Of a stretch of 64,000 nucleotides of DNA, positions 1-64,000 are shown piece by piece. The stretch lies in IMG/VR virus record IMGVR_UViG_3300033998_000455. One strand, given 5' to 3'. Numbering within the stretch: the first letter of the stretch is position 1; each line of letters starts with the position of its first letter. Source of the DNA: an uncultured virus (IMG/VR IMGVR_UViG_3300033998_000455). Lineage: Duplodnaviria; Heunggongvirae; Uroviricota; Caudoviricetes. Under the pieces are notes generated by a model, which did no database searches, was not told where the DNA came from, and was given only the letters and a program-made list of their open reading frames with translations. Position numbers and translations under genes: made by a program.

Positions 1-205
1 TTATCTCACCTCTCTTTTTAATTATGGCATGATTTTCTTCATATTTGAAGAATAACGTTCCATTTTTAAAATTATTATAACCACTTTACTTTAGTGCTAT
101 TCATCTTTTTTTAATTTTAGCACGTTATTCTTCAGAAGTAAAGAAAATCGTTCCGTTTTTAAAAAATAAACCAAATGATTATTTGCTTTTTTTACCATAA
201 AAAAT

Positions 206-254
206 AAACCCACCAAGTTGCTTGATAATTACAATCGAGCTACTCAGTGAGTTT
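206..254 (-). terminator. Long imperfect hairpin followed by a T-run, downstream of the 1107-aa recombinase
   Basis: aaacccaccaagttgcttgat (206-226) pairs imperfectly with atcgagctactcagtgagttt (234-254); adjacent A-run on the + strand. Confidence 0.55.
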
Positions 255-259
255 CATTT

Positions 260-3200
260 TTACTTTCTTACTTGCCTTGAGATTCCAAAAATCAAATTGA
301 AGTTGATGATGTTATTAGGGTGAACAATCCCATTTTCAATGACTCTTTTAAAGATGTCGCCGCGATAGGAAGTGGACTTGATATCACCAAGATTCTCTAA
401 TTCATTTAAAAACCAGTTTTTCTCGCTCACAAGAAATTTGTATTCATCTTCCTTATCTACTAACCTATTTATTTTCTCTTGTGTTTCCATTATTGAATCC
501 GTATATCTCTTAATCTCAGTGGTATCCTCTCCTTTTTTCCCACCCTCTTCTACTACTTTGTACAACTCCAGATATTTCTTTTGGTTTTCTTCTTCTAAGA
601 AGACCAATAGTTGTTTTTCTTCTTCAGATATTTTCTTCATTCCAATATGCTCGTTTAAGAGGGCCTCAAAAGACTGGTCATTTTTAAGACCAAATAGCAA
701 ATCCATGAATAGCGACATGATATCTTCTTCCTCAATTTTCAGTGTATCACAAGATACTAACGGGTTTTTCTTCAGTGCTGCCTTACATCGCCAGTGATGT
801 TTAGTGCTCACTTTATTTTTCACGGCTACATGAAAATACACACTCCCACATTCTGAACAGATAAAACTAGAAAAGAACTCTCGCTTATCATGCAGTCCAT
901 TCGTTTTATCACTTTTCTTAGGTCTTCTTTTAGCTAATTCATTTTGGGCTCTTTCCCATGTAATCCTGTCTATGATTGCAGGATGATGATCTTCAATCAA
1001 AACCTGTGAAGCATCTCCAAAATTCAACTTTGATCTACTGGTAAATGTATCTTTTGTATATCGCTTTTGATAAAGAAGATCCCCAGTATAGGTTGGATTA
1101 TTTAAGATAGTGCTTATAGTTTTACTGTTCCATGAGGATTTCTTTTTCATTGTGGGGATCCCTTCATGGGTTAAATCTCTACTTATCTGAGCTCCGTTAA
1201 CTCCTGCGATACATCTTTCAAATATTGACCTTACTACGTTTGCTTCTTCTTCAACAATATACCAACTTCGATCTTTATTAAAATTATAACCGTATGTTCT
1301 CATGCTATGTCCAACGACACCACGTTTTGCATATGCCTTTTTCCCCCATGATATGCTTTCTCCTAAGCTTCTTGATTCTTCTTGGGCAAGGGCACAATAT
1401 ACAGTTAATAATACCTCCCCATCTTCATTGGCAGTATCTATCTCTTCTTTCTCAAAATAAATGGAAACATTATATTCTTTGAGCTTTCTGACATACTCAA
1501 GGGCATCAACAGTATTTCTTGCAAATCTTGAAATAGACTTTGTAATGATCCGGTCAATTTTACCATTCTCGCAATCTTTAATCATCTTCTGAAATCCTGA
1601 TCTCTTTTTTGCATTAGTCCCTGATACTCCTTTATCAGCATAGATTCTAACTAACTGGTTATTAGGATCTTTTAGAACTGAAAATGTATAGTAAGCAACC
1701 TGCGCTTCTAGTGATCCAATCTGATCAGGTTCTCTCGTGCTAACTCTTGCATACACACCAATCTTAATCTTCTTCTTTTTCTTAACAGGTTCTATTTTGA
1801 AGATGCCCGATGGGCTGTCTTTATACTTCTTTTTAATCTGTTGTATTAGTTCAAGTCTTTGATTATTTTGAGCCTTTAAAACTTCCACCTCATCGTTCCT
1901 CCTCTCTGGTTGATAACATATTGTATTCTCGCTTTTTCCCGATTTAACGGGGATTATTTTATTTTCTTGTTCTATCTCTATCCCTGATTTTTTCTTTTTG
2001 TAGTTGCTGGGTTCTATGCATTTCTTGTGGTGGAGTTGAATAAAGTCTCCAAATTCAGTAACCGAATTATCTAGCCAGAGGACTTGAAAATCTTTTTCTG
2101 TCAGTATCGATATACTCATAACAAAGGCTCGTAACATCGAAATGTCGGCCATTTCAATAAAGTCTTTTAGAAATTTTATGCCTTGCAATTTTTCTAAAGT
2201 TTCCATCCTAAAAGCTCGATCTTCTTCTATCTTAGAGGCCAAGTCTTCAAAGTCTACAATGTTCTTTTCAAGTTCTATTATTTTCTTATTCATAACTTCC
2301 TGGTTGCTTTCATCAGCTAGAGTCAACTCCTCTTTTGCCAAAATCAATCTCATCAGGTGACTCATTCTGTGTAGTTCGAATCTATCATTTTGGTTCACCT
2401 TCTCAATGTCATCCCTCATTCGCTTCAAAGCACCTGGCTGGTCAAAAGAATATCGATACTTCATGGCGCTCATCATCATTTCGATTAACTTTGACTCGCT
2501 CAATGGTGATGAACTACAGTAACTAGAATGTTTATCCTTTCGTCCGCATTTCCATTTATGAACTTTCCTCTCTTTTCTATGTTGATAATTCGACCCACAA
2601 TAAGCGCAGGTGATTCTTTTTGTTAGTGGGTAAACCTTATTCGGACTTTTTCTATTTTTCTTTTTTGCATCAATAATGGACTGTACTTCGTTAAATGTCT
2701 CCTCATCAATGATAGCTGGATGTGTGTTCATTATATAGTAACGATTTTCTTGACCTTCATTTATTACAGTTCTGCTCTCTAAAAATATGTTGGTAACCTT
2801 ATTTGTAAACCTATTACCCGTAAAATTATGATTCGTGAGCAAGTGCTTTACACTCGTGCAATCCCAAACATCTCTCCCTAACGGTCTCTTAATACCTTTT
2901 TCTGTAAGCATTAATGCAATTTGATAGGTAGAAGTGCCCTCCAGAAATAGTCTAAAAATTCTCATGATCACTTCCGCTTCTTCTTCAACTATTCTAAAGG
3001 TCTTCTCTCCATCAATTTCAACAACCCTGTAGCCATATTGATTCAGAAAAACAGGTCTTCCCATTTTATTTCTTTTCTCAACACCCCATTTAATTTGTTC
3101 GGAAATCGTCAAGGCTTCTTGCTGAGAAACTGCTGCCAAAGCTGTTAGAAAGAATTTATTACGCGTTTTTAATGAATCGATTTTTTCTTTCTCAAATATT

Positions 3201-3583
3201 ACAGCTACATTGTTTTCTTTCAATAGTTCTACGGTTTCTAGTAGCTCTTTTGCATTTCTGGAGAATCTTGAAATACTCTTCGTAAGCACTACATCTATCC
3301 GTTGTTCCAAGCAATGCCTTATGAGCCTTTTAAGACCTGGTCGTTTATCTATCGTTAATCCTGAAATGCCACTATCATAATATATACCGACTAACTTATA
3401 TTCAGGGTTCTTCAGAATATAAGTTGAGTAGTAATCCATCTGATTCTGTAAAGAACTTAATTTAGTATCATCAGCAATATGGCTAATACGACAATAAGCT
3501 GCAACTCTTATCTTGCCACCATTTTGTTTAACTGGCTCTTCCTTCGCTGAAGGCCACAGCACTTCAACCGATTTTCTTGCCAC
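260..3583 (-). CDS. Double-headed large serine recombinase (two resolvase + recombinase + Zn-ribbon units fused), 1107 aa
   Basis: Two catalytic motifs (AAYCRIS and GVYARVS), two TKSISRF(S/A)RN motifs, two HPAII motifs and two CxxCG Zn ribbons. Confidence 0.92.
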   Translation of the reverse strand: MARKSVEVLWPSAKEEPVKQNGGKIRVAAYCRISHIADDTKLSSLQNQMDYYSTYILKNPEYKLVGIYYDSGISGLTIDKRPGLKRLIRHCLEQRIDVVLTKSISRFSRNAKELLETVELLKENNVAVIFEKEKIDSLKTRNKFFLTALAAVSQQEALTISEQIKWGVEKRNKMGRPVFLNQYGYRVVEIDGEKTFRIVEEEAEVIMRIFRLFLEGTSTYQIALMLTEKGIKRPLGRDVWDCTSVKHLLTNHNFTGNRFTNKVTNIFLESRTVINEGQENRYYIMNTHPAIIDEETFNEVQSIIDAKKKNRKSPNKVYPLTKRITCAYCGSNYQHRKERKVHKWKCGRKDKHSSYCSSSPLSESKLIEMMMSAMKYRYSFDQPGALKRMRDDIEKVNQNDRFELHRMSHLMRLILAKEELTLADESNQEVMNKKIIELEKNIVDFEDLASKIEEDRAFRMETLEKLQGIKFLKDFIEMADISMLRAFVMSISILTEKDFQVLWLDNSVTEFGDFIQLHHKKCIEPSNYKKKKSGIEIEQENKIIPVKSGKSENTICYQPERRNDEVEVLKAQNNQRLELIQQIKKKYKDSPSGIFKIEPVKKKKKIKIGVYARVSTREPDQIGSLEAQVAYYTFSVLKDPNNQLVRIYADKGVSGTNAKKRSGFQKMIKDCENGKIDRIITKSISRFARNTVDALEYVRKLKEYNVSIYFEKEEIDTANEDGEVLLTVYCALAQEESRSLGESISWGKKAYAKRGVVGHSMRTYGYNFNKDRSWYIVEEEANVVRSIFERCIAGVNGAQISRDLTHEGIPTMKKKSSWNSKTISTILNNPTYTGDLLYQKRYTKDTFTSRSKLNFGDASQVLIEDHHPAIIDRITWERAQNELAKRRPKKSDKTNGLHDKREFFSSFICSECGSVYFHVAVKNKVSTKHHWRCKAALKKNPLVSCDTLKIEEEDIMSLFMDLLFGLKNDQSFEALLNEHIGMKKISEEEKQLLVFLEEENQKKYLELYKVVEEGGKKGEDTTEIKRYTDSIMETQEKINRLVDKEDEYKFLVSEKNWFLNELENLGDIKSTSYRGDIFKRVIENGIVHPNNIINFNLIFGISRQVRK

Positions 3584-3635
3584 AATAAAAACTCCTTTCT
3601 CTAGAGCTAACCTACTAATTTGCAGGTATGTTATT

Positions 3636-3663
3636 AATGGCTCTAGTCCAGAGATAATGCAAG
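3636..3663 (-). promoter_or_regulatory. CTTG-N16-GAG promoter-like motif (divergent copy) upstream of the 1107-aa LSR
   Basis: Minus strand CTTGCATTATCTCTGGACTAGAGCCATT; same 16-nt spacing as six other copies. Confidence 0.5.
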
Positions 3664-3738
3664 TACTATCTCTGAAATGAAAGAAGTTCTGGATTCAATT
3701 GATGATATTGGGTTTCCTATTTCTTTGCCTAAATGTTA

Positions 3739-4660
3739 CTACTCAGCTTTTTTACTCCTCTGTGGTCTTCTTCTTGCGTTTACTTCATATGAAACGCCGC
3801 ATTTTAGTTGAAACTCTACTCGCCATTTATTGTAGACGATTCCCTTCTCAATGACTTTGGTTAGGATGTCCGGATCAAAGTCTTCATCAGGTCCTTTGAT
3901 TTTTCCGAGGACTTCAATTAGGATTTTCAGATTCTCTTCAAGGTATTCACTTTCCTTTTTGTTCTCACTCAGCCCATCATACTCCATTTGAAGTATCTCT
4001 TGTTCGTATATCAAGTGCCTCATAGTCGCCTCGTAAATGGTCTCATTTGACCCTGATGATCTCGTAGCCATCGCAGTAATTTTATCTGTGATCCTATCGA
4101 TTTGGGTGCCCAGCTCATTTAGCCTTCTGTCTTCTTCCTCTGTTAATGAGGCTTCTTCAATGGCCAGCTCCACATCTTCAATCAGTTTAGCCTCATCCCT
4201 TTTTATGTCGAAGAGAAGCTTCATGAAGGCCCGCTCTAGTTCTTCCTCCCAGACATAACTGCATTTGCAGTCTTTAAAATTTGGATCTCTTTTGGAAGCA
4301 ACTCTACAGTGCCAAGCCGTGAACTTCACAGGTGCTCTATCCTCTCCACAGTGAGTGGTGAGCCGTCTTCTGGTGACTGGTCTTCCACACTCTCCGCAAA
4401 AGAGTTTATTTGAAAAAGGCGCTGCCCCGCTATAAGCCATGTTGTATTTATTGTCTGGATCCCTAAACATCTTACTACGTCTATTCAGCTCTTCTTGTAC
4501 CTTTTCCCAATCTTCCTCGTTAATGATCGCTGGATGGTGATTTCTAATATAGTACTGCGGCTGATGCTCTTTATTTCTCACTCGCTCATGGGTCAGAAAA
4601 TCTACCGTCACGGTCTTTTGTGCTAGACAATCACCTTTGTATTTTTCATTCGAAGTGATA
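3739..4660 (-). pseudogene. 5'-truncated large serine recombinase (C-terminal recombinase/Zn-ribbon/coiled-coil part; catalytic domain missing)
   Basis: From SNEKYKGDCLAQKTVTVDFL onward it closely parallels the 555-aa LSR at 12208-13875. Upstream sequence is AT-rich non-coding, and the called start (4683) is not homologous. Confidence 0.85.
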
Positions 4661-4730
4661 CGAGATGGATAAAAACACAACATATTGTGCTTTAAAATGT
4701 ATTTAAGTTACAATAAATACAATATGTAAT
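4645..4730. other. Putative att junction (prophage end)
   Basis: Abrupt switch from recombinase coding sequence to non-coding DNA; adjacent inverted repeat acatattgt (4680-4688) / acaatatgt (4719-4727). Confidence 0.5.
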
Positions 4731-4999
4731 TTTTTCGGTATCTGTAAGGATAAAAAAAAGCCCATTTCAGTTAAGAAATGAGCTCTCTTGAAAAATTCCT
4801 TCTATTATATTGTTACTCAGTTGATTAGTTAAAAAGTTCGAGAATCTATTCTAGTAATTTCCATTTTTGATGATACTCAAAAAATCGAGCCTTCAAATTG
4901 GCCTGTGTCGGATTTTTATTTAGTTTAGGACCTGTTGCTTAACTTCGAGCTATATCGCCAGAAATCGAAAACCTGTCAAGTTTCCTTAGAAAAACAAAA

Positions 5000-5061
5000 A
5001 ACCACCAAGATTCGCTCTAAGTCCGGGACTGATGCCGAGCCTAGATTCTATCTTGGTGGTT
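5000..5061 (-). terminator. Hairpin downstream of the Lamassu operon
   Basis: Perfect 12-bp arms aaccaccaagat / atcttggtggtt with an adjacent A-run on the + strand. Confidence 0.6.
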
Positions 5062-5099
5062 GCAGTAAACTAAATTGATTTTCCTGAAAAAAATCAGAT

Positions 5100-6836
5100 T
5101 TAGTCTTCATTAATATCAATAGTAATGCCTAAAAGTTTTTCTGATTCATGATCATCTGTAAGAGTTAATACAATATTGTCATTTACAATTTTCTGGAAGA
5201 GTTCTGGCTCCATACACTCTTTAATTTCATTAAGCTGGTTTTGATTTACGGTAGCTATATACTGCTTTCTTGAGTCCCAAAATTCTTCAAATACAATCTT
5301 AAACAACTCGGCTTTCTGTCTTTCGTCAATACCATCAAATAATCTACTATCATGAAACAGAAAATCAATATTATGATTTTGACCTTTAAATAGTAGTGTC
5401 ATGTCATAACAAAAGATTTTAACATTATTTATTCCATCTGAGTTGTCAGACTCAATTTTTGCATCAATATTGTATCTTTGAAGATTCTCTCCGTCGTTAT
5501 TACTAACTGATAATCCTGCAACAGCATTTGGATAAAATCGCTTTGCTAAACCTCTAAAATAATCTCTTAACACATTAATTTCAGCCTCAATTTCAGCAAG
5601 AAAATTCTCTGCTGTTTCTGATTGTTCAAGTTGAATTTTCTCTGCATCACGTAGCTTTTCTTTATACTCTGATTGAAGGGATTGATATTTCTTTAAGCTT
5701 TCTAGTTTTGTCTTCAAATGAGCACTCTTATCACTAAGTGATAAAAATACATCAAGGGCTTGATGGTCTCCAAGATACTTCATTAAACGATCAAGTTCAC
5801 TTTTTAATCTATTTGCTACCTCAGATTTAGCTGCAATCTCTGATTCAAATTTATTTTTTTGTTCAAGAAGTCTTTTCTTCCTGTTTGTAACTAACTTCTC
5901 ATAGAATCTTTCTAAGTCGTTAAGAGTCTTTTTTAGATTTTCAGTAAAATGCACGTTCGCTTCTTCATATACTTTTGCAATATCATCCTGATTAGTCTTT
6001 GTTTCCATATTCAAACTCTTATTTACAGACTCAATATTGTTTTGAATCAGAATTATTTTATTATTTAGCGCAAATAATTCATTCTCTATCCTATCTGCTT
6101 CTTTTTGCACATCCCGGTAGTCTTCCGCAACCTTAAAGTTGCTAAGATTTCTTTCCAATTTCTCGATTTGTTCTTCCAAATCAACAATAGTCAATGCAAC
6201 ATCTTTATTACCCGTAAAGAAATCTCTTAGCAATTCATCATTTTTGAAATTGCCTTCTAAAGTTTTAATTCTATCTTGTTCTTTTCTGATGTTATATTTT
6301 TTCTGAGCTAGAAAAACATCAAGACCTAAAAGAAATGCATTATATAGCATTGTCTGATACTGATTATAGCTACCTGAAGCGCCGTTAAAATCGACGTACC
6401 ACTTTTTATTTGGTCTTATGAAAAACGGGAATAGGGATCTAAAGCTTAAATGTGAGATATCATCTGGTATATTAAAACATATAGACTCCATTTTAGAATT
6501 AAATTTTGCTAGTGTTAGTTCTTCATCATTCAGTACGATCCTATTTGGGTTTTCTGTCGTTCTCTTCGATGTATATTCTATTCCCCCGATAGAAAAATCC
6601 AAATAAAACTCCCAACCAGGGAGCTTGTTACAAAAGGATGTGTAATTTTTCTTTTTCGATCCCATGCAAAAATGGATTATATTGACCAATAGAGATTTTC
6701 CTACACCATTATAAGTTTTCCCATTATTTTTATTATCAGGATTTTTCTGTTTGGCAACAATGAAACTTAATCCTGTTTTATTAAATTCTACAGTTCTAAA
6801 GCTAGATTTATTGGCATAAACCTTTTTTAATTGCAT
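5100..6836 (-). CDS. lmuB: Lamassu / ABC-three-component SMC-like ABC ATPase (DUF2326-type, LmuB-like)
   Basis: Walker A NGVGKS, long coiled coil, SDG signature and FLFHDS Walker B variant; third gene of a three-gene operon. Confidence 0.8.
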   Translation of the reverse strand: MQLKKVYANKSSFRTVEFNKTGLSFIVAKQKNPDNKNNGKTYNGVGKSLLVNIIHFCMGSKKKNYTSFCNKLPGWEFYLDFSIGGIEYTSKRTTENPNRIVLNDEELTLAKFNSKMESICFNIPDDISHLSFRSLFPFFIRPNKKWYVDFNGASGSYNQYQTMLYNAFLLGLDVFLAQKKYNIRKEQDRIKTLEGNFKNDELLRDFFTGNKDVALTIVDLEEQIEKLERNLSNFKVAEDYRDVQKEADRIENELFALNNKIILIQNNIESVNKSLNMETKTNQDDIAKVYEEANVHFTENLKKTLNDLERFYEKLVTNRKKRLLEQKNKFESEIAAKSEVANRLKSELDRLMKYLGDHQALDVFLSLSDKSAHLKTKLESLKKYQSLQSEYKEKLRDAEKIQLEQSETAENFLAEIEAEINVLRDYFRGLAKRFYPNAVAGLSVSNNDGENLQRYNIDAKIESDNSDGINNVKIFCYDMTLLFKGQNHNIDFLFHDSRLFDGIDERQKAELFKIVFEEFWDSRKQYIATVNQNQLNEIKECMEPELFQKIVNDNIVLTLTDDHESEKLLGITIDINED

Positions 6837-7069
6837 CTTATAACACCCCCATCTTTTTCTTCAACTACTCCAATAGAGTGAAGAAATACAAGAGTGAGTA
6901 ACAAATTGTCAAAACTATGTTTTGCAGAAAATTGATTCTTAGATAAATCATTTTGATATTCGTTCCATAAAGAATCTATAGTTTTTATGGAATCAATTTT
7001 CCCTAATAAATATGCGCCAAAACCTAACAAGGATTCTGAAAAATGGGTATGTTTAGTTGGTATTATCAT
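6827..7069 (-). CDS. lmuC: ABC-three-component middle component (LmuC-like), 80 aa
   Basis: MIIPTKH...SLLGFG...LLLTLVFLHSIG pattern; overlaps both neighbouring genes. Confidence 0.72.
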   Translation of the reverse strand: MIIPTKHTHFSESLLGFGAYLLGKIDSIKTIDSLWNEYQNDLSKNQFSAKHSFDNLLLTLVFLHSIGVVEEKDGGVIRCN

Positions 7070-7977
7070 TCTTCTCCCTCCTTAATAGGTTCTTCAAAAA
7101 TATCACAAGTTTCAAAATACTTAGACATTATAATTATGACTGTTGTCTGATATATTTGTTGCACTTTGGGACTTAAACGATTAACAATATTCCAAAACAG
7201 CTCATCTGCGACGTATCTTTCTTTTTCTTGATGGTAAATCTCACTTAATTTATCCCTTAGAGAATCTGCAACAAAATTACTATTGTTTGATAGAAATTCC
7301 TCTAAATATACTACCTTTAAAAGACCGTTATATAAATACTCAGCGGTAACATCTGACAACCCATTAAATTGAATCTTTTCATCCAGATCAGGAAGCGTAA
7401 TGCTATACTCTTTATTATTATCTATAGGTAACTCCATAATGTAAGAAATTACTTCATTTAGTATAGAAAAATCTACGTTCTTTAAGTTATTTGGATCTGG
7501 TAGATATCCGATAATAGAAAAAATTTGGTCATCTTCTAAGGAAAATATTGTGTTTTCTAGATCTTTGGCAGTTAGTATCTTAGCATCCCTTAAGTTATGT
7601 GTTTCTTTTAAGCCCTGAATAATCTGCTCACAGTCAGCATTAACACCGTTGTATTTATCGTTTACAACAAAATAAAAATTATCAACTGGAGACCATTGTT
7701 CAATCAATCCCGAAAAATCTCTATTAATTTTCTTAACAAGCTCCACATAAGACTTAGTAATCTCTTCTGGAGCATATACTTGGAAATATGTACCTTCACT
7801 CTTTATATACCCATCATTTTTCCGGTCTCCAATATTTCCCCAAGGTTTTATTGCTTGGAATCCAGGATGCGCATAATACATTGTTTGAGTAAAGATATCT
7901 TCAAATGCTTGCCCATTTGCTTTAAATATTTTGTTTTGAAATTGCAATCTTGCAATACTACGCTCTTGAGCATTCAT
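7066..7977 (-). CDS. lmuA: Lamassu/ABC-3C effector: N-terminal PD-(D/E)xK-like nuclease plus conserved C-terminal domain (LmuA-like)
   Basis: FE...GDRKNDG...FQVYAP nuclease-like core; C-terminal YFETCDIFE. Start moved to MNAQ (7977), which follows a GGGAGG RBS. Confidence 0.75.
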   Translation of the reverse strand: MNAQERSIARLQFQNKIFKANGQAFEDIFTQTMYYAHPGFQAIKPWGNIGDRKNDGYIKSEGTYFQVYAPEEITKSYVELVKKINRDFSGLIEQWSPVDNFYFVVNDKYNGVNADCEQIIQGLKETHNLRDAKILTAKDLENTIFSLEDDQIFSIIGYLPDPNNLKNVDFSILNEVISYIMELPIDNNKEYSITLPDLDEKIQFNGLSDVTAEYLYNGLLKVVYLEEFLSNNSNFVADSLRDKLSEIYHQEKERYVADELFWNIVNRLSPKVQQIYQTTVIIIMSKYFETCDIFEEPIKEGEE

Positions 7978-8060
7978 CAAGTCAATCCTCCCCAAAAAAT
8001 TCTTATCATTACCATTATAGAACAAATCTATTTGTTTGTAACCCATTTTCTAAATTAATT

Positions 8061-8089
8061 ATTATACCACTTTGTTTCACTCCTTGCAA
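8061..8089 (-). promoter_or_regulatory. Sigma-A promoter of the Lamassu operon
   Basis: TTGCAA-17 nt-TATAAT on the minus strand. Confidence 0.7.
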
Positions 8090-8109
8090 CTCTCTAATTA
8101 ACTATAATA

Positions 8110-11100
8110 TTACTCCGTATAGTACTTCTGATCATGGCTGTAGATGAATTCTGGAATCGTCCGCTTTAGTCTCTCCATTTCAACCAGTGGATTGATTATC
8201 GTTGTCCTGAAATGTTCAATTGTCATCACGCCTCCCATGAATTCTAACATCTCATGGCTAGTTCTAGGCGTTCTACAATACTTCATAAGCTTTTTTATTT
8301 CCGGGCCGTTTAAAAAATCTAGTCGCTTCAAGAAGTTCTCAAGCTTTCTACGCTTGGTGATGAGCCTTTTATAATTCTCATAGGTTATTGGTGCGGACCA
8401 TCCAAGTCCGACTTTCAGCGTGAATGTAATTGCCCCATCTCTATTGATTATGGCAGATTCAATCAGCCTTTCAAATAAGTCTTTGTTAAAGCTCGCTTCT
8501 TCTACCTTAAGACCCGTATCTAAAATGTTTGCAGGCAGCAGTTCTTTTCCATACCTGGTTTGATCGAACCCTTGAAAATCCACTCTTCGCTTCTTCCCTA
8601 AAAGATCTTGAAGTTTGTAACTTTTAAAGAACCACTCCATTTCTGATTGTAGATGTTGTTGCCGCTCTCTTTTTTCGGTGTAGATCTTTAGGTGTTCCTG
8701 AATGGCCACAATCTTGCTCGTTAGCATGTCAATCCGCTGTGAGTCTCTTCCCTTTTTATTAAGCTCCTCATCTACCGCTTCATAAAGCTTTTGATACAAC
8801 GCATTCATTTCATCGATCAGCTGCTTTTCATTACTCAGTTCTTCTTCACTTACCTCAAGCTCATCTATTTTCTTTTCATAGTATGTTCTGAATTCTGGAT
8901 TTGAGATCATTTCAATCAGCAGATGCTGAAAATTAATTTCCAGGTATTCTTGATTGAACTGTTTAACGTCACATACCTGAAGCATATTCTGCAGGCCATA
9001 ACCACATCGCCAAAATAATGTCGCGCTTGATTTTTCTTTGGTCCTTTTCCTCTCAATTTCACCTGTTGTATCGTCACGTTTCTGAATTCGTTTTTTATTC
9101 ATATATCGTCCAAACCCTACTGTACTTCCACACTCTCCACACTTGAATTTGTCAGTAAACACTTCATTTTTCACTTCTTCTTTTTCAAAACTCAGATGCA
9201 CTCTTTTCATGCTCTTTAGTCGGTCAGCTCTCATTTGTTGCACTTCTTCCCATACATCCTTCTCAATAATTGCTGGGTGATGATCTTCTATGTGAATCAT
9301 GGGAATCTCTCCCCGGTTTGGTACAAGTGGTTGCTTGCGGTCCGGATTTTTGTACTTTTGATTGTGAATATAATCTCCTTTATAAACAACGTTATCCAGG
9401 ATGTTCTTAATAGAGGAATTGCTCCAAAGTCCTGAGCCACTTGGTGGAACGATTCCCTCGTCATTAAGGCTTTTATAGATATCTGCTCGTCTCACCCCAT
9501 TCAAGTAATCCGTATAAATGCGCCTAACAATGGCAGCTTCCTCTTCTTTGATGACCCACTCTTTCTTCTCATTGTATTCATACCCATAGTTAAGCCTTCT
9601 TGGCCTTACAATCCCTCTACTGGCCAGCGCTCGTTTGCCCCAAGAGATGGAGCTTCCAATATTTCTACTCTCCTGCTGCGCTAAGGCCCCCATCAGGCTG
9701 ACTATCAGCTCGCTGGTATCATCTTCTGTTGATATATTTTCTTTTTCGAAAAATATAAATGTCGGTGACTCTAACTCTCTCAAAATCCTTACATACTTAA
9801 TCGCATCTAAAGTATTTCGACTAAAGCGAGACAACGATTTTGTCAGGATCAAATCTATTTTTCCTGATTTGCAATCAGTGATCATTCTATTGAAGCCTTC
9901 TCGGTGCTTTGTTGAAGTTCCAGTGATGCCTTCATCTACATAGATGCCGGCAAACTGATACTTGGGGTTTTTAAGGATGGCGTAGGTATAAAAAGCGATT
10001 TGGGTTTTCAGACTTGTTTCTTGCTCTTCTTTATCCGTCGACACTCGAACGTAGGCAGCGACCTTTAGCTTCTTCATATTTTCAATCTTTGGATGGTTAT
10101 TGTCTTTTACATTTTTATAGATGCGACTCATCAACTGCATGTGTTGCTGATGATCGATCTGTGTTACTTGAGGTAATGCCACATCGGTTTCCTCCTCTCT
10201 GTCATATTTTTCGATGACTTCATCAAGATGAAGATGCTCTGTTTTTTCTATACGATTATCTTTAGTATCTGATACATATGAAGCTCTTGATATTAAGTCT
10301 TTTGTAGTTAGTGCCTTGGTCTCTCTTTCATTAGCATGAAATGCTTCAGACCCGGTAATGAGTTTCGTTCTCTCTATTTTTTCGTTCCTTGTTTTTCGGA
10401 AGTCCTCAGCTTCCCTTTTCCTGAGTTCAACATCACCCATTTGGGTTTCACTGCCATTAATCCAGTGAATCGTATAATCTTCATGAGTATAAATGGTCAC
10501 AGAAACAATCCAGGCTCTCATTAGCTCCAGGGTTAACTCTGTTAAAAACTCTACTGAATTCTTTCCTTCACTAAGCCAGTCAAGAGCCATGTTCCGGTAT
10601 TTCCTATCGTCCTCTATCTGATTGATTTTCTCTTCAAATTCTCCATATTGCTTACGCATATCTTCTACATCTTCTATAGTAAATCGGGATCCGACAAGAT
10701 GCTCAGCAATCTCAATTTCCGTTAAGTATTTGAGCCGATGAAACTCAAAGTGGTCATTCTTGTTTACCCTCTCTAATATTTTCTCCAGCTCTTTTACAGT
10801 TCTGTCACTTCCAAAATCAAACCATTCTTCAAAACCGCTTTGAAGGATATCGCGCATAACTTCTTCTCTGATATAGCTTGTAGGACACAGCTCCTTATGC
10901 CCCACACGTAATTTACAGCCCCAATACGCTGCTTTCACTCGGTCTGTCGTTCTATAATGGATATTACCACAGTAGCCACAAATAATCCGTCCTGCAAAAG
11001 GGCTGATCGTCTTTTCTGAAGCCGTCGTTTTATTTGGTCTGTTTTCCTCAATAAGCTTTTGCACTTTCTCGAAGGTTTCCAAATCAATGATCGGTGGGTT

Positions 11101-12045
11101 TGCATTTTCAATTAGAATCTTATCTCTCATGCCCTCTGATGACCTAACCCTGTTCGTCATAAGATCCTTGTTTGTAGTTCTACCGATGTAATTTCCTGTG
11201 TAAATCGACAGGGTTAATATTTTTTTTACTGATGAAATATTCCATGTATCCAGTCCTCTAGGCGTTTTGATACCACTAAGAGTCAATGCTCTCATGATGT
11301 CTGTTTGAGATTTGCCACTGAGGTATTCTTTGTAAATCCAGCGGACAACTTCTGCTTCTTCGTTGATAATTCTAAGCTCTGATCTTCTAGAGTCTTTAAC
11401 AAGTTCATATCCATAGGTCTTCTGGAAATAGGGCCTTCCACTTAGTAACCTTTGTTCCACTCCCCACTTGCCTAGTTCTGACATAGCTTCTATTTCAGCT
11501 TGAGATAGGCTTCCGTAGGTTGATAATAAAAATGTATTATAATCGATGGACGTGTCGATTCGTTCTTTCTCGAAATACACCCCCACCCCGTGTTCTTTTA
11601 ACTCTTCGACGGCTTCTAGGAGCTCTTTCGTGTTCCTAGAGAACCGTTGTACACTTTTTGTGATGATTAAGTCTAGTTTTCCTTCCTCGGCATGGCGCAG
11701 CATTCTTCTGAAACTGCGTCTATCCTTTATTGTTCTGCCAGAAATATTATCATCAAAATAAATTCCGACAAATTTCCAGTTAGGTTTATTCCGAATTAGT
11801 TCGGTATAATGGCTCATCTGATTTTGAAGCGATCTTCCTCTTTTATTAGGTGTTGGACTCACTCTACAATAAGCAGCTACCCTTACTTCATCATCCGTTC
11901 TTTCAAGCGGACTTTTCCTCATTTCATCTAAAGGATTCCATAGTGTTTGAACCCACTGCCTTGTCTCATTGGGATTCAGGTTTTCAGTTTCACCCAATTG
12001 ATATACGGTTGCTTTACTTTCAGCATCATCTGATGTTTTGCCCAT
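8110..12045 (-). CDS. Double-headed large serine recombinase with a C-terminal winged-helix-like extension, 1311 aa
   Basis: AAYCRVS and AAYVRVS catalytic motifs, two TKSxxRFSRN motifs, two Zn ribbons; extra tail PRTSHEML...HFR...PLV...TIP...QKY. Confidence 0.92.
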   Translation of the reverse strand: MGKTSDDAESKATVYQLGETENLNPNETRQWVQTLWNPLDEMRKSPLERTDDEVRVAAYCRVSPTPNKRGRSLQNQMSHYTELIRNKPNWKFVGIYFDDNISGRTIKDRRSFRRMLRHAEEGKLDLIITKSVQRFSRNTKELLEAVEELKEHGVGVYFEKERIDTSIDYNTFLLSTYGSLSQAEIEAMSELGKWGVEQRLLSGRPYFQKTYGYELVKDSRRSELRIINEEAEVVRWIYKEYLSGKSQTDIMRALTLSGIKTPRGLDTWNISSVKKILTLSIYTGNYIGRTTNKDLMTNRVRSSEGMRDKILIENANPPIIDLETFEKVQKLIEENRPNKTTASEKTISPFAGRIICGYCGNIHYRTTDRVKAAYWGCKLRVGHKELCPTSYIREEVMRDILQSGFEEWFDFGSDRTVKELEKILERVNKNDHFEFHRLKYLTEIEIAEHLVGSRFTIEDVEDMRKQYGEFEEKINQIEDDRKYRNMALDWLSEGKNSVEFLTELTLELMRAWIVSVTIYTHEDYTIHWINGSETQMGDVELRKREAEDFRKTRNEKIERTKLITGSEAFHANERETKALTTKDLISRASYVSDTKDNRIEKTEHLHLDEVIEKYDREEETDVALPQVTQIDHQQHMQLMSRIYKNVKDNNHPKIENMKKLKVAAYVRVSTDKEEQETSLKTQIAFYTYAILKNPKYQFAGIYVDEGITGTSTKHREGFNRMITDCKSGKIDLILTKSLSRFSRNTLDAIKYVRILRELESPTFIFFEKENISTEDDTSELIVSLMGALAQQESRNIGSSISWGKRALASRGIVRPRRLNYGYEYNEKKEWVIKEEEAAIVRRIYTDYLNGVRRADIYKSLNDEGIVPPSGSGLWSNSSIKNILDNVVYKGDYIHNQKYKNPDRKQPLVPNRGEIPMIHIEDHHPAIIEKDVWEEVQQMRADRLKSMKRVHLSFEKEEVKNEVFTDKFKCGECGSTVGFGRYMNKKRIQKRDDTTGEIERKRTKEKSSATLFWRCGYGLQNMLQVCDVKQFNQEYLEINFQHLLIEMISNPEFRTYYEKKIDELEVSEEELSNEKQLIDEMNALYQKLYEAVDEELNKKGRDSQRIDMLTSKIVAIQEHLKIYTEKRERQQHLQSEMEWFFKSYKLQDLLGKKRRVDFQGFDQTRYGKELLPANILDTGLKVEEASFNKDLFERLIESAIINRDGAITFTLKVGLGWSAPITYENYKRLITKRRKLENFLKRLDFLNGPEIKKLMKYCRTPRTSHEMLEFMGGVMTIEHFRTTIINPLVEMERLKRTIPEFIYSHDQKYYTE

Positions 12046-12089
12046 AGAAAAAACTCCTCTCTTTTGGTGACATATCTAGCTACTAGGTA

Positions 12090-12118
12090 TGTTCACTCTG
12101 TACAGGATATAATGCAAG
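12090..12118 (-). promoter_or_regulatory. CTTG-N16-GAGTGA promoter-like motif upstream of the 1311-aa LSR
   Basis: Minus strand CTTGCATTATATCCTGTACAGAGTGAAC. Confidence 0.6.
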
Positions 12119-12207
12119 TACTTTATCCTGATTGAGGGAGTTTTCATCTTTCTATGTTAGACGCCTACAATATTAAGGCGTTAGTATTCATGATTTACTT
12201 CAGCTTC

Positions 12208-13875
12208 CTACATGTATTCTTTACGGTCAGCGCTGATGCTTCTTTTGATACTGCATTTAAAATGGAAATCGACCTGGTGATTATCATGCACGATACCTTT
12301 TTCTACGGTCTTTACAAAAATATCTTCTCGAAAACCATCGTCATCGCCCAAGTCACCCAAACTCTCAATGAACTCTTCTAACTGTTTCTTTATAAATATG
12401 CTTTCAGTTTCCATCTTGCTTAAATTTTCATACTCGAGCTGAATGATTTCTTGCTCGTAAATCATGTGTCGCATAGTTGCGTCATAAACAGGATCACTTG
12501 TCGCTGATTCTCTCGCTGCCAAATCACTGATTCGATTTGTAATATGTTCAAGTTTCGTTTCAAGTTCGATCAGTTTTTCTTTCTCCGATTCTGTAAGTGC
12601 ATAGTCTTCACTGGCAAGTCGCGCTTCTCGAATCACTTCATCACGATCTTCATTCATCTCATGGAGAATTTTCATAAAGGCTTTTTCTAATACTTCTTCC
12701 CATACATAACTCGCATTACATTTAATGCCTTTGTCTATATCCCTATGGGCCGCCACTCGGCAGTGCCATGTTGTGAAGTGGTACTTTTCGCCATTTTTCG
12801 ATGAAGTCATTCGCCTGCGTGTTACAGGCCTGCCACAATGCCCGCAAAACAATATATTGGAAAATACGGATTTCCCGCTATATGTCATCTTATATTTTTT
12901 CTCGGGATTTCTTAGCATATCGTTTCTTCTTATGAGTTCCTTTTGTACCTTATCCCAATCTTCTTTTGAGATAATTGCAGGATGGTGATTTTGAATGTAA
13001 TATTTCGGTTTATGGTCTTTGTTTGGAACTCTTTTATGGCTTAAAAAGTCTATTGTTACCGTTTTTTGAGCCACACAGTCCCCCGTATATTTTTCTTGGA
13101 TTAATATTTTTCGAATGGAATCACTGGTCCAGGTTTTCTTACCTCTTGCTGTTAAAACACCGTCTCGCATCAGTCCTTTAGCAATTCTTGCCGTTCCTTT
13201 TCCTTCTAAAAACTCTCTGAATATCCGTCTCACAACTTCTGCTTCCTCTTCTAGAATAACAATCTTTCCATCATCATTCGTATCGTACCCTAAAAAGTAT
13301 GTGGTTGGAATATGGGGTTTCCCTTGAGAGAAACGCTTCGTCACACCCCAGGTAGCATTCATGCTCAATGATTTTGATTCTTCCTGCGCGAGGGAACTTA
13401 AAATCGTCAAAAATAATTCTGATTTCGAATCAAGTGTGTCCAGGTTTTCCTTCTCAAAAAATACGCCCACCTGCGGATCTAAGTTCTTCAATAACCTTAC
13501 ATAGCTTAAACAATCAAGGGTGTTTCGAGCGAATCGGCTGATGGATTTTGTTAGAATGTAATCTATTTTTCCCGCTTTAGCATCTTCAATCATCTCCAGA
13601 AATCCCGTTCTGTTCTTTGTATTTGTACCAGTGATGCCCTCATCCGTGTATATTTTATACAGCTCCCACGCTGGGTTTTTATTTATATAGTCCGTATAAT
13701 ACGAAACCTGAAGTTCATAAGATGATGCTTGATGTTCAAGCAAAGTCGATACACGCGCATAGGCCGCAATCCTTTTTTTGCGTCCATCATGATGTTCATC
13801 ACTTCTTCCTGTCCTGCTGACTACTGGTATAATGCGGACTTTAGGGTTCATGCTTGTTGATAGATTGGTTTGCAT
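12208..13875 (-). CDS. Large serine recombinase (LSR-B), 555 aa
   Basis: AAYARVS, TKSISRFARN, HHPAII, CGHCG Zn ribbon, coiled coil. Confidence 0.93.
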   Translation of the reverse strand: MQTNLSTSMNPKVRIIPVVSRTGRSDEHHDGRKKRIAAYARVSTLLEHQASSYELQVSYYTDYINKNPAWELYKIYTDEGITGTNTKNRTGFLEMIEDAKAGKIDYILTKSISRFARNTLDCLSYVRLLKNLDPQVGVFFEKENLDTLDSKSELFLTILSSLAQEESKSLSMNATWGVTKRFSQGKPHIPTTYFLGYDTNDDGKIVILEEEAEVVRRIFREFLEGKGTARIAKGLMRDGVLTARGKKTWTSDSIRKILIQEKYTGDCVAQKTVTIDFLSHKRVPNKDHKPKYYIQNHHPAIISKEDWDKVQKELIRRNDMLRNPEKKYKMTYSGKSVFSNILFCGHCGRPVTRRRMTSSKNGEKYHFTTWHCRVAAHRDIDKGIKCNASYVWEEVLEKAFMKILHEMNEDRDEVIREARLASEDYALTESEKEKLIELETKLEHITNRISDLAARESATSDPVYDATMRHMIYEQEIIQLEYENLSKMETESIFIKKQLEEFIESLGDLGDDDGFREDIFVKTVEKGIVHDNHQVDFHFKCSIKRSISADRKEYM

Positions 13876-13877
13876 AA

Positions 13878-15569
13878 TCAGTCTTCTCCTTTCTCAATTT
13901 TCACTTCTTTTATATCTCCATTCGCCCAATATAAAAGCAGCGTTCCTTTGTCTGTATAAGTCATTCTGATAAACCATGCTCTTAGAAACCTAGTATCTTC
14001 AGATAATTTATTCATCCCCTGCACAATTTTGGTTCCACTTTTTATTTTTTCTAATGACTTTATAGCTTCTTCCCTGTACTCAGCATCCTTATCGATAAAC
14101 TCCCATAGATGCCTTTTAGATTCTAATTGTTTCTCAACTTGAATCCGTTGTTCTTTGAATGTTGACTCATCACGAAGTTCCATAATCGCTCTATTTTCAT
14201 CCACCAAAGCTTTTTCTAATGACAGTCTTAGCCAACTTTGCTCTGACTCTCGATTTAACTCAATATTCTTAAGCTCTTTTATTAAATGTATGACAAGTTT
14301 TTTGTTTACACTGGTGCCATCCTCCAGATACTTCCTAGTGAACTCACTTTTTAGAGTCCTCACAATATCTAGTTCATCAATCGCTTCCATTTCGCAAAGT
14401 AATTTACTCTTAAGACTGCTCGAACATCGCCATAATACTTTCTTTCTTCCCGCATATCGATGGTAGTTCTTCCCGCAGCACCCACACTTGATTCTGCTAG
14501 TAAACTCATTTACGCTCTTTTTCTTTCTATCGTACATGACTGATTTTTTCTCAAGAATTCTCTGCACTCTGTCAAAGACTTTCCTGTCAACAATTGGTTC
14601 ATGATGATCGCTTATATAGTACTGAGGTCTTTCTCCATTGTTTACTTTGGTTTCATGTGTTAGGTAATCTTTCGTGTAAGTCTTTTGACAAAGAGCATCA
14701 CCTACATAACGCTCATTACTTAAGATGCTTTTAATATTTGAATCTTTCCAGTCGATACGACCATTTGGTTTTTTATAGCCTTTTCTTATGAATTCTCTGG
14801 CTATTTCAATAAGGCTGCAACCTTCTAAATACAAATCATAAGTCTCTCTTACAATCTTAGCTTCCTCAAAATCAATGGTATAGGGTACACCATTTACTTT
14901 TTTATAACCCAGAATCCTTGTGAATAAAGGCTTTCCACTTGAGAACCTTTTTGTATGAGCCCAGGTTAGATTTTCTGAAATCATCCTGCTTTCTTCTTGC
15001 GCGACTACCGATAACAGGGTCAGAATAAATTCACTCTCCATACTTCCTGTATCAACAGATTCCTTCTCAAAGATGACCCTAATTCCATTTTCTTTGAGCA
15101 CTCTAATTGCTTCTAATGTGTCCATTACATTTCTCGCAAATCTCGAGATAGACTTACATAAAATCAAATCAATATTCCCTTCCAAGGCATGTCGCATCAT
15201 CTTATTGAATCCCGCTCTATGAGCTCTTTTGGTTCCAGACTTACCCCGGTCCGAGTAGATGCCCACAAACATCCATTCTGCGTTATTTCTAATGTAGTTC
15301 GTGTAATGGATTGTTTGGTTTTCAAGGGAATTCATTTGCATTTCTTCTTCTGTACTCACTCGACAATATGCACAGACTCTTAGTCTCTCAGGTTCTTCCT
15401 TAATATTAGTTGTTGATGTCATTTGAGATTTCATCCCAATTTCAATGACTTGTCTCTCTTGGGATTGAAAATCGATGCTGTCATAGAACCCACTTTCATA
15501 CAACGATCCAGACATATTCTTCCTCCTTCCTTTATCCTTTTTCAACCTGACCACCTTTTTGTTTATCAA
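13878..15569 (-). CDS. Large serine recombinase (LSR-A), up to 563 aa (true start probably downstream, near MSGS)
   Basis: CAYCRVS, CKSISRFARN, HHEPIV, CGCCG Zn ribbon. Confidence 0.92.
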   Translation of the reverse strand: MINKKVVRLKKDKGRRKNMSGSLYESGFYDSIDFQSQERQVIEIGMKSQMTSTTNIKEEPERLRVCAYCRVSTEEEMQMNSLENQTIHYTNYIRNNAEWMFVGIYSDRGKSGTKRAHRAGFNKMMRHALEGNIDLILCKSISRFARNVMDTLEAIRVLKENGIRVIFEKESVDTGSMESEFILTLLSVVAQEESRMISENLTWAHTKRFSSGKPLFTRILGYKKVNGVPYTIDFEEAKIVRETYDLYLEGCSLIEIAREFIRKGYKKPNGRIDWKDSNIKSILSNERYVGDALCQKTYTKDYLTHETKVNNGERPQYYISDHHEPIVDRKVFDRVQRILEKKSVMYDRKKKSVNEFTSRIKCGCCGKNYHRYAGRKKVLWRCSSSLKSKLLCEMEAIDELDIVRTLKSEFTRKYLEDGTSVNKKLVIHLIKELKNIELNRESEQSWLRLSLEKALVDENRAIMELRDESTFKEQRIQVEKQLESKRHLWEFIDKDAEYREEAIKSLEKIKSGTKIVQGMNKLSEDTRFLRAWFIRMTYTDKGTLLLYWANGDIKEVKIEKGED

Positions 15570-15637
15570 TCGAATTCTTTAAAATATAAAACCCTGAAAC
15601 GCCTGCAATTCAAGGCTTCAAGGTATCGGCGTCATAG

Positions 15638-15669
15638 TATATATCACTCAGAACCGAGTATTTATCAAG
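15638..15669 (-). promoter_or_regulatory. CTTG-N16-GAGTGATATAT motif upstream of the recombinase cassette
   Basis: Minus strand CTTGATAAATACTCGGTTCTGAGTGATATATA. Confidence 0.65.
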
Positions 15670-15746
15670 TCATTTCTACTATATATAGGGATAAAAATAA
15701 GCCGATGCTATAAAGATAACACCGGCCCAATTTTGCAATTTTTCTT

Positions 15747-16727
15747 CTAATCATATTTCATGTAGGCATCAAATCCCGCCTTCTTTAGTCGGGTCATAAG
15801 GGCTTCCGCATTCTTCTTGTCACTGAAGGCCCCTACCTGCACTCGGTAGTATTTATTGCCAGATTCCTTCTCCGGTTCAGCCTCCACACCAGCACTGACC
15901 ATCTCAAGATTATCTTTATCAACCCAAGTCATAATGCCAGCTTTTTCATCCATGGTGCTTTTCAGAATGGTTTTGCCTAGAAGGACACATTCCTTGCCTC
16001 CTTTGATCACAGGTTTTCCATTAAACACATCCTGGGTGATCAGGTGATAATTCCACTTCACCCAGTTTGGAATAATAGGACCGCCTGGATAATAGGTTCT
16101 GGAAGACGCTTTGATTTCAACGATATCACCCGCTTCAAAACCCTCTTTACCTTCACCTGCAGTCTGTAGTGCTTTCTTTACTGCAGCTCTAAAGGTATCC
16201 ATATTCTCTCCATGCTTTGGAAACCAATGGCCCACATCAGAATGGTTAGATGCAATTCCTTTCTTGTTTCCTTCTGCATGGCTGATGATATCTTTTTCAG
16301 TCAGACCGTACTCACTGCAAAGGGAGACACAAAGGTTCACTGCATTCTTCCAGGCTGCCCTAAAGTAGGGTTCATTTTTCTTCACATCATAGCCTACCAT
16401 CTGATTGTTAGAATAAGAAAAACCACCCGGTTCGCATATCTCAAAACCGATGTGGGTATTATTAGCATCTCCACCTGCATGCCAGCCCCTATGATTCCAA
16501 GGCAGGTACTGCCAGATTTCTTTGTCATCCAGGAAGGCATGTACACAAACCTGACGGTTGATTTCACCAGCCCTATAGGACTTGTTCCACCGACTAAACC
16601 AACCTTCTGCCATTACTCCCGGTGTGGCAGTGGAATGAACCATGATGCCTTTAGGTGTGATCTTTCTCCCGGCTGTATAACAATCATTTCTGGTCATGTA
16701 CTTAGTTTTTAAATTACTTAGTGCCAT
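15747..16727 (-). CDS. Endolysin: N-acetylmuramoyl-L-alanine amidase (Amidase_2) with C-terminal SPOR domain
   Basis: IMVHST, WHAG, IGFEICE, SH...SNHSD; C-terminal YRVQVGAFS...LKKAGFDAY. Start at MALSN after GGAGG. Confidence 0.92.
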   Translation of the reverse strand: MALSNLKTKYMTRNDCYTAGRKITPKGIMVHSTATPGVMAEGWFSRWNKSYRAGEINRQVCVHAFLDDKEIWQYLPWNHRGWHAGGDANNTHIGFEICEPGGFSYSNNQMVGYDVKKNEPYFRAAWKNAVNLCVSLCSEYGLTEKDIISHAEGNKKGIASNHSDVGHWFPKHGENMDTFRAAVKKALQTAGEGKEGFEAGDIVEIKASSRTYYPGGPIIPNWVKWNYHLITQDVFNGKPVIKGGKECVLLGKTILKSTMDEKAGIMTWVDKDNLEMVSAGVEAEPEKESGNKYYRVQVGAFSDKKNAEALMTRLKKAGFDAYMKYD

Positions 16728-16742
16728 CCTTATCGCCTCCAT
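16714..16742. repeat. 29-bp imperfect direct repeat (partner at 18895-18923)
   Basis: ttacttagtgccatccttatcgcctccat vs ttatttacttccatccttatcgcctccat; 26/29 identical. Confidence 0.85.
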
Positions 16743-16800
16743 TAAATTTTAAGCACAAAAAAAGACACTCTTTTTGAGTGCCTTCCTGCTATTTGTTCTT

Positions 16801-17427
16801 TTATAAATCTCCGCTATCTTCCAAAACTTCTCTAAGAAATTCGTGAATGGAAAAGTCGGGATTCGAGTAAATTGTTGTATTTCCAATCTTTGTACCATCA
16901 GCTTTTACTTTACTCTTACGGATTGTTTCCGCCCTTCTAATTGCTGATTTTACATCTTCCAAGGTTACCTGACTTAGTATCTTATTAATGACTTCTTCGT
17001 TCTTTATATCCTCAGTAGATTTCAACCCAAAGATTCTTCGAACATCTGAGATATAAGCATCGTTTCTTGAAACGCTCTTATTGTAGTCCTCTTTATGAAG
17101 GATCAACCATAAATCAAAATTCACACTGCTGTATGCATGATAGATGTGCCTGCCCTCTTTTCTTTTTGATGGTCTAAGCTTTTTGTTCAGCGAATCACAG
17201 ATTTCAATATTTCTCTTGAACTCCACATCGTTATGGTCAAAATCAAATACTGCAGCACTGTCATAGTTCTCATATCTTTTTTCAAGTCGATGTGGTAAAT
17301 CCTCAAAGGTATTAAACTTAACCACTTTCCTTGGAAAATCTTTAATCAGCTTAGCCACATGACTCAGATACATTGTTTCCTGCTGTCCATCACAAATGCA
17401 TAAATATGCTTTTCTATAGTTTGCCAT
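16801..17427 (-). CDS. rloB: RloB-family (TOPRIM-like, AbiLii-like) protein
   Basis: CDGQQETMY, VFDFD and YSSVNFDLWLILH motifs; paired with an upstream AAA ATPase. Confidence 0.8.
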   Translation of the reverse strand: MANYRKAYLCICDGQQETMYLSHVAKLIKDFPRKVVKFNTFEDLPHRLEKRYENYDSAAVFDFDHNDVEFKRNIEICDSLNKKLRPSKRKEGRHIYHAYSSVNFDLWLILHKEDYNKSVSRNDAYISDVRRIFGLKSTEDIKNEEVINKILSQVTLEDVKSAIRRAETIRKSKVKADGTKIGNTTIYSNPDFSIHEFLREVLEDSGDL

Positions 17428-18733
17428 CTTCATCCCCCTCACTACTGTTTTGATTTAACAGCTTAGAAAAGTCGATGAAGGGAAGCGCTCCGTAGTTTCC
17501 TTTGAAGTAATTGATTAGATAATTATGGTCATTTCTCACTTCTTCAGCGCCAAAATCTGCAAGAGAATAGATGACACTTTCAAAAGAATCCGTATCCTTT
17601 TCAACGAACCTGATCTGATCTCTTCTGAATATCTTATTGTTTAGATAAATCGGATTATGCGTTGTGAAAATCAACTGTGCGCCAGCTTTATTTAAATCAC
17701 TGTCATTAAAAAGCGCCAAGATCCCTTTAATCAGTTCTGGGTGTATTGCTGCATCGAACTCATCAAGAATAAATACCCCACCTGATTTGAAAAGTTTCTC
17801 AAAAGGAATCGCAAAATCAACAAGTTTAAGTGTTCCCCTAGATTCCATAAGCTCTGCCGGTATTACGATATTCTCATCATGGTATTTATAGATTGAGACA
17901 AGCTCCATACTGGATGACTCTTTATCTTCTGATTTGTTTGATTTAAAGGCTATACCCTGTGGGCCAAAATCTGCATTCTTGACAAACCCATCAAGGATCT
18001 TGTTCCATGCAAAGAAATCTTTCTTCGGGCTGTCTTCCAATGAAAATGTTAAGTTCGTTTTCTTCAGTGTGAAGTCACTCACCACAACAAGTTCTTCTTT
18101 AAAGAAGTCTAGCACCATATCCGCTAATTCATTGCTAATAGTACTTTTAAAAGCCCTCGATAAGAACAGCTCAGATTCATCAATGTTTTCATTGATTTTC
18201 TTCTCAAACTGTTTGAGCAGCTTCTCATCAAATTCGATTATATTCAGTGCTTTTTTCTCTTTATTGATCTGGATCTTATCTTTTTCTCTTGTATATATGT
18301 TTGTCTTTTGGTCAGACTTATCAATATAGGTCAAAAATTCAGATACAATACGTCTAGTTTCTTTTTTGAAAGTGCTCACTTCAACTTCAAAACCAAATTC
18401 TAGCCGTTTTCCTCCATAAATAAAATCAATCTCAAAACTCATGGGCTTTTCAGATTCTTGATAAGCAAATGGGTAGAGTTCAAGGTTCTTTAAGTTTGGT
18501 ATATTAGCCTCAAGGGACCCTGAAAGAACAATATCTTTCATTACCGCAAGGGACATGATGATATTGGATTTACCACTGGCGTTGGCTCCATATATTACTG
18601 CTGAGGGTACAATCCTCAAATCATATTCTCTAATGAGATTATCATTAAGTGTGGTTTGTCTGCCAGCTATCATCGAAAGACTGGTCATTTCTTTAAACGA
18701 CCTGAAATTTGAAAATCTATAATCAATTAACAT
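17414..18733 (-). CDS. AAA_21-type ABC ATPase (RloA/AbiLi-like)
   Basis: FSNFRSF, GANASGKS, ESRGT, ILDEFDAAIHP, QLIFTTH, RRDQI. Confidence 0.88.
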   Translation of the reverse strand: MLIDYRFSNFRSFKEMTSLSMIAGRQTTLNDNLIREYDLRIVPSAVIYGANASGKSNIIMSLAVMKDIVLSGSLEANIPNLKNLELYPFAYQESEKPMSFEIDFIYGGKRLEFGFEVEVSTFKKETRRIVSEFLTYIDKSDQKTNIYTREKDKIQINKEKKALNIIEFDEKLLKQFEKKINENIDESELFLSRAFKSTISNELADMVLDFFKEELVVVSDFTLKKTNLTFSLEDSPKKDFFAWNKILDGFVKNADFGPQGIAFKSNKSEDKESSSMELVSIYKYHDENIVIPAELMESRGTLKLVDFAIPFEKLFKSGGVFILDEFDAAIHPELIKGILALFNDSDLNKAGAQLIFTTHNPIYLNNKIFRRDQIRFVEKDTDSFESVIYSLADFGAEEVRNDHNYLINYFKGNYGALPFIDFSKLLNQNSSEGDEDGKL

Positions 18734-18771
18734 TGTAAAACCTCCTCAATTAGGATTTCGTTAGTAGTTTT

Positions 18772-18800
18772 ATTATACCCCAAAGAGAAGGTTTTTACAA
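18772..18800 (-). promoter_or_regulatory. Sigma-A promoter of the ATPase-RloB moron
   Basis: TTGTAA-17 nt-TATAAT on the minus strand. Confidence 0.65.
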
Positions 18801-18894
18801 CTTTACTTGAGGTTTTTTCTCAAGTTTGTCTTGTTTTTAGAGTTATAAGTCTTCCTATTGTCCTTTTATGTCGATTAAAGACATATAATTCGTT

Positions 18895-19311
18895 TTATTT
18901 ACTTCCATCCTTATCGCCTCCATCTTTTAGCTGCTCTAGGATGTCTTTGAGCTTCTCTGGGATAGGCAGTCCAAGTCTTGATGCATTTTCAATGATGCTA
19001 ATCCCTTCATTGGACAGATAAAAGAAAATCACTGCTGTTCTAATTGCACTACCATCTCCGATAATGTTCTGATCAATGATGTGCGCCACACCTACTAGGG
19101 AGAAAATCACTACTTTCTTGAAAATCCCCTTAGCACCTACATCGCTGGATAAGTGCTTTTCTAGCACAGCACACATGACCCCAAGCAAATAGTCGATCAC
19201 CACGAAGGCAATCAAAGCATACAAAAACCCATCATAACCTCCCAAAAAGTAACCCAACCAACCGCCCACAGCTGCAAATATCATCTGAACAATGTTCCAA
19301 ATTTCTCTCAT
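18895..19311 (-). CDS. Phage holin (Phage_holin_4 type)
   Basis: Hydrophobic segments; DYLLG, SS..GAKGIFKK, NEGISIIEN..RLGLPIP. Confidence 0.92.
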   Translation of the reverse strand: MREIWNIVQMIFAAVGGWLGYFLGGYDGFLYALIAFVVIDYLLGVMCAVLEKHLSSDVGAKGIFKKVVIFSLVGVAHIIDQNIIGDGSAIRTAVIFFYLSNEGISIIENASRLGLPIPEKLKDILEQLKDGGDKDGSK

Positions 19312-19380
19312 TGTTTTTCCCTCACTTTCATAAATTGTTGTATATAAAAAGACGCCCGGTGAAGGACGTCATAGTTTTCA

Positions 19381-20454
19381 TTAATATGGAGCATAGTAAA
19401 CATAGCCACTAGCCTTAGCATAGAACCCATCTCCAGGAATGTAGATAGCACCATCGAAGGTATCATACTGGCTTGTCGTGAATCCCGGCTGCTCCACCCC
19501 TTCCCAATAAAGACCATCATTGGAGACACAAAGCATACTCTCTTTTAAAAGAGCAAACTTCCCCCAGTCCTCCATCCAAATGATGTTCCTTGGATTTGGG
19601 ATGTTGTTGTTGGCCAGATCTCCTACCCATGATAGATTGGTCTCTGTAATCTGCGTGGCATCGTCATTCATGACACAGAGTTTCACATAGTAGGTGTAAT
19701 CACCGCCCACATTGGTGTAGTTGAACTTCATCACAAAGAGGACATCATTTACAGACCGGATAAACATATACCGTGTGTCATTCACATCTTCCGGGATGGT
19801 CGTGGTCCAAAGACCGGGACTGGCTGAACTAGCTCTTGCTATGGATTTATCCCCACCAACCACACCGACAAAGTTTCCTTTATGGGTGGTCAGGTATTTG
19901 AAAATCGGTACCGAGGTTCCATCAGATCCAACTAAGGTCCATGCAGTTCTCTCCTCCAAGGAATCAAAGCTGTAATAGACCGGAGACTTGTAGTACCACC
20001 AGCTGACGATACCAGAGCCTCTGGCCATATCATAAGCTCCGCAGGTCATAGCATTATAGGCTCCCGGACAGTATCCAGCATTATGCCAAGTGATGCCATC
20101 AAAGGAAGCGATGACATTGGCAAGCCCTACGATTTTGGCAATAAAGACACCATCTGCTGCATAGAGAATCTCCGGCTGACCATAGCTCCACCATGGAACG
20201 CTGACAACGGTCCACTGCTTGGTGGTCTTATTCCAGTAGGACATATACGGAGTCTTTGCATAATAAACTGCGATCTGTGCATTGCCATTATCATAGACAT
20301 TGATCTGCTTCTCACTTCCATATTGGGTATAGCCAAAGTTGTTATAATACTTCTTGGTCCAGCTCAAAGTGGGGATGGTGAAGAGGACCTCACCACGTCC
20401 TCCGAAGGCTGTCCAGATGGCCAGTGTATTATTAAAAATATGATCATAGCTCAT
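19381..20454 (-). CDS. Putative receptor-binding/tail tip protein, aromatic-rich, probably a beta-propeller
   Basis: Last tail gene before the holin; Asp-box-like SFDGITW and SNDGLYW motifs. Confidence 0.55.
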   Translation of the reverse strand: MSYDHIFNNTLAIWTAFGGRGEVLFTIPTLSWTKKYYNNFGYTQYGSEKQINVYDNGNAQIAVYYAKTPYMSYWNKTTKQWTVVSVPWWSYGQPEILYAADGVFIAKIVGLANVIASFDGITWHNAGYCPGAYNAMTCGAYDMARGSGIVSWWYYKSPVYYSFDSLEERTAWTLVGSDGTSVPIFKYLTTHKGNFVGVVGGDKSIARASSASPGLWTTTIPEDVNDTRYMFIRSVNDVLFVMKFNYTNVGGDYTYYVKLCVMNDDATQITETNLSWVGDLANNNIPNPRNIIWMEDWGKFALLKESMLCVSNDGLYWEGVEQPGFTTSQYDTFDGAIYIPGDGFYAKASGYVYYAPY

Positions 20455-20469
20455 GGATTCAGCCCTCCT

Positions 20470-21597
20470 TTATACTTTCGTGACACTGGTGATTCGACCA
20501 CCGCTATCCACGGTGTAGTTGTATGTCGCGGTTGTTCCATCTGCATATTCGATATAAAAACTCATCATATCCACCGTTAAAGTGGAGACTTCTTTTAAGA
20601 GAAGCTCCGAGAAAATATTGTCGAGGGTGATGCTTGTGATTCTTCCCCCGCTGTCTGTGGTGTACTGATACTGTGCGTGATATTGATGGGTATCGCCCTT
20701 TTCTACGGTGTAGGTCACATCAATGGTGGTTTCAGTCACAACCAAATTAGAGACAATGGTATAGGACACTCCCAGGTCATTCACCTGTGTTTGAATATCA
20801 TCCACGGAGCTTCCCACATTATTTAAAGAACTTTCAATCCGGTAAAAGGTGTCTGAAATGCTGGGTCTATATTTCCCAACCTCCACCCGGATGTTGTAGC
20901 GATAGAACGGATTGTATTCCAGGGAGATGATTCTCGTCTTCACGTTGATTCCCAAGGGACTAAATACAATCTGCACATTATCGCCCACTGCAAGATTTAA
21001 AAGTTTAAAGAATGAAATATCATAAGAAGAAGCATTCTCCCTGGAATCATGGGATACCGCCACGTTGGTGACATTCTTTGAATCCATCACCGGGATATAA
21101 TCAGTACTTCCCCTGTGACTTCGGATGTTGATGTTGTAACCATCGTACTCAATCTCCCCGCCAAGGATGGCGATATACTGCATGAGAGCTGCCCTTCTTG
21201 ATACTTCCTGATTGATCTTCATGGTGACACTTTCTGTATAATCAACAACCCCTGCATTAAAAGGGGTTCCAGAAAGAACCTGGGCAAGTCCTGCCGCCGG
21301 ATCCCCGGTGAAATCAAACTCTGTAATGTTATACATCTCATGGTTCAGGATATAGGAGACATGTTCGCAGATCACGGAACAGATGGGAAGGCTGCCCTGA
21401 AGACTCTTTGATATCTGTACGATTTCAAAATACTGATCATCCAGCTTTGCGATCTGTTTTACCTTAAGAGCTAACGCCGATTTCGCAAGAACTGTAAATG
21501 AAAGGGTGTACTCCCCTTCCAAAGTTTCTCTAACATTAGAACTCATAACTTTTTTGATGCTTTGAAGCAAAGTACTACCTGCATAGATTTCAATCAA
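20470..21597 (-). CDS. Tail spike/hub protein (prophage tail endopeptidase N-terminal type) with a duplicated C-terminal module
   Basis: Directly follows the tape measure gene; EGEYTLSF, CEHVSY, GGEIEYD; DSGGRITS occurs twice. Confidence 0.75.
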   Translation of the reverse strand: MIEIYAGSTLLQSIKKVMSSNVRETLEGEYTLSFTVLAKSALALKVKQIAKLDDQYFEIVQISKSLQGSLPICSVICEHVSYILNHEMYNITEFDFTGDPAAGLAQVLSGTPFNAGVVDYTESVTMKINQEVSRRAALMQYIAILGGEIEYDGYNINIRSHRGSTDYIPVMDSKNVTNVAVSHDSRENASSYDISFFKLLNLAVGDNVQIVFSPLGINVKTRIISLEYNPFYRYNIRVEVGKYRPSISDTFYRIESSLNNVGSSVDDIQTQVNDLGVSYTIVSNLVVTETTIDVTYTVEKGDTHQYHAQYQYTTDSGGRITSITLDNIFSELLLKEVSTLTVDMMSFYIEYADGTTATYNYTVDSGGRITSVTKV

Positions 21598-21618
21598 GGC
21601 TCACCCCTCCTCTCTGTT

Positions 21619-23892
21619 TTAACTTCCTGCCACTCCGAGGTTTCTGACGGTGACGGTGTTCTGATTCCACTGCAATTGCGCAATGACACGGGTTAGGATG
21701 TTGCCATCGATGGTAAGTGGAATGGTCACATCAAAGACTGCACCTTCAGAACCTCCGAGACTTCCTGATACTTGAGAATTCAGATTGAGGTCAAAGTCTG
21801 TAGGAATAGCGCCTTGAATGTCTTTTTCAACCCCGCTCATGGCCTCAGTGAATCCTTCTCCGATACCTTCACTCATGTTGGCACCAATACCCGCGAACAC
21901 TTTAGAAGGTGAACGGATTCCAAGAACGCCTTTAACACCTTTGACAATGCCGCTGACCATGCTGTCGACTTTTCCTTTAAGCCACCCTATCATGGATGAA
22001 ATACCATCCCATAGACCTCTTGCAATGTTTCGTCCCACATCCATCATGGATGGGATAGCCCTCCCAAGACCTGTCACGATAGCAGTGATGATTTGGGGGA
22101 GCTGACCGACAAGTTGAGGAATGGCTCTGATCAGTCCTGCCGCCAGTTGGATCGTCAGTTGAATGCCCATCTCAATAATCTTAGGTAGATTATTTGTGAT
22201 GAAGGTAATGATACTATTTATGATTTGAGGCAGGGCATCTATTAGCTTCGGCAGTGAATTAAGTAGACCTTGAGCGAGTCCGCTTATGATCTGAAAAGCT
22301 GCATCCAGCACCAAATCTAGATTATTAATCAACGTCTGGGCAATAAGAATAACCGCTTCTACAATGGAAGGAACCAGCTCCGGAAGGGCTTCACCAAGAC
22401 CCGTGGCAAGGGTTACAATCATCACAAGTGCTGCTTCTACAAGTGCTGGTAAATTGGCGATAATACCATCCACCAAAGTAAGAACCAGTTGAAGTGCCCC
22501 TTCTGTAATTTGCGGCAGTGCTTCTATAAGTCCTCCCACAATGGTCATAATAATATTGGTGGCGGCTTCAATGAGCGTTGGCAAGTTATCAAGAATACCA
22601 TTTACAAGAGCGAGAACTAGATCCGGTGCAACCTCAGCAATGGCAGCTATAAGTCCAGTCACCACCTCTAAAATCTGAGGTAGGATGACTGCAATCTGGT
22701 CCACCGTTTGTCTGGCCCCTTCTTTCAGCTGTTCTGCCGCTCCCTCCTGACCGGTGATAAGTCCGGTAAGTCCATCTAGAACCATGGTGAATCCTGGAAG
22801 GAGCTGCGAAGTGATGTTGTTTTTCACACCAGCAAAAGATCGGGTGAGGTTATCCATGGCATCGGTGTAATTAACAGCCGCATCAATGGATTCATCGCTC
22901 ATCACCAGTCCAAGTTCACTGGCTTTATTCTTTAGAGCATCTGTACTTTCTGCCGTTTGATTTAAAAGAGCGCCAAGTTCAACAGATGATGTTCCGAGAA
23001 GATCGTTGGCAATTGCAGCTTTTTCACCTTCATCTGCAATGCCCTGTAGTCCCTTTACGGTCATTTCAAAGACTTCTTCTCGGGATTTGCCTTGAAGATC
23101 CTCCATTGAAATGCCCAGTCTCTTGAATTTATCAGTGGCAGAAGCACTTCCGTTAATGGCATCATCCACGGTATTATTCAGTTTTTTCATCCCGTTTTCT
23201 AAAGATGAGATGCTGGCACCGTTTTGAGAGAGAACATACTCCCATTCCTGATAGCCTTGTCTCGAAAGGCCTATTCTCTGACTGGCTTTATCCACTTCAT
23301 CTCCGGCAGCGGCTGCATCATTTGCCATATCATATAATTTCTTTCCTGCGCTGACTGCTGCAGTTCCTATGGCTGCCATGGCCACACCAATACCGGCGGC
23401 CACACCTTTCATGACAGATCCAAGTTTCTCAAACTTTCCACCTGAATCATCTGCTACTTTAGCTGACTCTTTAATTTCATCTCCAAACTCGTCAGCTTCT
23501 TTACCTGCATCTCCGAATCCATCACTGGCTTCATCAAGAGCTTTGTTGTTTTCATCCAGCTCCCGCTCCATCTTGTTAAGATCAGCATTGGCGTTATTCA
23601 GCTGAATCTGCCAGGCTTTGGTTCGCTTATCATTTTCACCAAAGGATTCGGCGGCATTCTTAAGGGCAGATTCCAAGGTGCTGATTTTATTCTTTTGGGC
23701 ATCGATCTCTTTATTCAACACTTCATTTCTTGCTGTCACTGCCTGTAGAGATTTATCCTGTTTGTCGAACTGGGAAGTGACGAGTTTCATTTCAGAGCCT
23801 AACACTTTAAAATCTCTGTTGATTTCTCGAAGTGCGTTTTTGAATTCCTTTTCCCCTTCGACCCCAATCTTCAGTCCAAAATTATCTGCCAT
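21619..23892 (-). CDS. Tail tape measure protein, 757 aa
   Basis: MADNFGLKIGVEGEKEFK N-terminus, long amphipathic helical repeats, GIRSPSKVF. Confidence 0.92.
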   Translation of the reverse strand: MADNFGLKIGVEGEKEFKNALREINRDFKVLGSEMKLVTSQFDKQDKSLQAVTARNEVLNKEIDAQKNKISTLESALKNAAESFGENDKRTKAWQIQLNNANADLNKMERELDENNKALDEASDGFGDAGKEADEFGDEIKESAKVADDSGGKFEKLGSVMKGVAAGIGVAMAAIGTAAVSAGKKLYDMANDAAAAGDEVDKASQRIGLSRQGYQEWEYVLSQNGASISSLENGMKKLNNTVDDAINGSASATDKFKRLGISMEDLQGKSREEVFEMTVKGLQGIADEGEKAAIANDLLGTSSVELGALLNQTAESTDALKNKASELGLVMSDESIDAAVNYTDAMDNLTRSFAGVKNNITSQLLPGFTMVLDGLTGLITGQEGAAEQLKEGARQTVDQIAVILPQILEVVTGLIAAIAEVAPDLVLALVNGILDNLPTLIEAATNIIMTIVGGLIEALPQITEGALQLVLTLVDGIIANLPALVEAALVMIVTLATGLGEALPELVPSIVEAVILIAQTLINNLDLVLDAAFQIISGLAQGLLNSLPKLIDALPQIINSIITFITNNLPKIIEMGIQLTIQLAAGLIRAIPQLVGQLPQIITAIVTGLGRAIPSMMDVGRNIARGLWDGISSMIGWLKGKVDSMVSGIVKGVKGVLGIRSPSKVFAGIGANMSEGIGEGFTEAMSGVEKDIQGAIPTDFDLNLNSQVSGSLGGSEGAVFDVTIPLTIDGNILTRVIAQLQWNQNTVTVRNLGVAGS

Positions 23893-24043
23893 AGTGCCTC
23901 ACCTCCTCATCATTAGGCATGAAAAAAGACACCTCATTTGAAGTGTCTCGTAATGTAACGTTAAAATTTTCAATGTAACAATCGTTCTGTACCATATACA
24001 GTTAATATTGTTAAATTATCCTTTTCATTGAGCCTATTTTATG

Positions 24044-24877
24044 TCACTTAAAAACTGCTCTTAGAATATCAGTAATTTCATCAAACTGAATACCCTCTGC
24101 ATAGGGAAACTTCTGCACATATGATTCCCAAATTGTCTTAAGATCTTCACTTTCCTCTATATCTTTTAAATACTTCTCACTATTCTCTAAATAGATCAAT
24201 GTGTTTCTTTCTTCAGCTTTCTTTCGAATTGCGTTTCTTAGACTTTCTAAATCAATATCATTTCTTCGAAGTGTTAGAAGCATATAAACATCATAATAAT
24301 CCCTAGCTCTGGTATTTGCCACATTCCGCGCCAAAATAGACTCAATCTTTTCTGCAAGAATTGTATTTAAATTATACGCTTTTATTGAAATATCACGTTC
24401 TTCAAACATAAGCTTAAACGAATATTCTACTTCTCTTGGTATGATTACATCTCCAGTAGTGATGTCAATCTTCATATTGACTCTGATAGTAAAGAACTGG
24501 GCTTCTACAGAGACTCTGAAATCATCATAGTCACTAACATCATGGATGTTTTTAATAGCTTTTAGCCTAAAAATTACATTATCATCAAGCTCTATCGATA
24601 GAATCTCATTTAATATTTCTTCTATTGCCTCTCTATTGACAGGAATCCCTTTTATCGTTGTATCCATGTCCATAGTGCTTCTCATATCTATACCAACCAT
24701 AGCTGCAATCAAGAATCCACCTTTGAGGATAAAATTGTCTTTGTACTTTGAAATCGAAATTCTTTCTAGAAGCCTTTCCATCATAAAATTCTGAAGCACA
24801 GTATTCGCTATCAAATTATTCTCTTTAGCCACATTGTTAATCCAGTCTTTCAATTGTCTAGGACTACCAATTTTCAT
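24044..24877 (-). CDS. abiEii: AbiEii/AbiGii nucleotidyltransferase toxin (type IV TA)
   Basis: ILKGG, RSTMDMD, LAEK, NTRARDYYD. Confidence 0.9.
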   Translation of the reverse strand: MKIGSPRQLKDWINNVAKENNLIANTVLQNFMMERLLERISISKYKDNFILKGGFLIAAMVGIDMRSTMDMDTTIKGIPVNREAIEEILNEILSIELDDNVIFRLKAIKNIHDVSDYDDFRVSVEAQFFTIRVNMKIDITTGDVIIPREVEYSFKLMFEERDISIKAYNLNTILAEKIESILARNVANTRARDYYDVYMLLTLRRNDIDLESLRNAIRKKAEERNTLIYLENSEKYLKDIEESEDLKTIWESYVQKFPYAEGIQFDEITDILRAVFK

Positions 24878-25473
24878 GTCAACACCTCCATGTATTTTCG
24901 AACCAAATCTTTAATATTAAAAACATCGGCATACTTAAGTAGTTTAGAATAATCTGCTCCGGGAGTTTTCATATATCTTTTGACTGCTTCATTCACTAAA
25001 TCAGTATCGAGATGTTCTTTCTTTTTTAGGCAGTCACAAATGGTTCTTTCTTTATCATATACATAGACTTGATGCCCAAATGGTGTCTCCATGGTAATCC
25101 TACCAACTGTATAAAGCTTCTCCGCAATATAAAAGAACTTGTATTTTTCTTTCTCTTTCAGGAGCCTAGTATTGTATCCTGATGGAATTGTCAGCATTAA
25201 TTGGAAAGGTGTCCTATCTGTTAAATCGTGAAAATATAATGCTGTCTCATGGGAAAAGATACCTTTTTTACATCTGTACTGAGTTAAAAAGTACTCATCT
25301 TCCATCTGATCAGGGTCCATATATAACCCTTGCTCAAGTTTTTCAATTTCACCAACCTGATACATACGTTGTAGAGTTTTATAAGCCACACCAGCTTCTT
25401 TAGCTTCACCTGATGTCAAAATACCTTTGTTGTCTTTCAATAGTTTAGTCACTAAATCCTTTTGAGTCATCAA
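24874..25473 (-). CDS. abiEi: AbiEi antitoxin / transcriptional autorepressor
   Basis: N-terminal wHTH, GIFSHETAL, YDKERTICD; overlaps the toxin start. Confidence 0.9.
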   Translation of the reverse strand: MMTQKDLVTKLLKDNKGILTSGEAKEAGVAYKTLQRMYQVGEIEKLEQGLYMDPDQMEDEYFLTQYRCKKGIFSHETALYFHDLTDRTPFQLMLTIPSGYNTRLLKEKEKYKFFYIAEKLYTVGRITMETPFGHQVYVYDKERTICDCLKKKEHLDTDLVNEAVKRYMKTPGADYSKLLKYADVFNIKDLVRKYMEVLT

Positions 25474-25486
25474 ATCACCTCTTCAT

Positions 25487-25675
25487 TTGTCATATTCGTT
25501 CGTAAATATAATATCATATACGAACGAATATGACAACTATTTTTTTGCTAATTTTTAGGAGATGATTCAATTTTACCTTTTATGCTAAAATAATATTTTA
25601 TGTTAGCACAATTGACAATACCGTTTTGTCATTTTTGTTCGTATAATTTGTTGTTCATACGCACAAATATGACAC
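25487..25675 (-). promoter_or_regulatory. abiE promoter with two inverted-repeat operators
   Basis: IR1 25487-25536 has perfect 18-bp arms TTGTCATATTCGTTCGTA with a 14-nt spacer and contains TTGTCA-17-TATTAT. IR2 25626-25675 is a degenerate copy with the same spacer. Confidence 0.82.
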
Positions 25676-25885
25676 CTAAAGCCACGCAGGAATTACATCA
25701 TCAATAAACAGTTCTCGCTTCGGTTTTGCAATGCCGATAAACTGCTTGTGGCATTCCCAAAGGTCCATCAAGTATCCTATAGGCATCAACCACACCTCGT
25801 CTTCTTTTCGATTGAGATGGGCTGTGCCGTAGTAGATCAGTCGGGTAAATAACTCTTCATCACTTACCCGACTACCTCGTTTTTT
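25676..25885 (-). CDS. Tail assembly chaperone frameshift extension (gpT-like), not in the ORF track
   Basis: The -1 frame is open from slippery A AAA AAC (25879-25885) to TAG at 25676: RGSRVSDEELFTRLIYYG...DDVIPAWL. Confidence 0.75.
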   Translation of the reverse strand, partial: KKRGSRVSDEELFTRLIYYGTAHLNRKEDEVWLMPIGYLMDLWECHKQFIGIAKPKRELFIDDVIPAWL

Positions 25886-26274
25886 GAGGCTTCACTCTCC
25901 ACATTTCTCTTGGTTCCCTTCATCATACTGGCCATGATGGCATTCTTATAGGTCGCTAAATCAAAAGGTGTGGTAAGAAGCTCCACTTCTTCTTCGGTAA
26001 TAAGATCTTTTTTCTTGTCCTTATTTCTGATGTTGTGAATCAAGATGGACTGATTGGCCAGAAGCGTTATCAGCCACACGATCTCATCAAGTGCCATTTC
26101 AAAGTTCTCAGTTTTCATTAGCTTCTCGCCCAGGTTTTCAAGACCACCATAACGCCCAGCAATTTCTTTTGTCGCTTTCGTAGTCAGCACCAGTTTAAAT
26201 TCTGTCCCACCGATTTCTATGGTGGCACTTCTATCTTCAGCCACTTCAGTAAGTTTTACATTTTCATCTGCCAT
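25864..26274 (-). CDS. Tail assembly chaperone (gpG-like)
   Basis: Lies between the major tail and tape measure genes; slippery site near its 3' end. Confidence 0.8.
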   Translation of the reverse strand: MADENVKLTEVAEDRSATIEIGGTEFKLVLTTKATKEIAGRYGGLENLGEKLMKTENFEMALDEIVWLITLLANQSILIHNIRNKDKKKDLITEEEVELLTTPFDLATYKNAIMASMMKGTKRNVESEASKNEVVG

Positions 26275-26288
26275 TTATCTTCCCTCCA

Positions 26289-27170
26289 TTAAGATACGAT
26301 TACTGTTGCTACATCAGTGGTGACAGGATCTGCTCCACTTAGATTCAGCACACAGTAGTAGTAATAGGTATCTGCCACAAGATCTATCGGGATATCAAAG
26401 CTGGCAGAGGTTTCTCCATTAATCGGTGTACCGCCTGTAGAACTGTCGATGGTGTTTTCATACCACTGATACGTTACAGGGTTAGACGTATTGGAGCTTG
26501 CAACCACAGAAAGGCTTCCAGTAATGCTACCAGCTGTCACTTCTGTGAGAGCTGCTGGCTGAGTCGTAATGGTAATCGCCGGTGTTACCGGAGTAAAGTC
26601 CGGTTCATAAACAGAGGTAAACCATCCAGAAATGGTCGATGGTGCAACACCGATGTCTCCCTCAGTGACTTCTGCTTTCCACGGATGCTTATTCTCACCA
26701 TCCAGTTTGTTTCGCCTAAAGACCGTTCCTTCTATGGTGGGACTACTAAATGTAATGGAGTCACCTTTGGTCGCAAGGCTGGTGGCCGGAACGCTGAAGA
26801 TAACTCTGTAAAGCCAGAAGTATCTGTACCTTCCATTGGCCTTCTTGGCACGAAACCCGATGGCTACAGGGCTTCCTCCATCTTCGCTTCTTGAAACAAC
26901 GACATTGTTGCTGTCGATTTTACACCCAGTCAAATCTTGTGCCACCAATGATCCGATATCATCGATTCCAAGTGTCAGTGCGCCACTTTTGAATTCCTTG
27001 ACCACTTCTGAAGCACCATCATCTGCATAAAGAATCGCTTCAATCAGCTCCACACTCAGTTCTGCTGTCATGGCTTTTGCCAGGACTTTCGGTGTGCCAT
27101 AGGTTTCGATGCCATTTTCATCTTCTGTAATCTTGGCGTAGTATAGACTATCGAGTCCAATTGTTGCCAT
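26289..27170 (-). CDS. Major tail protein (phi13 type) with C-terminal Ig-like domain
   Basis: MATIGLDSLYYA, LYADDG; C-terminal ITTQP...YQWY...YYYCV Ig-like pattern. Confidence 0.9.
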   Translation of the reverse strand: MATIGLDSLYYAKITEDENGIETYGTPKVLAKAMTAELSVELIEAILYADDGASEVVKEFKSGALTLGIDDIGSLVAQDLTGCKIDSNNVVVSRSEDGGSPVAIGFRAKKANGRYRYFWLYRVIFSVPATSLATKGDSITFSSPTIEGTVFRRNKLDGENKHPWKAEVTEGDIGVAPSTISGWFTSVYEPDFTPVTPAITITTQPAALTEVTAGSITGSLSVVASSNTSNPVTYQWYENTIDSSTGGTPINGETSASFDIPIDLVADTYYYYCVLNLSGADPVTTDVATVIVS

Positions 27171-27208
27171 ATTCTATTCCTCCTTCAAAATAGCTGAGTC
27201 AACTTCAG

Positions 27209-27556
27209 CTAAAAATCTAATTCGTAAACTTTTGCCACATCGATGGCGAAGTGGTGAAAACCAGTATCTTCTTCATATCCTAGATACCTTCTGTCTGTTA
27301 TGATAAAGCCTGCTCTAATAAGAACACTAACGACTTCATTCTTTCTTGCCTGGTAGTTGCCTTTTGAAAATAAGGAGAGGCGAACTTCCTGCAGTTCTGC
27401 ACTTGGCAGATCATCAGCATAATGATCGAAGATATCACTCATAGGGGTAAGGACCAGATATTCATCCGGTGCCTTTTTACTAAACACACCCGTTTCAATG
27501 GGAACCCCTATAGGCTCAAGGACCTCGCTTATATCCTTCAAAATACTGTTATACAC
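27209..27556 (-). CDS. Tail terminator/completion protein
   Basis: Position and size; YEEDTGFHH motif. Confidence 0.7.
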   Translation of the reverse strand: MYNSILKDISEVLEPIGVPIETGVFSKKAPDEYLVLTPMSDIFDHYADDLPSAELQEVRLSLFSKGNYQARKNEVVSVLIRAGFIITDRRYLGYEEDTGFHHFAIDVAKVYELDF

Positions 27557-27576
27557 GACCTTCGCCCTCCCTTCTT

Positions 27577-28008
27577 TTAGATTTTACTGATCTCTTCATC
27601 CAGCTTTCTTTTCATCGCTTCAATGCAGGCATTTCGACTGGCTGATTTTGCCGGTTTCAAGAAAGGCTTGGCGAGCTGACCAGACTTTCCATACTCTAAG
27701 ATGTTGGCGATCTTAGCATTTGACTCTCCGTCTTTTCTCGGTTCATCAAAGCCCACCTTCACATTGTAATTCCCATCTCGATCCACACCAGCTGGTGTAA
27801 CACCAAGAGCATCAACCAGCTCTCCTGTGGACCTTGAGGTCAGCTTTGTGTCACTACCAATGGTTGCCTGTAGATTCGCTTTCACTTTGGCTTTCACCAC
27901 TTCGCCACCAGCTTCTAGGACCTTTGGAATGATTTCATCGGTCTTTTCTGCCAAGGTGGATACTTTTAAAAGAAAATCCTCTGGCATTTTGTAACTTCCT
28001 CGTGCCAT
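27577..28008 (-). CDS. HK97 gp10-like tail component
   Basis: TGEL...LEYG...KPFLKPA. Confidence 0.82.
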   Translation of the reverse strand: MARGSYKMPEDFLLKVSTLAEKTDEIIPKVLEAGGEVVKAKVKANLQATIGSDTKLTSRSTGELVDALGVTPAGVDRDGNYNVKVGFDEPRKDGESNAKIANILEYGKSGQLAKPFLKPAKSASRNACIEAMKRKLDEEISKI

Positions 28009-28019
28009 GAAATCACCTC

Positions 28020-28349
28020 CTAGCCCTTTGCGGCTTCCAGCTTTTCTGCTGCTACTTCTAAATAAAATCCCATTATAACCTCAACGCTTAAGACTTTGTA
28101 CTCCCCGGTATCACAGCGGATCAGCATCCCTGGTTCAATCACCACATCAGGAATCCGTCTAAACTGGAAGGTTGCATTGGCTTTGGTGTAGGCGGCCATA
28201 TTGGCCCACTTTCTTGAACCGTGCCTTTCATCCCTGTATGCACGAACACTGGCGATCAAATTTTCTCCCTTAGAAGAGAATCCTTCATCGTCTTTGACGG
28301 GAATCGTATCGATGATGTCGATCCGGGTGTTCATCTTCCCAAAGCTCAT
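28020..28349 (-). CDS. Head-tail adaptor / head closure protein
   Basis: MSFGKMNTRI N-terminus; follows the connector gene. Confidence 0.78.
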   Translation of the reverse strand: MSFGKMNTRIDIIDTIPVKDDEGFSSKGENLIASVRAYRDERHGSRKWANMAAYTKANATFQFRRIPDVVIEPGMLIRCDTGEYKVLSVEVIMGFYLEVAAEKLEAAKG

Positions 28350-28467
28350 ACCCTTCACCTGCCTTTATTGCTTTCTCCTCATATCCATGACTCCGATCCT
28401 TTCGTCTGCCTTTTCTGTAGCATCTTTTCTGGCGTTTTCTTCTTTTCTTCACCCATAATCTTTTCAT
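28285..28467 (-). CDS. Small highly basic protein, 60 aa (tentative)
   Basis: ATG overlaps the connector stop (TAATG); MKRLWVKKRRKRQKRCYRKGRRK; 3' end overlaps the head closure gene. Confidence 0.35.
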   Translation of the reverse strand: MKRLWVKKRRKRQKRCYRKGRRKDRSHGYEEKAIKAGEGYELWEDEHPDRHHRYDSRQRR

Positions 28468-28775
28468 TAGACCTGCCACTCCTTTCCCATGCGTAGAAGC
28501 AGATGTACCGTCTTCCACACCTGTTCTGAAGCACTGACATTGTCGTTAAAAAAGCCACCGGTGGAGCCATCGCGACTCTCATAAAAATGAGAAGCCAGCA
28601 TAATGACTCCTTGCTCGGTAGCAGGTGACATGGTGTTTTCTTTATAGAAGTCCGTCCCTAGATGCTGATAACCTTCGGCATAGCTAATGGCGGCAGCAAT
28701 CAAACCTTCCAGTAAGGCATCATCCTCATTATGGGTTACAATGAGATTTGCTTTTACCTTCTCAAGAAGCGCCAT
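28467..28775 (-). CDS. Head-tail connector (gp6-like)
   Basis: LEKVKANL...EDDALL...HFYESR. Confidence 0.88.
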   Translation of the reverse strand: MALLEKVKANLIVTHNEDDALLEGLIAAAISYAEGYQHLGTDFYKENTMSPATEQGVIMLASHFYESRDGSTGGFFNDNVSASEQVWKTVHLLLRMGKEWQV

Positions 28776-28781
28776 CTACCA

Positions 28782-29006
28782 TCACTCGCTTTCCATAAGG
28801 CCAGCGGCTTTTAGCTTAGCAAGTAAGGCATTGAAATCTGCAACCAGGTCCGCCACATCCACAGCGGTGCTGTCTGCTTGAACAGCTGCAGGTTTCAGTT
28901 CCGTCCCATCAAAGGTGACTTTTCCTTCTGCAGTTACAGCAAGCTCTCCACCAATTACGGTCTTATCGCCACCCTGCTCAGTATAGTTTTTCGTGTTATA
29001 TCCCAT
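28782..29006 (-). CDS. Head fibre / decoration-like protein
   Basis: QADSTA.DVA.LV.DFNALLAKLKAAGLM motif directly after the capsid gene. Confidence 0.7.
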   Translation of the reverse strand: MGYNTKNYTEQGGDKTVIGGELAVTAEGKVTFDGTELKPAAVQADSTAVDVADLVADFNALLAKLKAAGLMESE

Positions 29007-29070
29007 GGTTTTCCCTCCTTATCAAAGTGAAAGGAAGGTAGTAACTAGGACCACCTTCCTATTAGATTAC

Positions 29071-30279
29071 TTAGGCCTTTTGCTGAAGCACCTTGATGGC
29101 TTCAGGAAGGATCAGCTTCGCATCCAGTCTCTGGGATGCAAGGAAACCCACCTGACCACTTGCTGCATAGAGTTCGTTCAGACGCTTGAAGGTTCTACCC
29201 TGACGATCAGCAATCCAGTAGTACTTGAAGTCTCCGAAGAGAATGGTCTTCTCCCCCGCTGCAGCTGTTGGCATGTACTGAGAAGTTGCCACTGGACGAT
29301 TGAGAATCGTATCCGGTGTGCCCGCCTGAACAGATGGCTGCCACAGGTACTGACCCTGACCATCTTTCAGCTTTCTGATGGCCTTGATGGTTGCATCGTT
29401 CACAAGGAATGTCGCATTCTTTCTGTAGGCCGACTTCAAGCTGTGGTAAAGGTCCAGCACTTCATCAATGGTGATGGCTGTCGCACTTGCTGCAGTCACA
29501 CCGAGGCTTGCTCCACCGGTTGTATGAAGAAGACCTGTAGGTTTGCTGCTTCCGTTTCCAGTGAGGAATGCTTCCTCTTCAGCTGCTCCGATTCTTCTTG
29601 CAAACTCAGCTGCAATGTAGGCTTCAAGGTCGAAGTAGCTGTCATTAAGAAGCTCGTCAGAAACCTTCAGCATGGTACCAAGTTTGTAGGCCGACAAGGT
29701 CACCTGAGTGAATGCATCGTCGCTTTCAGTGAAGGCGGCTTCCTCGTCCATCCATGTAGCGGATCCATGACTCGCCACCACAGGAATCTTTCTATCCCCG
29801 TAGCTGGTCGTAATCACGTTGCACAGATTTCTAAGAAGGTTCGCCTCTTGAAGTGCCTGAATCAGCTGGTTCTCATACTCATCCGGTACAAGGAAGCCAC
29901 CTTCTGAATCGGTACCGATTTGAAGCGCATTGTGAACAGCAGGGTTCATCTTGTTTCTCATAGCACCCCAAAAGGCACTCTTATAGGCATCGGATGCTCT
30001 ACCAGTTTTCTCTTCGGTCATCTTCTCAGGTCTTGATGCAAGAGGTTTGCTAAGGGCAGCTGAAAGTTCCCTGTCCATCATCTCCTGACGCTCAAGACGC
30101 TCGATTTCCTTTCCAAGGTTGACCACTTCATCTTCCATCTTTTCATAGACGGCATTGTCCTCAGGTTTGATCAGACCATTCTCCTGACGATGTTCATCCA
30201 GGAAGCCTTTAGCCTGTTCCCAAACCTTGGCACGTTTCTCTCTTAGTTCTTGAATTTTACTCATATTCATTACCTCCAA
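29071..30279 (-). CDS. Major capsid protein (HK97 fold)
   Basis: N-terminal coiled delta domain, EGGFLVP, LKDGQGQYLWQ, FGDFKYY. Confidence 0.96.
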   Translation of the reverse strand: MEVMNMSKIQELREKRAKVWEQAKGFLDEHRQENGLIKPEDNAVYEKMEDEVVNLGKEIERLERQEMMDRELSAALSKPLASRPEKMTEEKTGRASDAYKSAFWGAMRNKMNPAVHNALQIGTDSEGGFLVPDEYENQLIQALQEANLLRNLCNVITTSYGDRKIPVVASHGSATWMDEEAAFTESDDAFTQVTLSAYKLGTMLKVSDELLNDSYFDLEAYIAAEFARRIGAAEEEAFLTGNGSSKPTGLLHTTGGASLGVTAASATAITIDEVLDLYHSLKSAYRKNATFLVNDATIKAIRKLKDGQGQYLWQPSVQAGTPDTILNRPVATSQYMPTAAAGEKTILFGDFKYYWIADRQGRTFKRLNELYAASGQVGFLASQRLDAKLILPEAIKVLQQKA

Positions 30280-31091
30280 TTTTTAATCAGCTCCAGCCGT
30301 CTTTCCAGCTGGGCAATAGGGATCTGGTTTACTGAATGGGCAGGATCCTTCAAATCGTCTTCACCTTGTGTTTCAGGATCTTGACTCTTCTCCGGCTCCT
30401 TAGCTTTGCCCTCATCATCATGTGCTTTTAGATATTTCATCCTCGCCTGAATACCAGGGAGTTTGTTCCTTAGAGCATTCGTCACTGTCATCTGGTCAAA
30501 GATAAAACCACCGGAACCTTCATCTACCACCTCTGATTCATAAAGAATCTTGTCGGCAAATTTTAGCTCGATGGCTTTGTGGGCACTCATCCAGGTTTCA
30601 GCGTCCATCATGTGTGAGATTTTCGCTCTGGAAAGTCCCGTCTTTGTCTGATAAGCATTGATAATGCTCTCCTTCACTTCACTGAGGAGATTAATCCCCA
30701 CCTGCAGATCCGCCACCTCACCAGCAATAAGCATGGCTGGGTTATGGATCATGAGCACTGACAGGGGAGAAACACACACCTCATCTCCCGCCATAGCAAT
30801 GACAGAAGCAGCACTGGCTGCCAGCCCATCAATATGGACACTGACCTTGCCGGGATATTCCTTGAGCATGTTGTAAATCTGCGCTGCTGCGAAGGTATCA
30901 CCACCTGGTGAGTGTATCTTTACAACAATGTCATCCGCCTCCGGACCACTGGCATAAAGCTCTGTCTTAAACTGTTTTGGGGTGATGTCATCATCAAACC
31001 AAGAGGACTCAGCAATGTACCCTTCAAGATGCAGGGTTCTTACTGCAGAATCCTCGGCTTCATTCACCACCCAACGCCAAAATTTATCCAT
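30270..31091 (-). CDS. Head maturation protease, ClpP-like
   Basis: IHSPGG, GLAASAAS, MIHNP, ETWMSA. Confidence 0.93.
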   Translation of the reverse strand: MDKFWRWVVNEAEDSAVRTLHLEGYIAESSWFDDDITPKQFKTELYASGPEADDIVVKIHSPGGDTFAAAQIYNMLKEYPGKVSVHIDGLAASAASVIAMAGDEVCVSPLSVLMIHNPAMLIAGEVADLQVGINLLSEVKESIINAYQTKTGLSRAKISHMMDAETWMSAHKAIELKFADKILYESEVVDEGSGGFIFDQMTVTNALRNKLPGIQARMKYLKAHDDEGKAKEPEKSQDPETQGEDDLKDPAHSVNQIPIAQLERRLELIKNWR

Positions 31092-31208
31092 CTAATCGAC
31101 CTCCTTTCGGGCATGTAAAAAGCACTCCTCGAGTTTGAGAAATGCTGTTGATACATCGTATTAAGTTTGTAGTTGTCCACAGAAATGCGCCAAGTTATAC
31201 ACTTATCA

Positions 31209-32444
31209 TCACGGTTCATCACCACCAGACTCATCCAGGGCTTTCTTTGCATAAGCCCCGGCCATCTTAAGGGGCAGCATATTGCCATTGACCAGATACA
31301 AATCTCCACCGTCTTCTTCCGAGATGGGATCCATGTTCTCCATCCTTCTTACATCATTGACGGAGAAGAACCCGTTCTGAATACCGATGGCGTAACCATC
31401 CATCCTGGATTTATAGTCTCCACGCATTAAAGCTGAAGCATTGAAGGATACAAAACACTGACCCTTTTCTTTTTCAAGAAAGAGCTTCTTGTTCATGGCC
31501 TGCTCTATCCTGACCAGCCATGGCCTGATGGTATGGACCACAAAACTGATGGACTGGTTCTCGATGTTACTGAATGAACTCTTGCTAAGGTCCGCCACCA
31601 TATGGGGTGGCACTTGAAAGATTCTGCAGATTTCTTCTATCTGAAACTTCCTTGTTTCAAGAAACTGAGCATCGGAGTTTGGCATGCTGATGGCTTGGTA
31701 CTGAAGTCCATCTTCAAGGACCGCTACCTTATTGCTGTTTCCACTTCCCCCATAAGCTGCTTGCCAGGCATCCCTCACCTTTGATGGATCCTTGATGGTT
31801 CCTGAAGTTGAAAGAATACCGCTTGGTGTAGCGTTGTTGGCAAAGAACCTACCGCCATATTCTTCAGCAGCTATATTCAGTCCGATGGCATTTTTCGCAA
31901 GGGCCACCGGCGAGTATCCCATGACGCCATCAAAACCAAGTCCCGGTACATGAAGCACATCTTCTGGTCCTAGATAATGGGTGGTGGTGTCCTTCCTGTA
32001 AGCATAGTAAAGATTCCCATTCTTATCTCGATCCACCGTCATCTTGTCAGGAAGCAGGGGATACAGATGGACAACTTCCCCTTTGCCATTTCGAATGATC
32101 TGGCAGTAGGCATTCCCCCAAAGAAGAAGGTGAGTCATTATGGTCTCCCTCAAAGTGAAAGATGTCATCTCTGGGTTTGGTTCATCATGTAATATCCGGT
32201 ATAGCGGGTGGGTGTACATCTTTTCTTTACCATCCCCTTTGTACTGATACGTATGAAGAGGTAAAGATGCCACCGTCTCTGCAATGATTCTCACGCAGGC
32301 GAAGACTGCTGTTGTCTGCATGGAGCTTCGCTCATTGACTATTTTCCCAGAGACACTTTGCCCCATATAAAAGTTTGGTGCACTACTGACACTGTCTGTG
32401 GGTTCTGCCCTAGCCTTAAAGAGCCATTTAAAAAAGTTCGCCAT
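31209..32444 (-). CDS. Portal protein (HK97 family)
   Basis: AVFACV, PNPEMT, LLWGNAY, IFQVPP, SNIENQ. Confidence 0.96.
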   Translation of the reverse strand: MANFFKWLFKARAEPTDSVSSAPNFYMGQSVSGKIVNERSSMQTTAVFACVRIIAETVASLPLHTYQYKGDGKEKMYTHPLYRILHDEPNPEMTSFTLRETIMTHLLLWGNAYCQIIRNGKGEVVHLYPLLPDKMTVDRDKNGNLYYAYRKDTTTHYLGPEDVLHVPGLGFDGVMGYSPVALAKNAIGLNIAAEEYGGRFFANNATPSGILSTSGTIKDPSKVRDAWQAAYGGSGNSNKVAVLEDGLQYQAISMPNSDAQFLETRKFQIEEICRIFQVPPHMVADLSKSSFSNIENQSISFVVHTIRPWLVRIEQAMNKKLFLEKEKGQCFVSFNASALMRGDYKSRMDGYAIGIQNGFFSVNDVRRMENMDPISEEDGGDLYLVNGNMLPLKMAGAYAKKALDESGGDEP

Positions 32445-32463
32445 AATTGTTGTTCACCCCCTT

Positions 32464-34020
32464 CTATCCTAAAATGATCATGTCCCGTTCATCGTAAATG
32501 GATCCATCATCATCTGGTGGATTCACCGTTGCTCTAGCCAGACCCATAATAAGTGCCACGATACCATCGATCTTTTCGGATGATTTTTCTTTGTCCACCT
32601 TGATGTTTCCAGCAGGGTCCGTTCTGACCACAATGTTATCTGCCATCCACCGAAGGACCGGATGCCCGCCATGGGCTATCTGCTTACTTAAGGTCAGGCG
32701 CATGAGGTCCTTTGTAGGCGGTGACATATCCTTAAATCCCTGACCAAAAGGCACCACAGTAAATCCCATCCCCTCTAGGTTCTGGCTCATCTGAGTGGCT
32801 CCCCACCGGTCATAGACGATCTCTCTGATGTTGTACTTTTCACCGAGGCGCTCGATGAATTTCTCTATGAATCCATAGTGGACCACGTTTCCTTCTGTGA
32901 GATTCAGAAGCCCCTGCCTGTGCCAGATATCATAAGGTACGCTGTCTCTTTTCACCCGCTGATGAAGGGTCTCCTCCGGAAGCCAAAAGTATGGGAGTAC
33001 TTGAAACTTATCTCCCTCTTCCAGGGGTGGAAACACTAAAACAAAAGCAGTGATGTCACTGGTTGAGGACAGGTCAAGACCTCCATAGCAGACTCGCCCT
33101 TTCAGTTCTTCCGGGTCTACAGGATAGTTACAAAGGTCCCACTTATCCATGGGCATCCATTTGATTTCCTGCTTTAACCACATGTTCAGCCTCAGCTGTT
33201 TGAACAAGGCGAGATCTGCCGGATCGTCTTTCACTTGATTGTAGTGCTCTCTAACCCTCTCTATAGAAATGGTATGACCAAGACTAGGGTTGGCCTTATA
33301 CCAGTTGTTTTCATCTTCAATATCCGCATCGTCCTCTAGCCCATAGATAATGGCAAGGAATGTCGGATCTACTCTCTTACCTTCCAGTATGTCTTTCGCC
33401 TTTTGATGCATCTCCCAGCCATAGCCAGAGAGTTGATTTCCTGCAGTGGTGAGGTATAAAAACAGCGGCTGGGTTCTCGCATCCCCTGAGCCGGTGGTCA
33501 GCATCTTGGCTAGGTCCGGATTCGGATAGGTCCAAATCTCATCAAGGATAACGCAGGAAGCATTGATCCCGGACTTTGATTTAACGTCAGAACTGAGTAC
33601 CTGATAGAAGCTTCCTGTCTTTGGATAAACGATTCGCTTAGTGGACCTTACCAGATTGGTCACTTTTGATAGGGTTGGATTGCCTTCCACAAAGTTCATG
33701 CTGGTGTTAAAAATGATGCTGGCCTGTTGTCTATCACAGGCGGCTACATACACTTCTGCATTGGGTTCTCCATCAGCAAGAAGCATGTAAAGGGCAATGG
33801 CTGCGCCTAGCTCCGATTTACCGTTTTTCTTACCAATCTCCACATAGGCGGTTCGGTACTGGCGGGTACCGTCTTCTCTCAAGGTTCCAAAGAGACGTCT
33901 CACCAGGTCTTTCTCCCAGGGAAGTAACTTAAAAGGCTGACCGGCCCATCTGCCTTTGGTCAGCTTCAGTTGTTCGATAAAGTTTATGGCGTGGTTGGCA
34001 TGAGCTTCACTAAATGGCAT
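32464..34020 (-). CDS. terL: Terminase large subunit
   Basis: KKNGKS Walker A, ILDE Walker B, GLDLS and KIDG nuclease motifs. Confidence 0.96.
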   Translation of the reverse strand: MPFSEAHANHAINFIEQLKLTKGRWAGQPFKLLPWEKDLVRRLFGTLREDGTRQYRTAYVEIGKKNGKSELGAAIALYMLLADGEPNAEVYVAACDRQQASIIFNTSMNFVEGNPTLSKVTNLVRSTKRIVYPKTGSFYQVLSSDVKSKSGINASCVILDEIWTYPNPDLAKMLTTGSGDARTQPLFLYLTTAGNQLSGYGWEMHQKAKDILEGKRVDPTFLAIIYGLEDDADIEDENNWYKANPSLGHTISIERVREHYNQVKDDPADLALFKQLRLNMWLKQEIKWMPMDKWDLCNYPVDPEELKGRVCYGGLDLSSTSDITAFVLVFPPLEEGDKFQVLPYFWLPEETLHQRVKRDSVPYDIWHRQGLLNLTEGNVVHYGFIEKFIERLGEKYNIREIVYDRWGATQMSQNLEGMGFTVVPFGQGFKDMSPPTKDLMRLTLSKQIAHGGHPVLRWMADNIVVRTDPAGNIKVDKEKSSEKIDGIVALIMGLARATVNPPDDDGSIYDERDMIILG

Positions 34021-34040
34021 AGGCCTCTCCTCCTTTCAAA

Positions 34041-34553
34041 TTAATCGTCCTTACTCTTTTTTAGAATGTCCTCCGCCTTTGGTACATTTGAAAGCAGCTC
34101 TTCCATGGCATCGCCCTCGATGGTGTTCCCACTGTTATTGATGTTGAGCCTACTTCTGGCCGATGGGCTTAGCCCAAGCTCTGAACAGAAGTTTCTCATC
34201 TGCTTAAGGTTCTGCTGGGCAATGGATACTTGAGGAATCTGCTGAATGTATCCTGAAGCTGTCTTTAAAATGGATCCATGCTTTGAGATAAATTCTTCTG
34301 CTTCCTTCCATCTAGCATAAGCCTGACAGTACCCGGCAAAGGCAGCCATATCCACTTGGGTTAGCAGTCCCATAGTCTCAAGCTCCTTTGACAGCCTTCT
34401 CCATTCTTTCTTGGCATCCGGTTCCAGCCATGACGGGCACTTAGGTGCTATCTGTTTTGGTTTTGGTTCATTCTTATTCAGTGGTCGTTTACCCGGATTG
34501 CCTTCCAGCTCTTTGACCGCTGTAGGTTTTGGTGGTCTTCCTCTACCTGCCAT
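34041..34553 (-). CDS. terS: Terminase small subunit, P27 family
   Basis: GRPPKPT..KELEGNPGKR, ELGLSPSAR. Confidence 0.93.
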   Translation of the reverse strand: MAGRGRPPKPTAVKELEGNPGKRPLNKNEPKPKQIAPKCPSWLEPDAKKEWRRLSKELETMGLLTQVDMAAFAGYCQAYARWKEAEEFISKHGSILKTASGYIQQIPQVSIAQQNLKQMRNFCSELGLSPSARSRLNINNSGNTIEGDAMEELLSNVPKAEDILKKSKDD

Positions 34554-34613
34554 AACTTTCACCTCCTTCATTTACTGTAAAGAAAAAGAGCCATTTTCAG
34601 GCTCCAAATGTTA

Positions 34614-34829
34614 TTAATTTACTTTGTTTATATCGATTTTAATTTCTTCAACTGCCCATCCTGTGAAGTTTTTGAACCATTCCTTTGAAAACTTCTCTGC
34701 CATCTCTTCGGTATCCCAGTAGCAGGCTTCGTCAAAATCAAAGGTCCATTTGGGGTGGCCATCCCACATGCTGAGGCATAGCTTCTTACCCGCTTTCGTT
34801 TGCATCGTTACCGTGTAGAAAATCTCCAT
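34614..34829 (-). CDS. Hypothetical protein (~71 aa)
   Basis: Start at MEIFY, after the promoter motif and an RBS. Confidence 0.6.
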   Translation of the reverse strand: MEIFYTVTMQTKAGKKLCLSMWDGHPKWTFDFDEACYWDTEEMAEKFSKEWFKNFTGWAVEEIKIDINKVN

Positions 34830-34857
34830 TCCTTTCGCCTCCTTAGTTTTGGTATAT

Positions 34858-34890
34858 ACATATATCACTCTGAAGGCTAAATTAGTCAAG
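34858..34890 (-). promoter_or_regulatory. CTTG-N16-GAGTGATATATGT motif
   Basis: Minus strand CTTGACTAATTTAGCCTTCAGAGTGATATATGT. Confidence 0.7.
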
Positions 34891-34892
34891 GA

Positions 34893-35102
34893 TTACTTCC
34901 CACGGATTCCTTTATAATTAAAGTTCCCTTTTCGAATCTCTTCATGATCTGCTTCCACAGCTTTGTTGTATTCAGGTTCTTTTGTTTCCTTCTCTTTGCA
35001 ACTCATGCAGATACACTGCTCATTAAACATGGACATGATTCGCCCACCTTCTAAACTGCCACCGCAGCGGTCACAATGTTTTTGACTAAAAAATCGATCC
35101 AT
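34893..35102 (-). CDS. Small Cys4 zinc-binding hypothetical protein
   Basis: CDRCG...CMSC; GAGG RBS. Confidence 0.7.
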   Translation of the reverse strand: MDRFFSQKHCDRCGGSLEGGRIMSMFNEQCICMSCKEKETKEPEYNKAVEADHEEIRKGNFNYKGIRGK

Positions 35103-35115
35103 CTACTCGCACCTC

Positions 35116-35307
35116 CTACTCCACATCCACATATTCCATCAGCATGGCCAGAGCTTCATCATAGCTCTTGGCTTCAGTTGTTATTCGCTTAACCATCTCA
35201 TCTGCCTTTTCAGGCTCGCCTGCTTGCTTTAGGGTTTGTGATACAATCCCCATGAGATTGAAAATGTTCCCGTTCTCCCCAATGAGTCTGCATTTAGGTT
35301 TCATCAT
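35116..35307 (-). CDS. Small conserved phage protein (~63 aa)
   Basis: MKPKCRLIGENGNIFNLMG...SYDEAL...EYV; start moved downstream of the ORF-track call. Confidence 0.7.
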   Translation of the reverse strand: MMKPKCRLIGENGNIFNLMGIVSQTLKQAGEPEKADEMVKRITTEAKSYDEALAMLMEYVDVE

Positions 35308-36121
35308 TTTCATCCACCTTTCTAAATGCACCGCTTCCTTCCAGATGTTTAAGAAGTGTCTTTCTGGTTTCCTTGTATTCCGGACCATTCATCCCAATTC
35401 GTATCAGCCAGGTTCTAAGAGCATACTTCGGATTATCATCTTGAGCTTGTTTAAAAGATGCGCGGCTTAAGATTCTTCCGTAGTTCGCTATGAGAACACA
35501 TAAATCCTGAAACGCCTTGATCCTTTCTGGATTCAAGTTTGAGCTGTGAAGTTTGAAGGTGAACGTCTTCTCATCAAAATCAATCTGAAATCCTGGACAT
35601 CTGTTTGTCCCCAGTTCTTCAAGGGCTTCTTTAAGTCCCTCTAAATCCTTAATCTCTGGCCTGTTCAGGTCTTCAGCAAACCCATCATCCATGAAGGCTT
35701 CCTCTGTTTCAAAAGCCATCATGATAAGCCGCTGCTTGCTGTAAAGCATGTTGATGATATTCTTCAGGCTATCAGCTGTGTGATCTTCAAAGTTTAGTTT
35801 AACTTCAACCCCACTAAGTTCATCTAGCGGGTCAGTTGTTTCTGCATTTTGATCTACCTCTTGAAGCTCAACTTCATCAATTAAAGCTTCATCATTGTAT
35901 TCTTGATCAGTCAGTGTATCGGGCAGTACTTGTTGATTCAGGATTTCTTCCATAGTGACGGACTCTCCATCTCCTCTGGTAATACCGCCATGTCTATCAA
36001 TGGTGTAGACTTCATCTGCTGTCCTAATTTCGTAATTAAAAGTTGGAACACTCAAGTACTTAGGTTTCACTCCAAAGTGCTCACCCAGTTGTTTGATCAT
36101 TTCTTTCCGGTCCATTTTCAT
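35294..36121 (-). CDS. Hypothetical protein sharing a C-terminal module with the amidoligase (often labelled virulence-related protein)
   Basis: C-terminus DNPKYALRTWLIRIG...KHLEGSGAFR parallels the amidoligase C-terminus. Confidence 0.7.
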   Translation of the reverse strand: MKMDRKEMIKQLGEHFGVKPKYLSVPTFNYEIRTADEVYTIDRHGGITRGDGESVTMEEILNQQVLPDTLTDQEYNDEALIDEVELQEVDQNAETTDPLDELSGVEVKLNFEDHTADSLKNIINMLYSKQRLIMMAFETEEAFMDDGFAEDLNRPEIKDLEGLKEALEELGTNRCPGFQIDFDEKTFTFKLHSSNLNPERIKAFQDLCVLIANYGRILSRASFKQAQDDNPKYALRTWLIRIGMNGPEYKETRKTLLKHLEGSGAFRKVDENDET

Positions 36122-36142
36122 ACCTCCTTCGTTTTGGTACTT

Positions 36143-36175
36143 ACATATATCACTCTAAACACAGGATATAGCAAG
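36143..36175 (-). promoter_or_regulatory. CTTG-N16-GAGTGATATATGT motif
   Basis: Minus strand CTTGCTATATCCTGTGTTTAGAGTGATATATGT. Confidence 0.7.
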
Positions 36176-36288
36176 GTATTTCTTTGATTTACCAAAACAT
36201 AAATGCACTTAAATACCCGCACTACTCTACCCAATGCGGATAATTAAGTGCACCATCTAAAAAAGGGCTTTTTGCCCTTCTTCAGTTT

Positions 36289-36603
36289 TTAAAGTTCAAG
36301 ACCGGTGTAACGCGGGTAATCATACCCTTCCGTATTTATGAGTACCTTCTCTCCGGTGTCGATGTTTACGACTCGGATGCATCTGATTTTACCGTCTTGG
36401 TCCATCCCACCATCTTCATGGGAAATCCAAGGCTGATCTTTGAAAAAGTCCTGGGCAAAATTTCTGAACTCTTCATCCTTTAGAATCACTTCTCTCGTGA
36501 TGGTGTATGGCTGACCTTTCTTTCCCTCTTTGATGGCTTGGTGGGTGAGTTCTTTAAGCTCTGCCAGGTCACAAACTTTTCTACCGAATAATGCTTTCAT
36601 CAC
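36289..36603 (-). CDS. Hypothetical phage protein
   Basis: RBS present; C-terminal INTEGYDYPRY motif of a small-protein type common in such prophages. Confidence 0.7.
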   Translation of the reverse strand: MMKALFGRKVCDLAELKELTHQAIKEGKKGQPYTITREVILKDEEFRNFAQDFFKDQPWISHEDGGMDQDGKIRCIRVVNIDTGEKVLINTEGYDYPRYTGLEL

Positions 36604-36791
36604 TTTCTCCCTCCCACTCTTTTGAAATACCCCGTTTCAAGAAGTTCCTCCATCTCACCTGGGGTGTAGATCAGGCATTCATCATCGATCTCTTCAATAG
36701 GAGCCAGGATAAAATCCCGATCCCATTTTCCTGCGATTTCATAAACCTTACCACTTCTGTTTTCAAACCTGTCTTTCTTCTGAATCACCAT
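36600..36791 (-). CDS. Hypothetical protein, 63 aa
   Basis: AAGGAGG RBS; translationally coupled to the next gene. Confidence 0.65.
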   Translation of the reverse strand: MVIQKKDRFENRSGKVYEIAGKWDRDFILAPIEEIDDECLIYTPGEMEELLETGYFKRVGGRK

Positions 36792-36830
36792 TACTTTGAC
36801 CTCCTTGCATTTTGTTTGCTTTTGGTACTA

Positions 36831-36863
36831 ACATATATCACTCAATAGCTACATATATGCAAG
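36831..36863 (-). promoter_or_regulatory. CTTG-N16-GAGTGATATATGT motif
   Basis: Minus strand CTTGCATATATGTAGCTATTGAGTGATATATGT. Confidence 0.7.
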
Positions 36864-36898
36864 TCTTATCTTGAGAATTGATGTATATTTTCTCAGGC

Positions 36899-37393
36899 TT
36901 ACAGAAAACTCGGTGGATACTTCTGGATGGCTTTTTCGCTGATAGCCAGAGCATCCTCAATAAATGCTTCATCAAAACCAGCAGCCTTATAACCTTCTTT
37001 CACAGTCTCAAGATAACTTCTGCTTGGAAGGTTGAGATGGATCCTATCCAGAATCTTATCGGTCATGATGTACACCATGGCTGTAATGATCGTTCCATCT
37101 TCCAAGGTGACTTTCACATCTTCCTTTTCATAAAATCTCGGATAGCCTTCGTAAAAGTCCAGTGCCTTTTCATCTTCTGGTTCAAGCTCCCAAACAACCA
37201 CCGGGACTTTACCACCACGTTTTTTCTCAATGGTGCAGTAGGCGTTTTCCATCTGACCTTTAAATAGTAGACGGTATCCTTTTAGCACCCCTTTGTCGTA
37301 AACCTTAGCCGTTGGGCACCTCATGGCCATTTGACCGAGATTAAGATTGGACCCATAGGCCACGCCCAGTCTTTTTTCCACTTTCATCATCAC
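36899..37393 (-). CDS. Gamma-glutamylcyclotransferase (AIG2-like) family protein
   Basis: AYGSNL, RCP, LDFYEGYP. Confidence 0.88.
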   Translation of the reverse strand: MMMKVEKRLGVAYGSNLNLGQMAMRCPTAKVYDKGVLKGYRLLFKGQMENAYCTIEKKRGGKVPVVVWELEPEDEKALDFYEGYPRFYEKEDVKVTLEDGTIITAMVYIMTDKILDRIHLNLPSRSYLETVKEGYKAAGFDEAFIEDALAISEKAIQKYPPSFL

Positions 37394-37526
37394 TTCATCC
37401 TTTCTTAAAGAGCAGTTTATCCCCTTCAGCTTCGCCTGTGTGGGCTTTTGTTTGAAGCTGGGAACCCTTCTACCACCTTAAGAGCGGTCTCCCGCTCGGT
37501 GGGTTTGAAGGCGCCGCCTTTTTTAT

Positions 37527-38450
37527 CTATGCGGCTGTGCGAAATCTCCAGGCTGCACTTCCATCTAGGTGCTTGCAAAGGTGCTCTCTGCAGTTCTTGA
37601 AATCGTCTCCGATAAAACCGATTCGGTTAAGCCAGGTTCTCATGGAGAACTTTGGGTTTTCAATCTGTGGTTTCTTGCTACTGGCACTCTTTTGAGTCAA
37701 GGCCTGATGGTTCATCGCAAGGCTTAAGGCAACGTAGCTTCGAATCTTGCCTGCGTGAAGGGTTCCGTTGAATCCCCTAAGTTCAACCGTTCCGCATCCG
37801 TTAAAAAGGCTGTGAAGGTTTAGAAAATGGTATCGGCTTTCATGGTAGTGTCTTTCTCTTCTATCGCTGTAGTCTTGGTACCAGATGTCTTCAATCTGCT
37901 TCATGGTGGTTGGCTTTTTCTTGTTCATCCTTTCAACGAGGCTTTGGTCCATCTTTTTGCAGTAGTGCATTCTTCTTCTCTCTATTTGAAGGGCATCGTA
38001 TAAAAGGTCGTTTCTTGAGTAGATGATGTTCATGAAGTTTCTGATGGACCTTGGTGTGTGGTCCCTGCCGTCCAGGTGGATGTGAATCCCGGTGCAGTTT
38101 TGCTGTTCTGAAAAAGCTCCGGCTTTCCTGAGTTTTCTCACCATCTCCTGAAGGTTTGCCATGTCCTTTTCGTAGGTTAGGATTGGGCTGACCAGTTCGA
38201 CGCTGTATTCTTTTGAGGCTGAAACCTTCTGGCCGCCTGATTTCTTTTGAGTGGTTATACTTCCGTCATACATCACTTTCCACTTTCGTCCATCCGGGGC
38301 TGTGATTCTAAAGGTTCCGTAGTAATCGTGAAGCTCCTCGAGGCTACCGCCTAAATGCTCTGCTACAATCTTAGCTGCTCTTCTTCTTGTGATTCCTGTA
38401 AATTCAATCTCGATGCCGAAGTTGCTCTTTAAAAAATCCTTGTTTGCCAT
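37527..38450 (-). CDS. Putative amidoligase (COOH-NH2 ligase type)
   Basis: FGIEIE, YDGSI, ELVSPIL, GIHIH, RY..LN, TVELR. Start at MANKD. Confidence 0.88.
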   Translation of the reverse strand: MANKDFLKSNFGIEIEFTGITRRRAAKIVAEHLGGSLEELHDYYGTFRITAPDGRKWKVMYDGSITTQKKSGGQKVSASKEYSVELVSPILTYEKDMANLQEMVRKLRKAGAFSEQQNCTGIHIHLDGRDHTPRSIRNFMNIIYSRNDLLYDALQIERRRMHYCKKMDQSLVERMNKKKPTTMKQIEDIWYQDYSDRRERHYHESRYHFLNLHSLFNGCGTVELRGFNGTLHAGKIRSYVALSLAMNHQALTQKSASSKKPQIENPKFSMRTWLNRIGFIGDDFKNCREHLCKHLDGSAAWRFRTAA

Positions 38451-38494
38451 GGTATTTTCCCCTTTCTCATTTAGGTGTGTTTCTTTGGTCATGT

Positions 38495-38527
38495 ACATAT
38501 ATCACTCTAAACGAGATATATAGCAAG
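38495..38527 (-). promoter_or_regulatory. CTTG-N16-GAGTGATATATGT motif
   Basis: Minus strand CTTGCTATATATCTCGTTTAGAGTGATATATGT. Confidence 0.7.
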
Positions 38528-38555
38528 TTAATTATGAGGAAAATACTGTATTTAT

Positions 38556-39791
38556 TTATACATCCTTATCCGTTCCAAGAGATAGGGCCACTGCATATGC
38601 CACGTTCACAGTTACTGCATTTCCAGCTTGTTTATACAGTTGTGCATCGGAATTGACGGCTCTTGCTTTTTCAAACATCTCATCCGGAAACCCCTGAAGC
38701 CTGAAGCATTCTTTCGGTGTAAGCCTTCGAATGCGAAGTTCACTGGAAAGGGTTCCCTGCATGCATTGGGTATCCAAGGTTTGAGCGATCTTCTTTCCGA
38801 CTCGCCCTCGCCTAGTGTTGCTTCCGGGAAATGAAAGGTTGATACTATCTCCTTTTTCAGCTTCTGCATACCCTTTCTTGGTAGCTTCCTTGATTGCCAC
38901 ACCATGACGATCTTGAGAAGTCAGTGTGAACATAGGCTCATCAGAATTCTTCATTCTTCTCCCATTCTGTCTTTTATTAAGTCTCTCCGGCGTGAGTACA
39001 GGATGCGCTTCCAGTACACCACTGTTCATAGCTGTTCTGTTAGTTATCCCAGCAGTATATCTAGAAGTGATGCAACGAGACTCTTCCGTAATCTTGGTCT
39101 TCTTTGTTGACTGATCAATAAAGTACAATCCGGTTTTTGCTCCGGCTCCACCGGCATTACTTGCAAGAGTGCAAGACACCCCTTCAGTACTCATCACACG
39201 ATACCCTTGAGGCCCCGCTATAATTTGCTTAATAGCTGCTCCGTTTTCTCCTTCGACAGGTAATATTTCTCGTCTACCTCTGCTTCTAAGATGTGCGACA
39301 ATAAACACCCGTTCCCTGTTTTGGGGGACTCCGAAGTTTTTAGAATTAAGCACTTGCCACATTGCATCATACCCTGCTTCATCCAACTCAGAGAGAACGG
39401 TGGCAAAATCGAATCCAGAATTAATTGATAGCAGGTTCTTAACGTTCTCAATGAGTAAGAATGTGGGTTTATCTTCTTCTTCTTTGCCTTTGACGAGGTC
39501 AATGATGCTGAAATAGATTCCACTTCTTTCTCCTCTAAGTCCCTTTTGCTTTCCGGCAACTGAGATGTCCTGACATGGGAATCCAAAACACCACATGTCT
39601 GCGTAGGGGATTTCATCTGATTTAAGTTTAGTGACGTCATCCGCAAACCACTCTCCTTCCGTATCAAACATGGCCCTATAACTTCTGACTGCATATTTAT
39701 CATATTCACAAAATCCAACGCATTTATGCCCGGCAAGCTCCAGCCCCAGTCTGAATCCACCGATACCCGAACAGAAATCAAGGAAGTTCAT
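38556..39791 (-). CDS. DNA (cytosine-5) methyltransferase, orphan
   Basis: FCSGIGG (motif I), GFPCQ (IV), ENV (VI), QNRER (VIII), RRLTPKEC.RLQGF (IX), QAGNAV (X). Start at MNFLDF. Confidence 0.95.
   Translation of the reverse strand: MNFLDFCSGIGGFRLGLELAGHKCVGFCEYDKYAVRSYRAMFDTEGEWFADDVTKLKSDEIPYADMWCFGFPCQDISVAGKQKGLRGERSGIYFSIIDLVKGKEEEDKPTFLLIENVKNLLSINSGFDFATVLSELDEAGYDAMWQVLNSKNFGVPQNRERVFIVAHLRSRGRREILPVEGENGAAIKQIIAGPQGYRVMSTEGVSCTLASNAGGAGAKTGLYFIDQSTKKTKITEESRCITSRYTAGITNRTAMNSGVLEAHPVLTPERLNKRQNGRRMKNSDEPMFTLTSQDRHGVAIKEATKKGYAEAEKGDSINLSFPGSNTRRGRVGKKIAQTLDTQCMQGTLSSELRIRRLTPKECFRLQGFPDEMFEKARAVNSDAQLYKQAGNAVTVNVAYAVALSLGTDKDV
39218..39781 (-). CDS. Overprinted alternative-frame ORF inside the C5 MTase (EcoHK31I beta-like); true start uncertain
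   Basis: 187-codon open frame ending SWMKQGMMQCGKCL...ESPK..NGCLLSHILEAEVDEKYYLS. Confidence 0.55.
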   Translation of the reverse strand: MISVRVSVDSDWGWSLPGINALDFVNMINMQSEVIGPCLIRKESGLRMTSLNLNQMKSPTQTCGVLDSHVRTSQLPESKRDLEEKEVESISASLTSSKAKKKKINPHSYSLRTLRTCYQLILDSILPPFSLSWMKQGMMQCGKCLILKTSESPKTGNGCLLSHILEAEVDEKYYLSKEKTEQLLSKL

Positions 39792-41046
39792 GCTCAGCAC
39801 TCCCTTCCTTGTTGAAATCTTTATATGCGATTTTTTCTCCGTCCCTAAGTACATATACATCATCATCTGTTCCTACCTGCTCAATGTATCTTTTGACAAT
39901 GACCGTGGCATACTTAGGGTCGAGTTCTAATGTATAGGCAATCCGGTCGATCTGTTCACAGGCAATGAGTGTCGAACCACTGCCACCAAATAGGTCCATG
40001 ACTATCCCGTTAACCTGGGATGAATTCTTTATTGGATAGCAAAGAAGCGGCACCGGCTTCATCGTTGGATGTTCACCGTTCTTCTTTGGTTTATCGTAGT
40101 TCCATACAGTGGTTTCAGACCTGCCAGTGAACCACTTGTGCTTTCCACCTCTAAGCCATCCGAAGAGAATCGGTTCATGGATCCAGTTATACGGACTACG
40201 ACCTAAGACCAGAGAGTTCTTCTTCCAGATACACACGCCGCTTAAGTGAAAGCCTGCTTCAATGAAAGCCTTTCTAAAATTAAGTCCTTCAGTATCTGCA
40301 TGGAAAACATAAATAGACCCACCGGGTGCAGTATGCTCTGCCATGTTCTTAAAGGCTTCAAGCAGAAAACTATAGAAGGTATCGTTGTCTTGTTTATCGT
40401 TTTGAATCTTAAGACCGCTGGCACTTTCAAAGTCCACGTTGTAAGGCGGATCTGTCAGAACGAGATTGGCCTTCTTCCCATCCATGAGCTTTTCTACATC
40501 TTCAGGTTTCGTTGCATCACCACAAAGAAGACGATGTCTCCCAAGGAGCCATACATCTCCCGGTTTAACAAAGGCAGCTTCCTCCAATGCTTTATTCACA
40601 TCGTAATCGTCATCTTTAGCATCCTTATCATGAACCTGGCTAAATAGGTCTTCAATCTCTGCAGCATCAAAACCGGTAAGAGTTACATCAAAGTCCTGTG
40701 CTTCCAGATCTTTGATGAGATCAGCCAGAGCTTCAAACTCCCAGTCACCAGTGACTTTGTTTAGAGCCACATTGAGTGCCTTTTCTCTTTCAGCACTCAT
40801 TCTAACTATGACGCATTCCACTTCTGTATGGCCTTCTGCCACCAGCACCTTATATCGTTGATGGCCGCCGACAATATTGCCTGTCTCTTCATTCCAGATA
40901 ATCGGCTCAACATATCCAAACTCGGTCATGGACCTTTTCAGCTTTTCATAAGCCGGATCACCCGGCTTCAAATCTTTTCTCGGGTTATATTCTGCCGGGT
41001 TGATATCCGTCACCGGCACTTTTCTTATAATCATGTCTTGCTTCAT
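39778..41046 (-). CDS. ParB-like N-terminal domain + N6-A/N4-C DNA methyltransferase (beta class)
   Basis: YNPR and VGGHQR (ParB); TDPPY, HPTMKP and DLFGGSGST. Start at MKQDM after an RBS. Confidence 0.93.
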   Translation of the reverse strand: MKQDMIIRKVPVTDINPAEYNPRKDLKPGDPAYEKLKRSMTEFGYVEPIIWNEETGNIVGGHQRYKVLVAEGHTEVECVIVRMSAEREKALNVALNKVTGDWEFEALADLIKDLEAQDFDVTLTGFDAAEIEDLFSQVHDKDAKDDDYDVNKALEEAAFVKPGDVWLLGRHRLLCGDATKPEDVEKLMDGKKANLVLTDPPYNVDFESASGLKIQNDKQDNDTFYSFLLEAFKNMAEHTAPGGSIYVFHADTEGLNFRKAFIEAGFHLSGVCIWKKNSLVLGRSPYNWIHEPILFGWLRGGKHKWFTGRSETTVWNYDKPKKNGEHPTMKPVPLLCYPIKNSSQVNGIVMDLFGGSGSTLIACEQIDRIAYTLELDPKYATVIVKRYIEQVGTDDDVYVLRDGEKIAYKDFNKEGSAEHELP

Positions 41047-41259
41047 CAGATTCCCTCCGTTTCTTGGCATTAAAAAAGCCCTAGACTCAAGTCTATAGGC
41101 TAAAACTAACAAAAAACCATAGAAAAACACTCACTTCTCAAGGTTGTAATGGATTCACTTTGATTGAACTTCTTAATTATTCATAGAAGGCTACAACCCA
41201 CTATTTATGCGATTTATAGGAGATTATCTCCTAATGAACATAGCGCATAAATTCTGGGA

Positions 41260-41352
41260 TATACCCCCCTTGCGATTTTCGCGATTTTTCACAAAAGACC
41301 CTGGCGCGTTGTCGTTTAGCCACTTCTGTAGAGATTCAGACCCCCTACCCCC
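41260..41352 (-). other. Putative cos / packaging-initiation region
   Basis: G-runs flanking a GC-rich core directly downstream of the HNH gene, the usual location in HNH/P27-terminase cos phages; exact cut site not determined. Confidence 0.45.
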
Positions 41353-41713
41353 TCGTAGGTTTTGGATTGTTTCCAAAGCCTCCATCTTCTTCAGCAGTCT
41401 TCTTGGAGTGACAACTCTTACACAGCGGCTGCCAGTTGTTTTTATTCCAGAAAAGCTTCCGGTCACCATCGTGTGGTTTGATGTGGTCCACCTCTGTAGC
41501 TGGCGTGAGTCTTCCTTCTCTCTCGCAGTGAACACACAGCGGATGCTTCTTAAGAAACTCCTTGCTGGCCTTTCGCCACTGGTAGGTGTACATCTTTGTA
41601 GTCCTGTCATTCTGTACCTTCACCATTTCTTTCTTATGCTTCTCACAATATCTATCATGGGTCAGTGACTGACACCCAGGATAGTTACAGATGCTCTTTG
41701 GTTTCCAGGGCAT
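41345..41713 (-). CDS. Packaging-associated HNH endonuclease
   Basis: CVHC...VDHIKPH...NWQPLCKSCHSKKT. Confidence 0.92.
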   Translation of the reverse strand: MPWKPKSICNYPGCQSLTHDRYCEKHKKEMVKVQNDRTTKMYTYQWRKASKEFLKKHPLCVHCEREGRLTPATEVDHIKPHDGDRKLFWNKNNWQPLCKSCHSKKTAEEDGGFGNNPKPTRG

Positions 41714-41745
41714 CAATCTCACCTCCCGTTTTTCCCTTAAAAAAG

Positions 41746-41872
41746 GTATAGAAAAAGCTCCAGTTCATTAACCAGAGCTTGGGATCCAAGAATGCTGCGT
41801 TTCCTAAGAATCGAATCGATATAGCTTAGGCGTATGCTACAGCATATGGAGTTCTTGAATTTTTTTCTATAC
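41746..41872 (-). ncRNA. Candidate structured RNA in the late-operon leader
   Basis: 12-bp closing stem ggtatagaaaaa / tttttctatacc enclosing several internal hairpins. Confidence 0.4.
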
Positions 41873-41883
41873 CTTTACACGAT

Positions 41884-41930
41884 ATACTATAGCACGGGTA
41901 CCTACTGACATTCACTGACATTTACTGACA
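41884..41930 (-). promoter_or_regulatory. Late promoter with three phased activator-binding repeats
   Basis: actgaca at 41904, 41914 and 41924 (10-bp period) upstream of a TATAGT/TAGTAT -10. Confidence 0.65.
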
Positions 41931-42341
41931 CAATTTCATCCTTTCGAATTCTTTTAGGGCTTTTCCATGAATTCGATACACCGTTCTTGGATCATACCCC
42001 ATGGAAGCTGCAATCTCATCCCATCCTTTTCCACTGAGGTATCGAAGTTCAAGTAAGAGCTGTTGGTTGATATCATCCATCATGTTAATGGTATCTTGAA
42101 TGTCTTTCTTGAGATCAACCAAGCGATCAATGTCAGCATTGATTTCATTTTCAAGGTCAATGACTTTCACAATGGTGCTTTCCATTTTGCTCTTCTCAAT
42201 ATTCCCACCGCAGATTTTTTCTTTGGTGAAGCTCGATGTTACTTTCATGGCTAGGCTCTTAAGCGTTGCCAATTGCTCTAACTTACTATCAATCATCTGG
42301 TCCAGCCAGATTGCTTGAGATAAATATTCCTTTGCATTCAT
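41922..42341 (-). CDS. Late transcriptional activator (DUF1492 / ArpU-RinA-like)
   Basis: MNAKEYLSQA; C-terminal LLELRY...WDEIA..MGY..R.VYRIHGKAL HTH; lies before the packaging genes. Confidence 0.82.
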   Translation of the reverse strand: MNAKEYLSQAIWLDQMIDSKLEQLATLKSLAMKVTSSFTKEKICGGNIEKSKMESTIVKVIDLENEINADIDRLVDLKKDIQDTINMMDDINQQLLLELRYLSGKGWDEIAASMGYDPRTVYRIHGKALKEFERMKLCQ

Positions 42342-42571
42342 TAGCCCACCTCCACATCATCTAATAAACTCATCTTCCCTCCGTAATAAAGCTCCATGAT
42401 ATTTCTTCTTGTTGCAGGATCCAATGAGTTGATTCTTCTAAAGACTCTCTTTTGATCTTCATCTACTTGAGCCTTGGTCTTAAAGAATGAACAGCTTTCG
42501 CCTTCACACTTCTTAACCTTCAAAGCCTTACACTTTCCATTTCTATATGCAAAACAATTCTTCTCCATCAC
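42341..42571 (-). CDS. Small Cys-rich hypothetical protein
   Basis: CFAY...C.AL....C....CSFFK; translationally coupled. Confidence 0.65.
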   Translation of the reverse strand: MMEKNCFAYRNGKCKALKVKKCEGESCSFFKTKAQVDEDQKRVFRRINSLDPATRRNIMELYYGGKMSLLDDVEVG

Positions 42572-42999
42572 TTACTGACACCTCCAGTTTCTTCACACTC
42601 ATTGGTAAAATATCTGATTGGTATGTTCCATCTCTTAGCTCTGGAAATCTCCACACTCATACCTGATGAGATTCTGTTCCCAAAGACCCAAAGCTCATGG
42701 CACTTACTTAAGAGTATGAGTCCCATATCAATCCCCAGCTGTCTTTCCTCAGGATCATCTTCCTCAAGAAATTGTGGGTACATCAAATGTGGAATAATGG
42801 GTACTGCTTTCTCAGTCACTGCAAATCTTCCATACCTTCTTGCCCGTCTAGTGTTTCCTTCGATGTCACCGGCAAAGGGACTGCAGATGAACACGATTTT
42901 CTTTTTCTTTCTTTGCTTCTCTTCTTTTTCAATATTGGTTAAAGCTTCAAAGACCGTCGGGTCATGATAGCCTTCAGCATTAAATTTATTTACACTCAT
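42568..42999 (-). CDS. DUF4406-like / nucleoside deoxyribosyltransferase-fold protein
   Basis: FICSPFAGD...PHL...CHELWVFG..ISSGM..EI. Confidence 0.72.
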   Translation of the reverse strand: MSVNKFNAEGYHDPTVFEALTNIEKEEKQRKKKKIVFICSPFAGDIEGNTRRARRYGRFAVTEKAVPIIPHLMYPQFLEEDDPEERQLGIDMGLILLSKCHELWVFGNRISSGMSVEISRAKRWNIPIRYFTNECEETGGVSK

Positions 43000-43003
43000 T
43001 TCT

Positions 43004-44404
43004 TTATCCTCCGTTTCTCAAGTTTTCTATTCTGGCCTTGACCGCTTCAATCAAAGCGTTCTGACCGGTGTCTTTATTATCAAGCGCCATCATCACCCTA
43101 TGGTCAATGGTGTCTTTGGCCAGTAGATGATGGATCACTACCGTTTGCTTCTGTCCTTGCCGCCACAGTCTGGCATTGGCTTGTTGGTATAGTTCCAGAC
43201 TCCAGGTAACACTAAACCAAATGATGGTGGAGCCACCCTCTTGAAGATTGAGGCCATGCCCTGCTGATGCCGGGTGACAAAGTGCAATCTTCATTTCTCC
43301 TCGATTCCATCTGGCAATGTCCTCTGAGGTATTGATGTCTCCTGCATCAAATCTCTCTTTGATTCGGTCACGCTCATGTCTGAAGCCATAGTAGATCAGA
43401 ACCGGTTTTCCATTGGCCGCTTCAACAAGATCCTCTAAAGCATCCAGCTTCCTGTCATGAATCTGGTGTACATCTCCGTACTCGTCATAGACTGTTCCAC
43501 CCGACATCTGCAGGAGCTTGTTGGAAAGCACCGCTGCATTGGCTGCATCCACATCGCTATCCTCAAGAGGAAGCAGGAGATCTCTTTCGAGCTTCCTATA
43601 AAGCTTCATTTCCTTTTCTGAAAGCTCCACTTCCACTTTGTTGAAAAAGATTTCTGGCATCTTCAGATACTCTAAAGCTTTCATGCTGATGCAGATGTCA
43701 GAAATCTTGTCGTAGATTTTATCCTCTGCCTCATCGTTCAGTGCATAGTCTGTTGGTATGCCGCCATTCACATATTTCTGTGGGTGGAAGTATCTGCTGC
43801 GGTATCCGCTAAAGGTTCTCCCAAGCCGCTCGCCACCATCCAGAAGATAAATCTGACTCCAAATATCTAAGAGGCCATTGGGAGCTGGCGTTCCAGTCAA
43901 TCCCACAATTCTTTTGATTTTGTGGCGTACCTTCTTAAGTGCTCTGAACCTTTTCGCTGATGGTGATTTGAAACTTGAAAGCTCATCGATGATCACCATG
44001 TCAAAGGGCCATTCGTTTTTATAAAACTCCACAAGCCACGGAACATTCTCACGATTGATGGTGTAGATATCCGCTTTCTTGTAAAGAGCCATGGTTCTCT
44101 CCTTTGCACTACCGAGGACCCTTGATACCCTTAAGTTCTTCAGATGCTTCCACTTTAGGACCTCGTCTAGCCATGTGGTATTTGCCACTCGGAGTGGTGC
44201 AATCACTAAGACCTTGGATACTTCAAACCGATCATGGAGTAGGTCCACAAGAGCAGTTAATGTAATCACACTCTTGCCAAGTCCCATGTCCAAGAACAGA
44301 CCTGCCGAGGTTTTCTCCAAGATGAACTCAGTACAGTGGGTCTGATATTCATGAGGGTGATACGGTAGTCTTGATTTAGGTAGTACGACTTCCGGCAATC
44401 CCAT
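43004..44404 (-). CDS. SNF2-family helicase
   Basis: MGLGKS, IIDELS, LTGTP, GHGLNLQ, QANARL.RQGQ. Confidence 0.93.
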   Translation of the reverse strand: MGLPEVVLPKSRLPYHPHEYQTHCTEFILEKTSAGLFLDMGLGKSVITLTALVDLLHDRFEVSKVLVIAPLRVANTTWLDEVLKWKHLKNLRVSRVLGSAKERTMALYKKADIYTINRENVPWLVEFYKNEWPFDMVIIDELSSFKSPSAKRFRALKKVRHKIKRIVGLTGTPAPNGLLDIWSQIYLLDGGERLGRTFSGYRSRYFHPQKYVNGGIPTDYALNDEAEDKIYDKISDICISMKALEYLKMPEIFFNKVEVELSEKEMKLYRKLERDLLLPLEDSDVDAANAAVLSNKLLQMSGGTVYDEYGDVHQIHDRKLDALEDLVEAANGKPVLIYYGFRHERDRIKERFDAGDINTSEDIARWNRGEMKIALCHPASAGHGLNLQEGGSTIIWFSVTWSLELYQQANARLWRQGQKQTVVIHHLLAKDTIDHRVMMALDNKDTGQNALIEAVKARIENLRNGG

Positions 44405-44666
44405 CCACAACACCTCCTATGTCCTCTGGACTGTCTAGGCAATAAACTAAAAACCCTAGCCCTTCCAGCTCACCTTTTCGCTTTATCTGATTAGGTCTCA
44501 TCTTCTTTCCTGGTGCCTTCACCTCAACAAATCCTACTCTGCCTCCGGGCAGAAGTATCAATCGATCAGGCACTCCATTTATTCCAGGGGAGATAAACTT
44601 AAAAGCTCTCCCACCTCTTCTTTTCACTTCTTTTACGAGCATCAGCTCAAGTTCTTTTTCAGTCAT
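44376..44666 (-). CDS. VRR-NUC nuclease
   Basis: GVPDR...FVEVK.PG..RPNQ. Start at MTEKE. Confidence 0.9.
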   Translation of the reverse strand: MTEKELELMLVKEVKRRGGRAFKFISPGINGVPDRLILLPGGRVGFVEVKAPGKKMRPNQIKRKGELEGLGFLVYCLDSPEDIGGVVDGIAGSRTT

Positions 44667-44774
44667 GTCTTTCACCTCAATTTCTGTTGCTATTGTTACT
44701 GGCCATTTTCTGTATAAGCTCAATACTAAGTGCTTTTCAATTTTTGTTTCATTTCTCAAATTCTTACTTCTAAT

Positions 44775-45050
44775 CTTGTAGTCTATAGTTGTAGACTGAA
44801 GGGTTTAAAACCAATACGCGCGTATGTAGGCTATATTCCTACTATTACTAGTAAAAATAATTAATCAATTAAGTTATCTCCTACATAGACTACTAACGTA
44901 CTGAATCCCTTGATATGAGTGGAATCTGCCTTGTAGTCTAAGATGTAGACTAAGATTTTATAGACTACATCAGACTACACATTTTCACCTCTTACCAGTC
45001 GACATATCATCAGTTAGACTACACATTTCTTGTTCTCAGACTACATACTT
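44775..45050. repeat. Iteron-like AGACTAC cluster, putative replication origin
   Basis: AGACTAC at 44887, 44962, 44972, 45016 and 45038; inverted GTAGTCT at 44778 and 44933; AT-rich tract at ~44840-44880. Confidence 0.6.
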
Positions 45051-45080
45051 TTATAAATCGATTTACTAACCAGATTCGTT

Positions 45081-47513
45081 TTAATCGCTACCATCGTCAG
45101 TATCCTCGTATCCCTCTCTAACAAAGGCTCTTTGAGCGTTGTATATCGGGAATCTCATATTCCCTCTCTTATTGCCTTCATATCGTTTCCAGCCACCAAG
45201 CCGCATTAAGATTCCTTCAATCTCATATGAGTCAGCTCGACGAATGGCATTTCTCTCCTTACCAAAGCACTCACACCAAATTTCCAGGCAGCAGACTCGG
45301 GTTCGTAGATTAGCTCCTTCAGGTATGGTTTCACCAAACTCGCTCTCACCAGCCAGATAGCTGCGTCTTTCATAAATGTCCATCTTTGGCCACTTATCAG
45401 GAAGCGGTTTTTCAAGATACTGCTCCACCAAACCTTCTCGGTCATCTGCTTCCATGGCGTCACGCTGTTCTTCGTAGGCCATCTTTTCTTCTTCACCAAT
45501 AAGGATTAGCGGTTCACCAGCTTTATACTTTTCAAGGGCTTCTGCCCATATCTGGTCAATGTCTGTCATCTCCCAGGCCTTTTTCTTTCCGTGATTAACT
45601 CTTACTGGCCAGAATCTTCTGTTTCCGGTAACGTCTCTCAAGAAACCGCTGGTGCTGTTGGTGCTTCCGACGATAACACTCTGTCTCGGATGACTTTCAA
45701 CATTGATGCCATAGCTTTGTCTGAACTTATCATCCGTTCTGGTAATGAATGATTTCACCGTCTCTACATCAATCTTTCGAAGGCCCGCAAGCTCACCTAG
45801 CTCAAGGATCCAATAGCCTTGAAGCTTTTCTGCTCCTGCTTTATCGCGCATGTCCGATACGGTTAAACTGTCTGAGAACCACTTCCCACCAAGCTTTGCA
45901 AAGAAGGTGGATTTTCCGATGCCCTGTGGTCCATTAAGAACCAGAATATAATCAAACTTGATGCCTGGTTCATAGATACGAGCAACCGCTGCCACTAAGG
46001 TTTTTCTCATAATCGCCCTTGTGTACGGGTTATCCTCTGAACCAAGATAGTCGATAAGAAGCCTATCCACTCTCTCTGTTCCGTCCCAAACTGGCAGTCC
46101 TTCCAGATAATCTTTAATGGGGTGAAACACTCGCTCTGATGCGGCTGTTAATAGCGCATCCTTAATCTTTGCCGGTGACCAGATGCCGTAATGCTTATCG
46201 AAGTACATCTTGAGATTGGCAAGGTCCGAGTCATTCCATCCTGGCTTGACCTGCTTCCAGGGAAGCTTCCCGTTGACATCTAGTAGATGGGTCATCTGGT
46301 TATAGGCCACACCTTTAAGTCTTGAATCGTTTCTGATGATTGTCAGGATGTTGGTTGGTGTATCTTTTACCGTTCCGTTTTTATTGAGTTCTAGTTGAAG
46401 TTGCCAGGTGAGATCCTCGTCTTCTTCTGACTCAGATTCTTCCGTTTTAAAGTCCTCATCTTCCCTTTCAAATTCCTCTTTCATTTCCTCTTCACGCTCT
46501 TTTGCCAGCTGCTTTCTTACCTTTTCATCTGTTGTGCAAAACTCAAGCATGGCTTTTGCAGATGGGAGCTGCTTCTTTTCGTCTGCCCCTTCATCTAGTT
46601 CACCGAAGCGGTGAATTCTAACAAGGTCAAAGGCATTGCACAGATGGCCACATGCAGGATCCGTCGCATGATGGGAGTAGGCATACTTTCTGCTGTAAAT
46701 CACAACGCCTGCTGTGGAATCTGCCGGGATATAGTCATAACGCTCAGGCATGACACTTGGCTGGTAGACATCTGAGAGAAAAGTATCGATGGCTTCTTCA
46801 ATGGTGTACGTCCTACAGAAAGCTCCGATTAGTCCTTCCTTTCGAATGGGATCCGCTTGCTTTTTCATCAGCCTATCTATCAGTTTTGATTGTCTTGATG
46901 ACACCGGCCACGTTGATGAGTCCTGCCAGTTGTCGTATAGTTTTAAGATGCTATCAGGATTTAAGAAGCTCCCTTTGATTTCTCTAAAGAAATATTCTCC
47001 ATCACTGGATGTGCTGGGCCAGTACATGAGTCTGTTAGGCTCGTAGGTAGTATCATCGAATAGCTCGATGCCGATTTCTTTGGCGATTCGTCTACTGACC
47101 GCCTGGTACTCATCTGCAGTCACTGTTCTTGATAATGGAATGATCAGTCTGAGTCTAGGCTTCTCCGGTGTATGTTTATGGGTGGAGTAGATAACCGCTG
47201 CGTATCCATAGAGAATTTCCATGTTCTCAGCTATGGCCACCGCATCATCTGCATGGTCCATATCAAGGCTTAGCATCGACCGATTCATGACACTGGATTT
47301 TGTTCTTCTTCCGTCTTTCAGCTGACCGGCGACAAAGCCGCCCACATCTTTCACATTGTCCTGTTGGTACTTCTTCATCTTGCGATACTCTTCCTGAGTC
47401 TCGCTGGTGACAGTGGTTTGGGAGAGTCGTTTTACAAACTCCTCCCAGGACACCGTCTGCTCCTTCCAAACTTTATCTTTACGGCTGTTGCCTGTTGAAA
47501 TAATAAATTTCAT
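45081..47513 (-). CDS. Primase-helicase, VapE/virulence-associated E family
   Basis: N-terminal LDMD / YSTHKH / PRLR primase-like motifs; GPQGIGKS Walker A; TGNRRFWP. Confidence 0.9.
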   Translation of the reverse strand: MKFIISTGNSRKDKVWKEQTVSWEEFVKRLSQTTVTSETQEEYRKMKKYQQDNVKDVGGFVAGQLKDGRRTKSSVMNRSMLSLDMDHADDAVAIAENMEILYGYAAVIYSTHKHTPEKPRLRLIIPLSRTVTADEYQAVSRRIAKEIGIELFDDTTYEPNRLMYWPSTSSDGEYFFREIKGSFLNPDSILKLYDNWQDSSTWPVSSRQSKLIDRLMKKQADPIRKEGLIGAFCRTYTIEEAIDTFLSDVYQPSVMPERYDYIPADSTAGVVIYSRKYAYSHHATDPACGHLCNAFDLVRIHRFGELDEGADEKKQLPSAKAMLEFCTTDEKVRKQLAKEREEEMKEEFEREDEDFKTEESESEEDEDLTWQLQLELNKNGTVKDTPTNILTIIRNDSRLKGVAYNQMTHLLDVNGKLPWKQVKPGWNDSDLANLKMYFDKHYGIWSPAKIKDALLTAASERVFHPIKDYLEGLPVWDGTERVDRLLIDYLGSEDNPYTRAIMRKTLVAAVARIYEPGIKFDYILVLNGPQGIGKSTFFAKLGGKWFSDSLTVSDMRDKAGAEKLQGYWILELGELAGLRKIDVETVKSFITRTDDKFRQSYGINVESHPRQSVIVGSTNSTSGFLRDVTGNRRFWPVRVNHGKKKAWEMTDIDQIWAEALEKYKAGEPLILIGEEEKMAYEEQRDAMEADDREGLVEQYLEKPLPDKWPKMDIYERRSYLAGESEFGETIPEGANLRTRVCCLEIWCECFGKERNAIRRADSYEIEGILMRLGGWKRYEGNKRGNMRFPIYNAQRAFVREGYEDTDDGSD

Positions 47514-47531
47514 GGCGTCCTCCTTCTATTG

Positions 47532-47846
47532 CTAATGTTTTTTGATTAAAACAAGGTCATAATCATCGCAACTATAAACTACTTCTGCTTGTACTTGTAG
47601 CCTGCTACCCTTGTTAGAGTGAATCTTGTCTGCTGGTGGAGGTGACTCATTTTCTGAAAGACCAAGAAGGTAATCAACGGACTTATTTAATGTTTTTGAC
47701 AAGTGGACCATTGCCTCAAACTTTGGCTCTCTTTTTCCGGTTTCCCACATGCCGATGGTCCCATTTGAAACTTTAAGAATTTCCGCTAACTCCACTTGTG
47801 TTAGTCCTGCTTCTTTACGAGAAGCCTTTAATCTTTCAGAAAACAT
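47532..47846 (-). CDS. XRE-family HTH protein
   Basis: RLK..R...LTQ.ELA...IGMWETGKREP. Confidence 0.88.
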   Translation of the reverse strand: MFSERLKASRKEAGLTQVELAEILKVSNGTIGMWETGKREPKFEAMVHLSKTLNKSVDYLLGLSENESPPPADKIHSNKGSRLQVQAEVVYSCDDYDLVLIKKH

Positions 47847-47855
47847 CGCAACCTC

Positions 47856-48029
47856 CTACTCTATACAATCCGGACAAATATCCAACCATTCACCATCAAC
47901 TCTTTTACTCTTCCATCCGATGTCTTCTCTGGCATCTATAGCGTCCTGAAAACTATCGAACTCTTCGTCCGTTCCCGCTCCGCATATATCACAAATCAAG
48001 GTGTATTTCCCGTACTCTTTTGAAATCAT
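47856..48029 (-). CDS. Small Cys4 zinc-finger protein, 57 aa (below the ORF-track cutoff)
   Basis: MISKEYGKYTLICDICG...GW...DICPDCIE, translated by hand; AGGAG RBS. Confidence 0.7.
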   Translation of the reverse strand: MISKEYGKYTLICDICGAGTDEEFDSFQDAIDAREDIGWKSKRVDGEWLDICPDCIE

Positions 48030-48078
48030 CTATCTCTCCTCGCTTTCTATTCATTTCTCTTCAAGTGGCGATCTTTTG

Positions 48079-50034
48079 TTAATCCTTCTGGTAAAAATCA
48101 CATTCATAACCGTCTGCATCTAGAGGTAACCCTTCCGACCACTTTGGACTTTCGCTCATAATGCTGCATACTTCTTCTACGCTGGACTCACCCATAGGCA
48201 CTTCACAAATCACCTCATCATGCACATGAGCAACAATGGCAAAGCCTGCTTTATCAAGTCTTAGCATGGCCTCAGCCAGAAGATCTCTGGATGCAGCTTG
48301 AACAATGTTCTCCACAATTTTCGGTCCATAGGTCTCTATCCTCTCCCACTTTTTAGTGGTTCCAATGCCTTCATAGGTCAGACCCTCTCGTCCGAATTTA
48401 TTCAGCATGAGCTTCGGCTTCACATAGACCAGGTCACGACCTGATGGCAATGTGACGAAAAGCATCCCGCTTTTATAAGTGAAGACAATCCCGTGAGTTC
48501 TAGTTCTGGTTCTCTCCTTCACTGCTTTGATGGCCATCTTGTCCACTTCCCACCAGAAATTCACGATGTGGGGATTGGCTCTACGCCAGTTGTCGATCAG
48601 CCCTTGCAGCTCGTTTTCTTCCACGCCCATCTCTAAAGCTCCCATGGACTTAAGTGCTCCAACGCCTCCGCCATAACCGCAGGCAAGTTCGGAGATTTTA
48701 CCTTTTTGCCTCAGTAGGCTACCCTTTGTGATTTCATCAATAGGCACATGAAACATCTGTGAAGCAGATGCCTCATAGATCTTTCCGTGGGACTGAAATA
48801 CTTCAAGTCTCCATTTTTCCCCCGCAAGCCAGGATAGGACCCTCGCTTCTATGGCTGAAAAATCAGCTACGATAAACCGATAACCTTCTTTTGGAATGAA
48901 GGCGGTTCTTATAAGTTCTGACAGTACCCCCGGTGTATTACCAAAGAGAATCTGCAGATCATCAAAGCGTCCTTCTTTCACCAGGTCTCTAGCGAGCTTT
49001 AAATCTACAAGGTGGTTCTGTGGGAGGTTCTGGACTTGCACCAGCCTTCCGGCAAACCGGCCTGTTCGATTGGCTCCATAGAACTGAAAGAGTCCATGGA
49101 CTCTGCCATCTGAACAAACCGCCCTTTCAATGGCCTCATATTTTCTTACACTGGTCTTGGCCATGAGGAGCCTAAGCTTAAGCGCTTCTTCCACTTCACC
49201 CTCAGTTTCACTAACTAGCTCTTTTACGTTTTTCTTTGAAAGACTCTCCACTTCCACACCACGCTCAGACAACCAGTCTTTCAGTTGAGATACCGAGTTC
49301 GGATTTTCAAGACCTGTAAGTTCATAGGCTCTTTCTGTTGCAGATACGGTAAACTGCTTATCACAGGAAATGGCCTGTATGACGAAATCCATATCTGCCC
49401 TGAAGCCTCGATCATTAATTCGCTGGTCCAGTTCATAGAGGGCTTGCTCTGATTCTGGTATTGGATAGTCTTTAATCTTCTTTCTGATTTCCAGCTCCAC
49501 TTCAACGTCTCTAATGTTATACTGCTTGAACAGCTCCCATTTGTCCGGTGCATCTGACGGAAGGTTTCTGGTTCTCCCACCATTGGCTGCTGTTGGCTTA
49601 CAGGGAATACAGAAGTATCTGATCAGCGGTTTTCCCTCTGACATCTTTTGTGCGTCTAATCTTAGCACTTTGGCTACCCCCTCAAGGTGGAGAGGAAGTC
49701 CAAGCATTGCTGCCTGAACCTCACTGCACCGCCATGAAGATGGATTAAGATACACTTCCTTATCAAGCTTTCGACTGAGATATCTCATAAGAGCGACCCT
49801 TTCGAAGTTGGCATTAAAGGCAGTCTTGATGATGTCTTCACTTAGAATGGCCTCAACGATTTCTTCAGGTATTTCCTCACCACTGGCCAGATCAATCAGC
49901 TGAACAGGACCTTCATCAATGCTGTAGGCAAACAGTAGGATGTCGAAGTTTGGACTATCGGTGTAGCGGTAAACACCACACTTTCCAAGGTCAATATCTG
50001 AAAATGTCTCAATATCTATGGATAAAGTCTTCAT
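48079..50034 (-). CDS. DNA polymerase, family A
   Basis: DIET exonuclease motif, TGR, DFSAIEAR, RQKGK..ELACGYG, HVHDE. Confidence 0.95.
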   Translation of the reverse strand: MKTLSIDIETFSDIDLGKCGVYRYTDSPNFDILLFAYSIDEGPVQLIDLASGEEIPEEIVEAILSEDIIKTAFNANFERVALMRYLSRKLDKEVYLNPSSWRCSEVQAAMLGLPLHLEGVAKVLRLDAQKMSEGKPLIRYFCIPCKPTAANGGRTRNLPSDAPDKWELFKQYNIRDVEVELEIRKKIKDYPIPESEQALYELDQRINDRGFRADMDFVIQAISCDKQFTVSATERAYELTGLENPNSVSQLKDWLSERGVEVESLSKKNVKELVSETEGEVEEALKLRLLMAKTSVRKYEAIERAVCSDGRVHGLFQFYGANRTGRFAGRLVQVQNLPQNHLVDLKLARDLVKEGRFDDLQILFGNTPGVLSELIRTAFIPKEGYRFIVADFSAIEARVLSWLAGEKWRLEVFQSHGKIYEASASQMFHVPIDEITKGSLLRQKGKISELACGYGGGVGALKSMGALEMGVEENELQGLIDNWRRANPHIVNFWWEVDKMAIKAVKERTRTRTHGIVFTYKSGMLFVTLPSGRDLVYVKPKLMLNKFGREGLTYEGIGTTKKWERIETYGPKIVENIVQAASRDLLAEAMLRLDKAGFAIVAHVHDEVICEVPMGESSVEEVCSIMSESPKWSEGLPLDADGYECDFYQKD

Positions 50035-50067
50035 GGGTTTACCACCTCCTCTCCGTCTTCTTTACTG

Positions 50068-50601
50068 CTAAGCCAAGAAATCATCGTCAGCTTCAATCTC
50101 AAAGTCATCCTCAGCTCGACTCATGCCACCCAGCGGCTCTCCATCTTTAAGCTTCTGCACGTTACCAAGTCCCGCTGCTATTCCACGGTTCCCGTTGACA
50201 TTGAAGGCATATAGGTTCAGGCTTACTTTCCCATAACATCCAGAGTAGACTTCACTTCTATCAAGAATGGCTTGAATCTTCCCATCCACCACTTGAGGTG
50301 CGTTCTTTGAATTGGCGTTGATGAAATAACACCCTTCATATGCCGGATCATCCGGTCTATCAATGTCTCCATCTCGAAGAGGAGTCTTAAGATTCGCTGG
50401 AACCTTGCCTCCAAACTTTGGCGCACCTTCCTGCTTAGCTGCCTCAATTGCCTTCAAAATCGCATTTACTGTCTTCTTGTCTGACTTTGGAATGATGACT
50501 GAGACGCTGTACTTAGGGTCACTTCCATTGATACTTTTAGGTTCAAAAACATTCACATAGCTTAATCTTCCGGGTACGACTACTTTCGTTTCTTTACTCA
50601 T
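50068..50601 (-). CDS. DUF2815 single-stranded DNA-binding protein
   Basis: RLSY...PLRDGD...YSGCY...GLGNVQK..DGEPL; acidic tail. Confidence 0.88.
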   Translation of the reverse strand: MSKETKVVVPGRLSYVNVFEPKSINGSDPKYSVSVIIPKSDKKTVNAILKAIEAAKQEGAPKFGGKVPANLKTPLRDGDIDRPDDPAYEGCYFINANSKNAPQVVDGKIQAILDRSEVYSGCYGKVSLNLYAFNVNGNRGIAAGLGNVQKLKDGEPLGGMSRAEDDFEIEADDDFLA

Positions 50602-50710
50602 GATAAAATCCTCCTAAAATTTGTATTGGTTTGCTCTTCTGAGCTTGGTTACAATAATCGATTGGTACTTCATAACGCTCGAACGTTCATAAGCATTCAT
50701 AAATCTTGAT

Positions 50711-51847
50711 CTACTCTTCCACCTGAAACTCTGCATGAATTGGATCCACAGCTTGACGCTTGTCTGTTTCAGGTACTAGGGTGAGTTTCCCCTTTGGTTT
50801 TTCTACTAAGTTTCCAAGGATGTCATTGAACTTCTTCTTGCCCATGAGCTTCTCCATCTCAGTGATGGTGATAAGACTCTGTTTGAAGATGTCTGTATAA
50901 CCTGCTTCTTTAGCAGTTTCAGCAACTGCAGTTTCATCCGTGAACTTCCTTCTGGTTCTTCCTTCTACCAGCTTGAACCCATCCCACTCTCTACCCTCAT
51001 TGATAGCAAGGGCTGTGGCGTAGGTGTATATATCCCCCGCCCATTTAGCCAGTTCATCTGCAAGTCCAATAATTTCTGCTATCTCTTCGTCAGTGAGAAG
51101 TGCTGGGTCCTGAAACTCATACTTCAGAAGTTCAAGGTTTTTCACTGCCCTAGCCCTGCACTGATTCTTTGCTCTACAGAATCTGCAATGATCTCCGGCA
51201 CAGAACTCTCCACCACCGGTACTAGCCAGTAGAGCTTTGGGTCTTAATTCTTCTTCAGCCCATTTCAGCAATTCTTCCACTGTGATCTCCCAAGTAGAGA
51301 AGTTATCTACTCTTGGCTGGACGATGGCCATAGACACCTTTTCGATATCGTAGAGCATGTCGAAAAGGGATAAGGCCCCAAGTGCATAGAGCATCATCTG
51401 CGGGTTCTTTTCTGCTGAAACGATGACACCACGTCCGTATTTTAAATCCACCACATGAAGGGTTCCATTTCCAACAACAACCAGGTCACCGGTCCCGAAT
51501 CCTTCAGGTACATAATCAGAAAAATCCAACTTCTGCTCTATTAGGATTTGAAGGTCAGAACAGTTCTCTTTTGATTTCTCAATCAGTTCTAGACAATACT
51601 CCACGTAAAGATCTGTCATCTCGTCCATCTCATCGGAATGATAGGGACTGGTGGGTTTTTTCGACCGCATCTTCAGCGCTTTCTTTAGTTTGTGTTCGGC
51701 CAGGTCATGGGCTGCTGTTCCTTCTTCTGCATAGGAGCTTGTCTCATTTGGAAACTGCTGCTCTAATTGAGCGGATGGTGGACAGTTCATCCACCGGTGT
51801 GCCCCGGATGCTGAGTAGATGGAATGGGTATTATATGATCCACTCAC
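50711..51847 (-). CDS. DUF2800 Cas4-like/PD-(D/E)xK exonuclease
   Basis: SASGAHRW..CPPS, EGT.AH, GTGD, DLKYG, Q..LYA, C.FC. Confidence 0.88.
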   Translation of the reverse strand: MSGSYNTHSIYSASGAHRWMNCPPSAQLEQQFPNETSSYAEEGTAAHDLAEHKLKKALKMRSKKPTSPYHSDEMDEMTDLYVEYCLELIEKSKENCSDLQILIEQKLDFSDYVPEGFGTGDLVVVGNGTLHVVDLKYGRGVIVSAEKNPQMMLYALGALSLFDMLYDIEKVSMAIVQPRVDNFSTWEITVEELLKWAEEELRPKALLASTGGGEFCAGDHCRFCRAKNQCRARAVKNLELLKYEFQDPALLTDEEIAEIIGLADELAKWAGDIYTYATALAINEGREWDGFKLVEGRTRRKFTDETAVAETAKEAGYTDIFKQSLITITEMEKLMGKKKFNDILGNLVEKPKGKLTLVPETDKRQAVDPIHAEFQVEE

Positions 51848-52227
51848 TTCAGCTCACCTACTTCCTTAAGGGCAGCTGCATAGTGTTTAGGGTCCAGTGC
51901 CGAGAGGTTATTGGCTCCATACTTTGTGATGATGGCTTTCACCGCCTCTCTGTGTCCGTCTCTGCTTTTATCCGCCATAGCTGCTCTGACTTCCTCAAGG
52001 GTTGGCTGTTTTTCTTCTGGCTCTTCAACCGGTGCTTCACCAACTTCAGGCTCTTTGGTCTCAGGTTCTTCCACCTTTGCCTTGGCCTTTGATTTCTTAT
52101 TAGTTGGTTCTTCGTTGGCTTCATTTGCTACTTCATTTGATTCCATGGCATGTACCAAAGTCTCTATACTCTCAGCCAGTGACTTAAGATCACTGACAAC
52201 TTCCAGTGCGAGTTTGATTTTACTCAT
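51844..52227 (-). CDS. Conserved phage replication-region protein
   Basis: TLEEVRA...VK..I.KYGA..LS pattern upstream of DUF2800. Confidence 0.7.
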   Translation of the reverse strand: MSKIKLALEVVSDLKSLAESIETLVHAMESNEVANEANEEPTNKKSKAKAKVEEPETKEPEVGEAPVEEPEEKQPTLEEVRAAMADKSRDGHREAVKAIITKYGANNLSALDPKHYAAALKEVGELK

Positions 52228-53440
52228 CCTTCGATTCTCCTTTCGTCTTGAAATAGTCTTTAGCCAGTTCTTTAAGAATTGGAACCAGGTCCTTCATCTC
52301 CCAGGGTGTGTTTCTTTCCTCACCGTCCAGCGACATCTTCTCTCTGCCAAAGTGACCGTAGACTGCAAACTGTCTGTAGATGGGCCGTCTCAATCCAAAA
52401 GACTTGATGATGGTACCGGGTCTCATGTCAATGAGAACTTTGATAATCTCCGTGAGAACCTCATCCGGAAGTTTTCCGGTACCAAAGGTGTCAACCTTAA
52501 ACGACACCGGTTTGGCCACACCGATAGCGTAAGAAACCTGCACCTCGCATTCCTTAGCAAGACCTGCTGCGACAATGTTCTTTGCGATGTATCTGGCTAG
52601 ATAAGCTCCTGAACGGTCAACCTTGGTCGGATCTTTTCCAGAGAAAGCGCCACCGCCATGACGTCCCTTGCTCCCGTAGGTATCAACGATGATTTTTCTG
52701 CCAGTTAAACCTGAGTCTGCAGCAGGACCACCAAGAACGAATCTTCCAGTAGGATTGATCATCACTTTAGTCCTTTCAGTAAGAAGCTCATGTGGGATGA
52801 CTTTAAGGATGATATGCTTCGTCACATCTTCCCTCAGCTTCTTGATGTCCACACCTTCAGCATGTTGGGTAGAGACTACAATCGCTTCAATGGATAGAGG
52901 TTTATGGTCTTTCCCATATCCCAGCGATACTTGGGCTTTGCCATCTGGTTTAAGGTATGGAAGTAGTCCTGACTTTCTCGCTTCTGCTAGTCTCATGCAG
53001 AGCCTATGTGAGAGGACTAATGGCAGAGGCATAAACTCTGGTGTTTCATCGGTTGCGTAACCAAACATCATACCCTGGTCCCCGGCGCCGATTTCTTTGT
53101 TTACAACACCCATGGCAATATCAGGTGATTGCTTGCTTATGGCTATAAGCATTCTATAGAACTCACCATCCGTGGATAGCTCGTCTGCTCGATAGCCGAT
53201 ATCATAAATCACATTCTTGATCACTCTTTTGTAGTCGATTCTCTTTTCAGTGCTGGTTTCTCCAAACACATGGATGAGTCCATCTGCTGCAGTGACTTCA
53301 ATTGCTGTTCTTGCTTCTGGATCCTCCGATATAATGGAATCCATAATCGCGTCAGCAATCTGATCGCAAAGTTTATCAGGGTGGCCCTCCGTTACTGATT
53401 CAGAGGTAAAAACATAAGCTGGTTTCTGATTATCTTTCAT
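52220..53440 (-). CDS. metK: S-adenosylmethionine synthetase
   Basis: FTSESVTEGHPDK, GAGDQG, GRKIIVDTY, GGGAFSGKD, YGHFGR. Confidence 0.97.
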   Translation of the reverse strand: MKDNQKPAYVFTSESVTEGHPDKLCDQIADAIMDSIISEDPEARTAIEVTAADGLIHVFGETSTEKRIDYKRVIKNVIYDIGYRADELSTDGEFYRMLIAISKQSPDIAMGVVNKEIGAGDQGMMFGYATDETPEFMPLPLVLSHRLCMRLAEARKSGLLPYLKPDGKAQVSLGYGKDHKPLSIEAIVVSTQHAEGVDIKKLREDVTKHIILKVIPHELLTERTKVMINPTGRFVLGGPAADSGLTGRKIIVDTYGSKGRHGGGAFSGKDPTKVDRSGAYLARYIAKNIVAAGLAKECEVQVSYAIGVAKPVSFKVDTFGTGKLPDEVLTEIIKVLIDMRPGTIIKSFGLRRPIYRQFAVYGHFGREKMSLDGEERNTPWEMKDLVPILKELAKDYFKTKGESKDE

Positions 53441-53454
53441 TTACTTGCTCCTCT

Positions 53455-53703
53455 CTATTTCGATTCTTCAGATTTGTCCGTTTCTTGTACTTCCATCTCC
53501 GTAATGGAAATGGTTCCGACACTTTCGCCTGGTACTAGAACTACCATCTTGTGTCCGTCTCCGAAGATTGCATTTAGTAAGCGGTCCCGGAGCGTCACTT
53601 TTCTGGCTGCAAGCACCTGGTTAGGATTTGGTTTCTTGATGCCAATCTCCACATGGTGCATTGTCTTTGCCTTTTGCCGATTTAAAACGTCTTGTTTACT
53701 CAT
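53455..53703 (-). CDS. Conserved small phage protein
   Basis: RBS; RDRLL..IFG...VLVPGESV..ISI.E. Confidence 0.65.
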   Translation of the reverse strand: MSKQDVLNRQKAKTMHHVEIGIKKPNPNQVLAARKVTLRDRLLNAIFGDGHKMVVLVPGESVGTISITEMEVQETDKSEESK

Positions 53704-53796
53704 CTCATATCACCTACCTTTCATATTGAGCTTTGAGTTCCATATCAGCGGCCTCTATATATAGGTCATGGGAGAAACAATAGTTGCCCCCCTAAA

Positions 53797-54342
53797 TCAA
53801 AACTTTTTTAATTTTTTACTAAGCTGATCGATAATACGGTTCATTCTTTTCGTCACAGAAGACTTATGAACACCATCCCTCCTAGCTACATCTGCCATGG
53901 AAAGCCCTCTAAAATAAATGTCCATCACCAGTTCCTGCTGCTGTGGCTCCAAAGCCTGAATAGCTTTTCTTACAGCTTCTTTCTCAAGATTGGCCAGTAC
54001 CATATCAAGTGCATCTTCTTCGGCCATGAGGGTGTCGTACTTGTCGTTCTGGTCAGAATAACTATGGTGACGCCTCGTTTCCGTCTGATCGTTGTTGTAC
54101 TCAAGTCTCTCTTCACCTTTGCTGATCACAAGCCAAAGCCATGGTTCTACACCTTCAGTTTCCGAGATCATATCTTCTGTGATTTCACACTTTTCATCTG
54201 TGGCTTCAAATTCATAAGTGAATGAATCGCACTCACTTAGATCAAATGTGGTTTTCTTTTTACCAACTGCATAAGTGACCTTTCCTTCTTCTGAAATCTC
54301 GATAGTTGTAGTAACTCCACCCGTTTTGAATGTTTTGAACAT
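53797..54342 (-). CDS. Sigma-70 region 4-type transcription factor
   Basis: C-terminal AIQAL...QQEL...YF.GLS..DVARRDGV..S.V.KR. Confidence 0.78.
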   Translation of the reverse strand: MFKTFKTGGVTTTIEISEEGKVTYAVGKKKTTFDLSECDSFTYEFEATDEKCEITEDMISETEGVEPWLWLVISKGEERLEYNNDQTETRRHHSYSDQNDKYDTLMAEEDALDMVLANLEKEAVRKAIQALEPQQQELVMDIYFRGLSMADVARRDGVHKSSVTKRMNRIIDQLSKKLKKF

Positions 54343-54399
54343 TGTTTGTTCCTCCTTTGAAATAAGTAGTTAGGAGGAAGTACAGCCAAAAAAGGGCAT

Positions 54400-54509
54400 A
54401 AAAAAAGGCCCTAATACGCATCACACGTACTAGGGCCAAATTGGCCGAGGGCATAAAAATAGCCGCTTAGGTTAAAACTCAAATAAGTCCTAACCCAAGC
54501 GGCTATTCT
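54400..54509 (-). terminator. Two tandem terminator-like hairpins in the early-operon leader
   Basis: AATAGCCGCTTGGGTTAG...TAACCTAAGCGGCTATTTTT and GGCCCTAGTACG...CGTATTAGGGCCTTTTTT on the minus strand. Confidence 0.6.
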
Positions 54510-54550
54510 GCCACTATATTCATTTTTTGGACACACTTCCCACTATACTC

Positions 54551-54651
54551 ATTATAGAAGGTCCGAACTGTCAAAACAATTTCAAAAGCCTATCAATTCT
54601 CTCTCATTTGACTGTCAATTTCCTGTCAATTGACTCTCAATAAACTGTCAG
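54551..54651 (-). promoter_or_regulatory. Early promoter with eight 11-bp-phased CTGTCAA-like repeats
   Basis: Repeats start at 54568, 54579, 54590, 54601, 54612, 54623, 54634 and 54645; TATAAT at 54551-54556. Confidence 0.7.
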
Positions 54652-54668
54652 TTTTAGTCCACATTCCT

Positions 54669-55235
54669 CTATTGAAGCTTGTCCCAGTATTCTTTTAGAG
54701 GTGGGATTATGTACCCCCAAAGAGCAATCCCCATGAGTTCAGTTGCCTGTTTCTTATAGCGGTAATAGGTTGACTGGGTCAAATTCAACTTTCTCATGAT
54801 GGCATCATCACAGATCACATCTTTATCAATGTAACAGTAAGTGATGATGTCATGGTATACCTGTCCATGCTTTGGATGGGTTTTTAGATGCTTTAGTGCC
54901 TTGTCCACGATTTCGATCATCTGCTTCGTTTCCGCAATACACATAAGCCTGTCTTCAATGGCTTTCTTATCTTTAGTTAGATCATACTCGTCCAGCTCCA
55001 AACTTAAAAAATCAACCAGTTCAGAGATTCTATCGCTTCCGTACTCCTGTGCTGTCTCTTGAACCTCATATATGGCAGTCTCTATCCTCCATACCACTGT
55101 CCGGTAAATGGATAGAAGAAGCTTTGTTTTATGAAATTGCTGTGTTTCTAGTTTCTTTGTTCCCCCCAAAGGCCTCACCCCTTTCAACCCCTTGGAAGAT
55201 GGTTGTTGGTCTTGTAACTTTATATCTCTCTGCAT
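54669..55235 (-). CDS. Putative transcriptional activator with C-terminal HTH
   Basis: II.YCYI...IMRKLNLTQSTYYRYKK.A; lies directly above the phased repeats. Confidence 0.65.
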   Translation of the reverse strand: MQRDIKLQDQQPSSKGLKGVRPLGGTKKLETQQFHKTKLLLSIYRTVVWRIETAIYEVQETAQEYGSDRISELVDFLSLELDEYDLTKDKKAIEDRLMCIAETKQMIEIVDKALKHLKTHPKHGQVYHDIITYCYIDKDVICDDAIMRKLNLTQSTYYRYKKQATELMGIALWGYIIPPLKEYWDKLQ

Positions 55236-55283
55236 TTTTGAGCCTCCTTTTCAGAATTATCTGTGGCGAAAAGGCTTATTTAT

Positions 55284-55312
55284 ATTATATAACCGAACAT
55301 ACGTTCTGTCTA
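55284..55312 (-). promoter_or_regulatory. Sigma-A promoter containing a LexA (Cheo) box
   Basis: TAGACA-17-TATAAT; GAAC-ATAC-GTTC at 55295-55306 in the spacer. Confidence 0.78.
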
Positions 55313-55479
55313 ATATAATATTCCTTTTCTTTTCAGCAGATGCCTCTAAAGCTGTTAAATCAACGTTTATAGGGTTACATTAATTTTTCACGGGTGAAAT
55401 ATTGTATTTACTCACATTTCACCAAACTGCGTAATGGTTAGGTAAAAAAAACTAGCGAACTAGTTTTTCTTTTGTACTA

Positions 55480-56307
55480 TTAGAACAGTCGAAACTGACT
55501 ATTTTCTTCTTCAAGGGACTTCGTATCTCTTATAAAGCCAAACTTTCTCAGCTTCACATATGCGGCTGATTTAGATACCCCATAGGCATCGACTATGACT
55601 TTCGTCAATTTTTCTTTAGCGAAGAAGCGCTCTTTGAGTCCCGCATCTTCAATTACATACCCTTCGGTTATTCCATTGGCTTTTAAAGTCTCAAGTACTA
55701 ACGGTACGAATGTCGCCTTTGGCATTGCAATGGCAGATGCAAAATAATCAGCCTGGTGCTCCCGCCATTCTTCAGGTGTTCGATAACCTTTCCACGTTCG
55801 GCCAAAACTCTCAATGTCAGACCGCCTACAACATGTCACAGGTTTTATGGGTTCTGTATCACTACTAAAAAGAGAGAGCTGTTCTGCCGGTTCTGAATAA
55901 ACCATTGGGTGCAACCATAGATGTCCACCTTCGTGTAAACCGGTAAACAGCTCCAATCCTTCTCGACCTTCCTCTGTTACATAATGGTCTAAAACAACTG
56001 AGTTCTTTTCAAGGGTCAGGTGCCTTGTACAAAGATTCTCCTGATCGAAGATTTTCAGTCTTTCTTCATTAAAGGCCGTCACCCCGAAGATTTGACCTTC
56101 ATCCTCGCCATAATAGATGTGCTGATACTCAAGATTTGCACCTAGATATGATTCGAGAAAATGTTCGTATTTAATTTTTCTTGGTTCTTTTAGGAGTGCC
56201 GATTTATAATCCTTCAGCAGCATCTCCGCCAGTTCATCAAGCTCCACGTCCTTGATCACAGGTGTGTTGCTCTTCTTGTCTATTTTATTCCATCGGAATT
56301 CAATCAA
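55480..56307 (-). CDS. ImmA/IrrE-family metallopeptidase (anti-repressor)
   Basis: FT..HEGGH, EHQADYFASAIAMP, YGVS.SA; adjacent to the XRE repressor. Confidence 0.85.
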   Translation of the reverse strand: MIEFRWNKIDKKSNTPVIKDVELDELAEMLLKDYKSALLKEPRKIKYEHFLESYLGANLEYQHIYYGEDEGQIFGVTAFNEERLKIFDQENLCTRHLTLEKNSVVLDHYVTEEGREGLELFTGLHEGGHLWLHPMVYSEPAEQLSLFSSDTEPIKPVTCCRRSDIESFGRTWKGYRTPEEWREHQADYFASAIAMPKATFVPLVLETLKANGITEGYVIEDAGLKERFFAKEKLTKVIVDAYGVSKSAAYVKLRKFGFIRDTKSLEEENSQFRLF

Positions 56308-56629
56308 AACTGATCACCACTCTTTCGCATTCTTGTCGGGATAAAGCAACCGCGCCTAATACGGGCTTTATTAACAACAAATGTTTGTATTCGGTATTAC
56401 CTCTTTGCTTCAAAATATGTCTTTAAAATTCTCTAATAAATAATTTGGTTATATAATCTAACATGAAATAAGTGGTTTTAAATTATTTTAAAATATTTTT
56501 CAATGGTTTTATTTTTTTCTCTACTAGGCTCTTTAAGTTTTTAATTTTGGATTATCGTTTTGAGGGCATATTCACATTTTATATAATTGATCTTCTTTTT
56601 TTAGTAGCTCTTATTTTTAAGTATTCTTT

Positions 56630-56770
56630 GTTTTGAGTGATTTTCATTTTAATTGATTTTCATTTAATCGATTTTTATATAGTTGATTTTCTCACTTTAA
56701 TTTGACTTATCATTTTTTAAGTTGGCTTTTCACTTTTTAAATTAGCTTTCATTTCTAATCGATCTTCTCT
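56630..56770. repeat. Degenerate AT-rich tandem repeat array (unit ~15-20 bp)
   Basis: About seven units resembling ARTTGRYTTTYCAYTTT between the repressor and protease genes. Confidence 0.5.
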
Positions 56771-56811
56771 TAAATTATCCATTGCCCATTATAAAATATG
56801 TTTTACTCTTT

Positions 56812-57219
56812 TCATTCGCTAGTATTATTTTTCTTTTCCATATCTCTTATAAACTGTTTCCAATCATCTTCACTTATCTTTCCTGCGTTAGATTTCCTTA
56901 AGGCGAGTCTCGCCATATCCCCTATTTCACCATACATCATGATATCTTCAATATCCGATGGCACCTCACCGCGATCCCTGGCTGCAAGGTCATACATCAT
57001 TGCTTTTTCTTCATCATCGAGATCAAATAGTTCTGCAAACAGTTCCATCTTGTCCTTATCAAAGGGCTTCCTTCTGTTATTTTCAACATCGCTTAGAAAT
57101 GAAAGAGATATTCCGAGCATTTTAGAAACTTCTTTTAGTGTTAGTTCATCTGGATGTTCTTGTCTCTTCTTCTTAATGAAATCTCCAAACCTAATATACT
57201 TTTCTCTCACGATTTGCAC
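56812..57219 (-). CDS. XRE-family repressor (ImmR/CI-like)
   Basis: FG..IK.KR...TLKEV...LGIS..FLSDVENNRR.P. Confidence 0.85.
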   Translation of the reverse strand: MQIVREKYIRFGDFIKKKRQEHPDELTLKEVSKMLGISLSFLSDVENNRRKPFDKDKMELFAELFDLDDEEKAMMYDLAARDRGEVPSDIEDIMMYGEIGDMARLALRKSNAGKISEDDWKQFIRDMEKKNNTSE

Positions 57220-57287
57220 CTCCTTTCATTCTGAGGTGAACTGTTGAAAATAATATTCTCTCGTTCATCTTTTATCATTTACTCATA

Positions 57288-57358
57288 TTTCACCTTATAG
57301 CGTAATTCTACTACAAAAAAATGTTGTGGTCAATACCCTATTTCACAAATTTGCGTAA
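57288..57358 (-). promoter_or_regulatory. Repressor promoter flanked by two TTTCAC-N6-GCGTAA boxes
   Basis: TTGACC-17-TAGAAT (57333-57305); boxes at 57288-57305 and 57341-57358; third copy at 55417-55434. Confidence 0.68.
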
Positions 57359-57404
57359 AAATTTTATTTCAGAATATGATCTCTTACCAGACAGTTAAAA
57401 CCTA

Positions 57405-57737
57405 CTATTTGAGCAGTTTGAGAAGATCCTCTAAAGGCTCATACTCTTTGTCGTTAAAGACGTACTTCTGTACTTCACCATTAATAGTAGCTGTGATCAA
57501 CCCCATCACTTGGCCTGGATTCTTCTTAAAGGTCATGGGCAGCTCACCAAAGAACTCTGACCCAAAGGATGATTCAATAAAGTCCAGTTCATTGAGATGA
57601 ATCGTTCTGATAAAGTTCAAAATGTTAAACTTGATCTGTTCTTCGAGACTCAAATCTCCAGCTTTCAGCATTTTCTTTACTTCTACTTCTGAATACTTCA
57701 ATTGGCCATCCCCTTTCAGTTCACTTCCTATACTCAT
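57405..57737 (-). CDS. Hypothetical protein (true start may be downstream)
   Basis: Minus-strand ORF consistent with its neighbours; no motif recognised. Confidence 0.55.
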   Translation of the reverse strand: MSIGSELKGDGQLKYSEVEVKKMLKAGDLSLEEQIKFNILNFIRTIHLNELDFIESSFGSEFFGELPMTFKKNPGQVMGLITATINGEVQKYVFNDKEYEPLEDLLKLLK

Positions 57738-57793
57738 CGTCAGTCACTTTGTAATATTCGTGCTTAATCTTGTCCCACTCAGTTTTCTTGTAA

Positions 57794-58429
57794 CTATCTA
57801 TTCTTAAACTCTGCCATTTCATTTGGTGTGAATCCGTTGTTCTCAGGGACTCTAGTATTATTTGCAAGTTCTCTGATGAGTCCCATGAGCTCATTTACAT
57901 CCTTTTCATTTTTTATTTTAAGTTCCCTGTTTTCGAATAGATATCCTATATTCGCGAGGCTATCAGCAGACTTGCAGTAGCGCTGAATTTCTAATGCTAG
58001 TTCATCTGCCCTAGATTTTCGCCAGAATCTTTTCCTGAAGAATCGTCTCACCGCTTCAAACTGCTCATTTACCTCAAAATACTCAAGGTGCGCATACTTC
58101 AATAGCTCTTCTTTTTCAGGAATATAGTATGGTTTCCCTGCTTTCTGTCTCATAACCTCATCAAAATTCTCAAAAGCCATTATGAGGGCACTAACAAAAT
58201 ATTCATCTTTGATTCCGATATATGTCTCAATGTTTCTAGTTCTTTCATCTTCTTCTATTAATCTCAAGTCATCAAGACTGATTTGATAATCGTTTTGTTT
58301 GTTGATGATCTCTATAACCTTTTCTCTATGGATAACACCATAGAGATTGACCATAGCTTGGATGTAGGTGTAGATTTCATTGTAAACTTCTGGATCCATT
58401 CCCGGAGCAGTTGTCTTTTTATTTACCAT
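57794..58429 (-). CDS. Hypothetical protein of a type usually fused to SEC-C (SEC-C absent here)
   Basis: A.VNLYG, PYYIP..EELL.Y, NNTR..EN.GFTP.E. Confidence 0.6.
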   Translation of the reverse strand: MVNKKTTAPGMDPEVYNEIYTYIQAMVNLYGVIHREKVIEIINKQNDYQISLDDLRLIEEDERTRNIETYIGIKDEYFVSALIMAFENFDEVMRQKAGKPYYIPEKEELLKYAHLEYFEVNEQFEAVRRFFRKRFWRKSRADELALEIQRYCKSADSLANIGYLFENRELKIKNEKDVNELMGLIRELANNTRVPENNGFTPNEMAEFKNR

Positions 58430-58478
58430 TGTAACATCACCCCCATTTTATAACAGGGTTAACAGGCGTACAATTCGC

Positions 58479-59603
58479 TTAGAACTCATCACTTACGAGA
58501 TACTTTGTATATTTCATCCAATGCTTGATGTTGTTTAAAGCTTCATCAACACCCTCAATATCTAACCAAAGCACATTATCCTTATCAAGAATCTGCATTC
58601 TATGTTTTCTTCCATTAAGCTTTACTCTGCCAATTTGCATATTGTCAACCTGGAAATTTATAGTTCTATCGCTCATTACATTATAGCTTAACTTCTCACG
58701 CACCCCTAAATCCTCAAGTTTCTCTTCGAGGGTATTAATAAATAATTTTTCATTGTCATTTAACTTAGATAGTTTATCTAGTTGATCGGCCTGACGTTGC
58801 AACTCGAAGTTTCCTCTTATTTTTAGGCACTTTTTCATAACCTCAAATGTTGATTCACAATCTGATAATGCTCTATGCCCGGTGTTTTCAATTCCAAAAT
58901 GCTTTTTAATTGTATCTAGCTTTCTATTCGGCGTTTCTTTAGATCCTACGGATTGCTTAACTAGATCAAGTACATCGAACACTTCCACTCTATCGATTTT
59001 CTTTTTGCTTCGAGCAAATGCAACACCGAGAAATTTCAAATCAAATTCAACGTTATACCCTGCTATAATCTTACCGTTGATTCTATCATATACTTCATCA
59101 ATAACCTCGTATATTCTTGGTTTGTCTACAACCATTTCTTTCGTTATTCCATTAACTCTTGATGCTGCATCAGGAATCAAAGAGTCAGGATTTATTAGTT
59201 GATTGTAGCTATCGATTTTTTCACTATTTTTGTAATGAACTATTCCGATTTCAAGTATGCGATCATAGTTTTCATCGAAGCCTGTTGTTTCAATGTCAAG
59301 CATCACAAACTCCTCAGGCATCCTATCTAACTCATACATCTTCCTAATCTGTGAGATTCCACTAGAATAAACCTTTTGATAATAACTAGGAGTCTTAGGT
59401 GAAATCACTTTAGAATCATCATGTTTTAATGCCTTTGAGGACTTCTGATTGCCTTTTGATTTCAAGTAACTCTTAACAAATAGGAAGGTTATACCTCCAA
59501 AAATTAGGGTGAAAATAAAATCGCCAACACTATGTATATCAGTTAATGATACTAAAGTAAACAGTCCAAAGAACGCTATGCCAATAATTTTTAAAATTCT
59601 CAT
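58479..59603 (-). CDS. Membrane-anchored DEDDh 3'-5' exonuclease (DnaQ-like)
   Basis: Two N-terminal hydrophobic helices; LDIETTG, YNVEFD, HRALSD. Confidence 0.85.
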   Translation of the reverse strand: MRILKIIGIAFFGLFTLVSLTDIHSVGDFIFTLIFGGITFLFVKSYLKSKGNQKSSKALKHDDSKVISPKTPSYYQKVYSSGISQIRKMYELDRMPEEFVMLDIETTGFDENYDRILEIGIVHYKNSEKIDSYNQLINPDSLIPDAASRVNGITKEMVVDKPRIYEVIDEVYDRINGKIIAGYNVEFDLKFLGVAFARSKKKIDRVEVFDVLDLVKQSVGSKETPNRKLDTIKKHFGIENTGHRALSDCESTFEVMKKCLKIRGNFELQRQADQLDKLSKLNDNEKLFINTLEEKLEDLGVREKLSYNVMSDRTINFQVDNMQIGRVKLNGRKHRMQILDKDNVLWLDIEGVDEALNNIKHWMKYTKYLVSDEF

Positions 59604-59690
59604 TTAATCGCCTCCTCAAATCATAACGTAGTTAACTGCATCTAGAATGTATGTTGAATAATCAGGCAAGCTAAAGTTCAATTCTTTACA

Positions 59691-59921
59691 TTAACCTTTT
59701 GGGGGATACGGATCATTCCCATGTGAATCTTTGCTTTGAATCTTACCATCTTTACCATGAATAACTAACTCCGTGCCTTGATTTTTGCTGATATCTCTTG
59801 CAATTCTTTCCGCTTCGGCTTTGGTATCAGTATGGTGACTAGCTTTCTGGCCACCACCCCTTTTAACATTCCAACCGCCATCTTGATTTGGTACTACATG
59901 ATGTGTGTCTTGTTTTGCCAT
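59691..59921 (-). CDS. DUF2188-family protein
   Basis: HVVP..DGGW.VK...T.AEA...AR...ELVIH.KDGKI...DSHG.DP.PP.G. Confidence 0.85.
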   Translation of the reverse strand: MAKQDTHHVVPNQDGGWNVKRGGGQKASHHTDTKAEAERIARDISKNQGTELVIHGKDGKIQSKDSHGNDPYPPKG

Positions 59922-59981
59922 TTAAGACCTCCTAAAATTGCTATATGTGCTTGCCTGATTATTATCGTCTCATAAAATTGA

Positions 59982-60010
59982 CTACTCATCTTCGCCTCTA
60001 TGCTCCACAT
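59982..60010. repeat. 29-bp imperfect direct repeat (partner at 63237-63265): orphan copy of the 3' end of the 209-aa gene
   Basis: ctactcatcttcgcctctatgctccacat vs ctactcatcttctcctcgatgctccacat; 27/29 identical. Confidence 0.85.
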
Positions 60011-60094
60011 CTAGTAAAACCAAGGAAACAGTCCTTCTGGTTTGTATCCTTATGCTTTTTAAAATATGTCAGGTGCTCATTGAAAATTGCATCA

Positions 60095-61807
60095 TCACCT
60101 TTTGAAAAATTGGCTGACATCCTCTCCATCATACACATAATTTCTGGCATTGCGCAAAGCTTTATTAGACACAAGAGACCCGTCCACAAGGGAGTATTTT
60201 CTTATTCTGTTGTTATATATAAAAGTAACATCTTGATTAGTCAGGAAAACATAGCGCAATCGTCTATTTACCAGGCTTTGATTTGGAATGCTTTCAAGTT
60301 CATTAACAAAGATCCAGTGATTACTAACATTTCGAAAAAGAAAGACTCCTTGATTACTACCGTGAATTATAGCAAACAAATATTTACCCGACTGATCGAA
60401 AAATGCCTTACTTACATGGGATGAAAACACTACTTCATAATCAACTACAGTACTTTCCTCGTTTACTATTAAAAATGAAAAGTTTAGTGTCTTTACAGAC
60501 CATCTACCGTCAGAAGAAGTGCACAGCTTTTTTTCAATAGGCAATCTTTTTTCTGTTCCAGACAATGTCTTATCTTTTAGATAAGTCACTGCAATATCAT
60601 CCGTACGAAAAATAGACACAGCCGAGCGAGCAATTCCAAGTTTCGCAATTAACTTTTCAAGATTATCCAGATTATGTAGTCCGTGACATGCGAAATACCA
60701 GCGGACATCTTTGATATTAGGAATCCTTGATACGATTTCGGAAAAATAGTCCCAATCCACAGGCGAAAGAGAGTGACCGATTGTAACGATATCTTCTATT
60801 TTATTTAAACCTGCGAAAAATGCATCTTGATCATAGATAATATCTTTGCTATTCTTTGTCAATGCTTCATCGCCTTCACTGATTAGTCGAATTACACTAT
60901 CCTGAGCAACATCAATCGTTGAAAGTTTAAATGGATCTTTTATCCACTTTAAAGAATTGCCATCAAAATCATATGAGTATGTATCTTCCCGAGGCATGTG
61001 CCCTAATATCAATCTTTCCTTTGGAAAATACTTCTTCTTTCGTCGACAGCCATGAATATAACAAATGTTATCTTCGTGAAATCCGTAAAGTGTCTCAATA
61101 AACTCTGTATAATTAAAACAAAGAACCTGTCCATTTTTCCTCAATATATCTTGTAGAGGCCGGTCATCAGTTCCTATTGAAAGTGATTCGACCCACATAC
61201 GAAAGCGTCGTGGCAATTCATTTACAACTGTCATAATTGGATTTGCTGCTGCTTCAGTCGCTTGGAAGAATTCAGATGCACCAGCATCTTCATCATATGC
61301 ACCTAATATATCTAGCCAATTGTCAACAATCACACCATTGCTCATGGCATTTGTATTAAAATGTGCGAGAGCTTCTTCAAAATCTGCCCAAATATCCTCA
61401 AAGGTTATAAAATTCTCAAGGGCGTGGAGAAGTGCACTGTTTTTTCCCAAAGTATCCCTAAACGCATAATAACTCGACCGTACCCCATGCATTAAATCAA
61501 ATCCATTTCCAATTACATAAAGAACATGGTCGTTAGAAAAATGAATATCGTCCTTTGCGACAACCCTCCACTCATTCAATCGATGATTAAATGTTTTTTT
61601 ATCTTCTGACTTTTTTTGCTGCCATTTTTCATTTTCTATTCGCTCTATTTCTTTTTCTCGCTGTTCCTGTGTAGCCTTGCGACACAATGGACAGTGTTTA
61701 GGATTTGCATAGCCTCGTTGCTCAAAAAGTTCTCTCTCATAATTTCTAAACAAAAATGCCTTACCGCACATTTCACAAGATAGTTCTTGGGTGTTATAAA
61801 TTAGCAT
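60095..61807 (-). CDS. AbiH-family (SIR2-like fold) abortive-infection protein with N-terminal Zn ribbon and C-terminal extension
   Basis: VIGNGFDL.HG, FNYT, IHG, ILGH, IGHSL..VD..YF; N-terminal CxxC...CxxC. Start probably MLIY after GGAGG. Confidence 0.82.
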   Translation of the reverse strand: MLIYNTQELSCEMCGKAFLFRNYERELFEQRGYANPKHCPLCRKATQEQREKEIERIENEKWQQKKSEDKKTFNHRLNEWRVVAKDDIHFSNDHVLYVIGNGFDLMHGVRSSYYAFRDTLGKNSALLHALENFITFEDIWADFEEALAHFNTNAMSNGVIVDNWLDILGAYDEDAGASEFFQATEAAANPIMTVVNELPRRFRMWVESLSIGTDDRPLQDILRKNGQVLCFNYTEFIETLYGFHEDNICYIHGCRRKKKYFPKERLILGHMPREDTYSYDFDGNSLKWIKDPFKLSTIDVAQDSVIRLISEGDEALTKNSKDIIYDQDAFFAGLNKIEDIVTIGHSLSPVDWDYFSEIVSRIPNIKDVRWYFACHGLHNLDNLEKLIAKLGIARSAVSIFRTDDIAVTYLKDKTLSGTEKRLPIEKKLCTSSDGRWSVKTLNFSFLIVNEESTVVDYEVVFSSHVSKAFFDQSGKYLFAIIHGSNQGVFLFRNVSNHWIFVNELESIPNQSLVNRRLRYVFLTNQDVTFIYNNRIRKYSLVDGSLVSNKALRNARNYVYDGEDVSQFFKR

Positions 61808-61844
61808 ATGATACCAACACCTCCTCACATCTCATATCATTCAC

Positions 61845-62272
61845 TTAGGATGAACTTCCAGCAAAATTCAACCCAATAAAACCTAAGTTAAGTGAATAGC
61901 CTGTAAGTCTGTTCGATTTTATTAAACCTTTCACACCTTCAAATATCATAAGGCATCCCTCCTTCATAAGTCTCGCTGGTTTGTTATGTTCATCCATTGG
62001 ATCTTGAGGGAAATCCATCCTAAGCAAATGATTATATTTTTCCGTTGATACAATGATATCTTTATCAATAAAATTACTACCAGCTATTTCTATGGTCTGT
62101 AAATCCACCTGGATCTAAGTTGTACATCGCCATATAGCTTTCCTTCAAATTGCCTTTCGAGCTTTCTTCTTTGCAGTCTTGATAATTTGTAATTCAAATG
62201 TTCCAAGACAGTGTGGCCCTTATCATTAAGTAGCTGAATCACTTGATCTTCTGATACTTCGTTAATACACAA
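61845..62272 (-). pseudogene. Two short overlapping ORFs, possibly a degraded gene
   Basis: 60-aa and 87-aa ORFs overlap in different frames; no motif recognised. Confidence 0.25.
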
Positions 62273-62329
62273 TACCTTTCAGCATCAGATTTTGAAACAA
62301 GAGTTGATTCTTTTACTATTTTCGCTACA

Positions 62330-63220
62330 TCATTTGCGAAAATTATCCCAAATCTTGAGTTCTTCTGATGACTTGAATTCTATCTTTTCTTCGTGCATAT
62401 CCTTCAGTAACCTAGGCTTATTCATATTACCATCATCATCCAATGTTATAATTGGCCTGTCGGTCAACTTATTATAAATATCGTTAGGATCATTTATTAT
62501 AATTGAATATTGCTCACTGATTTCCTTAAATATTTGCTTTCCACTGTCGGTTGCAATCTGAATATTTGATGGATCCTCAACAATTCTAATGAAAACATCA
62601 TTTCCTCCGATATTTTTATATTCCTTTATCTCAGCGTCTAAAACTACATTGTGACCATAATCTGGATTATTAAATATTCCCAAGTCTGCAAATCTATACA
62701 TTAGCATCAATGGACTTTCATTAAACTTCTCATAGGTTATTCCTTTTGGGAGAACGAAAAAATCATATCTTGCACTTCGTTTTAAATTTGGAAGGTCTAT
62801 ATATTCGCACCTGTTGACGTCCTTCTCTGAAATGCCAATACCATCAGTTTTTAAATCGCAAGGTATGTATAGGCTACACACTGGAAAAGCAAAAGGTTCA
62901 AAACTATTAATGCTACCTAAATGTCCGACTCTATCAATCTTAGTTCCATGACTCTTCACATGAACAACTGGTGAATATAATTGTTTACCATCAATAATTT
63001 TATAATAACCATGCCAACTGAGAGAGTTAATTTCTAGCTCGGGTAACTTGTAATGCCTGAAATAATTCCCTAAAACCACATGACTAAAGTACATCCCTTT
63101 TCCAGCATCGAGCATTATGTCAGAATCTCCAAGTCTGCTCTTTTTTGAGAGTTTGAAATTCATTTGAAATATTTTCTTTCCCTCTTTCAGTAATATAATT
63201 TTATTCTTCAAGCAAATCAC
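62330..63220 (-). CDS. Hypothetical protein, 296 aa (low-GC cargo)
   Basis: Long ORF inside the repeat-bounded cassette; no family recognised. Confidence 0.7.
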   Translation of the reverse strand: MICLKNKIILLKEGKKIFQMNFKLSKKSRLGDSDIMLDAGKGMYFSHVVLGNYFRHYKLPELEINSLSWHGYYKIIDGKQLYSPVVHVKSHGTKIDRVGHLGSINSFEPFAFPVCSLYIPCDLKTDGIGISEKDVNRCEYIDLPNLKRSARYDFFVLPKGITYEKFNESPLMLMYRFADLGIFNNPDYGHNVVLDAEIKEYKNIGGNDVFIRIVEDPSNIQIATDSGKQIFKEISEQYSIIINDPNDIYNKLTDRPIITLDDDGNMNKPRLLKDMHEEKIEFKSSEELKIWDNFRK

Positions 63221-63236
63221 CCACCTTCAACTCAAC

Positions 63237-63866
63237 CTACTCATCTTCTCCTCGATGCTCCACATTCATAGCATCAACCCAATCTTCCTCAACGTAGACC
63301 ATCCCGTTCCGACCCTCTACCTTACGATTTGGACCAGCCTTATACATCTTACAATTAAGTGGACCATAACAGAAAGTTTCAAATCTATATTTTCTCCGAC
63401 CTCTCGGATTCCAGTTATCAATAATAATCTCAACAGGCATCCTGGCTCCCCACATACAGCTACTACAGAAAACCTCATATGTCCTGGCTGCCAGCCTGCG
63501 GTGTCCTCTTTCTCTGTAAACTTCCAGCTCCGGCGGCACAAGTTCCCAGGGAGATGATGTGTTCGAGATGGTAGTGCTTTGGGTGATAAGTTTGAGTTTT
63601 GAGACTTTGTAATACTCAGTAGGCTCGGTGTCAGGATCCGGTACTGGAACGCATTCTCCGGAGATCACATCGTTTACTTTGAATTGATGTTTGGCATGGG
63701 CTGCTTTGCCGATGCCGATAGAGAAAGTAGTGGTAGCGCTGTCCAGTTCTCCCTCCAAGGTAATGGCATAACCGAGATATGTATGGGAGGCTTCATCGAA
63801 GGACCTCATGAGACGAATGCGAGGTTGAATTGATATGATTCTTCCGGTGAAGATATGTTTGTCCAT
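63237..63866 (-). CDS. Conserved hypothetical protein, possible beta-barrel plus Cys4 site
   Basis: GGAGG RBS; CSSC and CYGPLNC motifs. Confidence 0.75.
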   Translation of the reverse strand: MDKHIFTGRIISIQPRIRLMRSFDEASHTYLGYAITLEGELDSATTTFSIGIGKAAHAKHQFKVNDVISGECVPVPDPDTEPTEYYKVSKLKLITQSTTISNTSSPWELVPPELEVYRERGHRRLAARTYEVFCSSCMWGARMPVEIIIDNWNPRGRRKYRFETFCYGPLNCKMYKAGPNRKVEGRNGMVYVEEDWVDAMNVEHRGEDE

Positions 63867-64000
63867 AACTAGAAGGCCTCCTTTTAATCAAATTTAAGTT
63901 CTATATATCTACCATCTTTGTGTAAATATTTCTTCATCGAACCTAACTGATATGTTGCATAACTGTTATCAAACAAAACTACATTTTTACCACTAAGTCC

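Follow-up and report, generated by a model that had tools for sequence, protein, structure and literature searches.

Why should one stretch of viral DNA carry two genes that each encode two large serine recombinases (LSRs) in a single reading frame, and is such a fusion an accident or a selected architecture? The stretch analyzed here (the window) comprises 64,000 nt of the uncultured virus IMGVR_UViG_3300033998_000455. The initial annotation read the two genes, D1 and D2, as diverged copies whose in-frame fusion had been kept by selection, and it placed them about 4.5 kb apart; the gap between the two ORFs measures 4,527 bp.

The fused recombinases and their neighborhood

The features are as follows, with the basis of each in parentheses.

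260..3583, minus strand: D1, fused tandem LSR, 1107 aa (ORF, Pfam, BLASTP)
1886..1906, minus strand: predicted Shine-Dalgarno sequence (SD) and in-frame GTG (codon 566, 1886-1888) in the D1 linker (conserved in relatives)
3630..3675, minus strand: D1 promoter-like motif, TTGCAT -35 box near 3665 (motif; function inferred)
3739..4650, minus strand: 3' remnant of LSR-B', inner prophage (Pfam; comparison with L001-L003)
4651..4675, minus strand: attachment arm of the outer prophage, attR-type junction 4650/4651 (sequence comparison)
4676..5061, minus strand: conserved non-coding right end (75-88% identical in L004, L005 and L009)
5100..8046, minus strand: ABC-3C system, three cargo genes (Pfam, PADLOC)
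8110..12045, minus strand: D2, fused tandem LSR of the outer prophage, 1311 aa (ORF, Pfam, BLASTP)
10180..10199, minus strand: SD and in-frame GTG (codon 622, 10180-10182) in the D2 linker (sequence)
12090..12130, minus strand: D2 promoter-like motif, at 12120 (motif)
12208..13875, minus strand: LSR-B, 555 aa, sister clade of DC (Pfam, tree)
13878..15569, minus strand: LSR-A, 563 aa as listed, sister clade of DN (Pfam, tree)
15747..59603, minus strand: body of the outer prophage (Pfam; likeness to PV036459.1)

D1 starts with GTG and consists of a unit DN (approximately aa 24 to 515), a disordered linker (approximately aa 519 to 602) and a unit DC (approximately aa 603 to 1107). In both D1 and D2, Pfam identified a pair of Resolvase and a pair of Recombinase stretches, in agreement with the two-unit architecture first ascribed to both ORFs, as well as two zinc-ribbon stretches in D1 and one above threshold in D2; each unit has Resolvase, Recombinase and zinc-ribbon domains in the order demanded of an LSR. 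BLASTP aligned the two proteins at 34% identity across 1211 columns and recovered both motif pairs that had been quoted as distinctive shared segments, so that common segments and clear divergence both hold. The AlphaFold model contains two complete units (mean pLDDT 77), and its best Foldseek matches are serine integrases, with C. difficile 3g13 and YokA 9dxh as the nearest solved structures; the longest of the 15 matched solved chains has 620 aa and is an integrase-RDF fusion. The catalytic Ser, Tyr and Arg and both downstream Arg residues are invariant in 32/32 DN and 32/32 DC units, and eight zinc cysteines are invariant in 47/47 fused proteins. By domains and residues, each unit is a complete LSR with predicted activity.

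An LSR-B paralogue had also been placed beside D1. The related gene is there but is not whole: the remnant (ORF 3739-4683) is a 3' half that begins in the middle of the Recombinase domain, lacks the Resolvase (catalytic) domain and is cut exactly at 4650, where identity to L001/L002 stops. LSR-B' continues intact past this position in L001-L003, L065 and L145 and in runs X2, X4 and X12 from three other studies. D1 belongs to the inner (resident) prophage, and a copy 100% identical to it lies in L001/L002 behind intact A' and B'. Judged from these comparisons, the outer prophage is integrated at 4650 in the LSR-B gene of the inner prophage, which explains both the remnant without a catalytic domain and the two D copies in one window: one virus inserted into the neighboring enzyme gene of a related virus. 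D1 and D2, which occupy separate deep branches of the recombinase tree, are on this evidence orthologues of two related prophages and not duplicates. The same promoter-like motif precedes both D genes (at 3665 and 12120), as previously reported, and also occurs in relatives; with a motif of its own, D1 would stay expressible once B' is cut. The left end of the outer phage falls outside the window, and a search for it gave four loci, with no recombinase 5' half in the two that have long upstream flanks.

The outer prophage encodes amidase, holin, tail, capsid, portal, terminase, helicase, primase and polymerase. Eight functions of the nine “Ca. Heliusvirales” markers were matched by Pfam (TerL, portal, capsid, Clp protease, polymerase, helicase, exonuclease and ssDNA-binding), the nuclease ORF lying outside the scan. 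Nucleotide blocks of the body share 72-86% identity with the “Ca. Heliusvirales” genome PV036459.1 (85% in the terminase region), which also carries A, B and a 1277-aa D, there annotated as hypothetical. In this lineage of temperate Bacillota phages, the genome ends with the A, B and D module; in the main text of the paper on this group, neither “recombinase” nor “integrase” occurs, and a common “DNA invertase” cluster is all that is named (PMC11283538). LSR-A has an alternative start 18 codons downstream with a better ribosome-binding site. The cargo genes encode CTD10, MC6 and a DUF2326 ATPase (PADLOC PDC-M68; Lamassu matches were weak), and the cargo recognized within the window is anti-phage defense. 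The right end folds into a hairpin near 4986-5065.

Conservation of the fusion and of a predicted start inside it

Relatives were gathered with a query of the N half only (tail-only), which yielded 160 instances: 146 fused, 3 frame-split, 1 without DC and 10 cut by contig or locus ends. The fusion is present in 50 of 52 distinct relatives, and both exceptions are recent lesions; in L212 the fusion is lost and the internal start kept. The per-half dN/dS comparison suggested earlier gave values mostly of 0.02-0.15, indicating purifying selection on both DN and DC among relatives (D1 versus L010 and D1 versus L011 were saturated), and the linker evolves faster than the domains (0.33-0.40, plus 0.83 on few changes). 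In a tree built by a quick method and without a Ccr sequence, support was 98 for (A,DN) and 95 for (B,DC), with 47 for the whole DC side (98 for 28/32 rows). The tree shows D, as far as its branching can be read, to be a fused second pair from an ancient duplication of the A-B gene pair. It does not contradict a single origin of the fusion, and independent fusions of unrelated LSRs were rejected. As to stops or frameshifts in the linker, no indel was found in the contigs of three other studies that cover it (X2 1-3811, X12 125-3599 and X4 1721-2892), and an assembly frameshift as the source of the fusion was likewise rejected. Across these sequences, then, the fusion is conserved and under selection, as initially proposed (50/52 relatives, tree and dN/dS), whereas the idea of one element keeping two diverged duplicates does not stand.

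Within the linker, a ribosome-binding site with an in-frame start occurs in 44/50 relatives at dG <= -7 and in 34/50 at dG <= -10, compared with 70/1222 and 6/1222, respectively, of other in-frame windows; the linker window was picked after the data had been seen, and out-of-frame matches there reach 14/100 at dG <= -10. The SD is read in all three frames, the start codon is ATG in 18, GTG in 15 and TTG in 11 cases, and the predicted product from D1 is a stand-alone DC of 542 aa. The stretch of linker that precedes the start spans 20-86 codons, with stops in both other frames in 88/88 cases. Since this ribosome-binding site and start are conserved, DC is probably translated on its own as well. 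The initial annotation had missed this predicted start, and likewise that LSR-B' is truncated and that an attachment arm lies at 4651-4675.

A genome-contig scan by whole-protein alignment (80 loci) was swamped by ordinary LSRs; three loci passed the D-tail filter, and one more, L065, stops within DN. None of 385 plasmid records covered 80% of D2, and 1 of 616 records in the phage collection did so for D1. In the literature outside subscription papers and supplements, we found neither a fused tandem LSR nor insertion into recombinase genes described; the “Ca. Heliusvirales” and Durrant et al. supplements may list these genes. The term “double-headed” in PMC10754689 refers to arrows and not to a fused recombinase.

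The attachment arm and its targets

The arm carries the motif TTTTTATCC 15 nt from the crossover. The arm pattern matched 91 times on the phage strand, 7 times on the opposite strand and 11 times in shuffles. When the first arm past each D was located (n = 39), it lay in B in 15 cases, DN in 4, DC in 3 (one doubtful), a full site in 7 and elsewhere in 10. In total, 21-22 of the 39 junctions lie in recombinase genes, spread over many positions, in a count that favors stacks, each D being a query match, and disfavors host junctions at trimmed provirus ends. Targets include recombinase genes, phage genes, comM and capsule genes, and LSR-B genes are struck more often than any other gene class. Comparison of these junctions shows a phage end that joins many targets, and the B and D genes of related resident prophages appear to be the commonest of them. 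Between D and the arm lie one to five cargo genes. Cassette stacks are present in cultured isolates (G004, G005, G002 and G001), with up to six cassettes. Two further searches for arms added little: a right-hand arm scan of viral contigs gave four matches (two at loci already known, two by chance in an unrelated phage), and another scan gave 17 loci with 5 true arms.

The seven full sites have spacers of 15 and 16 nt and would be circle junctions or tandem insertions. Their inverted zinc-domain motifs lie approximately 16-24 bp from the crossover, as in attP, and five of the seven have a GA core. Capsule loci hold the left ends as well as full sites. Standard serine recombinases would require a shared G ahead of the junction. 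Among intact homologues of the targets, G precedes the junction in 12/30 and CG in 4/30; these homologues do not in every case represent the true allele, but mismatches persist at 99-100% identity. The two bases that follow the arm take 11 values among 50 strings, so that the crossover dinucleotide is not fixed and partners without an identical central dinucleotide occur, and no target consensus emerged from 30 junctions. Because just 12/30 targets have the G, some junctions may not be direct products of recombination. The zinc motif of the LI attP lies at bp 16-24, matching the position of the arm motif (PMC3783163).

Proposed working, rival explanations and known systems

We consider it fairly probable that these features belong together, as a tandem LSR with two products that acts in mixed dimers, inserts into resident B or D genes and stacks cassettes. 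D, read from its own promoter, would be made as full-length DN-DC plus DC alone, and the four units would most likely act as mixed dimers rather than homotetramers: A/B, which evolves slowly, would bind the conserved arms of the phage, and DN-DC, which evolves fast, would act as a heterodimer tethered within one chain at the loosely specified partner DNA. Insertion would remove the resident's B and leave its D, cargo and arm downstream. Later excision at the farthest arm would take this remnant along, and in this way one phage body could gather cassettes of cut recombinase gene, D, cargo and arm. The window would represent one such step, with the outer phage carrying D2 and ABC-3C and followed by the inner remnant with D1. 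A stronger version, which we consider less likely than not, is that A, B, DN and DC form a four-subunit synapse, one per half-site, that tolerates a mismatched crossover and prefers the recombinase genes of rival prophages, disarming the resident, capturing its D and defense cargo as a growing array and moving a capsule cassette at the other end.

It is unlikely, in our judgment, that there are instead two independent systems, in which A and B would act at a primary GA-core site in capsule loci and a relaxed D, with free DC, would insert into resident prophages. The promoter-like motif and two full catalytic units of D would suit such a division, as would the GA core, absent from many recombinase-gene insertions; however, one arm serves both kinds of junction, and wherever the flank is readable, every D is preceded by B or a recombinase-gene remnant. 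We regard as quite improbable a role for D as directionality factor, with A and B integrating, DN-DC or free DC swapping subunits for excision in place of a small RDF, and the ratio of long to short product as the switch. Between the three genes, the coding strand has no small RDF-like ORF of at least 60 aa, D is separately transcribable, and drift has altered DN in the E-helix, at the residue next to the catalytic Ser on its C-terminal side and at the following Gln, as expected of a specialized partner; against this, the core catalytic residues and zinc cysteines are all retained in both units. That coupled genes merely lost a stop, with only the internal-start DC mattering and read-through tolerated, is very improbable: the strongly conserved start, the fast linker and L212 would agree with it, but DN is obtainable only within the fusion and is yet under purifying selection, and the frame stays open through the linker in 50/52 lineages while the other frames are always closed. 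An assembly artefact or a tandem duplication within one phage can practically be dismissed, and the latter was rejected, since, although the window was assembled from a metagenome and lysis regions are 87-95% identical among related phages, L004 and L005 have a junction at the same position, there with different arms and different partners, read depth is flat over 4650 in X1 (in the possible source run, the contig that bridges 4650 overlaps by just 30 letters), stacks exist in cultured isolates, and D1 and D2 branch deeply apart.

New here are the predicted internal start in the linker, the orthologues in nested prophages and an arm of attP geometry that lands in recombinase genes. Under the joint reading of a two-product LSR and stacked insertions, a single-chain pair that also yields a second product from within would reveal how mixed subunits are arranged, the natural DN-DC pair would be a ready scaffold for asymmetric target sites, and the predicted substrates (arm, full site and approximately 30 targets) are directly testable. 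Nested insertion of this kind may be one way in which temperate phages knock out competitors and acquire defense genes, and the association with capsule loci raises the possibility that cell-surface genes are reshaped by these phages.

Characterized serine integrases use four copies of one protein, two sites, a matched 2-bp core and a small RDF. Each unit here shares the catalytic, recombinase and zinc-ribbon domains and the coiled-coil insertion of phage integrases such as SPbeta SprA/YokA, A118/LI, Bxb1 and phiC31, but four units are spread over three genes, two of them on one chain with an internal start, and cargo precedes the arm, whereas a canonical phage integrase is a single gene beside attP. 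SCCmec-type cassette chromosomes accrete cassettes in tandem, and we know of no fusion or internal start in CcrA/CcrB. These are, like A-B and DN-DC, a diverged LSR pair in one operon, for which PMC3783163 reports relaxed pairing, for example attP x attP; they differ in being two separate genes of a non-phage element with, according to PMC13739063, rlmH as fixed target, in contrast to a phage body and many targets here. The integrase triplets of streptococcal ICEs cluster by position, as the clades here follow position in the module, and are described in PMC4701971 as products of successive duplications with 2-8 bp repeats, some inserting in mobile-element genes such as traG; there, however, three genes are separate and the targets given are mutT, traG and hsdM and not recombinase genes, whereas here two of four units are fused. 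Multi-targeting LSRs, as described by Durrant et al. 2022 (PMC10083194), are one family with many diverse targets, a conserved core dinucleotide and DUF4368 as clade marker; neither is found here, DUF4368 (TndX-like clade) being absent from A, B, D1 and D2 at E <= 0.01 (Pfam), and because that survey's quality filter is 400-650 aa, proteins of the length of D are absent from it. In-frame internal starts that give a full-length and a C-terminal product are described for SpaO and for phage endolysins such as CTP1L (PMC9430671, PMC4777826), but those are not recombinases, and their short product is a binding domain, in contrast to the complete catalytic unit predicted here. The likeness of the cassette stack to an integron would be only an analogy, an integron having the tyrosine integrase IntI and attC cassettes in place of serine enzymes and double-strand attP-type arms.

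Architecture and conservation of the fused recombinases

The minus strand of the window encodes a tailed prophage, in which a series of large serine recombinase (LSR) genes follows the amidase gene:

13878-15569, minus strand: LSR-A, first of the LSR series after the amidase
12208-13875, minus strand: LSR-B, following LSR-A
8110-12045, minus strand: D2 (1311 aa), following LSR-B
5100-8046, minus strand: three-gene ABC-3C system, following D2
3739-4683, minus strand: 314-aa ORF between the ABC-3C system and D1
260-3583, minus strand: D1 (1107 aa), last in the series

The initial annotation had described D1 as a diverged, two-unit recombinase sharing segments with D2. Indeed, each protein contains two Resolvase and two Recombinase stretches, and the quoted motifs are present in both, at 34% identity overall. 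Their N-terminal units (DN) resemble A and their C-terminal units (DC) resemble B. An AlphaFold model (input, 47 sequences) has two complete units (pLDDT 77, pTM 0.48) joined by a linker modelled with low confidence (519-602). Structurally, it most resembles serine integrases, and none of the solved chains matched has two units. D2-type proteins have an extra C-terminal domain (window 8110-8400, D2 aa 1216-1311), absent from D1-type proteins, which is under purifying selection and has a subthreshold match to Fic-like_C (PF21247). A long imperfect hairpin after D1 (window 1-170) is common to other D loci.

The fusion of D is real and selected, as had been claimed. Length-limited searches, which are blind to split forms, returned 5 and 49 protein clusters, including ones from named isolates of Anaerotalea, Proteiniclasticum, Proteinivorax, Clostridium, and Desulfitispora. 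We therefore used as query the tail of the N-half alone, chosen to avoid bias against split forms; its 160 instances comprised 146 fused, 3 frame-split, 1 without a second unit, and 10 cut by an end, or 50 fused versus 2 split at 90% identity. One split arose by loss of a single base downstream of the predicted internal start (L047) and the other by duplication of 8 bases (L212). In locus L158 (about 5387-7590), a deletion extending into the cargo joined DN in one frame to the CTD10 gene of an ABC-3C system. As for hidden stops or frameshifts, contigs from three other studies span the D1 linker without an indel. Among 1.84 billion representatives, a profile search matched 40 proteins at E <= 1e-10; these include additional fused proteins that are more distant, two single-unit proteins resembling A, and two entries whose sequence stops within the linker. 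Seven more distant fused tandem LSRs of 1066-1193 aa (P0070, P0072, P0073, P0078, P0079, P0082, and P0083) branch basal to the DN and DC groups.

The catalytic residues do not vary among 32 DN and 32 DC units, and DN has drifted beside the catalytic serine and in the E-helix. The dN/dS of each half is low (0.02-0.11 for D2 versus L005 and L007; 0.09-0.15 for D1 versus L003), compared with linker values of 0.33-0.40 and 0.83. In a maximum-likelihood tree of 108 units built by a quick method, four position classes were resolved, with support of 98 for (A,DN) and 95 for (B,DC), and D1 and D2 fell on deep branches apart from each other. This topology is consistent with an A-B pair that was duplicated once, long ago, and a single fusion event, with support for the whole DC side of only 47.

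We infer that D gives two products, one from a predicted internal start. The D1 and D2 linkers share an identical purine run, read in different frames, 9-10 bases 5' of an in-frame GTG. Within a 40-codon interval (36-75 before the second catalytic tyrosine) picked after the data were seen, 44 of 50 relatives (ATG 18, GTG 15, TTG 11) have an in-frame start whose anti-SD pairing is <= -7 kcal/mol, and 34 have one at <= -10, compared with 70 and 6 of 1222 other in-frame windows and 20 and 14 of 100 out-of-frame readings of the same interval. Where a start was called (44 linkers), 20-86 linker codons precede it, and the other two frames of this part contain a stop in 88/88 cases.

Nested prophages

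The two copies are both real and diverged, but the initial annotation had not recognized that they are carried by two prophages, the D2 phage having cut the resident's B gene. Up to 4650, the window is 100% identical to L001 and 99.98% identical to L002, related loci that carry A', B', and D1 intact; past 4650, it becomes a non-coding stretch common to D2-type phages. Intact B' continues at exactly 4650 in runs of three other studies, and homology to a Youngiibacter fragilis contig likewise runs on into intact B'. On this sequence evidence, D1 is assigned to the resident prophage. L004 and L005 reuse this junction position, their arm variants and B gene differing from those of the window.

Across its two ends (10536-10793 and 1-260), which share an 11-base terminal repeat, the 10.8-kb L002 contig can be closed into a circle carrying holin, amidase, A', B', D1, AbiE, and an arm. 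The arm joins the region upstream of holin, a junction also present in L145. It is either a small excised circle or a nested insertion collapsed by assembly.

Attachment arms, cassette stacks, and capsule loci

The attachment arm of the outer prophage (4651-4675) contains the motif TTTTTATCC, 15 bases from the junction, which lies before 5'-cut recombinase genes throughout the family. The arm pattern has 91 matches on the phage strand, 7 on the other strand, and 11 in shuffles (1.7 Mb). Seven loci have a full site with an inverted motif, spacers of 15 and 16, and a GA (5) or GC (2) core. The 39 distinct first arms 3' of a D, a sample in which stacks are over-represented and host junctions under-sampled, land in B (15), DN (4), DC (3, one doubtful), and A (0); 7 are themselves full sites, and the other 10 land elsewhere, in phage promoters and genes, comM, and a capsule gene.

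No target consensus was found. Serine recombinases follow a matched-core rule, which is not evidently obeyed at the family's junctions because only 12 of 30 targets have G before the junction.

In L017 (20795), L150 (15277), and L213 (18102), arms are joined within a phage promoter-like motif (GAGTGATATAT) related to that preceding A and D. Copies of TTTTTATCC / GGATAAA directly 5' of the A and D2 promoter-like boxes (window 15,640-15,700 and 12,120-12,135, minus strand) are possible autoregulation sites. Four short LSR genes in series in L017 (3010-11206), followed by a 5'-cut B gene without the arm motif, are a different element also landing in B. An S-adenosylmethionine synthetase gene (window 52220-53440), upstream of two DNA methyltransferase genes, is an insertion target in L183.

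Arms also occur in stacks, series of cassettes each comprising a cut recombinase gene, D, cargo, and arm. In Robertmurraya beringensis (G004:C50), six arms lie downstream of a single A-B-D module, together with two cut D genes and three further uninterrupted D frames, with 1-3 cargo genes each; the four uninterrupted frames are mutually 36-51% identical. Three other records (G005, G002, and G001) contain comparable stacks. For the cut B genes, no 5' half turned up in four of the five stack records, a weak absence since these are three drafts and two trimmed proviruses, but one phage body precedes the stack in G002:C4. Such a pattern would be expected if excision used the farthest arm. In G003, an unrelated element of 14 kb that carries a tyrosine-integrase-like gene interrupts one B gene (L247; G003:C2 11,065-25,345), both halves being present, in a codon region that the serine system also targets. 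Cargo was identified in two cases, ABC-3C (window) and AbiE (L002). The outer phage has further defense genes, namely, an AbiL pair (16801-18733), an AbiE pair (24044-25473), and AbiH (60095-61828), the AbiH region being flanked by a 29-base direct repeat (59982-60010 and 63237-63265).

Capsule or exopolysaccharide genes, with names read from the sequences rather than from a library result, follow five of the seven full sites, and homologues of one such gene follow the other two. In three Bacillaceae isolates, the phage left end adjoins a capsule/exopolysaccharide operon. Tandem repeats resembling att sites, built from a short left arm, a GA core, and the right-hand arm, separate the operon's conserved head genes from its variable part, a cassette that ends at the phage left end:

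G002:C4, 79,750-81,300: tandem att-like repeats
G003:C2, 76,050-78,000: tandem att-like repeats
G004:C55, 54,400-58,300: tandem att-like repeats

These repeats suggest possible phage-linked capsule swapping. The left end of PV036459.1 holds a sugar-dehydratase gene fragment. In the simplest reading, the element would run from the right-hand arm through the capsule cassette and phage body to the arm after D; no complete circle of cassette plus body was found.

Proposed mechanism and relation to known systems

Domain content, conservation, nesting, arm geometry, and target spread are established at the sequence level. We propose that the units form mixed dimers, in which the conserved A/B pair would act on the conserved arms and the fast-evolving D on a loose target, with stacks carried along by the phage. 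Of the classes in the tree, B has the shortest branches. Alternatively, there may be two independent recombinase systems, or D may be a directionality factor.

The literature searched did not yield a description of a fused tandem LSR. Among known phages, a close relative of the outer phage is the “Ca. Heliusvirales” record PV036459.1, in which the three recombinase genes are annotated as hypothetical. With inverted motifs and spacers of 15 and 16, the full sites have the attP geometry reported for LI integrase (PMC3783163).

Follow-up and report, generated by a model that had tools for sequence, protein, structure and literature searches.

Serine integrases are leading tools for the insertion of large DNA; what limits their reach is that a single protein has to recognise each half of each site. 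The single-gene phage enzymes (LI/A118, SPbeta SprA, Bxb1, phiC31) combine a resolvase-type catalytic domain, a recombinase domain and a zinc ribbon with long helices, and act as a homotetramer in which one protein, together with a recombination directionality factor (RDF), serves all four half-sites. We know of no sequence signature common to RDFs. In the CcrA/CcrB system of SCCmec, two different co-transcribed serine recombinase genes are jointly needed for one element, and elements with accessory cargo stack in tandem at one chromosomal site (PMC3146451, PMC3783163). The serine integrase triplets of Streptococcus ICEs consist of three adjacent genes at the element end; they cluster by position, which points to descent from an ancestral multi-gene module, and one known target, the gene traG, belongs to a different resident element (Ambroset et al. 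2016, PMC4701971). Co-oriented stacks downstream of one entry point, with a repeated bounding site, are described for the Dehalococcoides ssrA islands (PMC3146451) and for accretion of the ICESt1 type; older ssrA islands lose their integration genes, and in these islands the repeat copies the host target (ssrA) and both sides of an island are bounded. Finally, unlike subunits have been tethered or paired for asymmetric sites or a fixed direction in engineered integrase-RDF fusions (PMC5737554) and Cre-type obligate heterotetramers (PMC8789052). A description of a natural fused double large serine recombinase (LSR) cassette was not found in the literature searched.

The locus described here lies in a stretch of 64,000 nucleotides, which we call the window. 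It carries two adjacent LSR genes (A and B) followed by a fused double LSR gene (F1, 8110-12045, minus strand, 1311 aa), and its features are as follows.

15570-15730, minus strand: control region 5' of A; it includes a promoter-like TTGATA-17-GATATA and, in the leader, a hairpin that resembles a terminator
15698-15729, minus strand: amidase terminator in the control region
15689-15697, minus strand: TTTTTATCC in the control region
15679-15688, minus strand: palindrome CTATATATAG in the control region
13878-15569, minus strand: LSR-A, one complete unit (Pfam Resolvase, Recombinase and Zn ribbon; tree clade A)
12208-13875, minus strand: LSR-B, one complete unit of 555 aa (Pfam Resolvase, Recombinase and Zn ribbon; tree clade B)
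10381-12045, minus strand: N-unit of F1, aa 1-555, A-like, nucleophile Ser63 (Pfam, BLASTP, tree)
10096-10380, minus strand: linker of F1, aa 556-650, charged and not conserved (no consensus column in two alignments)
8401-10095, minus strand: C-unit of F1, aa 651-1215, B-like, nucleophile Ser669 (Pfam, BLASTP, tree)
8113-8400, minus strand: C-terminal winged-helix extension of F1, aa 1216-1311 (Pfam, AF2, Foldseek)
5100-8046, minus strand: cargo slot with a three-gene ABC-3C / PDC-M68 defence system (genes 7066-8046, 6827-7069 and 5100-6836)
4651-4679, minus strand: END, a site that precisely marks the right end of the A-B-F1-cargo element (TTTTATC, 17 nt, junction between 4651 and 4650)
3739-4650, minus strand: dB, a truncated B, what is left of an older copy (end of the recombinase domain, zinc ribbon, C-terminus)
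260-3583, minus strand: F2, a second intact fused double LSR of 1107 aa, short class without winged helix (N-unit 2027-3583, linker 1775-2026, C-unit 263-1774)

An ORF check of the window bore out the three consecutive LSR genes of the preliminary description, all on the minus strand and with the coordinates claimed for them. According to Pfam, the catalytic domain (PF00239) occurs once in A, once in B and twice each in F1 and F2; the Recombinase domain (PF07508), which follows helix E, occurs once each in A and B and as two stretches in each fusion; and the zinc ribbon (PF13408) is found in A, B, the N-unit of F1 and both units of F2. LSR-A has 563 aa if counted from a TTG, but the ATG at 15515, which has a good ribosome site, is the likelier start. 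LSR-B begins 2 nt past the stop of LSR-A and F1 follows after a gap of roughly 160 nt, with no cargo between the three genes; the control region is conserved 5' of A in other complete cassettes. The module is positioned behind the prophage lysis genes, as in every case with that region annotated. Our working view, held tentatively, is that A-B-F may be the integration module of a temperate siphovirus-like prophage, with four paralogous LSR units in three genes.

The 1311-aa protein had been described as two complete LSR units with intact nucleophile motifs, and it indeed carries AAYCRVS at residues 57-63 and AAYVRVS at 663-669. All four end-strings quoted for the resemblance of its halves to A and B are present in the sequences. 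The N-half is A-like as proposed, with a BLASTP score of 232 bits against A, collinear to the C-terminus of A, and 208 against B. The likeness of the C-half to B also stands (249 against B, 204 against A), but the end of F1 itself is not B-like: similarity to B runs out near residue 1215, and some 96 more residues form a winged-helix domain. This extension matches the Pfam family Fic-like_C with an E-value of 0.0008, below that family's cut-off, and the same family is precomputed for several F1 homologues. Its AF2 model has a pLDDT of about 90, and the top rows of a Foldseek search are all winged-helix proteins, with no match at E<=0.001. The extension is restricted to the long class of fusions. 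The F1 fusion is genuine and no assembly error, because independent metagenome contigs cover the linker: contigs of two other runs cross it with no difference and no gap (X2 record 3, window 10037-10513; X3 record 10, window 9644-10377).

Among 49 homologues of F1, 43 have a length of 1093-1322 aa and come from many genera, and of the 150 best representatives, drawn from 1.84 billion, 23 are collinear double-unit relatives of 988-1346 aa; the homologues are thus not consistently split into two genes. F follows A-B in all 13 A-B pairs examined, in fixed order, co-oriented and with clades matching the position in the module, and also in the single phage genome record that carries it. A tree of 84 units resolves A, B, F_N and F_C as four clades, each a single branch at a support of 98-100. 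The F_N clade also includes three single proteins of 520-549 aa; in F_C, which is monophyletic, the rows used gave no single-unit protein. The two halves group as had been predicted, A being sister to F_N (support 100) and B to F_C (support 99), and the F_N and F_C subtrees are congruent. This topology indicates one old A-B duplication and then one fusion of the duplicated pair. Neither half of the fusion shows a relaxed catalytic domain, since the catalytic Ser, Arg and Asp and the four zinc Cys are kept in 23/23 N-halves and 23/23 C-halves, as they are in 9/9 A and 9/9 B; Y-x-R-x-S, D and SRFxRN are kept in the same 9/9, 9/9, 23/23 and 23/23 sequences.

The module shares its domain set, and apparently its attP-type half-site geometry, with the single-gene phage integrases; among solved structures, the nearest relative over the full length is SPbeta YokA/SprA (E 3e-15). 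Where those enzymes use one protein and an RDF, however, there are here four diverged units and no RDF was identified, and the rule that one chain is one LSR subunit is broken, as F1 and F2 each carry two complete units per chain. Compared with CcrA/CcrB, A-B-F has four units instead of two, two of them are covalently fused, and the host element is a tailed prophage. Each gene of the Streptococcus triplets carries one unit according to PMC4701971, where we saw no fusion mentioned, whereas the third gene is double here, giving four catalytic domains. The engineered proteins of PMC5737554 and PMC8789052 are laboratory constructs, while F occurs in nature, is old and conserved, and joins two complete enzymes.

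The preliminary description took the cassette to be single and isolated, and had overlooked a second fused gene, F2, and a truncated B-like gene, dB, in the same window. The locus is instead the newest member of a stack with an older, truncated cassette and defence cargo. F2 is covered without difference by contig X4 record 17 (window 1-3811). The gene dB starts at about residue 259 of B, lacks the catalytic domain and is 51% identical to residues 256-552 of B; its open frame extends to 4683, inside END. The cargo genes match CTD10, MC6 and DUF2326 in Pfam and PDC-M68A and PDC-M68B in PADLOC. In run X5, one contig joins 8114 to 5061, omitting precisely the cargo slot, and one departs from the window sequence exactly at 4650.

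Stacks of this kind recur in Bacillota, with a complete A-B-F, cargo, a precise 24-25-nt end site and then a truncated recombinase gene. The pattern TTTTATC, 13-18 nt and a sharp junction precedes 17 of the 19 truncated units, and three arrays also have an END copy at their host-proximal edge. In one array, the site interrupted at the host-proximal junction is present uninterrupted in two related genomes, with homology beginning exactly at the END junction. END resembles an attP half-site in length and motif position: its TTTTATC falls at bp 18-24 of a 25-bp half-site, and in the LI integrase structure the zinc-ribbon motif of the attP half-site, there TTTAGTATC, lies at the equivalent position (PMC3783163). 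One A-B lineage (L004, L081, L163; 90-96% identical) comes with three F types that share only about 55% identity, and the same END1 follows each of them. Whereas the repeat of the ssrA islands is a copy of the host target, here it is the element's own end, and it is paired with a recombinase gene truncated at motifs that differ by lineage; as in accretion arrays the elements are co-oriented, with END copies between them, but bounding by the repeat on both sides, with a regenerated target, was not seen. A role of END as supplier of an in-frame start was considered and rejected, as the END1 junctions are all in codon phase 0, most without an in-frame start codon, and the END2 junctions vary in phase (by eye).

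How could four diverged units share the work? As the preliminary description proposed, A and B may act as a heterodimer, and F may be a tethered heterodimer that serves an asymmetric site or the control of directionality. We favour, with reserve, a reading in which A, B and F are four subunits of one synaptic tetramer, A/B acting on the element's own site and F on the target. A single copy each of A, B and F would supply the four subunits; the A/B pair would bind the attP-type site of the element, with the END sequence as its right arm, and the single-chain F would bind the target site, giving each of four unlike half-sites its own reader. Where the chromosome already holds a related element, the target would often be a motif in the recombinase gene of that resident. 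After insertion, a second step, either collapse of the tandem prophages by homologous recombination or a deletion, would leave the resident reduced to a truncated B, its own F and its defence cargo, with the newcomer cassette upstream, and repeated rounds would build stacks of defence cargo.

Several observations bear on this proposal. F types swap freely relative to A-B, and this speaks against the four units being tightly co-adapted. A conservative serine-recombinase crossover demands a common dinucleotide, and END and the target flanks share none at their junctions, which counts against the tetramer reading. An inverted END copy as left arm was not found with up to 6-9 substitutions allowed, nor was an END copy at the left of complete prophages, and no attP emerged. 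Only the L079/L080/L082 lineage has a convincing inverted END-like site directly 5' of A. Metagenome contigs scanned for exact copies of the window's END gave no match, and scans of viral contigs for END1 and END2 returned only more junctions of END with truncated genes and no joint of END with START (attP).

The truncation motif tracks the lineage of the upstream F in 11 of 12 cases, although the cases are few and some are possibly common by descent (G2 36605 and L002b/L164), and F class is in part confounded with B lineage and END type, as these two are with each other. The motifs (^ marking the truncation) are N^TKW for F1126-like fusions (3/3), G^V(F/Y)FEKE for F1104/F1107-like fusions (3/4, in three different paralogues, B, F_N and F_C), D^FL(S/T)H for F1226/F1232 (3/3) and D^CLRY for F1223 and F1228 (2/2). 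None of about 20 truncation points lies in A. Integration that cuts the integrase's own frame does not fit, as the newest cassette always has a complete B. Plain nested insertion, which leaves the 5' half of the target to the left of the newcomer, was considered as well: with the queries used, no LSR fragment representing a 5' part was found at 16-64 kb of the window and no further catalytic domain on the 131-kb contig C4 of G001, and neither DNA nor protein queries of G002 gave the 5' part of its DnaD-like target. Plain insertion is therefore insufficient, and the second step must be assumed. In Niallia, comM was considered as a primary target and set aside, since only a 3' fragment lies at the array end and an intact copy is present elsewhere in the genome.

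That truncation motifs go with fusion lineages suggests that phages may aim at one another's integrase genes. In its furthest form the proposal combines a fully asymmetric tetramer with F lineages that home into recombinase motifs of resident rivals, the rival being disabled and displaced and its defence genes kept, so that defence islands would grow one displaced prophage at a time; we regard this version as clearly unlikely. The stacks themselves are a concrete route for the accumulation of anti-phage genes beside prophages. If the tetramer reading is true, a natural system whose four diverged units share the work, with two of the units tethered, would offer an off-the-shelf model for programmable asymmetric sites and for directionality built into subunit identity, and the conserved fusion design could show how serine integrases read asymmetric DNA sites.

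A division of labour by reaction seems rather unlikely. One set, for instance A+B, would integrate and F would excise, or the roles would be swapped; F would stand in for a separate directionality factor, and in the long F the winged helix would help to sense or hold the attL/attR state. The cassette has no recognisable RDF gene, the remnants retain an intact F without A and the catalytic part of B, the long F has an extra domain of DNA-binding type, and engineered integrase-RDF fusions are described as controlling direction (PMC5737554). However, the short F, which lacks the winged helix, occurs in the same cassettes, and the link between F lineage and target motif fits a role in targeting better than one in excision. 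The absence of an RDF gene is itself a weak point of the argument, because RDFs are not recognisable by sequence.

That F alone is the integrase, with two single-chain dimers per tetramer, and that A and B work in a different reaction, for instance resolution of the F-plus-cargo segment or its exchange between phages, seems to us improbable. It agrees with F and cargo being the variable segment between a conserved A-B and a conserved END, and with F being intact in the younger remnants. Against it, A-B is never missing from a complete cassette (13/13), and A and B retain all catalytic and zinc residues.

Very little speaks for three independent integrases of nested or neighbouring elements, each an ordinary homotetramer, that came to lie side by side by chance. 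Element stacks do exist at the locus, and tandem LSR pairs of other clades are common, with separate LSR genes only in 72 of 76 genome loci; yet the A-B-F order is fixed with its two short gaps, no cargo separates the genes and the clades match the position.

That the fusion is an artefact of read-through, frameshift or misassembly of two genes is refuted as far as the sequence data reach: the single proteins within the F_N clade and one Heliorestis F split into 242 and 981 aa could be cited for it, but the window holds two fusions, both with linkers under independent contigs, the 43 long homologues come from many genera, and F_C is monophyletic without single-unit members among the rows used.

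In the AF2 model of F2, both units have a pLDDT of 80-90 and are separated by a disordered linker of about 84 aa with a pLDDT of about 30; the pTM of 0.47 gives no reliable relative placement of the two units, so that pairing between them is unreadable. The model predicts long paired helices after the zinc ribbon, and we infer a probable coiled coil in the zinc ribbon insert.

The locus is best seen as a conserved serine integrase module of four units, in which one protein is a natural double enzyme in a single chain: two single-unit large serine recombinases (LSR-A and LSR-B) and a fused double LSR (F, with halves F_N and F_C). This module likewise is best described as heading a stack of displaced, defence-gene-bearing cassettes. 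Every gene discussed in the window lies on the minus strand. The prophage is of siphovirus type; its lysogeny module lies near 56.3 kb, followed by replication, terminase, portal, capsid and tail genes and then by holin and amidase, as listed below.

Features of the prophage end and the recombinase region
32464-34571, minus strand: terminase
18895-19311, minus strand: holin
15747-16742, minus strand: amidase
13878-15569, minus strand: LSR-A, directly behind the amidase terminator
12208-13875, minus strand: LSR-B, starting 2 nt past the end of A
8110-12045, minus strand: F1, fused recombinase of 1311 aa
5100-8046, minus strand: three-gene ABC-3C defence system downstream of F1 (Pfam CTD10, MC6, DUF2326; PADLOC PDC-M68A/B)
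4679-4651, minus strand: END, putative element end site, with the junction between 4651 and 4650
3739-4683, minus strand: dB, 314-aa ORF, the C-terminal 55% of a B-type recombinase without the catalytic domain
260-3583, minus strand: F2, second intact fused recombinase of 1107 aa, with two of each domain

The preliminary description had the A-B-F1 cassette right and missed the ABC-3C system, dB and F2 downstream of it. The truncated dB is 51% identical to B residues 256-552, and F1 aligns collinearly with F2 along about 1200 residues with 34% identity. No further recombinase fragment was found at 16-64 kb of the window.

According to Pfam, A and B each contain one Resolvase, one Recombinase and one zinc ribbon domain, while F1 contains two Resolvase and two Recombinase stretches. 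The earlier observation of two complete LSR units in F1, preceded by A and B, is confirmed, including all the nucleophile motifs and end-strings quoted for it, and in BLASTP the N-half is indeed closest to A and the C-half to B. The four units share only 32-41% pairwise identity. The fusion is real and not an assembly error, since contigs from other metagenome runs (oil field, wastewater) span the F1 linker and the entire F2 without gaps. In an AlphaFold2 model of F2 both units have a pLDDT of 80-90 and residues 520-603 are disordered; the mutual placement of the units is not reliable (pTM 0.47). Fusions fall into two size classes, and those of the long class (about 1215-1311 aa, F1 included) carry a C-terminal extension of about 100 aa, modelled as three helices and a hairpin. 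This extension matches Pfam Fic-like_C weakly, and in Foldseek it resembles only winged-helix proteins, with no match reaching E<=0.001.

We calculated a tree of 84 units (23 fusions split before their second catalytic unit, with 9 A, 9 B and 20 further LSRs) using IQ-TREE with LG+G4 and SH-aLRT support. A, B and F_C are each monophyletic (support 99, 100 and 99, respectively), and a fourth clade (support 98) unites F_N with three single proteins of 520-549 aa. The sister group of F_N is A (support 100) and that of F_C is B (support 99), and the groupings within the F_N subtree match those within the F_C subtree, as expected if an A-B pair was duplicated once in the distant past and a single fusion came later. 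The evolutionary part of the earlier interpretation, that the fusion joins an A-like to a B-like unit, is therefore supported. The nucleophile Ser, the active-site Arg and Asp and the four zinc Cys are kept in 9/9 A, 9/9 B, 23/23 F_N and 23/23 F_C; judged from the sequences, there is no decay in either half of the fusion. The three single proteins in the F_N clade (P0077, P0079, P0081) could be unfused, or they could be fragments of fusions broken by a frameshift or by the end of a contig.

Among 5.8 billion protein clusters F1 has 49 matches, 43 of them 1093-1322 aa long. Most of these long homologues cover 96-100% of F1 at 33-42% identity; they come from Desulfitispora, Cytobacillus, Alkalihalophilus, Virgibacillus, Anaerotalea, Litchfieldia, Proteiniclasticum, Clostridium and Salisediminibacterium, and bear only the name “recombinase family protein”. 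An exhaustive HMMER pass with F2 over 1.84 billion representatives gave 3010 matches at E<=1e-30, and the best 150 included 23 collinear proteins of 988-1346 aa (the query among them), so the fusion family is diverse but small. The fused gene is present in only 4 of 76 genome loci fetched with the fusion profile and in 5 of 77 viral loci (7 of 77 when A-B-F triplets cut by a contig end are counted); the remaining loci hold ordinary LSR pairs of other clades. One of 50,697 phage records, the “Ca. Heliusvirales” gut phage PV036459.1, has a full-length relative, in the order endolysin, A, B, F (1276 aa, annotated as hypothetical), cargo. The word “recombinase” is absent from the main text of the Heliusvirales paper, and the open-access literature searched yielded no account of two complete LSRs fused in nature. 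In two 739-aa proteins (P0052, P0053), LSR domains are joined to CTD10, an ABC-3C domain that is also encoded by the gene immediately following F1; they could be real fusions or gene-calling read-through.

Wherever the sequence extends past an A-B pair of these clades, F follows it (13/13 pairs at 12 loci, and also PV036459.1). The window layout is repeated in four genomes. In Robertmurraya beringensis the stack reads phage, A, B, F1223 (other fusions are named by their length in aa), cargo, dB-F1126, ToxN/AbiQ, dB-F1232, cargo, dB-F1224, cargo, dF_N-F_C, cargo, dF_C, host genes, where d marks 5'-truncated units; Heliorestis acidaminivorans, Niallia hominis and R. andreesenii have two to four such modules each. 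The complete cassette is always adjacent to the phage, and damage is greater in the more distant modules. Of 21 cargo-slot ORFs submitted, 13 match anti-phage families (PDC-M68, AbiQ, PDC-S11 twice, AbiD, PDC-S14, AbiH, AbiI, PDC-M69B/C and a PbeA-like helicase) and 8 have no match. A contig of metagenome run X5 passes from the F1 stop (8114) straight to the cargo terminator (5061), which places the ABC-3C genes in an exchangeable slot.

A conserved END lies upstream of 17 of the 19 truncated units. It often consists of CTATATATAG, 2-3 nt, TTTTATC and 13-18 nt, followed by a sharp switch to recombinase coding sequence. Two families, nearly identical across genomes, adjoin different positions: END1 (ending in TTTTATCCATYCAGCCTCACGGCG at the junction) adjoins B residues 106, 122 and 277, F_C 87 and F_N 91, while END2 (ending in TTTTATCTAAnTCGnATCATGGGG) adjoins B 133, 168-170 and 259, F_N 150 and F_C 121. 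END is therefore part of the upstream element, with an exact boundary. One X5 contig departs from the window's sequence precisely at 4650 and from there on resembles the paralogous A coding sequence; we read it as a putative untruncated relative of dB. At the host-proximal edge of the arrays END adjoins host DNA: in R. beringensis a DnaD-like 3' gene fragment that precedes a GGDEF gene, in Heliorestis the sequence ahead of an S-layer protease gene, and in Niallia a comM-like 3' fragment. The DnaD-like gene is uninterrupted in two related genomes, and homology begins exactly at the R. beringensis junction. The distance from TTTTATC to the junction puts this motif at bp 18-24 of a 25-bp half-site, the place that the zinc-ribbon motif TTTAGTATC occupies in attP half-sites of LI integrase (PMC3783163). 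All seven END1 junctions (L002, L003, L004/G002:C50, L164-L166) are in codon phase 0, immediately behind a codon for Asp or Asn (GAY or AAC) in the intact gene; END2 junctions follow no codon-phase rule, and several have 2-5 nt (GG to TGGGG) in common with the target.

In three loci (L079, 8228-8301; L080; L082) the leader upstream of A contains TTTTATC, 41 nt and GATAAAA directly before the ribosome site, and the right half matches END2 in inverted orientation (ATGAYACGAGTTA...GATAAAA). In that lineage this may be a full att-type site, which the window's own leader does not clearly show. In a further locus, L077, whose A is 98% identical to that of the window, the sequence upstream of A resembles L080 as far as the leader hairpin and the window beyond it, which indicates a recombination break in the leader, between promoter and A.

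The motif cut in the downstream gene tracks the lineage of the upstream F in 11 of 12 cases with a nameable upstream element, although these target-motif and END correlations rest on small numbers and are partly confounded. With the junction marked by an arrow, F1126-like fusions are associated with N↓TKW (3/3), F1104/F1107-like with G↓V(F/Y)FEKE (3/4, in the three paralogues B, F_N and F_C, the fourth being a comM-like fragment), F1226/F1232 with D↓FL(S/T)H (3/3, at least two independent), and F1223 and F1228 with D↓CLRY (2/2). Moreover, one A-B lineage (L004, L081 and L163, 90-96% identical) is paired with three F types sharing only about 55% identity, each of which precedes END1. We propose that A and B would read the element's own site and F the target; the correlations are the pattern expected if this is so. 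The mechanistic part of the earlier interpretation, a tethered A-B heterodimer that could recognise asymmetric att sites or control directionality, is a plausible hypothesis.

Simple insertion was rejected: END and targets have no dinucleotide in common, searches for a left arm, attP or attL found none, the 5' portions missing from the truncated genes were sought without success at 16-64 kb of the window and in related genomes, and A contains no truncation points. Because simple insertion is insufficient, we assume a second step, which might be homologous recombination between tandem related prophages or deletion from END into the neighbour. In R. andreesenii (G004:C2:15600-29000 joined with L002), A and a 5' piece of B (residues 7-151) are followed by 14 kb with a tyrosine integrase, dB (137-554) and F1226; both breaks in B are at the FEKE motif, yet the pieces belong to different lineages. 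Serine integrase triplets of Streptococcus ICEs cluster by position and can target a gene of another element (PMC4701971), and paired CcrA/CcrB and tandem island stacks are described (PMC3146451, PMC3783163).

The window holds further genes of note, all on the minus strand. An AbiL-type pair (AAA_21 ATPase/AbiLi and RloB/AbiLii, 16801-18733) between holin and amidase is absent from one X5 contig, which joins 16723 to 18905; it is the second exchangeable slot for defence genes, this one within the lysis module. An AbiEi/AbiEii toxin-antitoxin-type pair (24044-25473) lies within the tail-gene region, where GC drops to 0.34. Past the lysogeny end, a DEDDh exonuclease (PADLOC DEDDh / PDC-S48) and a zinc-finger-AbiH protein (58479-61828) may belong to the element or to a host defence island. 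The phage regions 36899-41130 and 52220-53440 encode an amidoligase with a GGACT-like cyclotransferase, a SAM synthetase, a C5 DNA methylase and an N6/N4 DNA methylase with a ParB-N domain. About 95 nt behind the F2 stop is a 57-nt inverted repeat (15-165, 75% complementary) with a -10-like TTATAAT between its arms; contigs of three runs break at 15 and 71, so this repeat is present in several contexts.
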